A DNA stretch of 64,000 nt, taken from NCBI RefSeq assembly GCF_046119375.1, contig NW_027362768.1, forward strand, positions 56,606,001 to 56,670,000, written 5' to 3'. The stretch is from Phyllobates terribilis. Lineage: Eukaryota. Below are positions 1 through 64,000 of the stretch, one piece after another (position 1 is the first letter of the stretch; each line of letters starts with the position of its first letter). The position numbers and the translations under genes are program-made. The notes beneath the pieces are model-generated. The model was not told the origin of the DNA. It saw nothing but the letters and a program-made list of their open reading frames with translations, and made no database searches.

Positions 1-132
1 AGAAAACGGGACTGCAGAGGAGGTAGAAGAACTCTCTGTAGACCTAACAGGAGTTTCAATAGATGCATTTCAGAAAAGGACAAAGGCCAACTAAATCATA
101 ATGATAAAAGTAGTAATGTAGGAATCTTCAAT

Positions 133-1916
133 TTGTCAGATCATAATTTAACCAAGGATGAAGCCCCATTACTTGAACGGGGTTTATCCTTTTCTCCTAA
201 CTCTCCAACCAATGTTTTCTCCCTTTATCTTGATCTTAATGATTTTTTTAGAAAACTAACTATACAACGACATTTTCTATTGGAAGAGAAAAAAAAGTTC
301 ACCACCTCTTCCCCACAAAACCCTCCTCCTATTGGCAATTCAGATATTGAACTCGTACATGTGGATGTTTTTGGACATTCAAGTAAATTTTACCCGTTAC
401 ATCATAAAGGTTCCAACATTGAAACATTCCAACAACTTATCCTAAAAGACATTTGGTCTTTTGAACATTTGAAAATTAGAGATAATTTGAGCCCTGGAGA
501 GAGACGAGCTGTCACTTCACTTAGGGATAATCAGAATATTATTATCAAAAGTGCGGACAAAGGGGGTGGTATAGTACTGATGAATAGAGGCTGGTATCTT
601 GGGGAGGGAAGATGGATCTTGAATGACCATGATTATTATGAAATGTTGTCTCATGATCCCTCTGTTTCCATCTTTTTGAGATACAAAGAACTTGCGAAAA
701 CTGCATATGCTAATCGCCTTCTAAACAAAAAAGAGAAGTTCCTAGATATAGCACTATTGAGGGTTCCTTTCTTTTATTTCCTCCCCAAGATACATAAAAG
801 TCCTACCAATCCCCCCGGTCATCCAATAATCTCGGGAATTGGTTCTATTACCAGTAATCTTTCCCATTATGTTGACCTCTTCCTCCAAAAATATGTTCTC
901 AAACTTGATTCGTATTTCAGAGATTCTTCCCAATTGATCAAACTTTTAAGAAGTCCCCCCCTCCCATGAACAATTGCCTCATCCTGACTCTCGATGTCAG
1001 TGCCCTGTACAGTAACATATCCCATGATTTGGCGTTAAAAGCAGTTGATCATTATTTGATGACTGATAATAATATCCCAATTGAGCAAAAGAATTTCCTT
1101 AAGACGTCTATCATGTTCATATTGAACAATAATGTGTTCACATTTGAAGGGTTAGTCTACCGCCAGTTGAGGGGCTGTGCGATGGGGACGAGATTCGCCA
1201 AGAGTTACGCTAATTTGTTCATGGGGGTATTTGAGTCTGTCTTCATCGCACAGTCCCCTATGGCGGCGAATCATGTGGTTTTTTACTGTCGTTGTATAGA
1301 CGATTTATTCTTCCTGTGGAGGGGCACAAGCGAGAGTGCACTCAAATTTGCTGACGAGCTTAATTCTAACTCGTGGGGTCTATCTTTCACAGCAACCATT
1401 TCTGAAACTACCCTTCAGTTTTTGGACCTAATGGTACAGTTTGATACCATGGGAAGATTGTTCACATCAACTTTTTTCAAACCGGTGTATGTAAACAGTT
1501 ATCTGAGGTTTGATAGTGGGCATCTCCCAAAATTGATCACCAATGTCCCTTATGGACAATATTGGAGGGTCCGAAAAAATTGCACTAGAGATTCTGAATT
1601 TCTGGTAGAATCAAAAATATTGAGGAAACGATTTATACAGAAAGGTCACCCTAAAAGACTGCTAAATGATGCTTTCTCCAGGACCAAAGTCCTGACTCAG
1701 GACAACTGTGTTGATAGGATAGAATCATCTATTGGTAAAAGTAAAACGGTCCCTGAATTGGCTAGGTGGAGCATGGTCACCACGTTTAGTCAATTCAGAG
1801 TTACCGTTCAAAACATTCTGAATAAATTTTGGTTCATTTTGAAGAGGGATCCGATTTTAGGACCATGTATACCTAACAAACCAAGAATTATCTACAAAAA
1901 GAATAAAAACCTATGA
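133..1916 (+). pseudogene. Penelope reverse transcriptase, split into two frames
   Basis: RT motifs run across overlapping ORFs 133-969 and 966-1916, with a frameshift at the junction. Confidence 0.88.
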
Positions 1917-1982
1917 AGTTTAATTGCACCAAGTAATACATCTTTGAAGTAAAAAATACAGTTACCACATGACAGTTCCCGT

Positions 1983-2350
1983 TTGTGTTGCCATTCTTGT
2001 AACACGCCAAAATGTTTGTGTTGCAAAACCATTGAAAATGGTACCCAAAAGATGTTTTCATCACAAACTACAGGAAAAATTAAACATGATGTGAACTGTC
2101 AATCAACACATGTAATTTATTTATTAGAATGTACATGTGACCTCCAATATGTGGGCAGTACAATACAAACTATGCATGCATGCCTTAATAGACATAGACA
2201 TAACATACGAACAGGTTATCAACTACACAGTGTATCTAAACATTTTAGTAGTGTCCATCAGAAAGATCCAAAGTTCATGAGGCTCACTATCATTGATCAT
2301 GTACCTGATACTGTCCCGGATCAGTTGGCTAGTCTAATTAATAAGGAGAG
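1983..2350 (+). pseudogene. Penelope GIY-YIG endonuclease domain (C-terminus resumes at 5567)
   Basis: CxxC motifs, VIYLLECTCDLQYVGST and RHRHNIR. Confidence 0.88.
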
Positions 2351-2422
2351 TGTTGCGCTCGCGCCCGGACTGACTGGCGTGAGCGTGATTAGTGATCCCA
2401 CTGTACCATGAACCGAGGAGTG

Positions 2423-3868
2423 TGTTATGCACACGCCCGGGCTAAGCGGCGTGTGCGTGTGATTGGTAGTGATTCCACTGGACCGTGCCGGAGAGTGAAT
2501 GCCTGGAGGGGCGTGACTAAGTATTCACCCGATCCGACCAGGGTCGCACGACGGCATACGACGCCAGTGCACCAAGGAGGAACCGAGCAGAGGGACCAGG
2601 TGCTACTCCAGGACAGACCCCGGACACGGCTGTTGACCCACACAGGGGAATACAGGAACAGGCTGGTAGGCTGGCACACAGACTGGAGGGTATAGGCAGG
2701 CACGACTGGTATGCAGGCAGGCGGGTATGCAGGCAGGGGGGTAAAGGCAAGCACAGCTAGAGTGCAGACAGGGAGGCACTAGCAGGTAGGAACACAGGCG
2801 GGATAGGACCCAGTACACACCGGGACTCAGGAACAATACAGGCAGAGGGGTACAGGCAAGCACGGCTAGAGTGCAGACAAGGCTGAGCAGAGAGGACAGG
2901 GCTCTGTTCACACGGAACAGACAGGAAGGGAAAGGCAGAGCCAGACACCCACAGGGTACTTGCAGTGAAGTAGCGAGTGGACCACAAACTCACAAACGGG
3001 AGTACAGAGACAACAGGCAGGAGTTAGGTTCGAGTACAGACTCAGCAGAAAAAGGAAGGGAACGGACATAGAGGCAAAACAGGTAAAGGATAGGAGAGAG
3101 TTCAGACTGGAACTGAGTGTACGGAGGAGACCGACACTGCAGCGGGATACAGGAGCGGGTCTGGGAATACTGCCCCCAGAGAGGCGAGACGAACAGGCAA
3201 GGAGCGTGTTCAGACAGGACAGACAAGATACAGGAGCGGGTCTAGGTAATCGGCCCCTAGAAGGCGGGAGGAACAGGCTAGGAGCGTGTTCAGACAGGAC
3301 AGACAAAATACAGGAGCGGGTCTAGGAAATCGGCCCCAAGAAGGCGGGAGGAACAGGCTAGGAGCGTGTTCAGACAGGACAGACAAGATACACAGAAAGG
3401 ACTCAGTTCAGACACGGGAACAAATACCGCAAAGCAGGAGACATACAGGACTCAGTTCAGACACGGGAGCTGATACCGCAAAGCAGGAGACATACAGGAC
3501 TAAGTTCAGACAGGCCTGGAAATACAGCCTCCAGGAAAGGCAGACAAGGAAACAAAGAACGGGACCTGGCACCTTCAGAGTGCAAGCACACACTGAAGGA
3601 AACACTATGCTCAGGCAGGGATAGAAGGGAGCTGCTGAGCTATATACCAAGTGACAGACAGCAATAGGCTGAGGACGCACAAGGGGTGTGACCCACAGCA
3701 GGTACAAAAGGCAGGAAGTGATCGGGCGCCGCCCTTAAGCAGCAGAAACAGACACAAACAGACAGCATGGAGGGAAGCCAGAGAGACATTCTGGACAGGA
3801 GATCAAGTGCGCCCTCTTGCACAGTGGGAGATGGACCACCATGCAAGGACGCCGCCAGGTATGTTACA
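2423..3868 (-). mobile_element. Solo LTR (inner) nested in a related solo LTR
   Basis: TGTTATG...TGTTACA termini; TSD GAGTG at 2418-2422 and 3869-3873; TATA at 3641-3646; internal direct repeats. Confidence 0.88.
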
Positions 3869-4264
3869 GAGTGCCTGGAGGGGCATAACTAAGTATCAAC
3901 CCGATCCGACCTAGGTCGCATGGCGGCTTAGTCGACTCCGTGGACCAAGGAGGAACCGAGCAGAGGGACCAGGTGCGACTCCAGGTCAGACCCCGGTCAC
4001 AGTTCTTGACCCACACCGGGGAATGCAGGAACAGGTAGGTTAGACTGGCATACAGGCAGGTGGGTATTGGCAAGTACGGCTGGTATGCAGACAGGTGGGT
4101 ACTGGCAAGTATGGCTGGTATGCAGACAGGTGGATACTGGCAAGCACGGCTGGTATGCAGACAGGTGGGCACTGTCAAGCACGGCTGGAGTGCAGACAGG
4201 GAGGTACTAGCAGGTTGGAGCGCAGGCTGGATAGGGTCCAGTACAGACTGGGAGACAGGTACAG

Positions 4265-4800
4265 AGCCGCAGATGCGGTAGACAAGCAGAGTAAAGCAAA
4301 ACCGTCGGAGCGGAGGACAAGGCAGAGCAGAGAGGAACTGCTGGTGCGGTGAGCAAGCAGAGCGGAGCAAAAACCGCAGGTGTGGTGGGCAAGGCAGAGC
4401 AGAGCTGAACCGCCGGAGCGGTGGACAAGGCAGAGCAGAGAGAAACCGCAGGTGCGGTGGACAAGGCAGAGCAGAGTGGAACCGCCGGAGCGGTGGGCAA
4501 GGCAGAGCAGAGAGAAGCCACTGAAGCGGTGGGCAAGGCAGAGCAGAGAGAAGCCGCCGGAGCGGTGGGCAAGTCAGAGCAGAGAGAAACCGCTGGTGCC
4601 ATGAGCAAGGCAGAGCAGAGAGAAGCCGCCGGAGCGGTGGGCAAGTCAGAGCAGAGAGAAACCACCGGAGCGGTGGGTAAGGCAGAGCAGAGGGAAGCCG
4701 CCGGGGCGGTGGGCAAGTCAGAGCAGAGAGAAACCGCCGAAGTGGTGAGCAAGACAGAGCGGAGCGAAACCGCAGGTGCGGTGGACAAGGCAGAGAGGAC
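4265..4800. repeat. About 39-bp tandem repeat inside the outer LTR
   Basis: GCGGTGGGCAAGGCAGAGCAGAGAGAAGCCGCCGGA-like unit repeated about 13 times; it explains the repetitive ORFs here. Confidence 0.9.
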
Positions 4801-5915
4801 AGGGCTCTGTTCACATGGAATAGACTGGAAAATACAGGAAGATGGCTAGAACACAGGAGGAAGATACGGAGGAAGGGAAAAGGGACAAGCAGAACCAGAT
4901 ACACGCAAGGTACTTCCTATGAAGTAGCGAGTGGACACAAAACTCACAAACAGAAGTACAGAGACAACGAGTTGGAGTTAGGTGCAGGTTCAGATACTGC
5001 AAGAAAAGGGAAGGTATGGACATAGAGACAAACAGGTAACAGGCTAGGATACAGATCAGATAGGAACTGTTACTGCAATGAAATACAAGAACGAGCCTGG
5101 GTATACAGCCCCCAGAGTGGCGGAAACAGACTTGAAGTCACAGGTAACAGGCCTGGATATACAGCCCCCAGAGTGGCGGAAACAGACTCGAAGTCAGAGA
5201 TAACAGGTCTGGGTATGCAGCCCCCAGAGTGACGGAAACAGACTAGAAACAGGACAGAACCTGGCAATTCAGTAGCAAAGACTAACTGAGTGAAGGTGTT
5301 GCTCAGGCCCCTCCTTCTGGGTGGAGGGGGGGTTTAAATATCCAGTGACTCACAGCAATAGGCTGGAGACGCATTAGGGGTGCGCCCACAGCAGCTATAA
5401 GAATCAGGAAGTAACCGGGCCGCCGCTCTAAGCAGTCAGTCAAGAGACATGCACACAGCATGAACTGGAGCAAGGTTTGTAGTCTGGACTGACAGGTAAG
5501 ATTGCAGTCTTGCATAGTGGGAGGTGGTGCACTATGCAAGCATGCCACCAGGGATGTTACAGAGAGTTTTTGGATTTTCAAATTCTTCTTCCAGGCATAT
5601 GGGTGATTTCACCCCTTTTTTCTTCCTTCTCATTATTATTGTTTTACTTTGAATGTTATATTGTATTTTTAATATTGCATCTTATTACACATGTTTTTAA
5701 CACTCTTCAGTAATATCATTGCTGTATTCCACTGCTTATCTACTTTTCTCCCAATTCTGTGAATTCATGTGCTTGTTGTCCATGTGTTGACATGAGAGGT
5801 ACCTGCACACCAGCACATGAAGGGTCTTCAGAACCCATGATTAACCAATTAGTTTGTTAACCAATCATTGTGAAACCTTCCCTATAAATGTTTTTCTTTT
5901 ATCCATATCCTTGTA

Positions 5916-5956
5916 CCACCTGATGAAGATAGTTTGGCTATCGAAACGCGTTGTGG
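5916..5956 (+). ncRNA. Minimal type I hammerhead ribozyme of the Penelope terminal region
   Basis: CCAC-CTGATGA-A-GATAG-TTTGG-CTATC-GAAACGCGT-T-GTGG: both core boxes, perfect stem II, palindromic stem III (ACGCGT) and stem I CCAC/GTGG. Confidence 0.8.
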
Positions 5957-6449
5957 AGAGGGCTTATTAAATATATTTTTTTTAGCCCCAATTATTGTTC
6001 CCCAGTGATTAATTCAGCGCTCCATAGACCGCTTTTTTTTTTTTCTCCTTCATCCCTATTCCCTCTCTGAGGGTTGGAGGCAGGAGCAGCTGTTGACCAC
6101 TTTATTATTGTCCACACAATTCCCCATCCAACTCATTTGAGGATCTGCAGCACCGAAGCTGCCTTCCCTAACTTTAAAGGACCTGCGGTGACGTGCCTCC
6201 CGCTTCCAGTCACGTGGTCCGTGACCAGTCAAATGGTCCGTGACCAGGAATGCGGAAGTAGCGGTGGCACGCCGTGGGAGCACCGGTCTGCAGTGTGCGG
6301 TGAGAGCCTCCATCTCTTTGCTTCAAAGCAATCACCGGGGTTGTGAGGGGTGCACAACTCCATCAGGTGAGTGGCCCTTCGGCCGTTCTCAATTTTACAT
6401 CATTCATCTGGTCCTTCACACAGCGTGCATTTTTTCCTTTCTTTTTTCA

Positions 6450-7674
6450 TGTGGGAAAGGATGAGGCCAAGTACATGGGTTATGTTATCAGGAGAGGTGA
6501 AATAAAGACACAAGTTAATAAAGTGGGGGCAATCCAAAACTGGCCATAACCGCCAGAATTGTGGTATATTACCGGCGGTTTATCCAAAATTTTGCCATGA
6601 TGGCCTCGCCACTTACGGACCTCCTAAAAGGCACCAGATCAACGGTGGTGAAATGGACGGAGGAAACAGAGACGGCATTCCAACAGTTGAAGCTAGCACT
6701 GTGTAAGCAGCCGGTCCTGGTCGCACCAGAATTTAAGAAAGAATTTGTGGTCCAGACAGATGCTTCAGAAGTTAGCCTGGGAGTTGTACTCTCTCAAGAG
6801 ATAAATGGGGAAGAACATCCCATTCTCTATCTGAGCCGGAAGCTCTCGTCTTGTGAGAAAAACTACACTATAGTAGAAAAGAGTTCTTAGCCATAAAATG
6901 GGCCGTAGATACTCTGAAATATTACCTACTAGGCCGGAAGTTTAAACTTGTGTCAGACCATGCCCCTTTGAGGTGGTGGAGGGAAAAGAGGAGTAAAAAC
7001 GTCCATGCAACCAGGTGGTTTTTAGGTCTCCAGGACTTTAATTTCCACGTGGAGCATAGGCCTGGGAAGTTACACGGGAACGCTGATACCCTCTCTAGAA
7101 TTTCCTGTCTGGTGTCTGAAGGTGCCCAAACCCCCGGCTTTGGGCAGAGGGGGGGAATATGTAACAGAGTCACTGGTGTTATATGTGAGGTGAGATATGT
7201 TGCACTACACTTATTAGCCGTAGTGAACTGAAATGTACAATTTCCTCCAGCATGTTATGCGTCAGGGGTTAATTCATTATTTAAAGGGTGCAGTTTTTGT
7301 GAGTAAGTGAGCGACGGGCAGGATGCCTACTCATCATATCTCCGCCTCGAGGGTGTGGCTAGGAGCAGTCAAATACTCAGTCACTGTTTTTTTTCCCTGT
7401 GTGTGGTCTGGAGAGTGAAGTCTCCAGGCTGTGTGTGGTGAAGCCAGAGAGCTCCACTGAAGGACTGGTGTTTGGTGAGACTTCACTATGTTACCTGCTC
7501 ACTTATGGATTGTGCTATACTTTATCTTTTGTTTCCTGTTATCCCTGAGAGGACTTGTTTATTTTTGTGGAACCCTGCTGGAGTTTATGCCATCTAATAA
7601 ACCAGCAAGAAGTTAACCCGAGACGTGTGTCCTGAGTCTGCCTCTGTGAGAGCCGAGCAAGTCGCTTTAGTACA
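6450..7674 (+). mobile_element. Gmr1-like Gypsy remnant: RT C-terminus, RNase H, PPT and 3' LTR (7160-7674)
   Basis: FVVQTDASEVSLGVVLSQ and HVEHRPGKLHGNADTLSR are followed closely by PPT GAGGGGGGGAATA and TGTAACA; no integrase lies after RNase H; AATAAA in the LTR. Confidence 0.75.
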
Positions 7675-7920
7675 ATATAAATATAGATAGATATAAATAC
7701 AGTATGTGATTGAGATATATAATCAGTGCTTTGAGTATGTAGCTTACTGTGCATGTATTTAATTACTAAATGAGTACATTTCAGAAAAAATGGCGTGGGA
7801 TCCCCCAAAATTTTATTAACCAGCAGAGGGAAAAGCGGACAGCTGGGGCTGATGTTTATACCCTGTGAAGAGGATAATAAACATGGAGCTTCCCAGGCTA
7901 TTATTGTCACCTCACATCTA

Positions 7921-8182
7921 CAGTGGGGAAAATAAGTATTTGATACACTGATTTTGCAAGTTTTCCCACCTACAAACAATGGATAGGTCTATAATTTTTA
8001 TCGTAGATACACTTTACCTGTGCGAGACAAAATCTTAAAATAAAAATCCAGAAAATCACCTAGTATTTGATCACCTACCAACCAGCAAGAATTCTGGCTC
8101 TCAAAGACCTGTTAGTTTTTCTTTAAAAAGCCCTCCTCCCCTGCACTCATTACCTGTATTAATTGCACCTGTTTGAACTTAT
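7921..8182 (+). mobile_element. Tc1/mariner terminal fragment
   Basis: TA|CAGTGGGGAAAATAAGTATTTGATACAC terminus. Confidence 0.65.
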
Positions 8183-8247
8183 CTGTTGCTGATCATTCCT
8201 GTGAGCGTCGCTATCGGTGGCAGCTTACAAGCATCACATAACCCCGT

Positions 8248-8502
8248 GCTGATGTCACGACAAGTGAGCCGTGACTCAGCGCTGGGGTCCCCATGGTGGC
8301 TGCTGGGTTGTGGGTGGGGATACCCCCCGCGTCACACTCAGCATCCACCGCGCACTTTCCCAATGAATGGGGAGAGGCAGAGCGAGCGGTGGATGCCGGG
8401 TGTGATGCGGGGGGGGGTAACCCCGCCCACAGCCTGGCATCCACCGTGGAACCAGGAAGATCGTGACCCCCGGCTGCTGCCAGCACTTGTCGTGACATCA
8501 GC
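8248..8502. repeat. Small palindromic MITE-like element
   Basis: 19-bp perfect inverted repeat GCTGATGTCACGACAAGTG at 8248-8266 and 8484-8502; related to 51602-51776. Confidence 0.6.
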
Positions 8503-8676
8503 AGATGTCAGAGCTGTTTATCTGAAACTCTGTCATCGTTGTGTGTGCCTGAATGCTGATACATCCCATGACTGTGGAAGCTATGATCAGTGGTCGCCCT
8601 GAGTAACATTGCCCCCAGGAATTGAAAGAATTCATGTTAATTTGTATAACCTCTATAGGTGGCGTACATGCAATAT

Positions 8677-8694
8677 TGGTGGCCCATATGTGGA
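8677..8694 (+). other. Primer-binding site complementary to the tRNA-Ile(AAT) 3' end
   Basis: TGGTGGCCCATATGTGGA versus recalled expected TGGTGGCCCGTACGGGGA (15/18), immediately after the LTR end. Confidence 0.7.
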
Positions 8695-8943
8695 ATCCTG
8701 TGAGGGAATAAGAGAGCAGAGGCAGTGACTGGAAAGTACAGCAGCACAGTAGTACCTCAACTCAACTCTGCTACACTAGTTAAAGGGGACCAGCCTTAAA
8801 GAAAACACATTAGCAGCCATGGATGCGGAAATGCAAACGAACAGTGTTAGTGAGCTGCTTCTTCAGTTAACCCATGAAGAATTGAGGGCTGTAGCAGAAT
8901 ATGTAAATTAAACACCCCTTTAGAGCTACCATGGTACACTGGG

Positions 8944-9913
8944 TGTTATGGGGGTCTCACCTCTCTAGGGCGCAGTGCCTCCACCCGAATCTTGATTGGA
9001 GCTCTCTCTCTCTGGGACTGCAGAAGGGCTGTTATCTTCTGCCAGAGGCTGACTCGGGAAGCCCCTGCCACAGCTCAGTACACACTCACAGGGAACAGGA
9101 GTAGAACCGTTTAACAGGTTTATTGCTATGCAGCAGAATTGAGGTGGGTTTAAAGGAATAACATACAATACAAATAACGATGCTCTGTAAAAGTCCTATA
9201 CACATCACAAGTAATTTGTACTCCGACCCTGCAAATATAATATAGCAGGTTTTCCTTTTTGTTTTAACTCAGTCCAAACGTTGGGGCCCAGTTGCCGCGG
9301 ATGTTGGCGCGCAAGTTAGAACAGTTGGTGCACTTAGATGAATATTAATGTCAATAGTCTAGGTTGTAGTGTACTCACTATAAATAGCACTGGTAGAACC
9401 ACAAGTCTCAGAAGGGGCACTCACTGTGTGTCTCAAACGGTCAGATGGTTCTCTGGATACCATCTGCGGGTGGCAGGATTCAGGCCTTTATACGGTGGGA
9501 ATGCCGGCAGAACTCTCCGAGTCCTTGATGTAACTTTCTTCAGAGGGTGACAAGACCGCGCTCTCTCCAGCAGCATGGGTATATCAGAGGGGACAGCAAC
9601 ACTCTGCAGCGTAGAGGAATGCAGATCCGCAGCGCTCCGTCTCTCACAGCAAGTTGCCATGCTCCTCTCCCTCTGCACTTTCGCTTTCACTTCCTCCCCC
9701 GCTCCCTTCCCCAAGTCCCTCCTCATCCAATCCACTCTCTCTCCTTCAATCCTTCCAGGCTGTGTCATCTGACTAAAACAAAGGTCCCTGGGAATTGTAG
9801 TCCACTGCAGCTAAGGGGAAAAACTGTTATTGTCTGTAGGTCCCTGTTTAACAGCAGCTGCAAAGCTCTTCTTAGTGTCTGTAAGTCCCAGTATACCAGT
9901 AGCTGCCCTGACA
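8944..9913 (-). mobile_element. Probable solo LTR inserted in gag
   Basis: Begins TGTTATG, ends near ...CTGACA, has a minus-strand AATAAA and splits a gag-like frame; no clear TSD found. Confidence 0.45.
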
Positions 9914-11282
9914 GTTCCCTGTGAAGGTGTTAGATAAAGATGTCAGAAGAACAGATCTCTAAAGCATGCACCCGCAGGCGGCTCTTAACCGGCATTAATG
10001 AACAGATGGATGAACTGAGGCAGAGAGAAGATGAAGATGCCATGGGGACATTCCTCCAGGAGCTAACAAAGTTTATAACCGGGTTGAGGCTGAAAGATGG
10101 AGGGGTGGTGCCAATCACCAAGAGCGAGAATCTCCTTCCGCAGACTGAGCTTCAGGAATTGAAAGAACAATTCATATCTTTAAGGACAGCCATGCAGGAA
10201 TCTACCAAAACCTCTGAATGAGTGACAGACTCTGACAGAACCTTTAGCCCGCTCAGGTTAGATAAACCAGGAAGACAGACCTCTCTAACACCAAAAATCA
10301 CCATAAGGAAAGAGTTCAAGATCCTGGGACAGACTGGAGAGCATGAACAGAAAGAGAAACTGAATTACATGAACTTGTTGCACTAGATTGATTCAGGATT
10401 GCAGAAAGGCTACCAGCCAGACGAGATCATTGAGGGGGTGGTGAAAGCGATCAGCCCAGGATTGAACCTCCGTAATATGTTAGAAATGAAAAGTCAATTG
10501 ACATTAGCACTACAAAGAAGAGAGTACTTAAGAATTGTTCCACCGAATCATTCATATCTCACAGGACAACAATCAATCACCCCAAAGTTTATTGTTCAGA
10601 GCGATTGAACTTAAGGATAGACTGTTGTTTGCATCCCAGGATGTAGAGGCGGAGGAGAAGTTTGAAGCCGAGTTAGTCCAGAAGAGGTTTATGAGGTTGT
10701 TAGAAATGGGGTTAATCAGCAAAGATATCAAGTTGCAGCTGAAACAGTACCTAGCATACCCAGGTATTCTGGATGAAGTCCTAATTGAAAAGATGAATGA
10801 GGCAGCTAGTTTGGAGTCAGAGAGCGAACAGAAGTTAAAGAAAGGCTCTGCTCCCAAAACCACCAATATGGGTCAGCTGAAGTTGGAGACCCATAGTTGT
10901 CAGTCTGAAGATCACTATGGAGACCCTCCTGCATCACTGCCGAGAGTGAACTTTAAATCACTAACAAAAGAGAAAACAGTCGGCGTTGACTGGGAAGAAG
11001 TAAGAGGAGAACTACGAGCTGAGTTGTCAGAGGTAAAAAAGATTCGTTCCAGACCAGAGTCCGTATCTCTCAGACCCAGGAGCGGGTTTCAAAATAGAAG
11101 ATACCCGGCTTGTGAGGCGTGCTGTTCATCAAATCAGACTGCGGTATGTGTCCATTGTTTAAAGTGTGATGAGGAAGGAGGTACACCGATTTAAACACCA
11201 AGTAGTGATTCTATAATTCACGTGACCATCAAGTGATCGCTGTCGGCACTTAACAGCTGAGTCACCAGCAGTAGCTGTCTAA

Positions 11283-12144
11283 AGGCCCCGTCACACTTAG
11301 CGACGCTGCAACAATCCCGACAACGATATGACCTGTCAGGGATCGTTGCTGCGTCGCTATGTGGTCGCTGGTGAGCTGTCAAACAGGCAGGCTCACCAAC
11401 GATCAGGGGAGCAGCGACATCGTGGAAAGAATCTTTCCACAATGTTCTGCTCCTGGTTACCAGCCTGCTGCTGAAGCAGGAGCAGGCTGGTAACCATGGT
11501 AAACATCGGGTTACTAGGGGCACACGCGCACCTAGTAACCCGTTGTTTACCATGGTTACCACTCTGCTACAGTGAGCGGGAGGTTACCGCTCACTTTAGC
11601 AGGCTCGTAACCATGATAAACAACGGGTTACTAGGGGCACACGCGCACCTAGTAACCCGATGTTTATCATGGTTACCACTCAGCTAAAGTGAGCGGGAGG
11701 TTACCGCTCACTTTAGCAGGCTGGTAACCATGATAAACATCGGGTTACTAGGGGCACACGTGCACCTAGTAACCCGATGTTTACCATGGTTACCACTCTG
11801 CTACAGTGAGCGGGAGGTTACCGCTCACTTTAGCAGGCTCGTAACCATGATAAACAACGGGTTACTAGGTGCGCGTGTGCCCCTAGTAACCCGATGTTTA
11901 TCATGGTTACCAGCCTGATCGCTGCTCCTGCTGGTCACACACAGCGATGTGTGCTGACCAGCGGGAGGGCAACGACCAAAAAATGGTCCAGGACACTTTG
12001 CAGCGATCAGCGACCTCACAGCAGGGGCCTGATCGCTGCAAAGTGTCACACATAGCGACATCGCTGGTGAGGTCACTGTTGCGTCACCAAAACCGTGACA
12101 CAGCAGCGATCTCGCTAGCGATCTCGCTATGTGAGACGGGGGTT
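11283..12144. mobile_element. MITE (PIF/Harbinger- or Kolobok-type) with internal hairpin array
   Basis: Terminal inverted repeats AGGCCCCGTCACACTTAGCGA / TCGCTATGTGAGACGGGGGTT; it sits at the gag-to-integrase junction. Confidence 0.75.
11489..11911. repeat. 117-bp tandem array of double hairpins
   Basis: Unit starts at 11489, 11606, 11723 and 11840; each unit has an about 30-bp stem, and the first three are followed by an about 16-bp stem. Confidence 0.9.
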
Positions 12145-15100
12145 TTATTCAAAGAATGGGCAAAGCTCTACCTCAGTGTAGATGGTATCCTGTATCATAA
12201 AAGAGGACAAAACCAACAGTTGGTACTACCCAGAGTATTCCATAGGTTGGGCATCAAAGAACTCCATGAAAACATGGGACACCTCGGAATGGAAAGGACA
12301 ACGAACCTTGTTCGTGAACGTTTCTTCTGGCCATACATTCAAAGAGATATTGAGAGGCATGTGACCAGAGAGTGTGGATGTCTGAAAGATAAACGTCCCA
12401 ACACATAAACCCGAGCACTTATGGGCAACATCCACACTACCTACCCATTTGAGATGGTCTCAATAGACTTTCTACATCTCGAGACATGCAAGGACGGTTA
12501 CAAATAACCGTGGTGATGGACCATTTTACTTGATTTGCTCAATCATATGCCACCACCAATAAATCTGGCAAAACAGAGGCAGAAAAGATCTTCAATGATT
12601 TCGCTCTGAAGTTTGGGTTCCCTATGAGGTTACACCATGACCAGGGAAGAGAATTTGAGAACCAGCTTTTTCCAAGTTATGGAAATACTGTTGAATTCAG
12701 AGATCCCACACAACACCCTGTCATCCCAAAGGTAATGGATAAGTGAAACGTTTCAACCGAACGTTACTGTCGATGTTGCGCACTTTGACAGCTGACGAGA
12801 AGAAAGACTGGAAGAGTTCTTTGTCAAAAGTGGTGCATGCGAGGCAATGGGTTATTCACCATTCTTCCTATTGTATGGACGATCGCCAAGAATGCCAATC
12901 GACATAATGTTCAATCTTCTGGTGTCAGAGACTTACAAGATGTATCCTGAGTATGTTTGGAAATGGAAAGAATGGATGACAGAGGCATACAACGTAGAGT
13001 CCAAAGTGGTCACGGAAGGGCAAATCAAGAGTAAGGAACACTATGATCGAAAATGTTATGGAGCGGAATGGACGCCGGGAAGTCGGGTGCTAGTCAAGAA
13101 CGTACGTGAAAAAGGTAGTCCAGGAAAACTTTGTTCGTACTGGGAAGACAAAGTGTTTGTGGTCATAAACAGGAAATCTGATGACAGTCCAGTTTATGAA
13201 ATTAAGATTGGAAATGGGAGACAAGAAAACAAGAATAGTCCATCAGGATTTACTAATACCATGTGATTATCTCCCACTACAACAAGACTTCACAAAAGTA
13301 GATCAACACTGACCAAGATCGACTAAGGGACTACCACAGACTAAAGCTCCGGAGGTGGATAGTGAACTTGAGAGTTCCGATGAAGAAGATCAGACTGTTG
13401 TACTTCTCAGACTGGCAAGGAGAGCAATGTAACATCCTCATGAAAATGAACTAAGCCCCGAAGCTCCAGAGTTTGTACCAAGGAATACAGATGGAGTCCA
13501 ATTAAGATCTGACGATCGAACACCGGTCGCTGAAGAGACCGATCAAAACTTAGGAGTAGCGGAATTAGCAGACTGTGAGGAAATGGATGTTTTAACAGAA
13601 GGAAAGGAACTTGCAGAGGCAGTTCCAAGGTCATCGGAGGAAGTACTGGAATTGAGTTTGGGGGAAGAAACTCCTGTGACCAAAGAATCCTTAGTATCTG
13701 AGGAACAACCCAGCAGGAGGGTTTCAACTCAGGAAGTGAGGAGGCCAGTGATGTTATGATACACTTGGTGAAACGAGTAAAGTGCCAAGGACTGTCATTT
13801 GGAAACAGGTATCCCTGCCTATGGACCAGGTAAGCAAACCTGAGTGGTATTCAGCACCGAGAGGCCATACGGAAGATGTTACCTGAGTGAAAAGATATTT
13901 TTGCTTGGACTTTAATTAAAAGACTTTGTTGAAACAAAGAACTGTTAATGCTTAGTGACAGGGAGCTGGTTGAAGACGAGTGAAAAGTTCCAGCTGAAAA
14001 GATGCTGATTGTTTTCATTGTTTATTTCTTACAGGAGTCCTACAAGCAAAAGGTCATAAGAATAGGTTGGTTTTAATGTTTGTAAATGTTATGCCAAATT
14101 GACAATGCCGAATTTGTATATAAAGTTACAGGGCTCTCACCAATGCTATGTCTCAAAAAGGGGAAAATAGCACAAGGAATTGATCAGATCAACCTATTAA
14201 GACGAATGTCGAGGATGCCATTCAATTAGTAGAGAAGAGTGTGACAGGCAGAAGTTGTGCTGGTGTTTTCCAAAACATCCAGAAACTAGTGAGGAGTGAG
14301 GTTAACACAGCCACAGGAGACAGGGAGTGGTTAGCACAGCCCCAGGGGGATTGTGGAGAAGTTGTTTTTGTTCTGGGAGCAGCCAGAAGGAACAGTTGTG
14401 CGATTGCTGAGTCTCACAGAAAACTAAGGCTAGTGAAGATAACAAGTATAAATTAGAGGGAGAAGTTGGCTAAAGTCAGAAACTCTCTACTGATAGCTAG
14501 GGGTCAGATCTATTGCATGAAGATAAGAGAGTGGGAGAATGTCACACAGGACTCATTCCCCTCACCAAATCCTCCTCCTCCACCTCACTGCAGGATAAAG
14601 GAATAGAGATATGCTGTGTAAACACTGTGACTCTGTGAAGAGAACTGATTATTGAAGAGACTATCCTAATTGTACTGGAAGCTTGTTGCTGAAAATACTG
14701 CTTTTGTGTGCTGGACTTAAACTTGAATGAAACAACTGTGGTCAACTGTTATCTGGAACTCTGTCATTGCTGTGTGTTCCTTAAAGCTGATCTATTCCAT
14801 GACTGTGGAAGCTATAATCAATGGTCTCCCAGAGTAACATGACCCCCAGGATTTCAAAGAATTCATGTTAATTAGAATAGCCTCTTTATACCTAGTGACG
14901 TACATGCAACTTAAGACCACATTGTGATTTTGGGAATAACTCTTTAATTATATGAATGATTTGTTGCTTTACAGCTTTGACTTTATTTTTTATGTTATAG
15001 TTGTCAGAATTTAACCAATTCCTGACAACAGTCACATATGTACAGCAGAAAGGGAACTTATTGAGCATGCTTAGGAGTTGAGCACACGGTATTTGAAGCT

Positions 15101-15602
15101 AATACGAGCTGCATATCAAAGATAACTCCACTCCTGGCTGTTTTAACCACTTTGATATTGCGACCAACAACAAACACTATTGATTTAGGTGTCTCTCTCT
15201 GTCCCCCATTGTTCCAACTGAAATGCATTTATGGGCTTCTGATGGATTGTCGTGGTAGCCTGGGGTACCTCAAGTGTGTTGTGATGTATTCTACATGGGA
15301 TTGCATAGTCATATCAAATTTTAAAAATAGTTTTAGAAAATATTAAAAAATAATACAAAACATTATTACATGTGCACAAAAAATGTAAAATACAATGTAT
15401 GGTGCATTAAATAGTGACATTAAAACTTCAAATTGTCCCACAAAAGCCTAACACTCATGTGACTATATAAATGGAAAAATAAAGTTATGGCTTTTGGAGT
15501 GCAGGTATAAAAACAGAGCCATCACAGTCAAAAAAGGCTATGTCCGGATGGAGTAAAACACCCAAGAGTTCACTACTATACTATACTACTAGATGGCACT
15601 TA

Positions 15603-16007
15603 AAGAGAACTCATCACCATGAAAATGCAGACCATTCTGCAGGCACCATGTTATAGAGCAGGGGTAGCTGAGTAGAGTGATATATCGTTTTGTGAGAAAA
15701 TATTCAATATAACCTGTGTTCTCTTCAATTAATCCTCTGCTCTTTCTGGGATCTTCGGTCCAGTAGGTGGTCCTATCAGTGACTGACACCTTTCTTTGTA
15801 TAAGAGTACATACAGAGATAGCTGTCAGTCACTGATAGGATCCCCCGGTGGACCAAAAGTCCCAGAAAAAGCAGCGGATTAAATTTTTAAAAGTAAGGGT
15901 TATACTGAATCTTTTCTTACAAAACTATGTATCAATCTGCTCAGCTCCCCTGCTCTTTATCATGGTGCCTAGAAATTGGACTGCATATTCATGGTGATAG
16001 GTTCCCT
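15603..16007. mobile_element. TTAA-targeted MITE (T2/Kolobok-like)
   Basis: TTAA|AGAGAACTCATCACCATGAA ... TTCATGGTGATAGGTTCCCT|TTAA with long imperfect inverted arms. Confidence 0.75.
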
Positions 16008-16066
16008 TTAAAGATGTTGGATTCATACAGATTACTTTGAGTTTATCTTGATATTTTTACTTGCAG

Positions 16067-16201
16067 ACATTGATGAGTGTACATTGGAAGATGCTGCCTG
16101 TCATAAAAATGAAGAGTGCAGAAACACAATTGGTTCATATGCATGTTTTCTGAATTGTGGAGCTGGATTCAGAGCTTCTACTACTGGCCAAGACTGTAAA
16201 G
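16067..16201 (+). CDS. hmcn1: Hemicentin-1 exon, calcium-binding EGF domain
   Basis: TTGCAG|...|GTAAAG, 135 bp, phase 1-1; (D)IDECTLEDAACHKNEECRNTIGSYACFLNCGAGFRASTTGQDCK resembles HMCN1 DIDECALGRHTC...NTIGSYRC. Confidence 0.85.
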
Positions 16202-17211
16202 GTAAAGTATAGGTAACAACAATTACTAACTGCTTCCAGACCACTCTTTAGACTTTAAACATTTGGGCAGTCTACATATTACTCTGCAATGAGGTTCAAT
16301 AACGTCATTGTATAGTAAGTAGCTGCATGAGATCGTATAGCTGCAGTAGCAGGGGGGCGGATGTCAGACAAAGCAGGATTTCCAAGAGAGAAGAAAGAGA
16401 TGGTATATTATCCTCTCTGCCTACCTGATTGCTAAGAGGGGGAGGGTTTGAGTAGAAGCTGCTGAGTCCCAACAGACCAAGATTAGCTCTGCAATGCAGA
16501 ATTTACTCTAAAACTGGGGCTAATAGGCCAGCCCCAGTTACAGGAGAAATCTGATACATATAAAAAAATAAGTGTTTGAATGCCCTCCAAAGGAATTTAA
16601 TGACCTTGTTGGGGGCACAATGTATTAATTGGATGAAAAAATAAGTACAGACAAAAGAAGAAAATAGCATAAAAAAGAGCGCCAACCAGTTCGAATCGTT
16701 GGGAAAAAAATCCACGTCTGATACGGTATATAAAAATAATTGTAATGGGGAACACAATTTAGTTGTTTTTTTTTTGTTTTCATTAAGAATGTAAAAAAAA
16801 AAGTGAAAAATAGAGTCACAAGTTTCACGCAAAAAAGAGGCAAAAGTTATTTAGATAACTTTTAGAGCTCTTAAAATCGTATGTATGAAAAATCCTGAAA
16901 ATATGCCTGGTCATGAACAGGGAAAAATTTCCCAATCTTGAAATTAATTAATAGTTAAAGAATGACAATTTTCTAATTTACTAAATTGTTTAAACGGTTT
17001 TCAAAGGTTAACTTGTAATTCTAATAGTAAAAGTACACTTCACTTTTCCCACTAATTATAATACAACAATTGTATCCCAAAACAGAAGTTACCAAGAGTT
17101 GGACAATGCCAGTGAAGGATTCCTGTGCAGAACTTGTTTCTGGGCCCCCTCGGTCATACTACCCATTTATACACAGCCACACTTCATACATATTCAAATT
17201 AGACACACATA

Positions 17212-17690
17212 CAGTACAGACCAAAAGTTTTGACACACCTTCTCATTTAAAGATTTTTCTGTATTTTCATGACTTTGAAAATTGTACATTCACACTGAAA
17301 ACATCAAAACTATGAATTAACACATGTGGAATTATATACTTAACAAAAAAGTGTGAAACAACTGAAATTATGTCTTATATTATAGGTTCTCTTGATGAGC
17401 TTCAAGAGGTAGTCACCGGAAATGGTCTTCCAACAATCTTGAAGGAGTTCCCAGAGATGCTTAGCACTTGTTGGCCCTTTTGCCTTCACTCTGTGGTCCA
17501 GCTCAACCCAAACCATCTCGATTGGGTTCAGGTCTGGTGACTGTGGAGGCCAGTTTATCTGGCGTAGCACCCCATCACTCTCCTTCTTGGTCCATTAGCC
17601 CTTAAACAGCCTGGAGGTGTGTTTGGGGTCATTGTCCTGTTGAAAAATAAATGATGGTCCAACTAAACTCAAACTGAATGACTCATTGGC
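17212..17690 (-). mobile_element. Tc1 fragment (long TIR + transposase C-terminus)
   Basis: TA|CAGTACAGACCAAAAG terminus; WPPQSPDLNPIE motif on the minus strand. Confidence 0.85.
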
Positions 17691-18068
17691 AAACGTGGGA
17701 AAATACTCACTGCGCATGCGGTGACCTGATTTGCCGGCTATACACTGAGTCAGTGTATTGCCGGCAAATGAACAAAGCAGTCACATACTATGTGGCTGCT
17801 CTGTTCATGGAATCTTCGTGGGAGACTCATTATTTGGAAGTCGGAAAGGTAAGGATGAGTGTGATGGTAAGTATGGTTTAATTTAGAATATTAAAGGAAT
17901 ACTGTCCTTATTTCAAATAAAATATTTTATTCTGAGTGTGGGTGTTTTATTTCACATTTTACTTACACTATGGGGTTGGTAATGGGGGCGTCTTATAGAC
18001 GCCTCTCCATTACTAACCTGGGCTTGATGTCAGCTGGCATTATAAGCTGACATCAACTCCAACCCTAT
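17684..18068. repeat. Left arm of a long inverted repeat (partner 27781-28198)
   Basis: Reverse complement of 27781-28198; part of it recurs inside the hAT MITE at about 54880-54980. Confidence 0.8.
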
Positions 18069-18236
18069 TGTCACGGCTCCACCCCTCACTGTGTCTGGTA
18101 TGCAGTTACTGACAGCTCAGCCGTCCAATCTTGTACAGGGGCGTGCTGGAGCTGTCAGTACTGTGATTGACCGCTCAACCATCCATTATGGTACAGGGGC
18201 GTGCAATAGCTGTCAGTGTGGTGATTGACAGCTCGG

Positions 18237-18935
18237 CATTCACACTGAAGACATCAAAACTGTGAATTAACACATGTAGAATTATATACTTAACAAAAAA
18301 GTTTGAAACAACTGAAAATATGTCTTATATTCTAGGTTCTTCAAAGTAGCCACCTTTTACTTTGATGACTGCTTTGCACACTCTTGGCATTCTCTTGATG
18401 AGCTTCAAGAGGTAGTCACCGGAAATGGTTTTCACTTCACAGGTGTGCCCTGTCAGGTTTAATAAGTGGGATTTCTTGCCTTATAAATGGGGTTGGGACC
18501 ATCAGTTGTGTTGTGCAGAAGTCAGGTGGATACACAGCTGTTAGTCCTACTGAATAGACTGTTAAAATTTGTATTATGGCAAGAAAAAAGCAGCTAAGTA
18601 AAGAAAAATGAGTGGCCATCATTACTTTAAGAAATGAAGGTCAGTCAGTCCGAAAAATTGGGCAAACTTTGAATGTGTCCCCAAGTGCAGTTGCAAAAAC
18701 CATCAAGTGCTACAAAGAAACTGGCTCACATGAGGACCACCCCAGGAAAGGAAGACCAAGAGTCACCTCTGCTTCTGACCATAAGTTTATCCGAGTCACC
18801 AGCCTCAGAAATCGCAGGTTAACAGCAGCTCAGATTAGAGACCAGGTCAATGCCACACAGAGTTCTAGCAGCAGACACATCTCTACAACAACTGTTAGGA
18901 GAAGACTTTGTGCAGCAGGCCTTCTCAAACAAGGT
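18237..18935 (+). mobile_element. Tc1 fragment (TIR part + transposase N-terminus), same family as 17212 and 58426
   Basis: MARKKQLSKE...HTH and GRPRVTS; near-identical to 58500-59170. Confidence 0.85.
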
Positions 18936-19104
18936 CCACAATCTTGGACCGAAACGTTGCTACAGCCACATGGGCTATTAAAAGATAATTTTTCATCATT
19001 TGTTTGTGTGCTGCCTCCAATCTTTTTGTGGATATTCATAGGACTGGTGTGTACCTGGGTGGCTTTGCACCTTTTTTCATTTTTGTGCTGCTTTTGATCT
19101 TTTC

Positions 19105-19420
19105 TTTTTAGATATATGGATATATAGATATATTGATAGATAATAGATATATGGATAGATAAATAGATGAATAGATTTATGGATGCATAGATAGATAATA
19201 GATATATGGATATATAAATAGATATATGGATAGATAAATAGATGTATAGATAGATAATAGGTATATATATAGATGTATAGATATATTGATAGATAATATA
19301 TATATGGATAGATAAATAAATAATAGATATATGGATAGATAGATAGATAGATATATGAATAGATAGATAGATATATGGATAAATATATAGGTAGCTAGAT
19401 ATATAGATAATAGATAGATA
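19105..19420. repeat. Degenerate (TAGA/GATA)n microsatellite
   Basis: Visible TAGATA/ATAG repeats; the tract resumes at 27268 after the Tc1 insertion. Confidence 0.85.
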
Positions 19421-19681
19421 CAGTTATGCTCAAAATTTTACATACCCCGGCAGAATTTTTCCTTTCTTGGTCTTGTTTCAGAGAATATGAATGATAACAA
19501 AAAAACTTTTTCTCCACTCATAGTTATTGGTTGAGTGAAGCCATTTATTGTCAGCCAAAAACATCCAAATGACCCTGATCAAAAGTTCACATACCCTGGT
19601 GATTTTGGCCTGATAATATGCTCAGAATTTGACACAAATGGGTTTGAATGGCTACTAAAGGTAACATCCTCACCTGTGACC

Positions 19682-22600
19682 TGTGTTACGGGGCTGGGTG
19701 GTGAAACCTCTGTGCTTCGGTGCAAGGAGGGACCAAAGGAGCGTGACTAAGTGCCTACTCGGCCTCACCCAGGTCACACGGTGGCTTAGTCGACTACGTG
19801 AACCAGGGAAGGACCGGGCAGGTGAACCAGGTGCCACTCTGGGACCTACCTTGTGTGAGAGCAGGTGACTCCCACGGGTCAGATGACAGGAACTGACCGG
19901 TACAGCGGATGAGCACGGCAGGAAGGCAGACAGGTGGTCCGGGTAGATCAGCAGGCAGATACGGCAGATAGTCAGACAGGTACTCCGGGTAGGCAAGCAG
20001 GCGGGTACGGCGGATAGCCAGACAGGTGGCCCGGGTAGACAGGCTGGCGGGCACAGCAGGTAACTGGCAGGTGCTCCAGGCAGGCTGGCGGGCACGACAG
20101 GTAACTGGCAGATGCTCCAGGAAGGCAAGTTGGCGGGCACGACAGGTAACTTGCAGACTGGCGGGCAGAACTATTAGACAGACTGGCAGGCTAGATTGTT
20201 AGACGGACTGTTGGGCTGGACTGTTAGACACACTGGCGGGCAGGACTGACTGGCAGCGGGACCTGAGGGCTGAAGCAAGTGTTAGCACATGGAACAACAG
20301 CTTTGCACAGGCACCTCCATTTTGGAGGAGGTACCTTATTTAGGAGAAGTCCTCCGGCCATTGGCCGGGGACTCTTTAGGACGGCACGCCTGGCCCCTTT
20401 AAGAGGGAGGGAGCGCGCGCGCCCTAAGCACAGTGCCCGGGAAGCTGCTCGTGGTGTGCACCACAGCAGCAGGGGAGCCGGAAGACGCAGGACCAGGACC
20501 GCGGCGGTGAGGGGAACGGCGTCTCTGCCCGGCAGGAGGCAGAGACGCCGATGCTACAGTACCCCCCCTTTACGCCCCCTCTTCTTTAGGCCCGCGAGAA
20601 ATTCTTTAAGAAGATGAGGGGCATGAATGTTCTCCCTGTGTTCCCAAGACCTCTCCTCCGGGCCAAACCCCTTCCAACCACAAGAAAGAAAGTCTTTCTT
20701 CTTACCCTCTTGGTGGCCAAAATGTTTTCTACCTCAAAGACGTCCTCAGCGGAGACTGGATCTGGAGTGGTACCTGGATCATCAGAGAAGGAATTAAGGA
20801 CAACTGGTTTGAGGAGGGATACATGAAAGGAGGTGGGAATCCGTAAGGTGACCGGGAGTATCAGCTTGTAAGCCACGGGATTGATTTGGTTCAGAACCTA
20901 GAGCAGACCGATGAACCGCGGACCCAACTTATAAGAAGGTATCTTGAGATGGACATATTTGGAGGAAAGCCAGACCTTGTCTCCCGGATGGAATTGAGGC
21001 GGATTCAAACGTCTCTTATTATTATTTATTATTATAGCGCCATTTATTCCATGGCGCTTTACATATGATAGGGATATACATAGCAAAAACATTTACATAA
21101 ACTTAACAAAACGAGTCAGCGACTGGTACAGGAGGAGAGAGGACCCTGCCCGCGAGGGCTCACAGTCTACAAGGGATGGGTGAGGATACAGTAGGTGGGG
21201 GTAGAGGAGGCCATGCAGTAATGTGGTGGGGCGGTGGTTACTACAGGTTGTAGGCTTGTCGGAAGAGGTAGGTTTTCAGGTTTCTATTGAAGGCTTCCAC
21301 GGTAGGCGAGAGTCTGATGTGTTGGGGTAGAGAGTTCCAGAGTAGGGGGGATGTGCGGGAGAAATCTTGTATGCAAGTGTGGGAAGAGGAGATAAGAGGG
21401 GAGTAGAGAAGGAGATCCTATAAGGATCGGAAGTTGCGTTCAGGTAAGTACCGGTATAGTCTTATCAGCATGTCTCTTCATCTGCTCGGAAGACTGAAGA
21501 AGTGCAGATCTAGTGTCTTCCCAAATAGCCGAAAATTCGTTGAAAAGAGACTCCGCGGCAGAATTGTCCACCAAAGAGGAGACGGGAAACAGAATCCGTG
21601 GGTTTCGACCGTAGACCACAAAAAATGGGGATTTAGTAGAAGACTCGCTCTCATGGTTGTTATAGGTGAACTCGGCCCAGGGGAGGAGCTCAACCCAATC
21701 ATTATGGTGAGCGTGGACAAAGTGCCGAAGAAAGCTGGTAAGGATCTGGTTGATACGTTCTACTTGACCATTGGACTCAGGATGATAAGCAGAAGAGAAA
21801 TCCAAAGAGACATCCAGCAGCTTGCACGTAGCTCTCCAGAAGCGTGAAGTGAACTGAACTCCGCGATCAGACACAATGTGGAGGGGTAGGCCGTGAAGAC
21901 GGAAGATGTGGTGGATGAAGTCCTTAGCCAGTACAGATGCAGACGGAAGACCAGGTAGAGGGATGAAGTGGGCCATCTTAGAAAAGCGGTCAGCGACCAC
22001 CCAAATGACAGTGCAACCGGCAGAAACAGGGAAATCCGTGATGAAGTCCATTTCAATGTGTAGGCTCAGGAAGAGGAAGTAGACGGCCGGATGGAAGGTG
22101 CCTGGGAACCTTATTACGAGCACAAGAGGAACAAGCCATGACAAAGTCTGCTACATCCTTGCGCAGTGAAGGCCACCAGTAATGTCGGGTGACGAGCAGA
22201 AAGGTCTTCCTCTGGCCAGCATGACCATCTAGTTTGGATGAATGGCCCCAGAGTAGAACCTTCTTTCGATCCGGAACCGCTACAAAGGTCTTACCGGGTG
22301 GAAGATGAGACAGGTCAAACGCAGCAACAGTCATTACTTTGGAGGGGTCAATGATATGTAGAGGCTCCTTCTCTTGGTCGGAAGACAGGAATGAGCGGGA
22401 TAAAGCGTCAGCTTTAATGTTATTGTCTGGCGGTAATGCAGAGTGAAGCAGAATCGGGCAAAGAATAGAGACCACCTGGCCTGACGCGAATTTAGTCTTT
22501 GGGCATTCTGCAAATAAGCGAGGTTTTTGTGGTCAGTGTAGATGACCACCAGGTGCAGAGCCCCCTCCAGCAAGTAGCGCCACTTCTCCAGCGCTAATTT

Positions 22601-25600
22601 GATGGCCAGCAGCTCACGATCTCCTATGGAATAGTTGAACTCGGACGAGGAGAAGAGCTTGGAGAAGAAGCCGCAGGTTACCGTTCTCCCGGACGAGGAT
22701 TTTTGGGTGAGCACCGCTCCGACTCCGGAGGAGGATGCATCAACCTCCAGGAAGAACTGCTTGTTGCAATCCGGACAGTGCAGAACAGGAGCAGAGGAGA
22801 AGGCTTGTTTAAGGGAGACGAAGGCCTTCTCCGCTTCGGAATTCCATTCCCTGGGATTTGCTCCTTTACGGGTGAGCGCGGAGATGGGAGCAGTCCGGGA
22901 GGATAAATGAGGAATGAAGAGCTGGTAATAGTTTCTGAAGACCAGGAATCACTGAATCGCCTTCAACACCTCCAGTTGGGGCCACTTTAAGACGGCAGAC
23001 ACCTTCTCGGGATCCATCCGCAGACCAGTCTCAGAGATAATATAGCCCAGAAACGGCAGAGAGGTCTGCTCAGAGACATTTCTCGAATTTAGCGTATAGG
23101 CGATTCTTCCGGAGCTTTAGCAGAACCTGATGAACATCCCTCTGGTGTGAGGGCAGATCCAGAGAGAAAACCAAGATATCTTCCAGGTAGACCACTACGC
23201 AAGAATACAGGAGATCACGGAAGATGTCATTAACCAGCTCCTGGAAGACGGCTGTAGCATTACAGAGACCAAAGGGCTTCACGCGGTATTCGTAGTGACC
23301 GTCCCTGGTGTTGAATGCCATCTTCCACTCGTCTCCCTGGCAGATCCGGACCAAATTGTACACCCCACGAAGATCGAGCTTGGTGAAGATCTTCGCGCCT
23401 TTAAGACGGTCAAACAGCTCCAAGATGAGAGGCAGGGGTAATCTGGGTAAAGCCCCTGTAATCAATACAGGGACATAGAGAGCTGTCTTTCTTCTTGACG
23501 AAGAAGAATCCTGCTCCAGCTGGAGAGGTGGATTTCTGGATAAACCCCCTGGCAAGATTCTCTTCTCTCTACTCCAACATCTCAGCCAGCGACAAGGGGT
23601 AGATTTGCCCGTGGGGAGGAGAAGCACCAGATACCAGGTCAATGGGGCAATCGTACGGCCTATGAGGTGGTAGTGTCTCTGCTTTCTTTTTGTCAAAGAC
23701 GTCCGCCTAGGACCAGTAGGGTGCCGGCAGACCAGGTAGATTAGCCGGAGTAGACGGGGGTCGAGCAGGACGAACCGGAACCAGACAGGACTCATGGCCT
23801 TCCTGACCCCAACGGAGCACTTCACTAGATCTCCAATTCAGGGCAGGCTCATGTCTTTGTAACCAGGGTAGACCAAGCAAGAGAGGGTGAGAGAGACCAG
23901 ACAGCACATGAAAGGAGATCTACTCTGAGTGCAGCATTCCCACCTGAAGGGTAACAGGGTCAGTGATGAGCCAGATGGTTTCCGGAAGAAGCCTCCACCA
24001 ACGGTTTAGCCAGATGTATGGTAGGAATCTGATACCGCTCCACAACAGCCTGTTGAATGAGATTCCCAGCGGCTCCGGAATCCAGATGGGCAGTCTCGAA
24101 GAAGCGGGTCTCACCACTGGAAATAGAAACAGACAGAGTCAAGGACAGAGAGGATTTACTCTTGCCTTGAACGACCTCTCCGAGCGGTCCTAGACACTGG
24201 AGTTTCCCGGCCTCACTGGGCAGGAATGGATCAGATGCTCTATACTGCCACAGTAGAAGCAACTCCCCTCGGCTCGGCGCATCTCCAGGCGAGGCTTGAC
24301 CATCTTGGTTTGGTCAATTTGCATTGGCTCAGGCAAATATGCCCGGGGAATTGCTGGTTGCGAGGCTGGCCTTTGTAATGTAGGAGCGAGACATGGAAAT
24401 CTTCTCTCCCGGGTAGTCTCCTTAGTACGTTCCAGAAAATGGATGTCAATCCGGGTAGCTAATGACACCAGATCGTCGAGGGTAGAAGGGATGTCACGAC
24501 CGGCTAGCTCATCCTTGATCCGTCCGGAAAGACCCTCCCAAAAGGCGGACACCAGGGCCTCATTGTTCCAGGCAAGTTCATATGCGAGGGTTCGGAAATG
24601 TATGGCATACTGGCCCACAGTGAGACTCCCTTGGCGGGGACGGAGAAGTGAGCAGTAGAAGATTTTCATCCGGGCTCATTGAAGACTTTCCGGAAGGCAG
24701 AAGATTGGACACCAGGGGATCCCCTCTTTCTCACAGAGGGTTTAGCCATGCCAATGCCTCCCCGGTGAGGTGAGACATGATGAACGCCACCTTGGCCCAG
24801 TCGGAGGTGAACTGGTGAGCCAGAAGTTCAAAGTGCAGCATGCACTGATTTATGAAGCCCCCACATAAGACAGGCTCACCACCAAAATGTGGAGGCGCAG
24901 AGAGCCGGGTGCCACAGCGCCACTGGGTTGAGGTGCCGCCGGAGCGGGTGCCGCTCGGCTAGAGACGGACACTGACGGGGTGGACAGCGTGTCCAGGCGG
25001 GAGTTGGCAGTCCACAGATAGGACAGGATTGTTTCCTGTTGGGATCTCTGACGTGAGACCTCCTGGTACAGGTCAGAGAGCGAAGGAGCCTGGGGGCCAT
25101 TGGGTTCCATGGCCTGTGCAAACTGTTACGGGCCGGGTGGTGGAACCTCTGTGCTTCGGTGCAAGGAGGGACCAGAGGGGCGTGACTAAGTGCCTACTTG
25201 GCCTGACCCAGGTCACACAGCAGCTTAGTTGACTCCGTGAACCAGGGAGAGACCGGGCAGGTGAACAGGTGCCACTCTGGGACCGGCCTTGTGTGAGAGC
25301 AGGTGACTCCCAAGGGTCAGATGACAGGAACTGACCGGTAAAGCGGATGAGCACGGCAGGAAGGCAGACGGGTGGTCCGGGTAGATCAGCAGGCAGGTGC
25401 GGCAGATAGTCAGACAGGTACTCCGGGTAGGCAAGCAGGCGGGTATGGCGGATAGCGAGACAGGTGCTCCAGGTAGGCAGGCTGGCGGGCACAGCAGGTA
25501 ACTGGCAGGTGCTCCAGGTAGGCAGGCTGGCGGGCATGACAGGTAACTGGCAGGTGCTCCAGGTTGGCAGGTTGGCGGGCACGGCAGGTAACTGGCAGGT

Positions 25601-25941
25601 GCTCCAGGTAGGCTGGCTGGCGGACACGACAGGTAACTGGCATACCTGAGGGCTGAAGCAAGTGTTAGCACACGGAACAACAACCTTTCACAGGCACCTC
25701 CATTTTGGAGGAGGTGCCTTATATAGGAGAAGTCCTCCGGCAATTGGCCGGGGACTCTTTAGGATGGCACGCGTGGCCCCTTTAAGAGGGAGGGAGCGCG
25801 CCCGCCCTAAACACAGTGCCCGGGAAGCTGCGCGCAGTGCGCTCCACAGCAGCAGGGGAGCCGGAAGACGCTGGACCAGGACCGCGGCGGTGAGGGGAAC
25901 GGCATCTCTGCCCGTCAGGAGGCAGAGACGCCAATGCTACA
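19682..25941 (-). mobile_element. Full-length chromodomain Gypsy (Tf1/sushi-like), frameshifted; LTRs 19682-20558 and 25124-25941
   Basis: Two TG...CA LTRs; PPT at 20559-20572; gag with CCHC knuckle, PR (LDSGA), RT, RH, IN (SDRGVQF, GQVERINQ) and a chromodomain at about 20620-20750. Confidence 0.95.
21019..21459 (-). mobile_element. 5'-truncated L2/CR1-type LINE 3' end inserted in the Gypsy integrase
   Basis: (TAA)n tail on the minus strand; TSD TCTTA at 21014-21018 and 21460-21464; the integrase frame HADK|RRLNPP rejoins on removal. Confidence 0.8.
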
Positions 25942-27780
25942 ACCTGTTTGCTTGTAATCAGTGTGTGTGCATAAAAGCTGAGTGAGTTTCTGGGATCCAG
26001 ACAGACTCTTGCATCTTTCATCCAGCCACTGACGTTACTGGATTGTGAGTCATGGGCAAAGAAAAAGAATTGTCAACGTATGTACGGGAAAAGGTAGTTG
26101 AACTGTATAACACAGGAAAGGGATACAAAAAGATATCCAAGGAATTGATAATGCCAGTCAGCAGCGTTCAAACTGTGATTAACAAATGGAAAATCAGGTA
26201 CTCTCTAAAAACCAAACCACGATCAGGTAGACCAACATAAAAATTTGGGATGCAAAGAAAAACACACAAATAACATCAGCTGAAATTCAGGACTCTCTGA
26301 AAACTAGCGGTGTGGCTTTTTCAAGATGCACAATAAGGAGGCACTTGAAGAAAAATGGGCTGCATGGTCAAGTCGCCAGAAGAAAGCCATTACTGCGCAA
26401 ATGCCACAAAGTATCTCACCTACTATATGCCAAACAGCACAGAGACAAGCCTCAAAACTTCTGGAACAAGGTAATTTTGAGTGATGAGACCAAAATTGGA
26501 CTTCTTGGCCACAACCATAAACGTTACATTTGGAGAGAGGTCAACAAGGCCTATGATGAAAGGAACACCATGCTTAGTGTAAAGCATGGGGGTGGATCGC
26601 TTTTGTTTTGGGGATGTGTGAGCTACAAAGGCACAGGAAACTTGGTAAAACTTGAAAAAAAGATGAATGCAGCACATTATCAGTAAATACTGGAGACAAA
26701 TTTGCACTCCTCAGCCCAGAAGCTGCGCATGGGAAGTACATGGACGTTTCAACATGACGACGATCCAAAACACAAGGCCAAGTCGACCTGTCATTGGCTA
26801 CAGCAGAACAAAGTAAAGGTTCTGGAGTGGTCATCTTAGTCTCCTGACCTCAATATCATTAAGCCACTCTGGGGAGATATCAAGCACGCAGTTCATGCTA
26901 GACAGCCCAGGAATTTACAGGAACTGGAGGCTTTTCGCCAAAAAGAATGGGCAGCTTTACCATCTGAGTAAATAAAGAACCTCATCCACAACTACCACAA
27001 AAGACTTGAAGCTGTCATTAATGTTAGATGGGTCAATACATGGTATTAAGAACTGGGGTATGTGAACTTTTTATCAGGGTCATTTGGATGTTTTTAGTTG
27101 TCATTAAGATTTAAAAAGAGAAAACACAGTCGTTTGACAATAAATGGCTTCACCCAACCAATAACCATGAGTGGAGAAAAAGTTTTTTTGTTATCATTCA
27201 TATTCTCTGAAACAAGATCGAGAAAGGAAAAATTCTGCAGGGGTATGTAAACTTTTGAGTACAACTGTAGATAGATAATAGATATACAGATAGATATAAA
27301 TATGTGATATATATAATCCATACTTAGCGTGTGTACCGTACTATTCATGTAATTTATTAATAAATGAGTAAATTTCTTGAAAAAAAATGGCATGGGGTCC
27401 CCCGTAAATTTATTAACCAGAAGATGGAAAGCGGACAACTGGGGCGGATATTTTTAGCCTGGGAAGGGGGTAATACCCATGGAGCTTCCCAGGCTACTAA
27501 TATCAACCCCCAGCTGTATACATAGCCTTTACTGGCTATTAAAATGGGGGACACCCCCAAAAAAAGGACGTGGGGTCCCCCTATTTTAACAGCTAGCAAA
27601 AGCTATGCAGACAGCTCACAGCTGATATTAATAGCCTAGGAAAGGGCCATGAATTATTGGCCCCCTCCAAGGCTAGAAACAAGAGCCTTCAGCCGCCGCA
27701 GAAATGGCGCATTCATAGGATGTGCCAATTCTGGCACTTAGGCTCGCTCTACCTACTGCCCTGTAGCGGTGGCAGAGGGG

Positions 27781-28198
27781 TTATAGGTTTGGGGTTGATG
27801 TCAGCTTATAATGCCAGCTGACATGAAGCCCAGTTAAGTAATGGAGAGGCATCTATAAGACGCCCCCAATACTAACCCCATAGTGTAAGTAAAATGTAAA
27901 GTAAAACACCCACACCCAGAATAAAATATTTTATTTGAAATAAACACAGTTTTCCTTTAATATTCTAAACTAAACCATACTTACCGTCATGCCCATTCCA
28001 GCTAAAGCCCTTGAACCAACCTCAACCTTACCTTTCCGACGTCCAAATAATGAGTGTCCCACGAAGATTCCATGAACAGAGCAGCCACGTAGTATGTGAC
28101 TGCTTTATTCATTTGCCGGCAATACACTGACTCAGTGTATAGCCAGCAAATCAGGTCACCACATGCGCAGTGAGTATTTTCCCACGCTTGCCAATGAG
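27781..28198. repeat. Right arm of the long inverted repeat (partner 17684-18068)
   Basis: Direct sequence comparison. Confidence 0.8.
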
Positions 28199-28505
28199 CT
28201 CAACTTAGTTCTCAAAGACTACTGCTCCCATCCAGCGGCGCCTGTGCCTGCTGTTTCCTATGGCACGAGGCGCCGGCTGATGGTGGTAGTAGTGCCATCA
28301 GCCGGCGCCTATGACTTGCGTTAAACTATTTAACGCTGGTTCACCTGTCAGTATGATGCCACAGCGCTCTGATCGCGGCAATGCAAGGCTGGAAACACCC
28401 GAACCCGAACAGTAACACAGACTTCCAGGTGAAGTCCGTGTTCGAGGTCCGGGACCGTACAGTAGATGTTCTGTACGAACTTTACTTACAAAGAACGCAT
28501 CTTTA

Positions 28506-29348
28506 GGCTATGTCCACGATGCAGAAATGAAGCAGAAAATTTCTGCAGCATTTCTGCATCTCCCTGGCAGAAAAAACGCATGCAGATTGTGCATGCGTTT
28601 TTCCTGCTGAATACATGCGGAATACATGCGGATTCACATGCGTATCCACATGCGTTAACGCATGTGTTTCCGCATGCGGACTGACAAGCACTTTCCAGGC
28701 GATAGCATCACTTGGAAAGTGCTTGACAACTAGGTCACACTGTATAAATCCATGCAAACGGCATGGATTTATACAGTGTGACCGTAAAAATAAAAAAAAT
28801 AAAGCTATACTCACCCTCGATGCCCCGGCGGGTGCTGCAGCGCTCGTCCTGGCTTCTTCCGGGTTGCCGGCACATCGCGAGACAGCCTGCGGTCACATGA
28901 CCGCGACGTCATCTCAGGTCCTGGAAGGAGAAGCGCTGCCGGCAAGCAGAGAGAAGCCGCCGAACAGGTGAATATAAACTTTATTTTTTATTTTATTCTT
29001 TTTTTTACAGGTACAATGGTACCCAGGTCTGGATGAGAGTCTTCTCTCCTCCAGAACTGGGTACCATCCGCACATTGAGACGCATGTTATCCGATTGCAC
29101 AAATGTACAGACGCGGATATTATGCGTCTCAATGCAAGTCAATGGCGGCGCTTCCGCAAAATTAATGAACATGCTGCGGATTTATTTGCGCTGCAGAAAC
29201 GCTGCGAAAAAATCCGCAGCATGTGCATTGACATTGCGGAATGCCTTTGGGGACCATGGGGTGCGGATTACCATGCGTTTTTGATGCGTTTCCGCTGTGG
29301 AAATTCCGCAGCATAAACGCATGAAAAACGCATCGTGTGCACACAGCC
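28506..29348. mobile_element. PIF/Harbinger (Tourist-like) MITE
   Basis: TTA|GGCTATGTCCAC ... GTGCACACAGCC|TTA, 3-bp TTA TSD. Confidence 0.8.
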
Positions 29349-29544
29349 TTAGCGTTCGAAACGCGTTGCCCTGGCTATACTACGTGACAATGGAATCTGT
29401 TTTTAAAGAGCTTTTTTCATAATAAAGAAACCTATTTTTTGAGCTATTCATGAAGCTGGTAATCCTTTCTCCTTATGCTGTGGAACTACTGCGAATGGTT
29501 CATCGCACCTATGCTTCAGGACGTCATTGCTCAGGTGAGCTGGT

Positions 29545-30742
29545 GTTACCTTATTACTACTCCAAAACATTGACTTTGTTATCCTTAAGCCACTTTGTTA
29601 CCATTTTGGCAGTATGCTTCGGGTCATTGTCCATTTGGAAGACCCATTTCCGCCCAAGCTTTAACTTCCTGGCTGATGTCTTGAGATGTTGCTTCAGTAT
29701 TGACACATAATCTTCTTTTCTCATGATGCTATCTATTTTGTGAAGTGCACCAGTCCCTCCTGCAGCAAAACAACCCCACAACATGATGCTGCCACCCTCG
29801 TGTTTCACATTTGGGATGGTGTTCTTAGGCTTCCAAGCTTCTCTCTTTTTCCTCCAAATGTAACGATGGTCATTATGCCCAAAAAGTTACATTTTAGTTT
29901 CATCAGACCACAAGACATGTCTCAAGACATGTCTCCAAAAATGAAGGTCTTTGTTCATGTTTGCATTTGCAAACATTAATCTGGCTTTATGTTTCTTTTG
30001 GAGTAATGGCTTCTTCCTGGCAGAGTGGCCTTTCAGCCCATGTTGATACAGTACTCGTTTCACTGTGGATATTGACATAATCTTACCAGCTTCCGCCATC
30101 ATCTTCACAAGGTCTTTTTTTTTTGTCCTTGGGTTGATATGCACATGTCGGACCAAAGCACATTCTTCTCTGGGACACAGAACCCGTCTCCTTCCTGAGC
30201 AGTATGATGGCTGGACATTCCCATTTTGTTTGTACTTGCGTATAATTGTTTGTACAGTTGAACGAGGCACCTTCAGGTATCTTGACATTGCACCCAAGGA
30301 TGAGCCAGATTTGTGCAAGTCCACAATTCTCTTCTTGATATCTTGGCTGATTTCTTTAAACTTTCCCATGATGCTACACAAAGAAGCAGTGTGTTTCAGG
30401 TGTGCATTAAATTACATCCACAGGTGTGTATCTGATTAACTCAGATGTTGGCAAAAAATCAGAAGCTTCCAAACACATGACATCATCATATGGACAGTCC
30501 AGAATTGTTTAAAGACATAGTAATCTTGGTGTATGTAAACTTTTGACTTTGCAGTAAGTAATAAAATTGCCTTAAAACATTCTCTCCCTCTCATTATTCT
30601 GGCATTTGGTGAATATTAAAAATTATGGTAATCCTAATTGACCTAAAACGGGAAAGGTTTATTCTGATTTCATGTAAGATATTGAGAAAACCATGCATAT
30701 GTGTCTTTTTATATAGTGTATGTAAGCTTCTGGTTTCAACTG
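29545..30742 (-). mobile_element. Tc1 element, 3'-truncated, degenerate transposase
   Basis: Minus-strand terminus TA|CAGTTGAAACC; ORFs MGKFKEISQD..., WSDETK, QMDNDPKH. Confidence 0.88.
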
Positions 30743-30899
30743 TATATAGTCTAGCTATCTTTCAAATAAATATGGGCATTCATTTAAAGCAGCATGAACC
30801 ACATGGTATCTTTGTGTGCCCAAGAACAAGGTGCTGTTGAGTACTTTGAGTATGTGGGAACAGATAAGGAAAATATAGAAGAATATAATAGAGAACAGG

Positions 30900-31552
30900 T
30901 ATATTTGTAAGGTGATATAATGGGTCTGCCCAAAGAGATGTAATTTTAAGGTACAGTTAAAACTGTGGACACTAGGAATTTATTTGTTTGTTTAGGGCAG
31001 TGCCTTCCAGACAACTGGTGCAGCATGAAAAAACTCTTGGAGAAGGGAGTGGAAGGATCAGATTATGGACAATGTTTTTCTCAGATCATTAGCAAAACAG
31101 AGAACATTGGTTATGTGTTAAACCTAGATACAGGAGGAGATTTGGGGGTGAAAGTGATAAATTTATGATATATTCTGTAGCAAATGAGTAACCAGTCAGT
31201 GCAATGAGTTGCACAGGATGGAGGCATTGGTGTATTGGCTGGACAAAAATATGAGACTGGCTGCTGCATTTAGGATAGAATGGAAAGAAGAGAGTTTAGT
31301 GAGAGTAAGGCCAATTGATAGTGAGTTGCAGTAGTCAAAAGAAAGATGAAGGTCGGCGGGTTTAAAAGTAAGAAAAGGTCAGATTCTGAACACATTTTTG
31401 AGGTGCATGTGACATGAACAAGTGGAACTTATTGTAGTAGCACATACAGGAATGGAAATATTAGGTTTAGATAGGTTAGTAGAGAGAGAAAACTCCTGAA
31501 GTTAAATTTGGAAAGAGTCAGTTTCAGATAGAGGGAGGACATGACGTTGGAG
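30900..31552 (-). mobile_element. L2 LINE fragment (RT C-terminus and 3' region)
   Basis: The minus strand reads as a decayed SSLYLKL(N)LSK.. motif typical of L2 RT; boundaries approximate. Confidence 0.65.
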
Positions 31553-34500
31553 ACACGTATTAAATATGCCTCCAGACGAGCCCAGGATGCGGAATCTCAC
31601 AGAAAACATCGGAAACAGGAGACACCACAACACACTGCCGCCAGACAAGCCCAGGATGCGGAATCTCACAGACAACGTCGGGAACAGAAGACACCACACC
31701 ACACTGCCTCCAGACAAGCCCAGGATGCGGAATCTCACAGACAACGTCGGGAACGAGAGACACCGCAACACACTGACGCTAGGCAGGAACACGATGCGGA
31801 ATCCCATAGACAATGTCGGGTGAATGAATCTCCAGAATTCAGGGCAAACAGAGAACAACACGATCGCCAAATTTATCAAAAACGAATGCTCTACCAACTA
31901 AGGCAAACCCAGCAGAATATTCAACAACTTGCACGTTATGTAACAGACAATGAAACTATAATTATTCAACACTACTGTGGGAATATGAATGTAGTTTGTT
32001 CTAAATGCGACTCTCTAAATTTCATTGAGGAAAAACCATCTGACAATCGGTTTACTCAATGCTGCAAAAAAGGAAAAGTTATGCTACCGATACGTCACTA
32101 CTCAGATCTGTTTGAGCAGTTGATGAAAGGAACGCATGAACACAGTAGAAATTTTATGGAAAATATCAGAAGTATCAACAGTTCTCATGCGTTTGCTTCA
32201 TTTGGTGCCAACATTGCACCGCCCCCTGGATTCGGACCGTATTGTTTTAAAATTCATGGCCAGATCTACCACCGCACTGGAGCACTTCACCCAGAAATAG
32301 GACAACCACCAAAATTTGCACAATTATACATCTTTGATCCAAATCAGGCTACAGAACAAAGGATGAACCTGAAAGAAAATGAAAAGTGTAATGCTGAACT
32401 GATGAACCTAATTGCCGTACATTTACAATCAGCCCATTTGCTGCCGCATATCGCATGCTAAAAGACGTCAAAGCTGAGTAGGAACAGAGAGCTATACAAA
32501 ATGGGACGGAAATGCCTTCTATTATCATGGCCATTAAACAAGAATGCCAACAAGATCCCCGATGTTACAACAAAGCACGTGTAAGTGAAGTCACAGTTGT
32601 TTTTCAAAACGATGATGGAGAGCTTCCTTTTCAAAGGGATATATTAGTCCATCTTAAGCCAGACCAAAACAACCCTTTCATTCCTAAAACACAGCGAATT
32701 AGCATTTTGCACAGAAACCTTGATGCTCTTCTGTATCTGCTATTCTTTCCAAGCGGTGATCAAAGGTGGCATGAAAATCTACACGAGCAAGGAACTTCAA
32801 GAAGAATTACACAACTACAGTACTACAGTTTTCTTCTGTCTGTCCGAAATTACTTCAATCCTATTTTAAACGGTGGGAAACTGACTGTTATGAACTGCTA
32901 CAAGCACTAAGAAAAGATAGGAAAACTGTCCCTACAATAGGACTAAGCTGATTCCCTATGATGCAGCGGGGGACCTGTTCGTTGTGAACAGACCAGCCTA
33001 AGTCCTCGGCTAGTCTGAGCACAGACCTATAGATATAAGGGAAGGGTCCCTACAAGAACTAAGGACTGGGATATAGATGGACACCTCCTAGCAGAAATTG
33101 TAGCAGAGCAAAGACAAACAAAGAAAAGTACTAGTGGTCCAAGGACCAAGCAAACTACTGAGTTAGGTGCAAGGCACCTGGCTAGCTTAAGAGTAAATGA
33201 AACACTGAAGTCCAGCAAGGCCAGAAGGGCGGAGCTGGATTATATAGGCAGAAAGTCATGTGACCAACAAAATAGAAAAAGAACTAACAGGAGGGTTCTA
33301 ACAGTACCCCCTCTTCTATGAGGATCCTCCGGATCCTCCAGGCCCAGGTCTATCAGGAAACCTCCTGTGAAACGCTCCGACAAGTCTAGGAGCAGAGACA
33401 TCATCCGCCTTTACCCAGGAGTTATCCTTGGGACCAAAACCTTTCCAAGCGACGAGATACTGCAACCTCCCTCTATGCCATCTAGAATTAAGAATGTGAG
33501 AAATTTCATATTCACCGTCTTCCACCACCGGAGGAACAGAGACCACCCAGATGACAGTGAAACCCTCAGAGGCAGGAAGGTCAGTAATAAAATCCATAGC
33601 AAGATGCGTCCAAGGTGCACTAGGAACCTCCAGAGGGCAAAGCAACCCCGCAGCAGGAGCATGTGAAGACTTAGATCTAGCACACACAGTACATTGACAC
33701 ACCCACTTAATGACTTCCTTCTGCCACCCAGGCCACCAAAAACTGCGACCTACAAGTCTCTTAGTCTCAGAAATTCCTGGATGACCTGCCAACCGAGACT
33801 CATGACACTCCACAAACAAATCTCTCCTAAAGTTCCAAGGCACAAACAACCTCCCATGGGGAGTGTTAGACGGGGCATCCTCCTGGGCTTTCAGAATCCC
33901 ATCTTCCAAAATGGAGTCCAATGCTGTTATCACAACACCTTCCTGTAAAATGCTCTCCTCCTCCTCGGTACCAACCATGGGAGAAAAGCTGCGAGATAAA
34001 GCATCAGCTTTTACATTCTTGGTACCCGCGATGTAAGTAACAGAAAAATTAAGCCACGAAAAAAAAAGTGCCCACCTAGCCTAACGGGCATTCAAGCGCT
34101 TGGCAGCATCAAGATAGATCAGATTCTTATGATCAGTGAAAACCTGAATGGGAAATTTAGCACCTTCCAGAGATGACGACAATGTTCAAATGCGAGTTTA
34201 ATAGCCAGCAATTCCCGATTACCAACATCGTAATTAAGTTCGGTCTCAGAAAATTTTTTTGAAAAAAAAGCACAGGGATGTACTCCATCCTTGTTTTCCT
34301 GAGACAAAACAGCACCGACCCCCACCGAAGAAGCATCAACCTCGACCAAAAAAGGCTTGGTCTCATCAGGCTGCATAAGGATGGGGGCAGAACTGAACCT
34401 CTCCTTGAGATACACAAAAGCTTCAATGGCCTCCGTAGTCCACAGAACCGTATTCGCACCTTTCCTGGTGAGATCGGTCAGCGGCTTGACAATTATAGAA

Positions 34501-37500
34501 AAATTCTTAATGAATTTTCTGTAATAATTGGCGAAACCCAAAAATCTCTGTATTGATTTCAAACCAATAGGCCTAGACCATTCCTGCACCGCCTGAACCT
34601 TCACCGGGTCCATCTCAAAGCCCTCGCTGGAGATAATGTAGCCCAAAAAACGAATTCTCTGCACAGCGAACTCACATTTCTCCAGCTTAGCAAAAAGTGA
34701 ATTGTCACTTAACAACTGCAATACCTCACGTATGCTCTGCCAATGAGACTCCAGATCCAGCGAATAAATCAAAATGTCATCCAAATACACAACCACATTC
34801 TTACCAATCAAAGGTCTCAGGATGTCATTAATAAGGTTCTGAAAAAACGCTGGTGCATTGGTAAGACCAAAAGGCATAACCAGATTCTCAAAATAACCCA
34901 CCGGAGTGTTAAAAGCAGTTTTCCATTCATCACCTTCCTTCATACGTAACAAATTGTATGCCCCCCGGAGATCAATTTTAGAGAACCACTTGGCTCCCAC
35001 TAACTGGTTGAACATGTCAGGAATTAATGGCAGTGGGTAGGAATTGCGTAGGGTAATTTTATTAATTTCACGAAAGTCCAGACATGGACGTAAACCGCCG
35101 TCTTTTTTTTTTACAAAAAAAAATCCAACAGCCACAGGAGACTTAGAAGGTCTAATGTGACCGGCGGCCAAGCTTGTCTGTATGTATTCCTCCAAGGCCT
35201 TTCTCTCAGGGATAGTCAGATTAAATAAGCGACTCTTGGGAAGAGTAGCTCCAGAGACAAACTCAATGGTGCAATCATAGTCTCTATGAGGAGGCAAAAC
35301 TTGCGACTCCTCCTCAGAAAAAACCTTCCAAAAATCCTGAATAGGTACAGGTAATTCCCCTTTTTCCACAGCAGCAATGCGACCATTACAACATTTATCA
35401 TGACACTTAGGGCTCCAAGACTTAATTTCATGGGTAGACCAGTCCAGTACAGGATTGTGCAATTTTAACCAAGGTAACCCCAAAACCACTGGAGAAGGCA
35501 AATTATTTAATACCGCCAAATCCAAATTCTCTTGGTGAATACCATTAATGGTGAGGGGAAACTCAAAAACCTTGTGAGTAATACATTTCAAAGGAGAGCC
35601 ATCAACAGCAACCACAGAAATAGGAGATGACAAAAGTTTGGATTCTAATTTAAATTTTAACAAAAATCCCTTATCAATCACATTGAGTGTAGAACCACAA
35701 TCCACAAATACCCGAAATTCAATCAACTCCTCCTGAAATGAGGTGCTCCCAGAAAGAAATACTCCCTTAGTGTTTAAACAAGCTATACGGGCGTAACTGA
35801 CCTTTTTTTTTTCTTTGTTCAAACGAAGCACACAGTTCTTAATAAAGTGGTCAGATTTACTGCAGTAAAAACATAATCCCTTAGCAAACCTGCGGTCTTT
35901 TTCCTGAGAATGGGGTGACATCGCCCCAATCTCCATCGGTTCTCCACCTTCCGAGCAGACCCTCTGAAAACTAGGAGCTGCCATAGCAGTAGATTTCTCT
36001 TCATTAATCCTAGCACGCAGTCTCCTGTCCACACGTACAGCTAATTGCATTGCCTCCTGCAAGGTTCCAGGTGTTGGGAAGGCAATCAGCAGATCCTTAA
36101 CCCTTTCACTTACACCAGCAAGAAACAGACATTTTAATGCCGAGTCATTCCATTCCACTTCGGCCGACCATCTTCTGAAGTATGTACAATAATTTTCCAC
36201 ATCACCTGATCCCTGCTTCAAATGTCTTAATTCAGTTTCAGCAGATGAGACTCGATCAGGATTGTCATACAACAACCCCATAGCAGAAAAAAAATCTTCC
36301 ACTGATCTAAAACACGGATCATTAGGTTGGAGAGAAAAGGCTCATCACTGTGGTTCTTTGTGCAAAAGTGCCATTATAAACCCAATGCGCTGTGATTCAT
36401 TCCTAGAGGTTCTGGGTCTTAAACGAAAATATAATAAACAAGCGTTTTTAAAGGAAAAAAAATCTTGCTGTTTACCATAAAAAAAATCATCTGGCAGATC
36501 TACCTTCGGTTCCACAAAATGCGCTCCAGGATAGCTACTCAAGTGTTGCTGGAGCTCGGCCACCTCCAAAGACAGTCCCTGTAGGCGTTGAGCCAACTCC
36601 TGAACCGACACCATGCTGATATCTGGATTTCTTTCCTAAGAGTGTTTTATTTTTGTTTTGGGCTGGACTTACTGTTATGAACTGCTACAAGCACTAAGGA
36701 AAGATAGGAAAACTGTCCCTACAATAGGACTAAGCTGATTCCCTACGATGCAGCGGGGGACCTGTTCCTTGTGAACAGACCCGCCTAAGTCCTCGGCTAG
36801 TCTGAACGCAGACCTATAGATATAAGGGAGGGGTCCCTACAAGAACTAAGGACTGGGATATAGATGGACACCTCTTAGCAGAAATTGTAGCAGAGCAAAG
36901 ACAAACAAACAAAAGTACTAGTGGTCCAAGGACCAAGCAAACTACTGAGTTAGGTACAAGGCACCTGGCTAGCTTAAGAGTAAATGAAACACTGAAGTCC
37001 AGCAAGGCCAGAAGGGCAGAGCTGGATTATATAGGCAGAAAGTCATGTGACCAACAAAATAGAAAAAGAACTAACAGGAGGGTTCTAACACTGACATAAC
37101 AGTACTTAGTCAACGCATACATTAAAATTGAAGCTAATCAGCTCAATTTCATACGAATGAACCAAAAACATCTTAAAATTGAAGACTACTGCATTCTTCA
37201 AGAACATTTGCAAAAACAATCCATTCAAAAAGGAATTCCAATTGGAAAAACAGTAATTCTCCCGTTGTCGTTTGAAGGTAGCCCCCGCAACATGCAACAG
37301 CGTTATCAAGTTGCTATGGCAATAGTAACAAAGTATGGAAGACCTGACATTTTTGTAACAATGACCTGTAATCCTAAATGGCCGGAAATTACCGAAAATC
37401 TACAACACTGGCAGCAAGTTGAACACAGGCCGGACTTAGTTGCACGCGTATTTCGACTAAAACTCAGCAGCCTTTTTAAAGACATTAAAAATGGGCTTTT

Positions 37501-40500
37501 TGGAACAGTCGTAGCAATGGTACATGTCATAGAGTTTCAGAAACAAGGTCTTCCACATGCGCATATACTAATTATCTTAGACGCGGATTCCAAGTTTCGC
37601 ACGGAGGAAGAAATTGACAACATAGTGTGGGCTGAAATTCCTAACCAAGAAAAGTATCCTGAATTGCATAATATTGTAATCTGTAATATGGTTCAGGGTC
37701 CATGCATGCAAAACGGAAAGTGTACAAAAGGGTTTCCAAAGCAGTTAAAACATCACACTGTTAAAGATTTGGATGGCTACCCATCCTACCGGTGACAACT
37801 CATTGATAACATTGTACACAACAAAAAAATTATAAATAACTCATGGATAGTTCCATACAACCCGTACTTATTAAAACGCTACAACTGTCACATCAACGTT
37901 GAAATCTCCGCTTCAATAAAAAGTGTACAATATCTTTTCAAGTACATCTACAAGAGGCATGACAAAGCTAACGTCTAAACACAACAGAAAACAGTCAATC
38001 ATGATGAATCATCACGTTTTGTTGACTCAAGATATGTGAGTGCTCCAGCTGCTTGGAGGATATTTGCGTTTCCAATGCATTCACAGTCCCATGCCATTAT
38101 ACGTTTAGGTATTAATTTACCAAATCAACAACAGCTTTATTTCTTTGAAAATGCTCAAGTCGAAGATGTCTCAAAAACTTTAAGCACGACGTCAACATTA
38201 ATGGAATGTTTTTTGCTGAACCAGCGTGACGAAAACGCAAGGCAGTATTTGTATCGAGAGATTCCAGAGCATTACGTTTGGAATAAAACTTGGAATCCAA
38301 GACAACGAGGACTTAGCAGAATAATTGGATGCATGTATATTGTAAGTGTCAAGGATCAAGAAAGATATTGCCTTCAGCTGTTACTACTGCATGTCAAAGG
38401 AGCTAGAAGTTACGACGATTTGAAAACAGTTAACGGAGTATTGCATGATACATTTAAAGCTGCGGCTTTGGCTTTAGGACTTCTATTGGATGATACTGTG
38501 TGGACACCTACTTTAGAAGACGCAGTTACCCTACATATGCCTAAGAAACTTCGCAAATTGTTTGCCTACATTTGTGTCTTTGGACCGCCTACAAATCTGG
38601 CTCAACTTTGGACAAATTTCAAAGAACATATAATTGAGGATTACTGCTTACGTCTTCACAACAGAAGTGGAAATTGTCAAAATTGCGAATCTTATGCCAT
38701 GCAAGATGTCCAAAATGTCCTACTACTGCATGGAAAAACGTTTTCAGACTTTAATTTGCCACAGCCTGCAAGTCAAGTTCCACAACTTCGAGTATGACGA
38801 AGCTTATGAATTATTGTTGGCAACAGAGAAGAAAAACTCCTTAAATGAACAACAATGGATTGCATATGACACTATTGTGAGCGCTGTACAAAAACAAGCA
38901 GATCCAACGCCAAAATGTTTCTTTATTGACAGTCCAGGAGGCAGCGGTAAAACATACGTCAATGAAGTTTTAATGCATCACGTTAGAGGGTTGGGAAAAG
39001 TCGTATTGCCATCGGCTACAACAGGTATTGCAGCAAACCTTTTACGAGGCGGTCGCACTATGCATACACTCTTTGGGATACCAGTTCCAGTCAATGAAAT
39101 CTCCGTTTCCAGAATCAAACAAGACACATTTGCAGGAAGACAGTTAACCCTAGAATGCATGACCATAAAAATCTACACTTTCACATACCTGGAGCCTTTT
39201 AGGCCCGTGTGCAAATAACATGGAATAACTCAAACAAAAATGACAAACAACTATATACCTGAAGAATACCTAGAGTTTCAAAATTCTAACTAAAGTAATC
39301 TTGCAGAAAATAGAAAACAATTAACAGGGCGGGCCTGCGAGGCCCCAGGTATGCGTTCTAGGGTTAAACAGTGCAAATCTTTTGATACTTGATGAGTGCA
39401 CCATGGCACCCAAATATGCTTTGAGCTTAATTGACAGAGTTCTGCGTGAAGTTCTGACTACAAATGTTGCTCAAAAAAATGAAATTCCTTTTGGAGGTAA
39501 AGTTTTTGTCATTGGCAGAGATTTTAGGCAATGCCTTCCAGTTATACCAAATGGAACAAGAACAAATATTATCGAGTCCACCTTAAAAATGTCTGACCTT
39601 TGGAAAGAGTTTAATAAACTCCAACTAATTAACAACATGTGATCTTCTGAACCAGAGTACAGCAACTGGCTTCTTAAACTTGGTAATGGTGAACTTAGCA
39701 ATGAATATAACCTTGGAGAAGACATTATTGAAATACCAGAAGACATGTTGTGCACTGACTGCATCGTAAGTGATGTTTTTGGACAACATGTTGAAATTGA
39801 TGGGAACGACCAAAGCAGTGTTCAGAGGGTCTCTTCCTATGCAATTCTCTGTCCCAAGAACGATGACGTAGCTCTGCTGAATTCCCGTGTGATGGATAGA
39901 ATGCCTGGAGACTATAAATTGTACAAAAGTGATGATTCGGTGGATATAGACAATGAAGATGAACGAGAGCATTATCCAGTTGAATTTTTAAATAGTGTTA
40001 CGCCATCGGGAATGCCATCCCACAGACTACAACTTAAAGTTGGAGCAATCGTAATGTTGCTGCGGAATCTAAATACAAGAAATGGTCTATGTAATGGAAC
40101 TCGCCTTATTGTTACTGGACTCCATTCCCACATAATTCAATCAAGAGTGATCACTGGATCAGCGAAAGGAGGCGAAGTGTTCATTCCACGCATTGATTTA
40201 TGTCCTTCTGACACCGGTCTTCCATTTAGGCTTCGGCGTCGACAGTTTCCAGTAAAACCAGCATATCCCATGACAATAAACAAGTCACAAGGTCAAACGC
40301 TACACCATGTTGGCATATATTTACCGGAGCCCATTTTTGGTCATTGACAACTCTATGTTGCATTTTCAAGAGTTAAAATGAGATCCAACGTCAAGGTGCA
40401 AGTTTTGGATACCCATTTACAAGGAAAGTTGTTCCAGATAGTCCAAAAGTATTCACAAAAAATGTAGTGTACAAAAATATTTTGGCTTGATATTGTTAAG

Positions 40501-40514
40501 AAATATATTATAGG
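31541..40514 (+). mobile_element. Degenerate autonomous-type Helitron (Rep/Helicase) with Gypsy and hAT insertions
   Basis: N-terminal QDAESHRQRRE repeats; CxxC zinc region; HUH motif VIEFQKQGLPHAHIL; YLFKYIYK; Pif1 motifs (PGGSGKT, DECTM, RQFPVKPAYPMTINKSQGQT); many stops and frameshifts. AT-rich 3' sequence probably resumes after 51184; termini not identified. Confidence 0.92.
32886..37090 (-). mobile_element. Chromodomain Gypsy with integrase-core deletion; 418-bp LTRs 32886-33303 and 36673-37090
   Basis: TSD CTGAC at 32881-32885 and 37091-37095; PPT at 33304-33315; 727-aa gag-PR-RT ORF (CFYCSKSDHFIKNC, VDCGS, YLDD); chromodomain; about 11 LTR mismatches counted by eye. Confidence 0.95.
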
Positions 40515-40972
40515 TAGTGTTGAGCCACCCCCGTAGTGTTCGAGTTCGGTTCGTCGAACACCTTCGAACACCGTTAAAACCAATGGCAGGCAAACAAAAA
40601 CACATAGAAACACATAGAAAACACCTTCAAAGGTGTCCAAAAGCTGACAAACTGCTCAGAAGACACAACTAACACATGGAAAAGTGACAAGTACATATAG
40701 TCATGCGAAAAGAAAAGAGGTGGAGGAGTAAAAGGAGGGGGAGACACAGATATAGGCATGTCATGCCCTTCTAAAATCCAAAAAGTGAGAAGCCGACACG
40801 TTCAGTCCGCTCCTGCCCGTGCCACCTCCGCGTCGCCGGGTTTGTGCCAGAGCCGCGGTGAACCCTGACGGCCAGCCCCCCTCTCCCAATACTGGTGCCT
40901 GTCCGCTGGTGGGTCGAGCGAGCCCCCCTGTGGTGGAGGCAGCTCTAAGCTTTTTAATTTAAATTGTCTCTC

Positions 40973-41233
40973 TAATTTGAATGAATACACTTTAAATCCA
41001 TTTACAAGGATCTATTGGAGGGCAAGTCTCATGCCAGCAGCCGCGTAATTCCAGCTCCAGTAGCGTCCACTAAAGCTGCTGCAGTTAAAAAGCTTTTATA
41101 AGGATCGAGCTCGGCTGTCCACCGCAAGGCATCCTACTGCCAGTCCCAGCCCCTATGCCTTGGGGTGCCTCCTGATGCTCTTCACTGAGTATCCCGTGGT
41201 CCCGAAGCATTTCCTTTGAAAAAATTAAGTGTC
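40973..41233 (+). pseudogene. Diverged 18S rRNA fragment
   Basis: CACTTTAAATCC...GAGGGCAAGTCT..TGCCAGCAGCCGCG.TAATTCCAGCTCCA...GCTGCAGTTAAAAAGCT...CCCGAAGC..TT.CTTTGAAAAAATTA match the conserved vertebrate 18S region as recalled; may extend weakly to about 41275. Confidence 0.88.
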
Positions 41234-41349
41234 CACACTACAGGTGGTGTAGCTTGCTTAACAGCCGGGATAATCCGCTGACTAGCAGACACTGCTACTA
41301 GGCACAAAGTATTTCCTGGGCTAGATGCAGTTAAAAATTTGTAATTAGA

Positions 41350-43175
41350 TACTCTCGTTGGATGCTGAGAAAGCATTCCATAGAGTCTCCTGGCATGCCA
41401 TATATGATTCTCTTAAAAAGCTTGGGGTAGGGGTCTAGGGGACCCTTTTATAGCCAAAATCACGGCCCTGTATCGCAATACGTCACCTAGGCTGAAGATA
41501 AATGGAACTGTAGCACCCTGAGGGCTCGGTTGCTACAGAGGTATTGCACCTCACCCAGAGGTGTGATATCTCACTCTCAGGTAAGGATGTAGTGTGGATC
41601 AGGACCCGACACCTGCATGCATTACACCACATTGCCGTGGGGCAGGGCGACCAATATGCCCCTGAGATGGGCACGACAGTCCCTGTCCCTGGCTGGAGTG
41701 GGGGGAGGGAACACTGAGGAAGGGGAACCCTGTAGTGCAGGAGCAGGGAGGAAGCAGTTCCTGGGTGCATTGAGAAGGGAGTATAAAAGGTGGGCACCAT
41801 CTTAGTTCAGTGCAGAGAAGTCTGAGCAGAAGTGGCAGGGAGCAGGGGCTCTGCATGAGCTCTGCTCCGGAGGCGGGCCTAGTAACAGAGGCCCAGGCCT
41901 GGAAGAGGGAGAAGGAAGGAAGAGGAGCGGAGAAGGCTCCAGGAACGAGGAGCGAAGGGATCCCAGGGGTGCGGACGGGCGAGTCGCCACCGCACGCCCG
42001 AATCCACCTGCGTGGAGGGGTCAGGCCAAAGGGGGAGACCGGTCCCCGAAACTAGTGGAGGCAGGAAACGACCCTCAGCTAGAAACAGGAGGCTGTGACA
42101 TTTTATGTGGCGCAGCCCCTCGCTACACCCGCTAGGAAGGCACCACATAGGGTCAGGGAAACTGGCGCCAAGTTTACCAAGAGGAGGACCGAGGCAGCCA
42201 GACAGAAGGGTTGGTAAGAAAGGCCACACAAAGGACACACAAAGGGGGTCCTGTGAAGCGCTCCAAAGTTATCTGGGAGTTGTCTGAGCCCCTCACCTGG
42301 TGAGCACAGTACGACGTGGGCAGCCGTTACCTGCAGATGTGGTCTGGATAATAAGAACTGTGAGTAAAGGCCCTGGACTGCATCACTGACTCCGTGTCGT
42401 TACTGCTGCTGCCCTGCACCATCACCCCCATCCTCCGCATACACTGCCCTGAGGCTATACTCCTCCCGTGGGGAGTTATGCTACGCTCTGCTGCACCCAC
42501 AACACCAGCCTCAGTGGTCTGCCCTGGAGCGGCGGTTCACTCTGACCGCAATCCACGGGTGGCGTAGTCGGACATTTAAACATCAAAACCACATAAATAG
42601 TTCCGCCACTGGTTTGACCGCCCTGAGCCACGGAACCGGGCCGCCACCACGGAGACTACAACCACCAGCATCCACCAAAAAGGGTCCGGCTCCGGGTGTC
42701 CCAAGGCCCAGGGGGCGCGTCAGAACATTTTCATCACCTTTCACAATCACCAATGGGACAAGGCAGGGATGTTCTCTGTCCCCTCTCTTATACATCCTAG
42801 TGACGGAGCACCTGCTCTCATCAATTCGCCATAACCCCAATATTAGGTGGATTGAGGTGGGAGGCACCGAGTACAAGTGCTCTCTATTTGCTGATGATGT
42901 CCTAGTATATATCACTCAATCACATATATCCATCCATGCTGTTATGGCTGAAATAGATCACTTTGTTACATGGTCAAATTTTAAAATCAATGCAGCGAAG
43001 TCTGAGGCCCTCGATGTCTCCCTCCCCAAATCCATATAGGATTCCATCCAGTCCAACTTTCCCTTTGCCTGGCCCTCACAGGGTATCAAATACTTAGGAA
43101 TTCCTATTCATAGAGACCTCTCCCATCTATGTTATCTTAATTTTGGGCCCTTTATTGAACAACTCCATACAGACC
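41350..43175 (+). mobile_element. L1/Tx1-type LINE RT fragment, split by a solo LTR
   Basis: LDAEKAFHRVSW, INGT|FSSPFTITNGTRQGCSLSPLL, FADD, NAAKS, IKYLGI. Confidence 0.85.
41509..42722 (+). mobile_element. Solo LTR
   Basis: TGTAGCA...GCGTCA termini; 4-bp TSD GAAC on both sides; TATAAAA near 41782; the L1 frame rejoins on removal. Confidence 0.85.
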
Positions 43176-43244
43176 ACGGTTGGCAAGTTAGAACTGTAAG
43201 ATTCACTACGTGAACCACTGGTGTTTTGTGGAAAAGCACATGTA

Positions 43245-44610
43245 CACTGTGTTCCAAATTATTATGCAAAAAGTGTTTAGGAGTGATAAGGGAAGAATTT
43301 GTTTGTTTGTCAGTTAAACTCATTGATGGTGATGTGTGTCAGGGCTCTTTATATCACTGTAAGCAATTGCAGACACCTGTGCTAATTAGTTTGGCAGGTG
43401 TGTCCAATGAAAGGCAAGACTACTTAAGAAGGCTGTCTCACATTATTAAGCAGCCTACATTTTCTGCCAAAATGGGAAAGAAAAAGGATGTGTCGGCTGC
43501 TGAGAAGCAACAAATTGTGGAGTGTTTAGGTCAAGGCATGACTACAATCAACATTGTGCGATGATCAGGATGAAGTGTCTTGGCAATCAAGAAGTATGTA
43601 GCTGATTCACAGTACACACGTGTGCGTGCTGATAAGGGCAAATTGAGGACTCTTTCCTACAGGCAATTACGTCAGGTTGAAAGAGCAGCGGCAAAAAAGC
43701 CTTGTCATAGCAGCAGACAAGTTTTTGAAGCTGCTGGTGCCTCCAACGTCCCCCGAACAACAAGATGCAGGGTCCTTCAGAGGTTTGCAGCTGTGCATAC
43801 GCCATCCTGTCGACCTCCTCTATCCACTTCACACAAGCAGAAACGGCTCCAGTGGGCCAAACATTACATGAAGACTGATTTCAAAACTGTTTTGTTCACG
43901 GATGAGTGCCGTGCAGCGCTCGATGGTCCAGATGGATGGAGTGGAGGATGGCTGGTTGATGGACACCCCATGCAAACACGGCTACAGCGCCAACAAGGAG
44001 GAGGTGGAGTAATGTTTTGGGCTGGAATCATGGGGAGAGAGATTGTCGGCCCCTTTAGGATCCCTGAAGGCGCTAAAGATGAACTCCATAATGTATGTGG
44101 AGTTTCTCAAACAGCACTTCCTGCCATGGTTCAAGAAGAAGAACCGTGTATTTCACAGCAAGATCATTTTTTTGCATGATAATGCACCATCTCATGCTGC
44201 ACATAAAACATCTGCATCTCTGGCTAATATGGGCATAAAAGGGGACAAACTTATGGTGTGACCCCCATGCTCCCCTGACCTCTACCCCATTCAGAACCTT
44301 TGGAGCATCATTAAAAGGAGTGTCTATGATGGTGGGAGGCAGTTCACATCTAAGCAACAGCTCTGGGAGGGTATTCTGTCCTCATGCAAAACAATTGAAG
44401 CAGAAACCATCCAAAACCTGACAAATTCAATGGACGAGAGAGTTCAGAAGCTCCTTTCGAACAAGGGGTCCTATGTGAAAATGTAACATCACCTAGAATA
44501 AAGTTTTGAGTTGAAAACTGTTTGATTTCAGTTTCTAACAACCTGCTAATGCTTATAATTTCAAAAATGACCATTTTTTTGGTCTTTATTAAAATGAAAA
44601 GGTTGATCGA
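43245..44610 (+). mobile_element. Tc1 element (frameshifted transposase, right end lost)
   Basis: TA|CACTGTGTTCCAAATTATTATGC; MGKKKD..., FTDE, HDNAPSH, SPDLYPI. Confidence 0.88.
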
Positions 44611-45054
44611 AAAGTTTGGGGGATCTAAGAGTGTGGCAACCCAGTAGTCATGATTACTTCAAATTCTGACAATATGGGGGTCATGCTGCAGGTAGTGCAG
44701 CAAGAAGGCACTTATGTGTCTTGCGCATCTCGGAGCCCCAAAATTATTTTCCGGGCTAGATGCAGCTAAAAATTATTATTAATTTTAAATCTGGTGAAGC
44801 TTTAGTATAGATGGCCTAATAGGATCAGTGCTGCACACTGCTACAAAGCCCAAATTATTTTCCAGTCAAGATACAGATAAACATGATTAGTAATTTTAAA
44901 TCTGGTGGAGCTTATTATAGATGGCCTAATAGAATCAGTGCTGCACACTGCTACAAAGCCCAAATTATTTTCCAGCCAAGATACAGATAAACATGATTAG
45001 TAATTTGAAAGCTTAAAACGGTTGGTAGGGTGATTTTAACCAATCATCAAGCTT

Positions 45055-48000
45055 TTACTCTCCCCAGGATGACACAGGGGTAGAAAAGTCGTTTCGGATC
45101 CATGATTTGTTCATCTTTATGAACGTGAGTCTGTCTACATTATCAGTGGAGAGCCGCGTGCGCTTATCGGTCAGCACACCACCAGCAGCGCTGAACACAC
45201 GTTCAGACAGAACGCTGGCTGCGGGGCATGACAAGATCTCCAAGGCGTAAGTGGCTAGCTCCGGCCATTTATCCAGATTGGAAGCCCAAAAAGAGCAAGG
45301 GTCCAGTGACACAGTCATGGCTTCAATGTTTACTTGGAGATACTCCTGTACCATCGTCTCTAGGCGTTGACTATGTGTCAGACTTCTTGTCTCCTGTGGC
45401 CTTGCAAAGGATGGGCTAAAAAAGTGGTGAAATGATTCCGCAAAATTGATGTTACCAGCAGATACTGTGGTTCTGTTACGGTTTGAGTGCTGAACACTTG
45501 ACGGTCCCACGGTTGGCAAGTTGGAACTGTGAGATTCACTACGTGCACCACTGGTATTTTGTGGAAAAGCACATGTAAGATTCTGCAACAGTCTCTGCTG
45601 ATACTCCTGCATGCGTGCATCCCTTTCTATGGCAGGAATAATTTCTGCAAATTTACTTTTGTACCGGGGATCTAACAGTGTGGCAACCCAGTAGTCAGGA
45701 TTATTTCTAATTCTCACAATTCGAGGGTCATGTTGCAGGTAGTGCAGCAAGAAGGCACTCATGTGTGTTGCGCATCCAGGAGCACCAAGTCCCTGTTGTG
45801 TTGGTGGCGAGGTAACAATCATGCTTCCTTCCTCTGTCCTCTCCCCCCAACCTCGCACAACAGAAATGTGATCAAGGTCTCCCTCATCTGATGAGTCTTC
45901 CATCAGTTCGTCCTCCACTTCTTCCTGGGCTCCTGCACCTTCCTCACTAGTTTGGCTGCTACCATGCGCCCTGGTAAAACCATCTCCCCCACCCTCACAT
46001 GCCTGCCGCCTTGGTGCTGCCGACCGTCTGGACCTTGCAGATGTTAGCCCTTCCGCATACAACTCCTCCTCCTCTACTTCCTCCACCTCCTCTTGTGCCA
46101 CCACCTGACTCCGAATTCTGTTTAACATGTGCTCCAGCATGTAAATCACCGGAATAGTCATGCTGATAATGGCATCGTCAGCACTAAACATCTTCGTCGC
46201 CATTTCAAAACTGTGCAGAAGGGTGCATAGGTCCCTGATCTGAGACCACTCCTCCAGCGTGATTTGCCCCACCTCTGGATCTCGTTGGCCCAGGCTATAC
46301 GTCAGAACATATTGCACCAGGGCTTGTCGGTGCTGCCACAGTCGCTGCAACATGTGCAGAGTTGAATTCCACCGGGTAGGCACATCGCATTTTAGCCGGT
46401 GAAGTGGCAGGCCCAACGACTTCTGTAGAGATGTAAGTCGCTGAGCTGCGGGATGCGAATGGCGGAAGTGAGCACACAGCGACCGTGCCCTCTGCAGAAG
46501 GCCATCTAGTCTGGGATAGTGGGCTAAAAATTGCTGGACAACCAGGTTCAACACGTGAGCCATACAAGGCACGTGTGTGACATTGCCCCGGCGAAGGGCC
46601 GCACCCAGGTTTGCAGCATTGTCGCACACGGCCTTCCCTGGTTTCAGGTCCAGTGGAGACAACCATTCATGAAATTGGTTCTCCAGAGCTGACCACAACT
46701 CCTCAGCTGTGTGACTCACATTTACCAGACATTTCAATGTAAAAACCGCCTGATGACGTTGAGCCCTACTGCCAGCATAGTAAGGAGGTGTGCAGGATCC
46801 CTTCTGCGCAGTTAGAAAGCTTGTGGCATGACCAGACAGGCTTTGGGTGCAGGTGGAAGACCGAGAGGAGGTTGAGGAGGCAGAAGCAGTGGAGGAACTT
46901 TGACATAAAGAGGATTGACGCACAACTCGTGGGGACGGCAAGACTTGGACAGCAGCCCCTTGTCCTGCTGTCACCATAGTTACCCAGTGCCCAGTTAGCG
47001 ACATGTAACGCCCCTGTCCATGCCTACTCGTCCAAGTGTCTGTGGTGAAATGCACCCTGTCACACACAGAGTTTCTCAAAGAAGCGGTGATGTTGTGTGC
47101 GACATGCTGGTGGAGCGCAGGCACACCTTTCTTTGAAAAGTAGTGCCGACTGGGCATCTGGTACTGGGGCACTGCGACGGACATAAGGTCTCGAAAATCC
47201 TCTGTGTCCACCAGGCGGAAAGGCAGCATTTCTGTAGCCAAGAGCTTGCAGATGGTGAAATTCAACCTCTTAGCTTTCTCATGGCTAGGAGGAAATGGTC
47301 TTTTACTTGTCCACATCTGAGGGACCGAGGGCTGGCTATTGTGCTTAGACGGGGTTGATAAGGGTGTCCCCGGCAAACTGCCGGTCTGTGAGGAAGATGC
47401 AGGCGGACATGTTAGGTTGCCTTGATCCAAAGGTGGTGCTATCGATGTCGGACAGCGCTCAACACCAGCTGGTGTTACCACCTCCAAAGAAAATGATGAC
47501 CTGCCAATCACGCTGGCTGTTGCGGGTAAAGAGGTGGCAGGTCTGCGCCCCAAAACAGGTGTGACTGCTGTCCCCCCAGTCACAGAGGATGAAGAGGCCG
47601 CGGATGCACAAGATATGGCAGACGGTGGTTGGCCCGGCCGGCTAGGCCGCATTGTAGCACACTGAGCTTCCCACTGCAACTTATGCTTCATGTCCATGTG
47701 CCGGTTCATGCATGAAGTACTCAAACTATGTATTTTTTGGCCTCTACTTAGCTTTTGCTGACAAATGTTACAGATAACATGAGTTGGGTCATCTTTATCG
47801 ATCTGAAAAAATGCCAAGGCTATGCAAGGCTTAGCACCCATGCGACCTGAAGAGCCACCACGACTTGTGGTGAGAGGCAGAGTTGTGTTTGAGGATGCAG
47901 TTGTTGACGTGCTTCCAGTACTACGTCTCTGTCCAGGAAGGCGCAACCTGACCTCGTTGTCACTAGCATCTTCCTCCACCTCCTCTGCTGACCTCATCTC

Positions 48001-48756
48001 TTGGCTGACTGTGGGTTGACAGTAAGTGGGATCTCCAACCTCATCATCATCACCCTGTGCGTTATCACACCCGTCGTCCTCAGAGCCAACCTGTTCCTGC
48101 CCTGACAAAAAACTAAAGTTGTCGCTCCAATCAGGTATTTGAGTCTTATCATCGTCTTCCTCATTGTCTCCACCAACAGGAGTTACAGTTTGGGAATGAG
48201 GGTCTACATTATGGTCAGAACCTTCTGCGTCTGGTCCTGGATCCGACTCATAAAGATTCTGGGCATCAGTGCAGATCATTTCCTCGTCTGGATTCACAGA
48301 AGCGCTGGAGTCGACCTCTGATTCCCAGGCTATAGTATGAGTAAACAGCTCTGCAGACTCAACCATCTGTTCTACCTCATACTCAGACGGGCAGCTGGAG
48401 ATTTGGGAGCTGTGAGGAAGCAAGTGCGATTGGGGTGACACCTTTGAGGACTGGAGTATTTGTGATGTTGAAGTTGATGTGGAGGAGAGCCCACTTAAAG
48501 GAGCACTTGATATCCGTTGAAGCACCTGCTGTTTTTGTGCCTCATCTGGAATTTGAAGCGATTGGCGTGGCCGTAAGAAAGGGATCTTATCACATTGTCC
48601 GCTAAAAGAAGTAGACATTTTAGTTTGGCTGGAAGATGGTCTTTCTTCTGCAGATGTTACTGTTGCTTTAACACCTACCCCACGGACACAACCTTTTTTC
48701 CCCTTCCCAACACGCCTATTCCCCTTTCCACCAGCAGCAGGCCTTTTTCCACTCAT
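45055..48756 (-). CDS. hAT transposase with BED zinc finger (ZBED-like), 1233 aa, intact ORF
   Basis: BED finger (CNICQQKLS...NRHMDMKH); catalytic TTDTWTS, CDNAAN and SERVFS; CMAH (CxxH); TRWNST; C-terminal dimerization region; basic NLS-like N-terminus. Confidence 0.93.
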   Translation of the reverse strand: MSGKRPAAGGKGNRRVGKGKKGCVRGVGVKATVTSAEERPSSSQTKMSTSFSGQCDKIPFLRPRQSLQIPDEAQKQQVLQRISSAPLSGLSSTSTSTSQILQSSKVSPQSHLLPHSSQISSCPSEYEVEQMVESAELFTHTIAWESEVDSSASVNPDEEMICTDAQNLYESDPGPDAEGSDHNVDPHSQTVTPVGGDNEEDDDKTQIPDWSDNFSFLSGQEQVGSEDDGCDNAQGDDDEVGDPTYCQPTVSQEMRSAEEVEEDASDNEVRLRLPGQRRSTGSTSTTASSNTTLPLTTSRGGSSGRMGAKPCIALAFFQIDKDDPTHVICNICQQKLSRGQKIHSLSTSCMNRHMDMKHKLQWEAQCATMRPSRPGQPPSAISCASAASSSSVTGGTAVTPVLGRRPATSLPATASVIGRSSFSLEVVTPAGVERCPTSIAPPLDQGNLTCPPASSSQTGSLPGTPLSTPSKHNSQPSVPQMWTSKRPFPPSHEKAKRLNFTICKLLATEMLPFRLVDTEDFRDLMSVAVPQYQMPSRHYFSKKGVPALHQHVAHNITASLRNSVCDRVHFTTDTWTSRHGQGRYMSLTGHWVTMVTAGQGAAVQVLPSPRVVRQSSLCQSSSTASASSTSSRSSTCTQSLSGHATSFLTAQKGSCTPPYYAGSRAQRHQAVFTLKCLVNVSHTAEELWSALENQFHEWLSPLDLKPGKAVCDNAANLGAALRRGNVTHVPCMAHVLNLVVQQFLAHYPRLDGLLQRARSLCAHFRHSHPAAQRLTSLQKSLGLPLHRLKCDVPTRWNSTLHMLQRLWQHRQALVQYVLTYSLGQRDPEVGQITLEEWSQIRDLCTLLHSFEMATKMFSADDAIISMTIPVIYMLEHMLNRIRSQVVAQEEVEEVEEEELYAEGLTSARSRRSAAPRRQACEGGGDGFTRAHGSSQTSEEGAGAQEEVEDELMEDSSDEGDLDHISVVRGWGERTEEGSMIVTSPPTQQGLGAPGCATHMSAFLLHYLQHDPRIVRIRNNPDYWVATLLDPRYKSKFAEIIPAIERDARMQEYQQRLLQNLTCAFPQNTSGARSESHSSNLPTVGPSSVQHSNRNRTTVSAGNINFAESFHHFFSPSFARPQETRSLTHSQRLETMVQEYLQVNIEAMTVSLDPCSFWASNLDKWPELATYALEILSCPAASVLSERVFSAAGGVLTDKRTRLSTDNVDRLTFIKMNKSWIRNDFSTPVSSWGE

Positions 48757-48870
48757 TTTGGTGGTTAACTAATTCACAACTCTGGAGTTGTTTGCACAAA
48801 AAAACAATGGATGGGAACCGAGCAGAGCTGAGTGGCCAAACTGTGGTATTAGGCCAAAACTATTGGCTGG

Positions 48871-50259
48871 GTTAGATGCAGAAAAAAATTATATTCAATT
48901 TGCAACCTGATGGAGGTCAGTATAGATGGACTAATAGAACAAGTCCCACACACTGCTACAAGGCCAAATATTTTTTCAGAGCTAGATGCAGAAAAAAATT
49001 ATATTCAGTTTGCAACCTGATGGAGGTCTGTATAGATGGATTAATAGAACAAGTCCCACACACAGCTAGAAGCCCAAATATTTTTTCAGAGGTAGATGCA
49101 GATAAAAATTATTTTTAATTTGCAACCTGATGGAGGTCAGTATAGATGGACTAATAGAGAAAGTCCCACACACTGCTAGAAGGCCAAATATTTTTTCAGA
49201 GCTAGATGCAGATAAAAATTATATTCAATTTGCAACCTGATGGAGGTCAGTATAGATGGACTAATAGAACAAGTCCCACACACAGCTAGAAGCCCAAATA
49301 TTTTTTCAGAGGTACTGTAGATGCAGATAAAAATTATTTTTAATTTGCAACCTGATGGAGGTCAGTATAGATGGACTAATAGAGAAAGTCCCACACACAG
49401 CTAGAAGCCCAAATATTTTTTCAGAGGTACTGTAGATGCAGATAAAAATTATTTTTAATTTGCAACCTGATGGAGGTCAGTATAGATGGACTAATAGAGA
49501 AAGTCCCACACACTGCTAGAAGGCCAAATATTTTTTCAGAGCTAGGTGCAGAAAAAAATTATATTCAGTTTGCAACCTGATGGAGGTCAGTATAGATGGA
49601 CTAATAGAGAAAGTCCCACACACTGCTAGAAGGCCACATATTTTTTCAGAGGTAGATGCAGAAAAAAATATATTCAGTTTGCAACCTGATGGAGGTCTGT
49701 ATAGATGGACTAATACAACAAGTCCCACACACAGCTAGAAGCCCAATATTTTTTCAGAGGTAGATGCAGAAAAAAATATATTCAGTTTGCAACCTGATGG
49801 AGGTCTGTATAGATGGATTAATAGAACAAGTCCCACACACAGCTAGAAGCCCAATATTTTTTCAGAGGTAGATGCAGAAAAAAATATATTCAGTTTGCAA
49901 CCTGATGGAGGTCAGTATAGATGGACTAATACAACAAGTCCCACACACAGCTAGAAGCCCAATATTTTTTCAGAGGTAGATGCAGAAAAAAATATATTCA
50001 GTTTGCAACCTGATGGAGGTCTGTATAGATGGATTAATAGAACAAGTCCAACACACAGCTAGAAGCCCAATATTTTTTCAGAGGTAGATGCAGAAAAAAA
50101 TATATTCAGTTTGCAACCTGATGGAGGTCAGTATAGATGGACTAATACAACAAGTCCCACACACAGCTAGAAGCCCAATATTTTTTCAGAGCTAGATGCA
50201 GAAAAAAATTATATTCAATTTGCAACCTGATGGAGGTCAGTATAGATGGACTAATAGAA
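48871..50259. repeat. 108-115-bp tandem repeat, about 12.6 copies, upstream of the hAT transposase start codon
   Basis: GATGCAG unit starts at 48875, 48985, 49095, 49205, 49320, 49435, 49545, 49655, 49763, 49871, 49979, 50087 and 50195. Confidence 0.93.
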
Positions 50260-51601
50260 TGATGCTATGCCCAAAAGATTTTACTTCACTAGGTGCAGTA
50301 AAAAAATTGGTATTCTATACACAGGTGGTATATCTTGCAACACAGATAGGCTACTCCACTGACTAACACACTCTGCAATAGGCCAAAAAGGATTAGCTTT
50401 GCTAGATTCAGCCAAATGCTGTGAAAAAAACTTGCACAGCACTGGCACAGACCTGCCTGGCAAAAACTGATAGGAACTGATGTAACCTAGTCCTGAAAAG
50501 GACTCCAATTACAATTAGTCTTTACTCCCACAATCTATCTATTTAAGAGCACAGACCTGCCTGATAAAAGTCGTAGGAAATGCTGTAACCTAGTCCTTAA
50601 AAGGACTGCAATCACAACTATTCCCTACTCCCAAGCTATCTGTAGATTTGTGCGAAAATTGGCTTGAAATTAACAAGGTATAGCGCACACAGCAACAGCG
50701 GTGCCGTCTAACACGCAGCTGCAGCAGTGAGAAAATGGTGGCGACGGGGAAAATGGCTTGGTCTTATAGGGCAAAGACATGTGACATACACTGCCAATGA
50801 CACATGCCCTTGCTTGTGTGAAAAAAAGCACTTCGCTCCGTGTGTGCGCTGCTGATAGGCTGACAGATTGCACCTCCCCACTGTAAATGCGGGAAAGAGA
50901 AAAAAAAAATGGAGATCTTCATTGTTCCTGCAGAGATCCATCCCCTGCCCCTCCCCCCACCCCGCTGTACACTCAAACTGCGTATTAACATTAATTTTCA
51001 TCATTACTGAGAAAAAATCCAGTTATGATTTTGGTGCACGAACAGTTATCGAACATAACCTCGAACAGCCGAATTTTTCTCAAATTGTTCGTGTTCGCCG
51101 AACGGCTCGAACACCGCCCAAAACAGCTCGAATTTGAGATTGGCGAACAGTTCGAGTAGAATAACGCTCATCTCTAATTATAGGGTCGTACTTCTTTTGT
51201 CCGATGATTTATTTACTAATATAGTTAGATATTCCTGGAATAGTTTATATATTTGGATCATCTGGTTAATAATTTTGTTCAGTTGTATTAAGTTCTATAA
51301 GCAATAATATTTAACGATAAAGTATTATTTTACCCAGAAAATCCTGTGTATTCATTGTATTATTCTTAAATCTTCATAGCGGCATCTTACATACCAGGAT
51401 ATGGAAATTTAACAGTAGGTGCTGCATTTCCCACCCTAGGCTTATACTCAAGTCAATAAATTTTCCCTTTTTTTGTTGAAAAATTATGGGTCTGGGTTTA
51501 TACTCGGGTCACCGCGCACAGGCAGCATGTGATCCCGGGCTGCAGCTGGCTCTTGCTTCCGCTTATGTCACGACTATTTGTGGCGGCAGCCAAGGGGTCT
51601 C

Positions 51602-51776
51602 CTGTTTTGCGTTCCACAGTGAGTGATGGGCAGTGGGCGGGGTTATCCCCCATCCCGTCACACCCGGCATTCACCGCACGCACATTCATTGACAGAGCGC
51701 GCGGTGGATGCTGGCTGTGACTCGATGGGGGATAAGCCTGCCCACATCCCATCACTCACTGTGGAACGCAAAACAG
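51602..51776. repeat. Palindromic MITE-like element
   Basis: 29-bp perfect inverted repeat at 51602-51630 and 51748-51776. Confidence 0.7.
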
Positions 51777-52441
51777 CCTGATGTTTACCGTCTGTAAATA
51801 ATTATGGATTCGTTGTAATATGCTAGATCTCTCTGCTTCTGAAAATGTCCTGCCCAAATCTCTCTTTGATGCATAGGGTTGCAAAGCTCATTAATTCTCT
51901 AAGCAATAGACCCTGATTACATAGATTTATTTGATTTCTTAATGACATTACACATTCTTGAATACAGTGCAATATGCAGGGTCACTCTGTCACATTGGAA
52001 AAAATAAAAATACAATTAAAACTTCAGCTATTCTAAATGATGACATTTAGGTCTGGGCATGAAAGCCACTCATGAAAAGGTTAATATATTTTTCTTATTT
52101 TGTAATACGATTTAGAGTAATTACATAATGCAATGCAGCAACACAGACAAGCAGTCGGCTTTTCTACAGATTGTACATAAACTGAAGTAATGGAGACAGA
52201 GTGAGAGCCTCTGTTGCAATGTTCTGGTTCATTCAAAGCACCAATATTGGCTAAAAAGTATTGGGGCTGAGGTGTTAATTTCCTTAGTTTATACATAGTG
52301 TGCAGCATAGGCAATGGTTCTTCCTTACTGCTGTATTTTTCACAATGCAAAAAACTGCCATTGTTATTTGTTATGAAAAATAATGGACAATGGAAGATTG
52401 GATTGGCTGAGAACAGGAGTGCAGCCAAGGAACAAACTGTA

Positions 52442-53271
52442 TGTGACATGCAGAAGTAGCTCTGTTGCTTCAAAAGCATCCAGCAACTATTAGAAGTAAC
52501 ACTAGCACAGGAGACAGGAAGTGTTGTGCTCCAGAAGCATCCAGCAACTAGAGGGGTTAACACAGTCACAGGAGACAGGGAGTGTTTTAGCAGAGCCCCA
52601 GGGGGATTGTGGGGAAGTTGTTTACTGTCTGGCTAGAGACGAAGAGAAAGGTGGTGTATGATCTGCATCTCACAGAAGGCAAGGGAACAGAATTCAAGTC
52701 AAGAGGGAAGTTAAGCAAAGGTCACGTAGACTCCCTGACCTAACAGTGCAGAATATTATCTGGCAGAAAGATAAGGACTGGATGGAATCGTATCATATGG
52801 ATTTTCTCCCTCATCAACCCCCCCCCCCTCCATTTCCATGCAGGATAAAGAATGCTGTGTACTAGTGTGTCCTTGTGAAGGAAAAGCCTGTGGTTGTGTA
52901 TGCAGAGAAGTGTGCAGCCGAGAGATCTAATCTATGCTGAATTATGCTACTGAAGAGACTGTAATACTGTGCCTTGTGAAGAAACTACTTTATTGTTACT
53001 GGAGCCGGTTGCTCAAGAAACTCAGACTGTACTGTAATGAAGATTGTTGCTGCAATATCCCTGAACTGCACTGACCGTGCTTCAGATTAAATTCCACTGT
53101 TAAACTGTTGAAAAAGACTCTTGTCAGATGAGTCTGGTCAGCAATTGACTCTATCATGTGCCTAAGAGAAGCTGCAGCCTATGGTTGCCCTGAGTAACGG
53201 TTCCCCCAGGATTCCAAAGAATTCATGAAACCTGTCTCTCCCTATCTGAACCTAGCGGCGTGCGTGTAACA
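52442..53271 (+). mobile_element. Solo LTR related to the LTR at 14240-14910
   Basis: TGTGACA...TGTAACA termini; shared blocks (CAGCCCCAGGGGGATTGTGG, CAAAGAATTCATG); imperfect 4-bp TSD TGTA/TATA. Confidence 0.8.
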
Positions 53272-53327
53272 TATAGATGAAAGTATTCTCATCAGTAAAG
53301 TTCTCAGTGATGTTTATACATAATGTT

Positions 53328-55971
53328 TAGTGATGAGCGAGCACTAAAATGCTCGGGTGCTCGAAGCTCGGGTCGAGCACATTGGAATACTCGGGTGCTC
53401 GACCCGAGCAACGATCCCAATGTAAGTCTATGGGAAGCTTGAGCATTTTTCTGGTGGCCCCCCCGGTGGTCTGCAGACGGTCAAAAATTGCCAAAATCGA
53501 AGGGAACGGTGCTCAATTAAACATCAGGCAGGCAGAATATATAGGCAGACAGGCAGGCAGGGTATATAGGAGGGTGCATGAAAAGCATAGCAGGGCACTT
53601 GGAACGCACTAGTGCCCTCCGATTTTCATGCACCCGTCTCTTTAAAAAAGCCGGCCGGCAATTCATCAGCGGCATACTCCGGTACCCGACAATTTAGAAC
53701 AGAAAGAATAGAGCATCACACATAGATTACATAGATAGAAACATGTCAGTTACATATATAAGAAGTACAGTGACAGTGTTGTTTGCTGTACTTGTTATTT
53801 AGTGTTAAAATAAAGGATTTATTAAAAAAAATAATAGTGTTTTTGTCTCTTTAAAAAAGCCGGCCGGCAATTCATCAGCAGCATACACCGGTACCAGACA
53901 ATTTAAGACAGAAAGAATAGAGCATCACACATAGATTAGATAGATAGAAACATGTCAGTCACATATATAATAAGTACAGTGATAGTATTGATTACTGTAC
54001 TTGTCATTTAGTGTTAAAATAAAGGATTTATTAAAAAAAAAAATTAGCGTGAGGTTCCCCGTAATTTTAGTCTCTAGCGGAGGTTAAGCAGATGGCTGGG
54101 GCAGATGTTTGAAGTCTGGGAAGGGGGTAATACCCACGGAGCTTCCCAGGCTACTAATATCAGCCCCCAGCTGAATACCTAGCCTTTACCAGCTATTAAA
54201 ATGGGGGACACCCCCAAAAAATGACGTGGGGTCCGACCTATTTTAATAGCTAGCAAAGGCTAGGCAGACTGCTGGGGGCTGATATTAATAGCCCAGGAAG
54301 GGTGCCATGAATATTGGCCCCCTTCCAGGCTAGAAACACCAGCCGTCAGCCGCCCCAGAAATGGCGCATCCATCCATGTTCAATGAACTCAGCTCATCTC
54401 ATGCACATCACTGACAGCGTGGGAGAATTCTCCTGCGCTCAGCGCTTGAGCAGGAGAATTCTCCCACGCTCGGATGGCATTGAGATGACAGGCTGGAACG
54501 CAGCTGAGCGCTGCCATCCAGCATGCCATCCTTCATAGACACTGCAGAGCGCAGGCATGCTTGCATGCTGCGGATTCCAGCCGCCAGCTGCCTAATTGTA
54601 CCTGGCTGGAAACAAAAATAGGGCGAAGCCCCACGTCAATTTTTTTTTATTTCATGAATTTCATGAAATAATTAAAAAAAAATTGAGGTGTGGCTTCGCC
54701 CTATTTTTGTGTCCAGACAGGTACAGCAGGCAGGAACGGGCTGCCCCCAACCACCAGCTGCCTATTTGTACCTGGCCGGACACAACAATATAGGGAAGCC
54801 CTTTTTTTTTTTTTTATTTCATGAATTTCAATTAAAGGACTTTTTTCTGGGTGTTGTGTTTTTTTTTAACTTTGACTATGGGGTTAGTAATGGGGGTATC
54901 TTATAGACGCCTCTCCATTACTAACCTGGGCTTGATGTCAGATGGCATTATAAGCTGACATCAACCCCAACCCTATTACCCCACTGCCACCGCTACAGGG
55001 CAGTGGGAAGAGCGAGGCTAAGTGCCAGAATTGCCGCATCCTATGGATGCGCCATTTCTGGGGCGGCTGACGGCTGGTGTTTCTAGCCTGGGAGGGGGCC
55101 AATATTCATGGCACCCTTCCTGGGCTATAAATATCAGCCCCCAGCTGTCTGCCTAGCCTTTGTTAGCTATTAAAATAGGGGGGACCCCACATCATTTTTT
55201 TGGGGGGTCCCCCATTTTAATAGCTGGTAAAGGCTAGGTATTCAGCTGGGGGCTGATATTAGTAGCCTTGGAAGCTCCATGGGTATTATCCCCTTCCCAG
55301 GCTTCAAACATCTGCCCCAGCCATCTGCTTAACCTCCGCTAGAGACTAAAATTACGGGGAACCCCACGCCAATTTTTTTTTAATAAATTCTTTAATTTAA
55401 CACTAATGACAAGTACAGTAATCAACACTATCACTGTACTTATTATATATGTGACTGACATGTTTCTATCTATATTATCTATGTGTGATGCTCTATTCTT
55501 TCTGTTCTAAATTGCCGGGTACCGATGTATGCCGCTGATGAATTGCCAGCCGGCTTTTTTAAAGAGACTGGTGCATGAAAACACTATTATTTTTTTTTTA
55601 ATAAATCCTTTATTTTAACACTAAATAACAAGTACAGTAACCAACACTGTCACTGTACTTCATATATATGTGACTGACATTTTTCTATCTATCTAATCTA
55701 TGTGTGATGCTCTATTCTTTCTGTTATAATTTGTCGGGTACCGGTGTATGCCGCTGATGAATTGCCGGCTTTTCATGTTTTACTGTGAGCACTGTTCCCA
55801 TCGATTTGGGCAATCACTGTAATACCACAACCACCATGGCTGTGGCATTACAGTGAGTGGCAGACAATCCCTGCATGATTGGTGCTCTAAATAGCGCCAA
55901 ACATGCAGGACGGGGACCCGAGCTCCACTGGGCGAGTACCGAGCAGTGGCGAGCATGCGCGCTCATCACTA
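53328..55971. mobile_element. Non-autonomous hAT element with long internal inverted arms
   Basis: TIRs TAGTGATGAGCG / CGCTCATCACTA; 8-bp TSD ATAATGTT at 53320-53327 and 55972-55979; arms about 53630-54370 versus 55040-55770. Confidence 0.92.
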
Positions 55972-56115
55972 ATAATGTTCCTTTATAACAAATCACTTCA
56001 GTATGCAAATCTCTCCTTTAATGGTCAATACTTGGGTTTCCTCATTTATATAACTATGTCATCGTTAAACCTTAGCAAAAATGTTAATGAAAATCTTAGT
56101 AAACATGGATAAACT

Positions 56116-56345
56116 GGCAGCACGGTGGCTCAGTGGTTAGCCCTGTAGACTTACAGCTCTGAAGTCCTGGTTTCAAATCCCACAAAGGACAAAATATGTA
56201 AGGAGCTTGTGGGTTTCTTCCAGGTTCTCCAGTTTCCTCTCACACCCCAAAGGCATACTGATAGGGAATGTAGATTGCGCGCTCAATGGGGACAGCGACA
56301 ATGATGTTTGTAAAGTGCTATGGAAGTGAGTAAAATAAATAAATC
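56116..56345 (+). mobile_element. tRNA-derived SINE (V-SINE-like)
   Basis: A box TGGCTCAGTGG, B box GGTTTCAAATCC, V-domain-like GGGTTTCTTCCAGGTTCTCCAGTTTCCT, (AAAT)n tail. Confidence 0.8.
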
Positions 56346-56591
56346 ACAAAGTTCCAGCTGATTTTAATTCCTACAAGGTATACAAAGCATTTAAAAGTGG
56401 GGGGGTTTATGAAATAAATTAGTACTGGTTAATTTTTCTATGGGACTCTCTCAAAAAACTAAAAAAAAAAAAAAAAAACGATAACTCTTTTTTGTATTTT
56501 CTAATTCTATGTCCTTTCTCTGTAGAAATAGTGATTTTTTTATGATTTATTGTTGTACATCTTTTTTTCCTTTTGTTTTTTATAATTGCAG

Positions 56592-56705
56592 ATATTAATG
56601 AGTGCCTGGAGGTAAATCCTTGTCATCAGCGTTGCTTCAATAGCATTGGAAGCTATCACTGTGGCTGTGATCCAGGCTTCTATTTAAAAGGCAGAAGATG
56701 TTTTG
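56592..56705 (+). CDS. hmcn1: Hemicentin-1 exon, cbEGF domain
   Basis: AG/GT, 114 bp, phase 1-1; DINECLEVNPCHQRCFNSIGSYHCGCDPGFYLKGRRCF. Confidence 0.92.
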
Positions 56706-57197
56706 GTAAGTCTGTATGGATCACATACTGCATACATAATAAATGTCAATGCATTGTCAGACCTACTGTCTGCAAACATGCAAGCACAGGCAGTGGTTTT
56801 GTCTGTAAGTGTGGAGCAAAGCACACTCGCACGCTTGTATTGGATGAGTAGATACAGATGTCTTTGCTATGAAAGGCAATGTGAATCTCATGGTTACGGG
56901 GTGATGTTTGCAGACTTCTACTTTCAGCCAAATCATTCATCTCTTAGACATTATGGGAAAATGAACTGTTGTACTCAGGACACGCAGAAACATTTAGTCT
57001 CAATTGCATAAGCCTGCAGCTGTTGTATACTCCAATAATCTTAGGCTATGTTAACACTGAGTTTTTTGGAGGAGTTCAAATTCCATCATTTTTGGGGAGT
57101 TTTGTGACTAGCTTTTCTTGTTGTGGGTCAGCACAGGGCTTATGCTGTTTGAGGGGTTTAAGGACAATGTTCACTCATGTATTTTATGTCCCTGCAG

Positions 57198-57323
57198 ACC
57201 TGAATGAATGTCGTCAGAATGTCTGCAGGCCAGACCAACTGTGTAAAAACACACGTGGAAGTTACAAGTGCATTGATTTATGTCCCAGTGGATTTACAAA
57301 AACAGAAAATGGTTCATGTGTTG
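57198..57323 (+). CDS. hmcn1: Hemicentin-1 exon, cbEGF domain
   Basis: AG/GT, 126 bp; DLNECRQNVCRPDQLCKNTRGSYKCIDLCPSGFTKTENGSCV, close to human NECRQNVCRPDQHCKNTRG. Confidence 0.94.
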
Positions 57324-58425
57324 GTAAGATGTGTACATCCTTGTTTTTCTTTCTTTTTTTTCCAAAATGATTGATCCTAGCGTATATTTAAAAATATCGA
57401 GTTAAAGAGTAATAAAGGTAAATCTATCATAATCATGCAGTTCTCTGAATGCTGAGCTCTTTATAATCCTAACCACACCACTGATTGGCAGCCTTCTAGG
57501 GGATGTGGTTTGACTATTTGGCAGCAGGTTTACAAGGCCTCTGGTGATAATCCCTTGCTGATAAAACAATGACTTTAGAAATACTATTGTAAGCAGATCA
57601 GTAAGTGACACATTGCTGGAATCAGGGTCTCTGCCCCTACATTGTGCTGCTCTCCGATTAGATGTCAAAAACCTGGTGACAGATTCCCTTTAATTTTGGT
57701 GTCCCCACTCACTAAATGTGCACAAATTTAAATAGCCAGTTAGAAGTACTGAGAAAGAAACCCAAAAAATCTATGCATGTGGAAGATGTTATCTTGAGAG
57801 CCATCACAGAGTTTCTTATAACCTACACACAATTTAATTAATTTAATAAAGATTATACTATAAACTCTCTTGCACAATCCTTATTCGAAGGATAGAAAAA
57901 GTCCCCAGTAAATATAATCCTATGGATGTTTCCTGTCCAGAATTTCATTGGCCAACCAGGCTACCAGAATATTTACCCATATTCGAACACAAAAATAGTC
58001 CCAAAGGTTCAAGAGGTTCAGAAGATGACAATAATTTTTGGAGGTGTTTCCAATCACTTATCACTAGAATCTATTTCTTATGGGTTGATTCACAGTCTAT
58101 TAGACCTTAATGATAGGTTCTGTGTGTGTGCAATGATAATGATTACAATACAATAAAAAGTGCATATGGACATGTTCTATATAAATAGAGCTCAGGCCCT
58201 CAGAATTATTTCATCTGCTTGGCCCAAGTAATCGCAGCTCTAAAGGACACTTGTCAAGTGGTTAAAAAACTATTTTTCCTTAGCTTTTTCAAATTTCCAG
58301 ACTTGGAGATCTCTCTAGCTACTCCTATTACTTGTTAAAATGGTTCTTTTGAAAGTGGGTACACATGAGTGATTGGGATCAGGGAGCAAGTATAGAGTCT
58401 ATTTATTTATTTTTACTCTCTTATA

Positions 58426-59310
58426 CAGTACAGACCAAAAGTTTGGACACACCTTCTCATTTAAAGATTTTTCTGTATTTTCATGACTATGAAAATTGTA
58501 CATTCACACTGAAGGCATCAAAACTATGAATTAACATATGTGGAATTATATACTTAAGAAAAAAGTGTGAAACAACTGAAAATATGTCTTATATTCTAGG
58601 TTCTTCAAAGTAGCCACCTTTTTCTTTGATGACTGCTTTGCACACTCTTGGCATTCTCTTGATGAGCTTCAAGAGGTAGTCACCGGAAATGGTTTCCACT
58701 TCACAGGCGTGCCCTGTCAGGTTTAATAACTGGGATTTCTAGCCTTATAAATGGGGTTGGGACCATCAATTGTGTTGTGCAGAAGTCTGGTGGATACAGC
58801 TGATAGTCCTACTGAAAAGACTGTTAGAATTTGTATTATGGCAAGAAAAAAGCAGCTAAGTAAAGAAAAACGAGTGGCCATCATTACTTTAAGAAATGAA
58901 GGTCAGTCAGTCACTTTGAAAGTGTCCCCAAGTGCAGTTGCAAAAACCATCAAGCGCTACAAAGAAACTGGCTCACATGAGGACCGCCCCAGAAAAGGAA
59001 GACCAAGAGTCACCTCTGCTTCTGAGGATAAGTTTATCCGAGTCACCAGCCTCAGAAATCGCAGGTTAACAGCAGCTCAGATTAGAGACCAGGTCAATGC
59101 CACACAGAGTTCTAGCAGCAGACACATCTCTACAACAACTGTTAAGAGGAGACTTTGTGCAGCCCGCCTTCATGGTAAAATAGCTGCTAGGAAACCACTG
59201 CTAAGGACAGGCAACAAGCAGAAGAGACTTGTTTGGGCTAAAGAACACAAGGAATGGACATTAGACCAGTGGAAATCTGTGCTTTGGTCTGATGAGTCCA
59301 AATTTGAGAT
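58426..59310 (+). mobile_element. Tc1 element, 5' half
   Basis: TA|CAGTACAGACCAAAAGTTTGG; transposase N-terminus as far as WSDESKFE. Confidence 0.9.
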
Positions 59311-59314
59311 TTGT

Positions 59315-59565
59315 TTCGTAAATCAATAGTTCACATAAAAATAAGCAACTTTGTAATATATCTTATCAGAGAAATCTGCTTCCTTGTCTGACAGACAGAT
59401 AATATCTCAGTAATGGGAAAGTCTGTCTGTCTTCACTGAATACAGATTTTACCTCAGAATTGAGAATTGTGATGATAACTCACCAATTCTGTCAAATAAG
59501 CAGATTTATCTAAGATATATTACAAAGTTGCTTATTTTCATGTAAACTGTTGGTTTATGAAAATA
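59315..59565. repeat. Small inverted-repeat MITE
   Basis: AAAATAAGCAACTTTGTAATATATCTTA / TAAGATATATTACAAAGTTGCTTATTTT arms. Confidence 0.65.
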
Positions 59566-60278
59566 AAAATTAAAATGATGGTTACTCAGTTTATGCTCCA
59601 AAAACGCCTTGAAAAACTTTGTGCACATAGCCTAAAAAACACTTAAAAGACGTTGTTTCCATTTCTATTGTAAAACCACTTTGCTCTTAATATGTTCAGT
59701 GTTTTGAGTGTTTTTTCATTCTTCAGGTTTTTAAAAACAACTGGTTTAAAAAAAATGTACATTTCAATTTTTTGAAGTGGCTCTTGAAAAAATCCACTCC
59801 ACACTTAGCACTGTGGCATCAGAAGGCTGAATAAATGCTTTAGGAAAAAAAACCTATTCAAAATTGCTTCAGGAAACAAAAACGTCTACAAAAACTCCCC
59901 AAAAGACCGATTCCTGAAGGGTTCTCCGCTTAAAAACTCATTGTTTTTGATCACCTTAAAAAAAACTCGGTGAGCACACAGCCTAACTCCTCGCTCTTCA
60001 CAACTGCAGTCAGCACACAAGTATATTACTAAGTGTTACACAGAATTTATTCCAGGTTTTCATTGCGTCCTAACAGCATATTGCTAAAAATGCATTGGCC
60101 AGGTGTTTGCTTCTAGTCAATAAGAAGTTTTTTTCTCATGGATTTATACCAGATTTGCAAGGAAAAATAACTCTGAGGACTGGTACAGGTGCAGGTCTGT
60201 GTGCATGGCTTTGCCATAAACACATGAAATACTAACATTTATGGTTGTATATATAAATCCTTTGTTCTTTTGTTATAG

Positions 60279-60407
60279 ATATTAATGAGTGCCGAGAGAC
60301 TGCACATCGGTGTAAAAATAACCAAATATGCGAAAACACACAAGGTAGTTATGTCTGTGTTTGTCCACAAGGGTTCAGGTCTGAAGGTCTCGGGAAATCT
60401 TGTGTAG
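60279..60407 (+). CDS. hmcn1: Hemicentin-1 exon, cbEGF domain
   Basis: AG/GT, 129 bp; DINECRETAHRCKNNQICENTQGSYVCVCPQGFRSEGLGKSCV. Confidence 0.92.
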   Translation: MLMSAERLHIGVKITKYAKTHKVVMSVFVHKGSGLKVSGNLV

Positions 60408-60496
60408 GTAGGTCACATCCAAACTGTATTCCATGTTTACATTATAATATTGTTATAATCTAATAATCATCTCACTAATTTGTTTATTCTACACAG

Positions 60497-60616
60497 ATAT
60501 TAATGAATGTGACAATCAAGATGTATGCCAACATGAATGTAGAAATGTTTTTGGAAGTTACCAGTGTGCCTGCCCACCTGGTTATCAACTCATGGCCAAT
60601 GGAAAGTCATGCCAAG
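60497..60616 (+). CDS. hmcn1: Hemicentin-1 exon, cbEGF domain
   Basis: AG/GT, 120 bp; [40 protein letters not shown]. Confidence 0.92.
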
Positions 60617-60804
60617 GTATGACCAGGCAGTGTTCAGAGGTGTAACAATCGCGGTCTTAAGGGCTACCACCGCGATCTTCCCAATAGGGGTCGGGAGCCC
60701 GGACTGAAGTGGTAGGCTACTCCTAGAAGAGAGACTGTTCTCCCCTGCACTTACATGACAAGCAGACAGCTCTTAGCCCTGTAGCAGCCTTGGGATGTAT
60801 TCCA

Positions 60805-61180
60805 CATAAATGCTGCATTCTGGATCTATGTGATGTCGCCAGCCAATGTTTGCAGTAAAGTTTTGAGTGAGTGTGATGTTGCTGCTTTATCGCTTTGTCA
60901 GTAAAATTTTTATATCCTGATGAAGGGGTCAGTCCAACCCTGAAATGCTTAGATGAAATAGCTAATAAATGATAAACCGTCATGAAATACCAATCGTATC
61001 CATGGAACTTACATTAACAACTGTTTTAATCTCGTAGCTCTGGAAGGCTTCACCACATCATTTTCACTTTGTGGCAGATGGCAGTTGTATATTACATTTT
61101 TCTAAGGCAGCAGCATCACACTCACTCAAAAATGTAATGAAAATGCTGGCTGGCGATTTCACATAGATCCACAGTGCAGA
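60805..61180. repeat. Inverted-repeat element enclosing a hammerhead-like motif
   Basis: Arms at about 60805-60887 and 61086-61180 are imperfect reverse complements. Confidence 0.6.
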
Positions 61181-62761
61181 GATTGTGTGGAGCACAGTCC
61201 AAGACAGCAGGAGGCTGAAGAGCTCATGGGATGGATGGGATTCTTAATTGTGTTTGAGGAGCAACGGGCCATGGGTGAAGGGAGAAGAGAGTTAGTGCTC
61301 AGAATGTTCAAAAGTGGGTATATTACTTTGTGGTGTCACACAAAACTGCGACTTAAATGTGGGGGGCATCAAATGTGGGGCATAAAGCATGGTTGTACCA
61401 ATGATTTGTTGGGTACCAAAGAGGGCAGAAGATGCTTATAGACCCAAGCAATGCAACTGGGCTGCACATCCAAGCAACATGCTGGTAGGTGGGGGCCCTA
61501 AGTCCAATAAATTTGTACTTTAATTACACTCCTGGAAGTATTGTTTAATGTGCTAAAGTTTTGGATTATTCAGGCACATGTGTTCCTTGAAAACAGCAAA
61601 CCTTTTCACCAATAGAGAAAGATTTTGTTTATTTGGCTTTCTCATGAAGATGAATTCGACAGAGAACTGTCACACTTTGGCTGGTTGAAAGATGTAATAA
61701 TTCAATAAAATGTTACATTTTGAAATTAAATATTAAGTAGTGGCTCTATTGGTGTACACAGCAATTAAAAGAATAGAAGCTCAACTCTCCCTTCTGTTAC
61801 AAGAACAGTGGTCAATTGCTGTTGGAAATGAGAGACTCCACACGCTCCATCCAATGTGATTCTATTCTGGATGTTTTCAAAACATCATTATTAAATGGAC
61901 GCTGTACCTTCAGACAACTCGATTTCATTTCATGGATAATGTGAATTTGATAGATAATTTAAATACCCAATCACTTTAGTTAAAAATGATGTTGTCTGAC
62001 CCAAAAGGTCACTCCATAGTATTGGCCACTGAGTGGATCCCTTCAGCCTAACTTGCTGCACACTGGCTGTTGTAAAGTGTAATCCATATCTAGCAGCAAA
62101 GATGGTAAAACGGATTATAGGACGAGGCTGTGGGTCTTAGTCTTTTTGTTCTTCCTCCTTTGTCTGTTAAACTATATAATGGCATAAAAAGTGGCAAGCT
62201 GTAAGTTCAAGGCAGGCAAGCCATTACACTGTGGTAAGAGCAATGAATACTAGGAAATAAAAGAAAAGGAAGTTCCAGCATCTACAATGCTGACAGAGTG
62301 CTGATGAAGAGGAACCGCACAATGAAAAAGAGTGGAAAGTTACAAATCATAAGAATCAGGAGAATTCCTTTATCTAATAGACTGAATGTGCCCAAATATT
62401 TTTGGTGATGAACTCAGCAAGACCATGCTTCTCCATAGATTTTGTGTGAAACTACAGGTACACTTAAAAAATAGTACATCTCCAAATACAAGTCCGGATG
62501 GTAGCAGTACATTCCAAGGAAGCTATGGGAAATTACATACTATATTATGGTAAATTTTCAGTGTTTTTACATCTTCTCTAAATCAGCCCTAAATTTACCT
62601 GTAGGATTCCCCTTTACTTCCTATATGAAATACTGCATATTCAGAGTCTCCTTATTTTTTTTATTTTTTCAAAATCAAAATTACTTCTCGGGTTTTTTAT
62701 AATCTTAGCATTATCTTTCAGAACTAACATCTATTTCTGAAATCCCTTTGCATGCTATGTA

Positions 62762-64000
<1,239 letters not shown>

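What the first reader, a model, noticed from the sequence alone, without database searches (positions are those of the whole stretch)
25686..25725. Inverted repeat between TATA box and predicted transcription start, retained in four different LTRs
Seen: each minus-strand chromovirus-type LTR has a stem between the TATA box and the motif about 30 nt downstream, and the stem sequences differ. Gypsy1 has AGGCACCTCC/GGAGGTGCCT (10 bp; one mismatch in its other LTR near 20309-20336). Gypsy2 has TCCAGC/GCTGGA (36998-37003 / 37021-37026). The inner solo LTR has GCTCAG/CTGAGC (3609-3614 / 3635-3640). The outer solo LTR has CCCCTCC/GGAGGGG (5308-5314 / 5323-5329). One arm abuts TATA; the other overlaps (by 1 to 6 nt) the predicted self-primer. 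Inference: structure is conserved while sequence is not, which suggests function. It could fix the exact start that self-priming needs, or form a U3-R hairpin in the 3' LTR RNA that masks the second primer copy. I do not know of a description of this motif.
Basis: partly seen in the sequence, partly recalled or inferred. Interest (0 to 1): 0.7.

Follow-up and report, generated by a model that had tools for sequence, protein, structure and literature searches.

The report
TATA-adjacent hairpin in self-priming retrotransposons
Two related lineages of jumping genes in this animal genome carry a short inverted repeat right behind their promoter's TATA box, kept through matched mutations in some subfamilies but weak or missing in eight other lineages, and it likely folds only at the far end of their RNA, where it would help end the transcript rather than set its start.

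Summary
The four stems are in the sequence. Gypsy1's is far beyond chance (10 bp, 0 of 2000 shuffles); the other three are modest (P 0.04-0.2). They are not four independent cases: both solo LTRs are RT-less relatives of Gypsy1, and the outer one shares Gypsy1's stem core. All are Tf1/sushi-type chromoviruses whose PBS complements a site about 30 nt after TATA. Within the Gypsy1 clade the hairpin survives through several sequence solutions, including two double changes in a shifted register, so it is probably selected. Eight other self-priming lineages of this genome show only a faint tendency and five metagenome elements none, yet keep the same TATA spacing, so start-fixing is unlikely. Primer masking is predicted for Gypsy1 and Gypsy2 (6-10 kcal/mol) but not for the outer-solo family. 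Stem-bearing LTRs lack a downstream poly(A) hexamer, whereas six of eight stem-poor lineages have one. Best guess (0.35): a 3'-LTR RNA hairpin that lets the TATA element double as poly(A) signal. No RNA-end data were obtained. This scan noted U3/R primer-masking hairpins before in other genomes (unchecked notes).

The parts
25124..25941 (-). Gypsy1 5' LTR
   Evidence: TG...CA ends, 85% identical to 19684-20558, 5-bp target duplication
25719..25725 (-). Gypsy1 TATA element (-30..-24)
   Evidence: sequence; function inferred
25710..25719 (-). Gypsy1 hairpin 5' arm (-24..-15, U3)
25692..25701 (-). Gypsy1 hairpin 3' arm (-6..+4), covers 4 primer nucleotides
25686..25695 (-). Gypsy1 predicted self-primer (+1 = 25695); one private change against the PBS in this copy
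   Evidence: complement of the PBS in relatives; start site inferred
25112..25123 (-). Gypsy1 primer-binding site
   Evidence: directly after the 5' LTR; 7680 junctions of this type in the genome
20559..25111 (-). Gypsy1 internal region: gag, RT, RNase H, integrase in broken frames, polypurine tract at 20559-20584
   Evidence: Pfam, tblastn
19684..20558 (-). Gypsy1 3' LTR; hairpin at 20309-20336 with one G-U pair, +1 = 20312
36673..37090 (-). Gypsy2 5' LTR; TATA 37027-37033, arms 37021-37026 and 36998-37003 plus an inner 3-bp helix, +1 = 37003
36662..36672 (-). Gypsy2 primer-binding site, 9-nt complement of +1..+9
33304..36661 (-). Gypsy2 internal region: gag, protease, RT, RNase H, part of integrase, chromodomain
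   Evidence: Pfam
32886..33303 (-). Gypsy2 3' LTR; hairpin at 33211-33239
   Evidence: 97% identical to the 5' LTR, 5-bp target duplication
2423..3868 (-). Inner solo LTR; arms 3635-3640 and 3609-3614, +1 = 3616
   Evidence: 5-bp target duplication; family PBS in relatives
2351..5561 (-). Outer solo LTR, split by the inner solo; arms 5323-5329 and 5308-5314, +1 = 5308
   Evidence: 5-bp target duplication; family PBS in relatives

Best explanation
The inverted repeat lies between the TATA element and the predicted start in the Gypsy1 clade and Gypsy2, and it likely acts as an RNA hairpin in the 3' LTR copy only, where it would let the TATA element double as poly(A) signal by shortening the distance to a cut site beyond the self-primer. 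Shown: the stems, their covariation, the PBS-primer complement, the lack of another A-rich signal in these LTRs. Inferred: start at +1 (so the 5' arm is transcribed only at the RNA's 3' end); folding in vivo; use of the TATA element for 3'-end formation; a cut near +15 to +25, which would keep R longer than the 10-11 nt that self-priming removes from the 5' end and so leave sequence for minus-strand transfer. In Gypsy1 and Gypsy2 the same hairpin would also partly cover the 3' primer copy.
For: The 5' arm begins at -24/-23, at the TATA edge, in Gypsy1a-d, Gypsy2, the inner family and the re-made outer variant. 12 of 13 stem-lineage LTRs have none of 13 poly(A) hexamers in R+U5 of 331-1976 nt and 13 of 13 have no A-rich hexamer at -200..-32. 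8 of 10 LTRs of the other lineages have an AATA-type hexamer 83-93 nt before the LTR end, 6 of these 8 with a GU run 17-22 nt later, and none of them folds below z -1.8. Subtracting the helix span, TATA lies 15-26 nt from a GU run at +20..+24 in 8 of 13 stem-lineage LTRs. It covers the outer family, whose 7-9 bp compensated stem stops at -1 and masks nothing. Precedent: U3 poly(A) signals with short R in RSV and MMTV and structural bridging in HTLV-1 (PMC3694450 passages); TATA proposed as dual signal in HML and Retrofit LTRs (PMC3601003 passages); structure enabling distal cuts (PMC11535156 passage citing Wu and Bartel 2017).
Against: No RNA 3' end was observed. The TATA element matches a listed hexamer in only 4 of 11 stem-lineage rows, not in Gypsy1a, Gypsy1c, Gypsy2 or the inner family. 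The lack of hexamers is what the A-poor composition predicts (expected 0.01-0.41 in 12 of 13 rows). F5 and F10 have neither hexamer nor strong stem. The GU run near +23 is missing in 5 of 13 rows, including both Gypsy2 rows, and often folds as one arm of a separate R hairpin. The stem/no-signal contrast rests on one or two phylogenetic splits. A Gypsy2 sister subfamily and one inner-family variant break the stem without compensation. Read-through past the 3' LTR would also give a usable RNA and needs no signal (own knowledge).
Confidence: 0.35

Rival explanations
1. Primer masking: the hairpin hides the GC-rich 5' end of the 3' primer copy so that only the RNA's true 5' end pairs with the PBS and is cut.
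For: Predicted penalty for PBS binding by the 3' form is 7.8-10.3 kcal/mol in 4 of 4 Gypsy1 subfamilies and 8.5 and 5.7 in Gypsy2a and b (P <= 0.04 against U3 shuffles; similar). An A-U to G-C change at -24:+4 follows a primer change in 6 of 72 copies. In Gypsy2 and the inner family the 5' arm is a partial PBS copy (P 0.014 and 0.036).
Against: No penalty above null in 6 of 6 outer variants, the inner family (P 0.30), 9 of 9 rows of other lineages and 3 of 3 metagenome rows; mean z -0.02 over 8 other lineages. 30 of 72 Gypsy1 copies carry an A-C mismatch at -24:+4. It does not explain why the arm starts at the TATA edge.
Confidence: 0.25
2. No structural function: the repeat arose by template switching near the R/U3 jump point of reverse transcription, and persists because the core promoter sequence is conserved and quasi-palindromes tend to be re-perfected.
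For: In Gypsy1a-c the loop is as conserved as the arms (1 of 8 columns with shared variants, against 2 of 10 and 0 of 6). Three of the four window stems are individually near chance. Most lineages do without it, and broken variants occur in several copies.
Against: Distinct solutions inside one clade: two double changes in a register shifted against Gypsy1 (7 and 9 bp in 2 of 3 copies), a changed loop-proximal helix in Gypsy1d, another in L366. Focal window ranks lowest of 22 other LTR windows in Gypsy1 and Gypsy2.
Confidence: 0.27
3. A DNA hairpin or cruciform between TATA and start fixes the exact first nucleotide that self-priming needs.
For: Position between TATA and +1; predicted DNA fold -6.6 to -11.7 kcal/mol.
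Against: 18 of 18 subfamily representatives, with or without stem, have T at -1, GC at +1/+2 and an AT run ending at about -23 to -25 (partly built into the detection, but F4, F4b, F5 and F11 were found without a TATA filter). Tf1 and Tj1 transpose when driven from the nmt1 promoter (PMC4600332 passages). The -24..-15 DNA stays duplex in the Pol II initiation complex (own knowledge).
Confidence: 0.05

Closest known systems
Tf1/sushi self-priming chromoviruses and their 5' 'pretzel' (Tf1, Tf2, Tj1, Tosmo1-3; bioRxiv 10.1101/2022.12.06.519325 passages; PMC6317226 passages)
   Same: Gypsy domain order, chromodomain in Gypsy2, PBS complementary to 9-11 nt about 30 nt after TATA, and predicted pairing of R with the U5 end.
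   Different: The described duplexes lie downstream of the start. This hairpin is mostly upstream, in U3, and can form only in the 3' LTR RNA; the passages read do not mention it.
U3-located poly(A) signals of RSV, MMTV and HTLV-1; HTLV-1 Rex-response-element bridging (PMC3694450 passages)
   Same: Proposed logic: signal upstream of the start, active only at the 3' LTR, structure shortening the distance to the cut.
   Different: There a canonical signal is shown by experiment and the HTLV-1 structure lies in a 228-nt R; here the signal would be the TATA element, the stem is about 25 nt, and nothing is tested.
Dual TATA/poly(A) motif proposed for HML retroviruses and Retrofit (PMC3601003 passages)
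   Same: LTRs without a separate AATAAA, TATA as the only A/T-rich element.
   Different: No hairpin behind TATA is mentioned in the passages; that paper's Sushi model has AATAAA near the LTR end, like the stem-poor lineages here and unlike Gypsy1 and Gypsy2.

Membership tests
Tf1/sushi chromoviruses | Ty3/gypsy order gag-PR-RT-RH-IN between TG...CA LTRs with target duplication | tested here: met
Tf1/sushi chromoviruses | Chromodomain at the integrase end | tested here: inconclusive
   Pfam Chromo in Gypsy2; the corresponding part of Gypsy1 was not among the frames scanned
Tf1/sushi chromoviruses | PBS complementary to the element's own predicted 5' end, not starting with TGG | tested here: met
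   primer and PBS letters change together between subfamilies; no tRNA library was compared
Tf1/sushi chromoviruses | Flanking duplexes of the pretzel | tested here: inconclusive
   R pairs with the U5 end in most of 20 cofolds; the third duplex is not consistently predicted
Tf1/sushi chromoviruses | RT clustering with named Tf1/sushi references; start at +1 and primer cleavage | not testable with these tools
   no named reference sequences on hand; tree holds only own-genome and metagenome rows; no raw reads
U3 poly(A) signal with structural bridging (HTLV-1 type) | No poly(A) signal downstream of the start | tested here: met
   12 of 13 rows
U3 poly(A) signal with structural bridging (HTLV-1 type) | Recognised hexamer in U3 | tested here: not met
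   listed hexamer in 4 of 11 rows, none canonical; so 'works like', not 'is'
U3 poly(A) signal with structural bridging (HTLV-1 type) | Mapped cut site that depends on the structure | not testable with these tools
   contigs only
Rfam RNA families | Match of the Gypsy1 LTR to a covariance model | tested here: not met
   0 matches at E <= 1

The most novel reading that the evidence does not exclude
One branch of vertebrate self-priming chromoviruses has dropped its downstream poly(A) signal and uses a single 30-nt cassette three ways: TATA as promoter in the 5' LTR, the same TATA as poly(A) signal in the 3' LTR through a bridging hairpin that keeps R longer than the primer, and the hairpin as a lid on the 3' primer copy.
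Probability: 0.25. Interest if true: 0.65.

Novelty: new variant of a known kind. Interest (0 to 1): 0.4.

Why it matters
Self-priming elements cut off their first 10-11 nucleotides, so they need an R longer than that and must keep the 3' copy of the primer from being used. How vertebrate Tf1/sushi elements end their RNA is not covered in the passages I read. A defined hairpin, natural variants with and without it, and thousands of copies make both questions testable by RNA-end mapping alone. The element class itself is known and the motif is lineage-restricted, which limits the reach.

Tried and rejected
Sequencing runs: no RNA holder listed; four contig sets laid on the Gypsy1 LTR and on part of the Gypsy2 LTR showed no poly(A) junction among the loose ends displayed and cannot show starts or ends (300 loose-end rows not shown). 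Search for poly(A)-tailed retrocopies ending within 30 nt of the Gypsy1 stem: one place, whose matched letters do not continue as a Gypsy1 primer; uninformative. Viral contigs: no relative. DNA search with the inner-solo core found nothing, not even itself; a pattern search then found 11,808 places. Retrotrans_gag search returned plant-like elements on small contigs, not used. Idea that a PBS look-alike follows TATA in all lineages: P < 0.05 in 2 of 23 rows; rejected as general. Metagenome loci: 40 of 80 had enough upstream DNA to scan, 5 were kept as self-primer candidates by eye; mean fold z +0.58. A wider sample of outer-family variants was not obtained, so their covariation rests on 13 copies. 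Two rows of the RT tree (L259, L272) are neighbouring elements, not the labelled ones. F10 was left out. Levin 1995, Lin and Levin 1997 and 1998, Atwood-Moore 2006 were not held; Butler 2001 was not looked up or read.

Full report
Observation. The four inverted repeats are present. Each LTR is on the minus strand with TG...CA ends and a 5-bp target duplication. The inner solo (2423-3868) sits inside the U5 end of the outer solo (2351-5561). Gypsy1 and Gypsy2 carry RT, RNase H and integrase domains, Gypsy2 also a chromodomain. Numbering below sets +1 at the first nucleotide complementary to the PBS; it lies 30 nt after the first T of TATA in Gypsy1, Gypsy2 and the inner solo. That +1 is the transcription start is inferred from Tf1/sushi biology (bioRxiv 10.1101/2022.12.06.519325, passages), not shown.

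Chance. In the window -31..+12, shuffles reach the observed stem length in 0 of 2000 cases for Gypsy1, and with P 0.044, 0.096 and 0.21 for the outer solo, Gypsy2 and the inner solo; with the placement required, 0.007, 0.020 and 0.041. Fold z-scores are -6.4, -6.1 (3' LTR), -3.2, -2.3 and -2.2. A 6-bp stem occurs in 15% of 1476 GC-matched background windows. So one stem is clearly non-random, one probably, two are marginal alone.

Independence. The solos' families have paired-LTR copies with the predicted PBS, a gag fragment 45-54% identical to a Gypsy1-type gag and no RT of their own in the stretches fetched. They share Gypsy1's PBS ending; 7680 junctions of the Gypsy1/outer type are in the genome. 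The outer family pairs -19..-15 with -6..-2, the same five-pair core and register as Gypsy1. The window copy's 7-bp stem is private: 1 of 13 copies reaches +1. In the RT tree Gypsy1 and Gypsy2 are sisters with 93/95 support, below the tool's star threshold, and the other host lineages form a second clade. The four cases are therefore two lineages.

Covariation. In 72 Gypsy1a-c LTR copies eight inner pairs are kept as the main Watson-Crick pair in 68-72 copies and a ninth in 64; the outer pair -24:+4 is A-U in 33, A-C in 30 and G-C in 6. Columns with shared variants: 7 of 14 upstream of TATA, 19 of 20 in +11..+30, 2 of 10 and 0 of 6 in the arms, but also only 1 of 8 in the loop. About 30 of these copies were picked by similarity to Gypsy1, which inflates conservation. 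Gypsy1d rebuilds the loop-proximal helix (2 copies). One outer subfamily has changed two positions in each arm and pairs -23..-17 with -7..-1, 7 and 9 perfect pairs in 2 of 3 copies, the third decayed. Against this, a Gypsy2 sister subfamily breaks one or two pairs without compensation (4 of 23 copies) and one inner variant loses the stem.

Other lineages. Family, pattern and random fetches gave 8 further self-priming lineages. None has a Watson-Crick stem above 5 bp in this window. Their mean fold z is -0.69 against +0.23 for other windows of the same LTRs (P 0.004): a faint tendency, and the window at -151 is as low. Five candidate self-priming elements from metagenome contigs average +0.58. 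The motif is not general.

Start-fixing. All 18 representatives have T at -1, GC at +1/+2 and a TATA-like run ending near -24, stem or no stem. The detection required an AT-rich element at -36..-20, but F4, F4b, F5 and F11 were found without it. Tj1 with its primer fused to the nmt1 promoter, and nmt1-driven Tf1, transpose (PMC4600332, passages). This rival is unlikely.

Masking. Earlier scan notes on other genomes (unchecked) read similar hairpins as primer masks and prompted a direct test. Attaching U3 weakens predicted binding of R to the PBS by 7.8-10.3 kcal/mol in Gypsy1a-d and 8.5 and 5.7 in Gypsy2a and b, all above U3 shuffles; it does not in 6 of 6 outer variants, the inner family, 9 of 9 rows of other lineages or 3 of 3 metagenome rows (one search agrees, with 1 of 5 metagenome rows at P 0.03). 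Masking fits the two autonomous lineages but not the best-compensated stem.

3'-end formation. R+U5 holds none of 13 poly(A) hexamers (list recalled) in 12 of 13 stem-lineage LTRs, and U3 at -200..-32 holds no A-rich hexamer in 13 of 13. In contrast 8 of 10 LTRs of the other lineages have an AATA-type hexamer 83-93 nt before the LTR end, 6 of them with a GU run 17-22 nt later, as in the Sushi LTR model (PMC3601003, passages). With the helix span subtracted, TATA lies 15-26 nt from a GU run near +23 in 8 of 13 stem-lineage LTRs. A signal at -30 would normally cut about 20 nt downstream (PMC11535156, passage), before or inside the primer, leaving no R for strand transfer; a hairpin starting at the TATA edge would move the cut past it. 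Known parallels are in PMC3694450 (passages). Weak points: the TATA element is a listed hexamer in 4 of 11 rows only; hexamer absence follows from A-poor composition; F5 and F10 have neither feature; the GU run is missing in Gypsy2 and is also an arm of an R hairpin; read-through could replace a signal; no RNA end was seen.

Literature. Nine searches and passages of eight papers (PMC3601003, 10.1101/2022.12.06.519325, PMC6317226, PMC5341516, PMC4600332, PMC3694450, PMC11535156, PMC12789967) showed no description of a U3 stem behind TATA in Tf1/sushi LTRs. I read no paper whole and no supplement; the LTR alignments in the bioRxiv paper's Figure S10 and the primary Levin and Butler papers, which I did not see, may bear on novelty. 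Rfam gave no match.

Verdict. A real, lineage-restricted U3/R hairpin with some compensatory change in known self-priming chromoviruses. About 0.6-0.65 that it is a selected RNA structure of the 3' LTR (bridging 0.35, masking 0.25), 0.27 neutral, 0.05 start-fixing. New variant of a known kind; interest 0.4.

Noticed in passing
window 25738-25752 (Gypsy1 U3, about -60 to -43): A second palindrome around a CCAAT-like core upstream of TATA; the window starting at -71 folds at z -3.6 to -5.2 in Gypsy1a, c and d.
   Followed up: no
L261, L361, L366, L369, L373 (R, about +18 to +40): A small R hairpin in inner and outer families whose arms have both changed in L366 and L369.
   Followed up: partly
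L259-L264, L277: Inner and outer families are gag-only, RT-less elements with R+U5 of 1-2 kb; the inner primer motif occurs at 11,808 places, and two fetched copies have LTRs over 99.6% identical.
   Followed up: partly
L061-L090 (contigs C2755-C8306 of G000): All 150 best Retrotrans_gag hits lie on small contigs; those read look like plant Athila-type elements with a TGG-starting PBS (label recalled), suggesting plant DNA in the assembly.
   Followed up: no
window 37100-40347: Helitron Rep/helicase fragments start right beside the Gypsy2 5' LTR, lacking the first part of the domain, so Gypsy2 probably inserted into a Helitron.
   Followed up: no
window 45055-48768: Open 1237-codon hAT transposase frame with BED finger and dimerisation domain.
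   Followed up: no
L263: Tandem outer-family element with two PBS junctions 3.4 kb apart, apparently sharing a middle LTR.
   Followed up: no
L284, L287, L330, L356: Metagenome chromovirus-like elements also show a TATA-like run about 30 nt before their PBS complement.
   Followed up: partly
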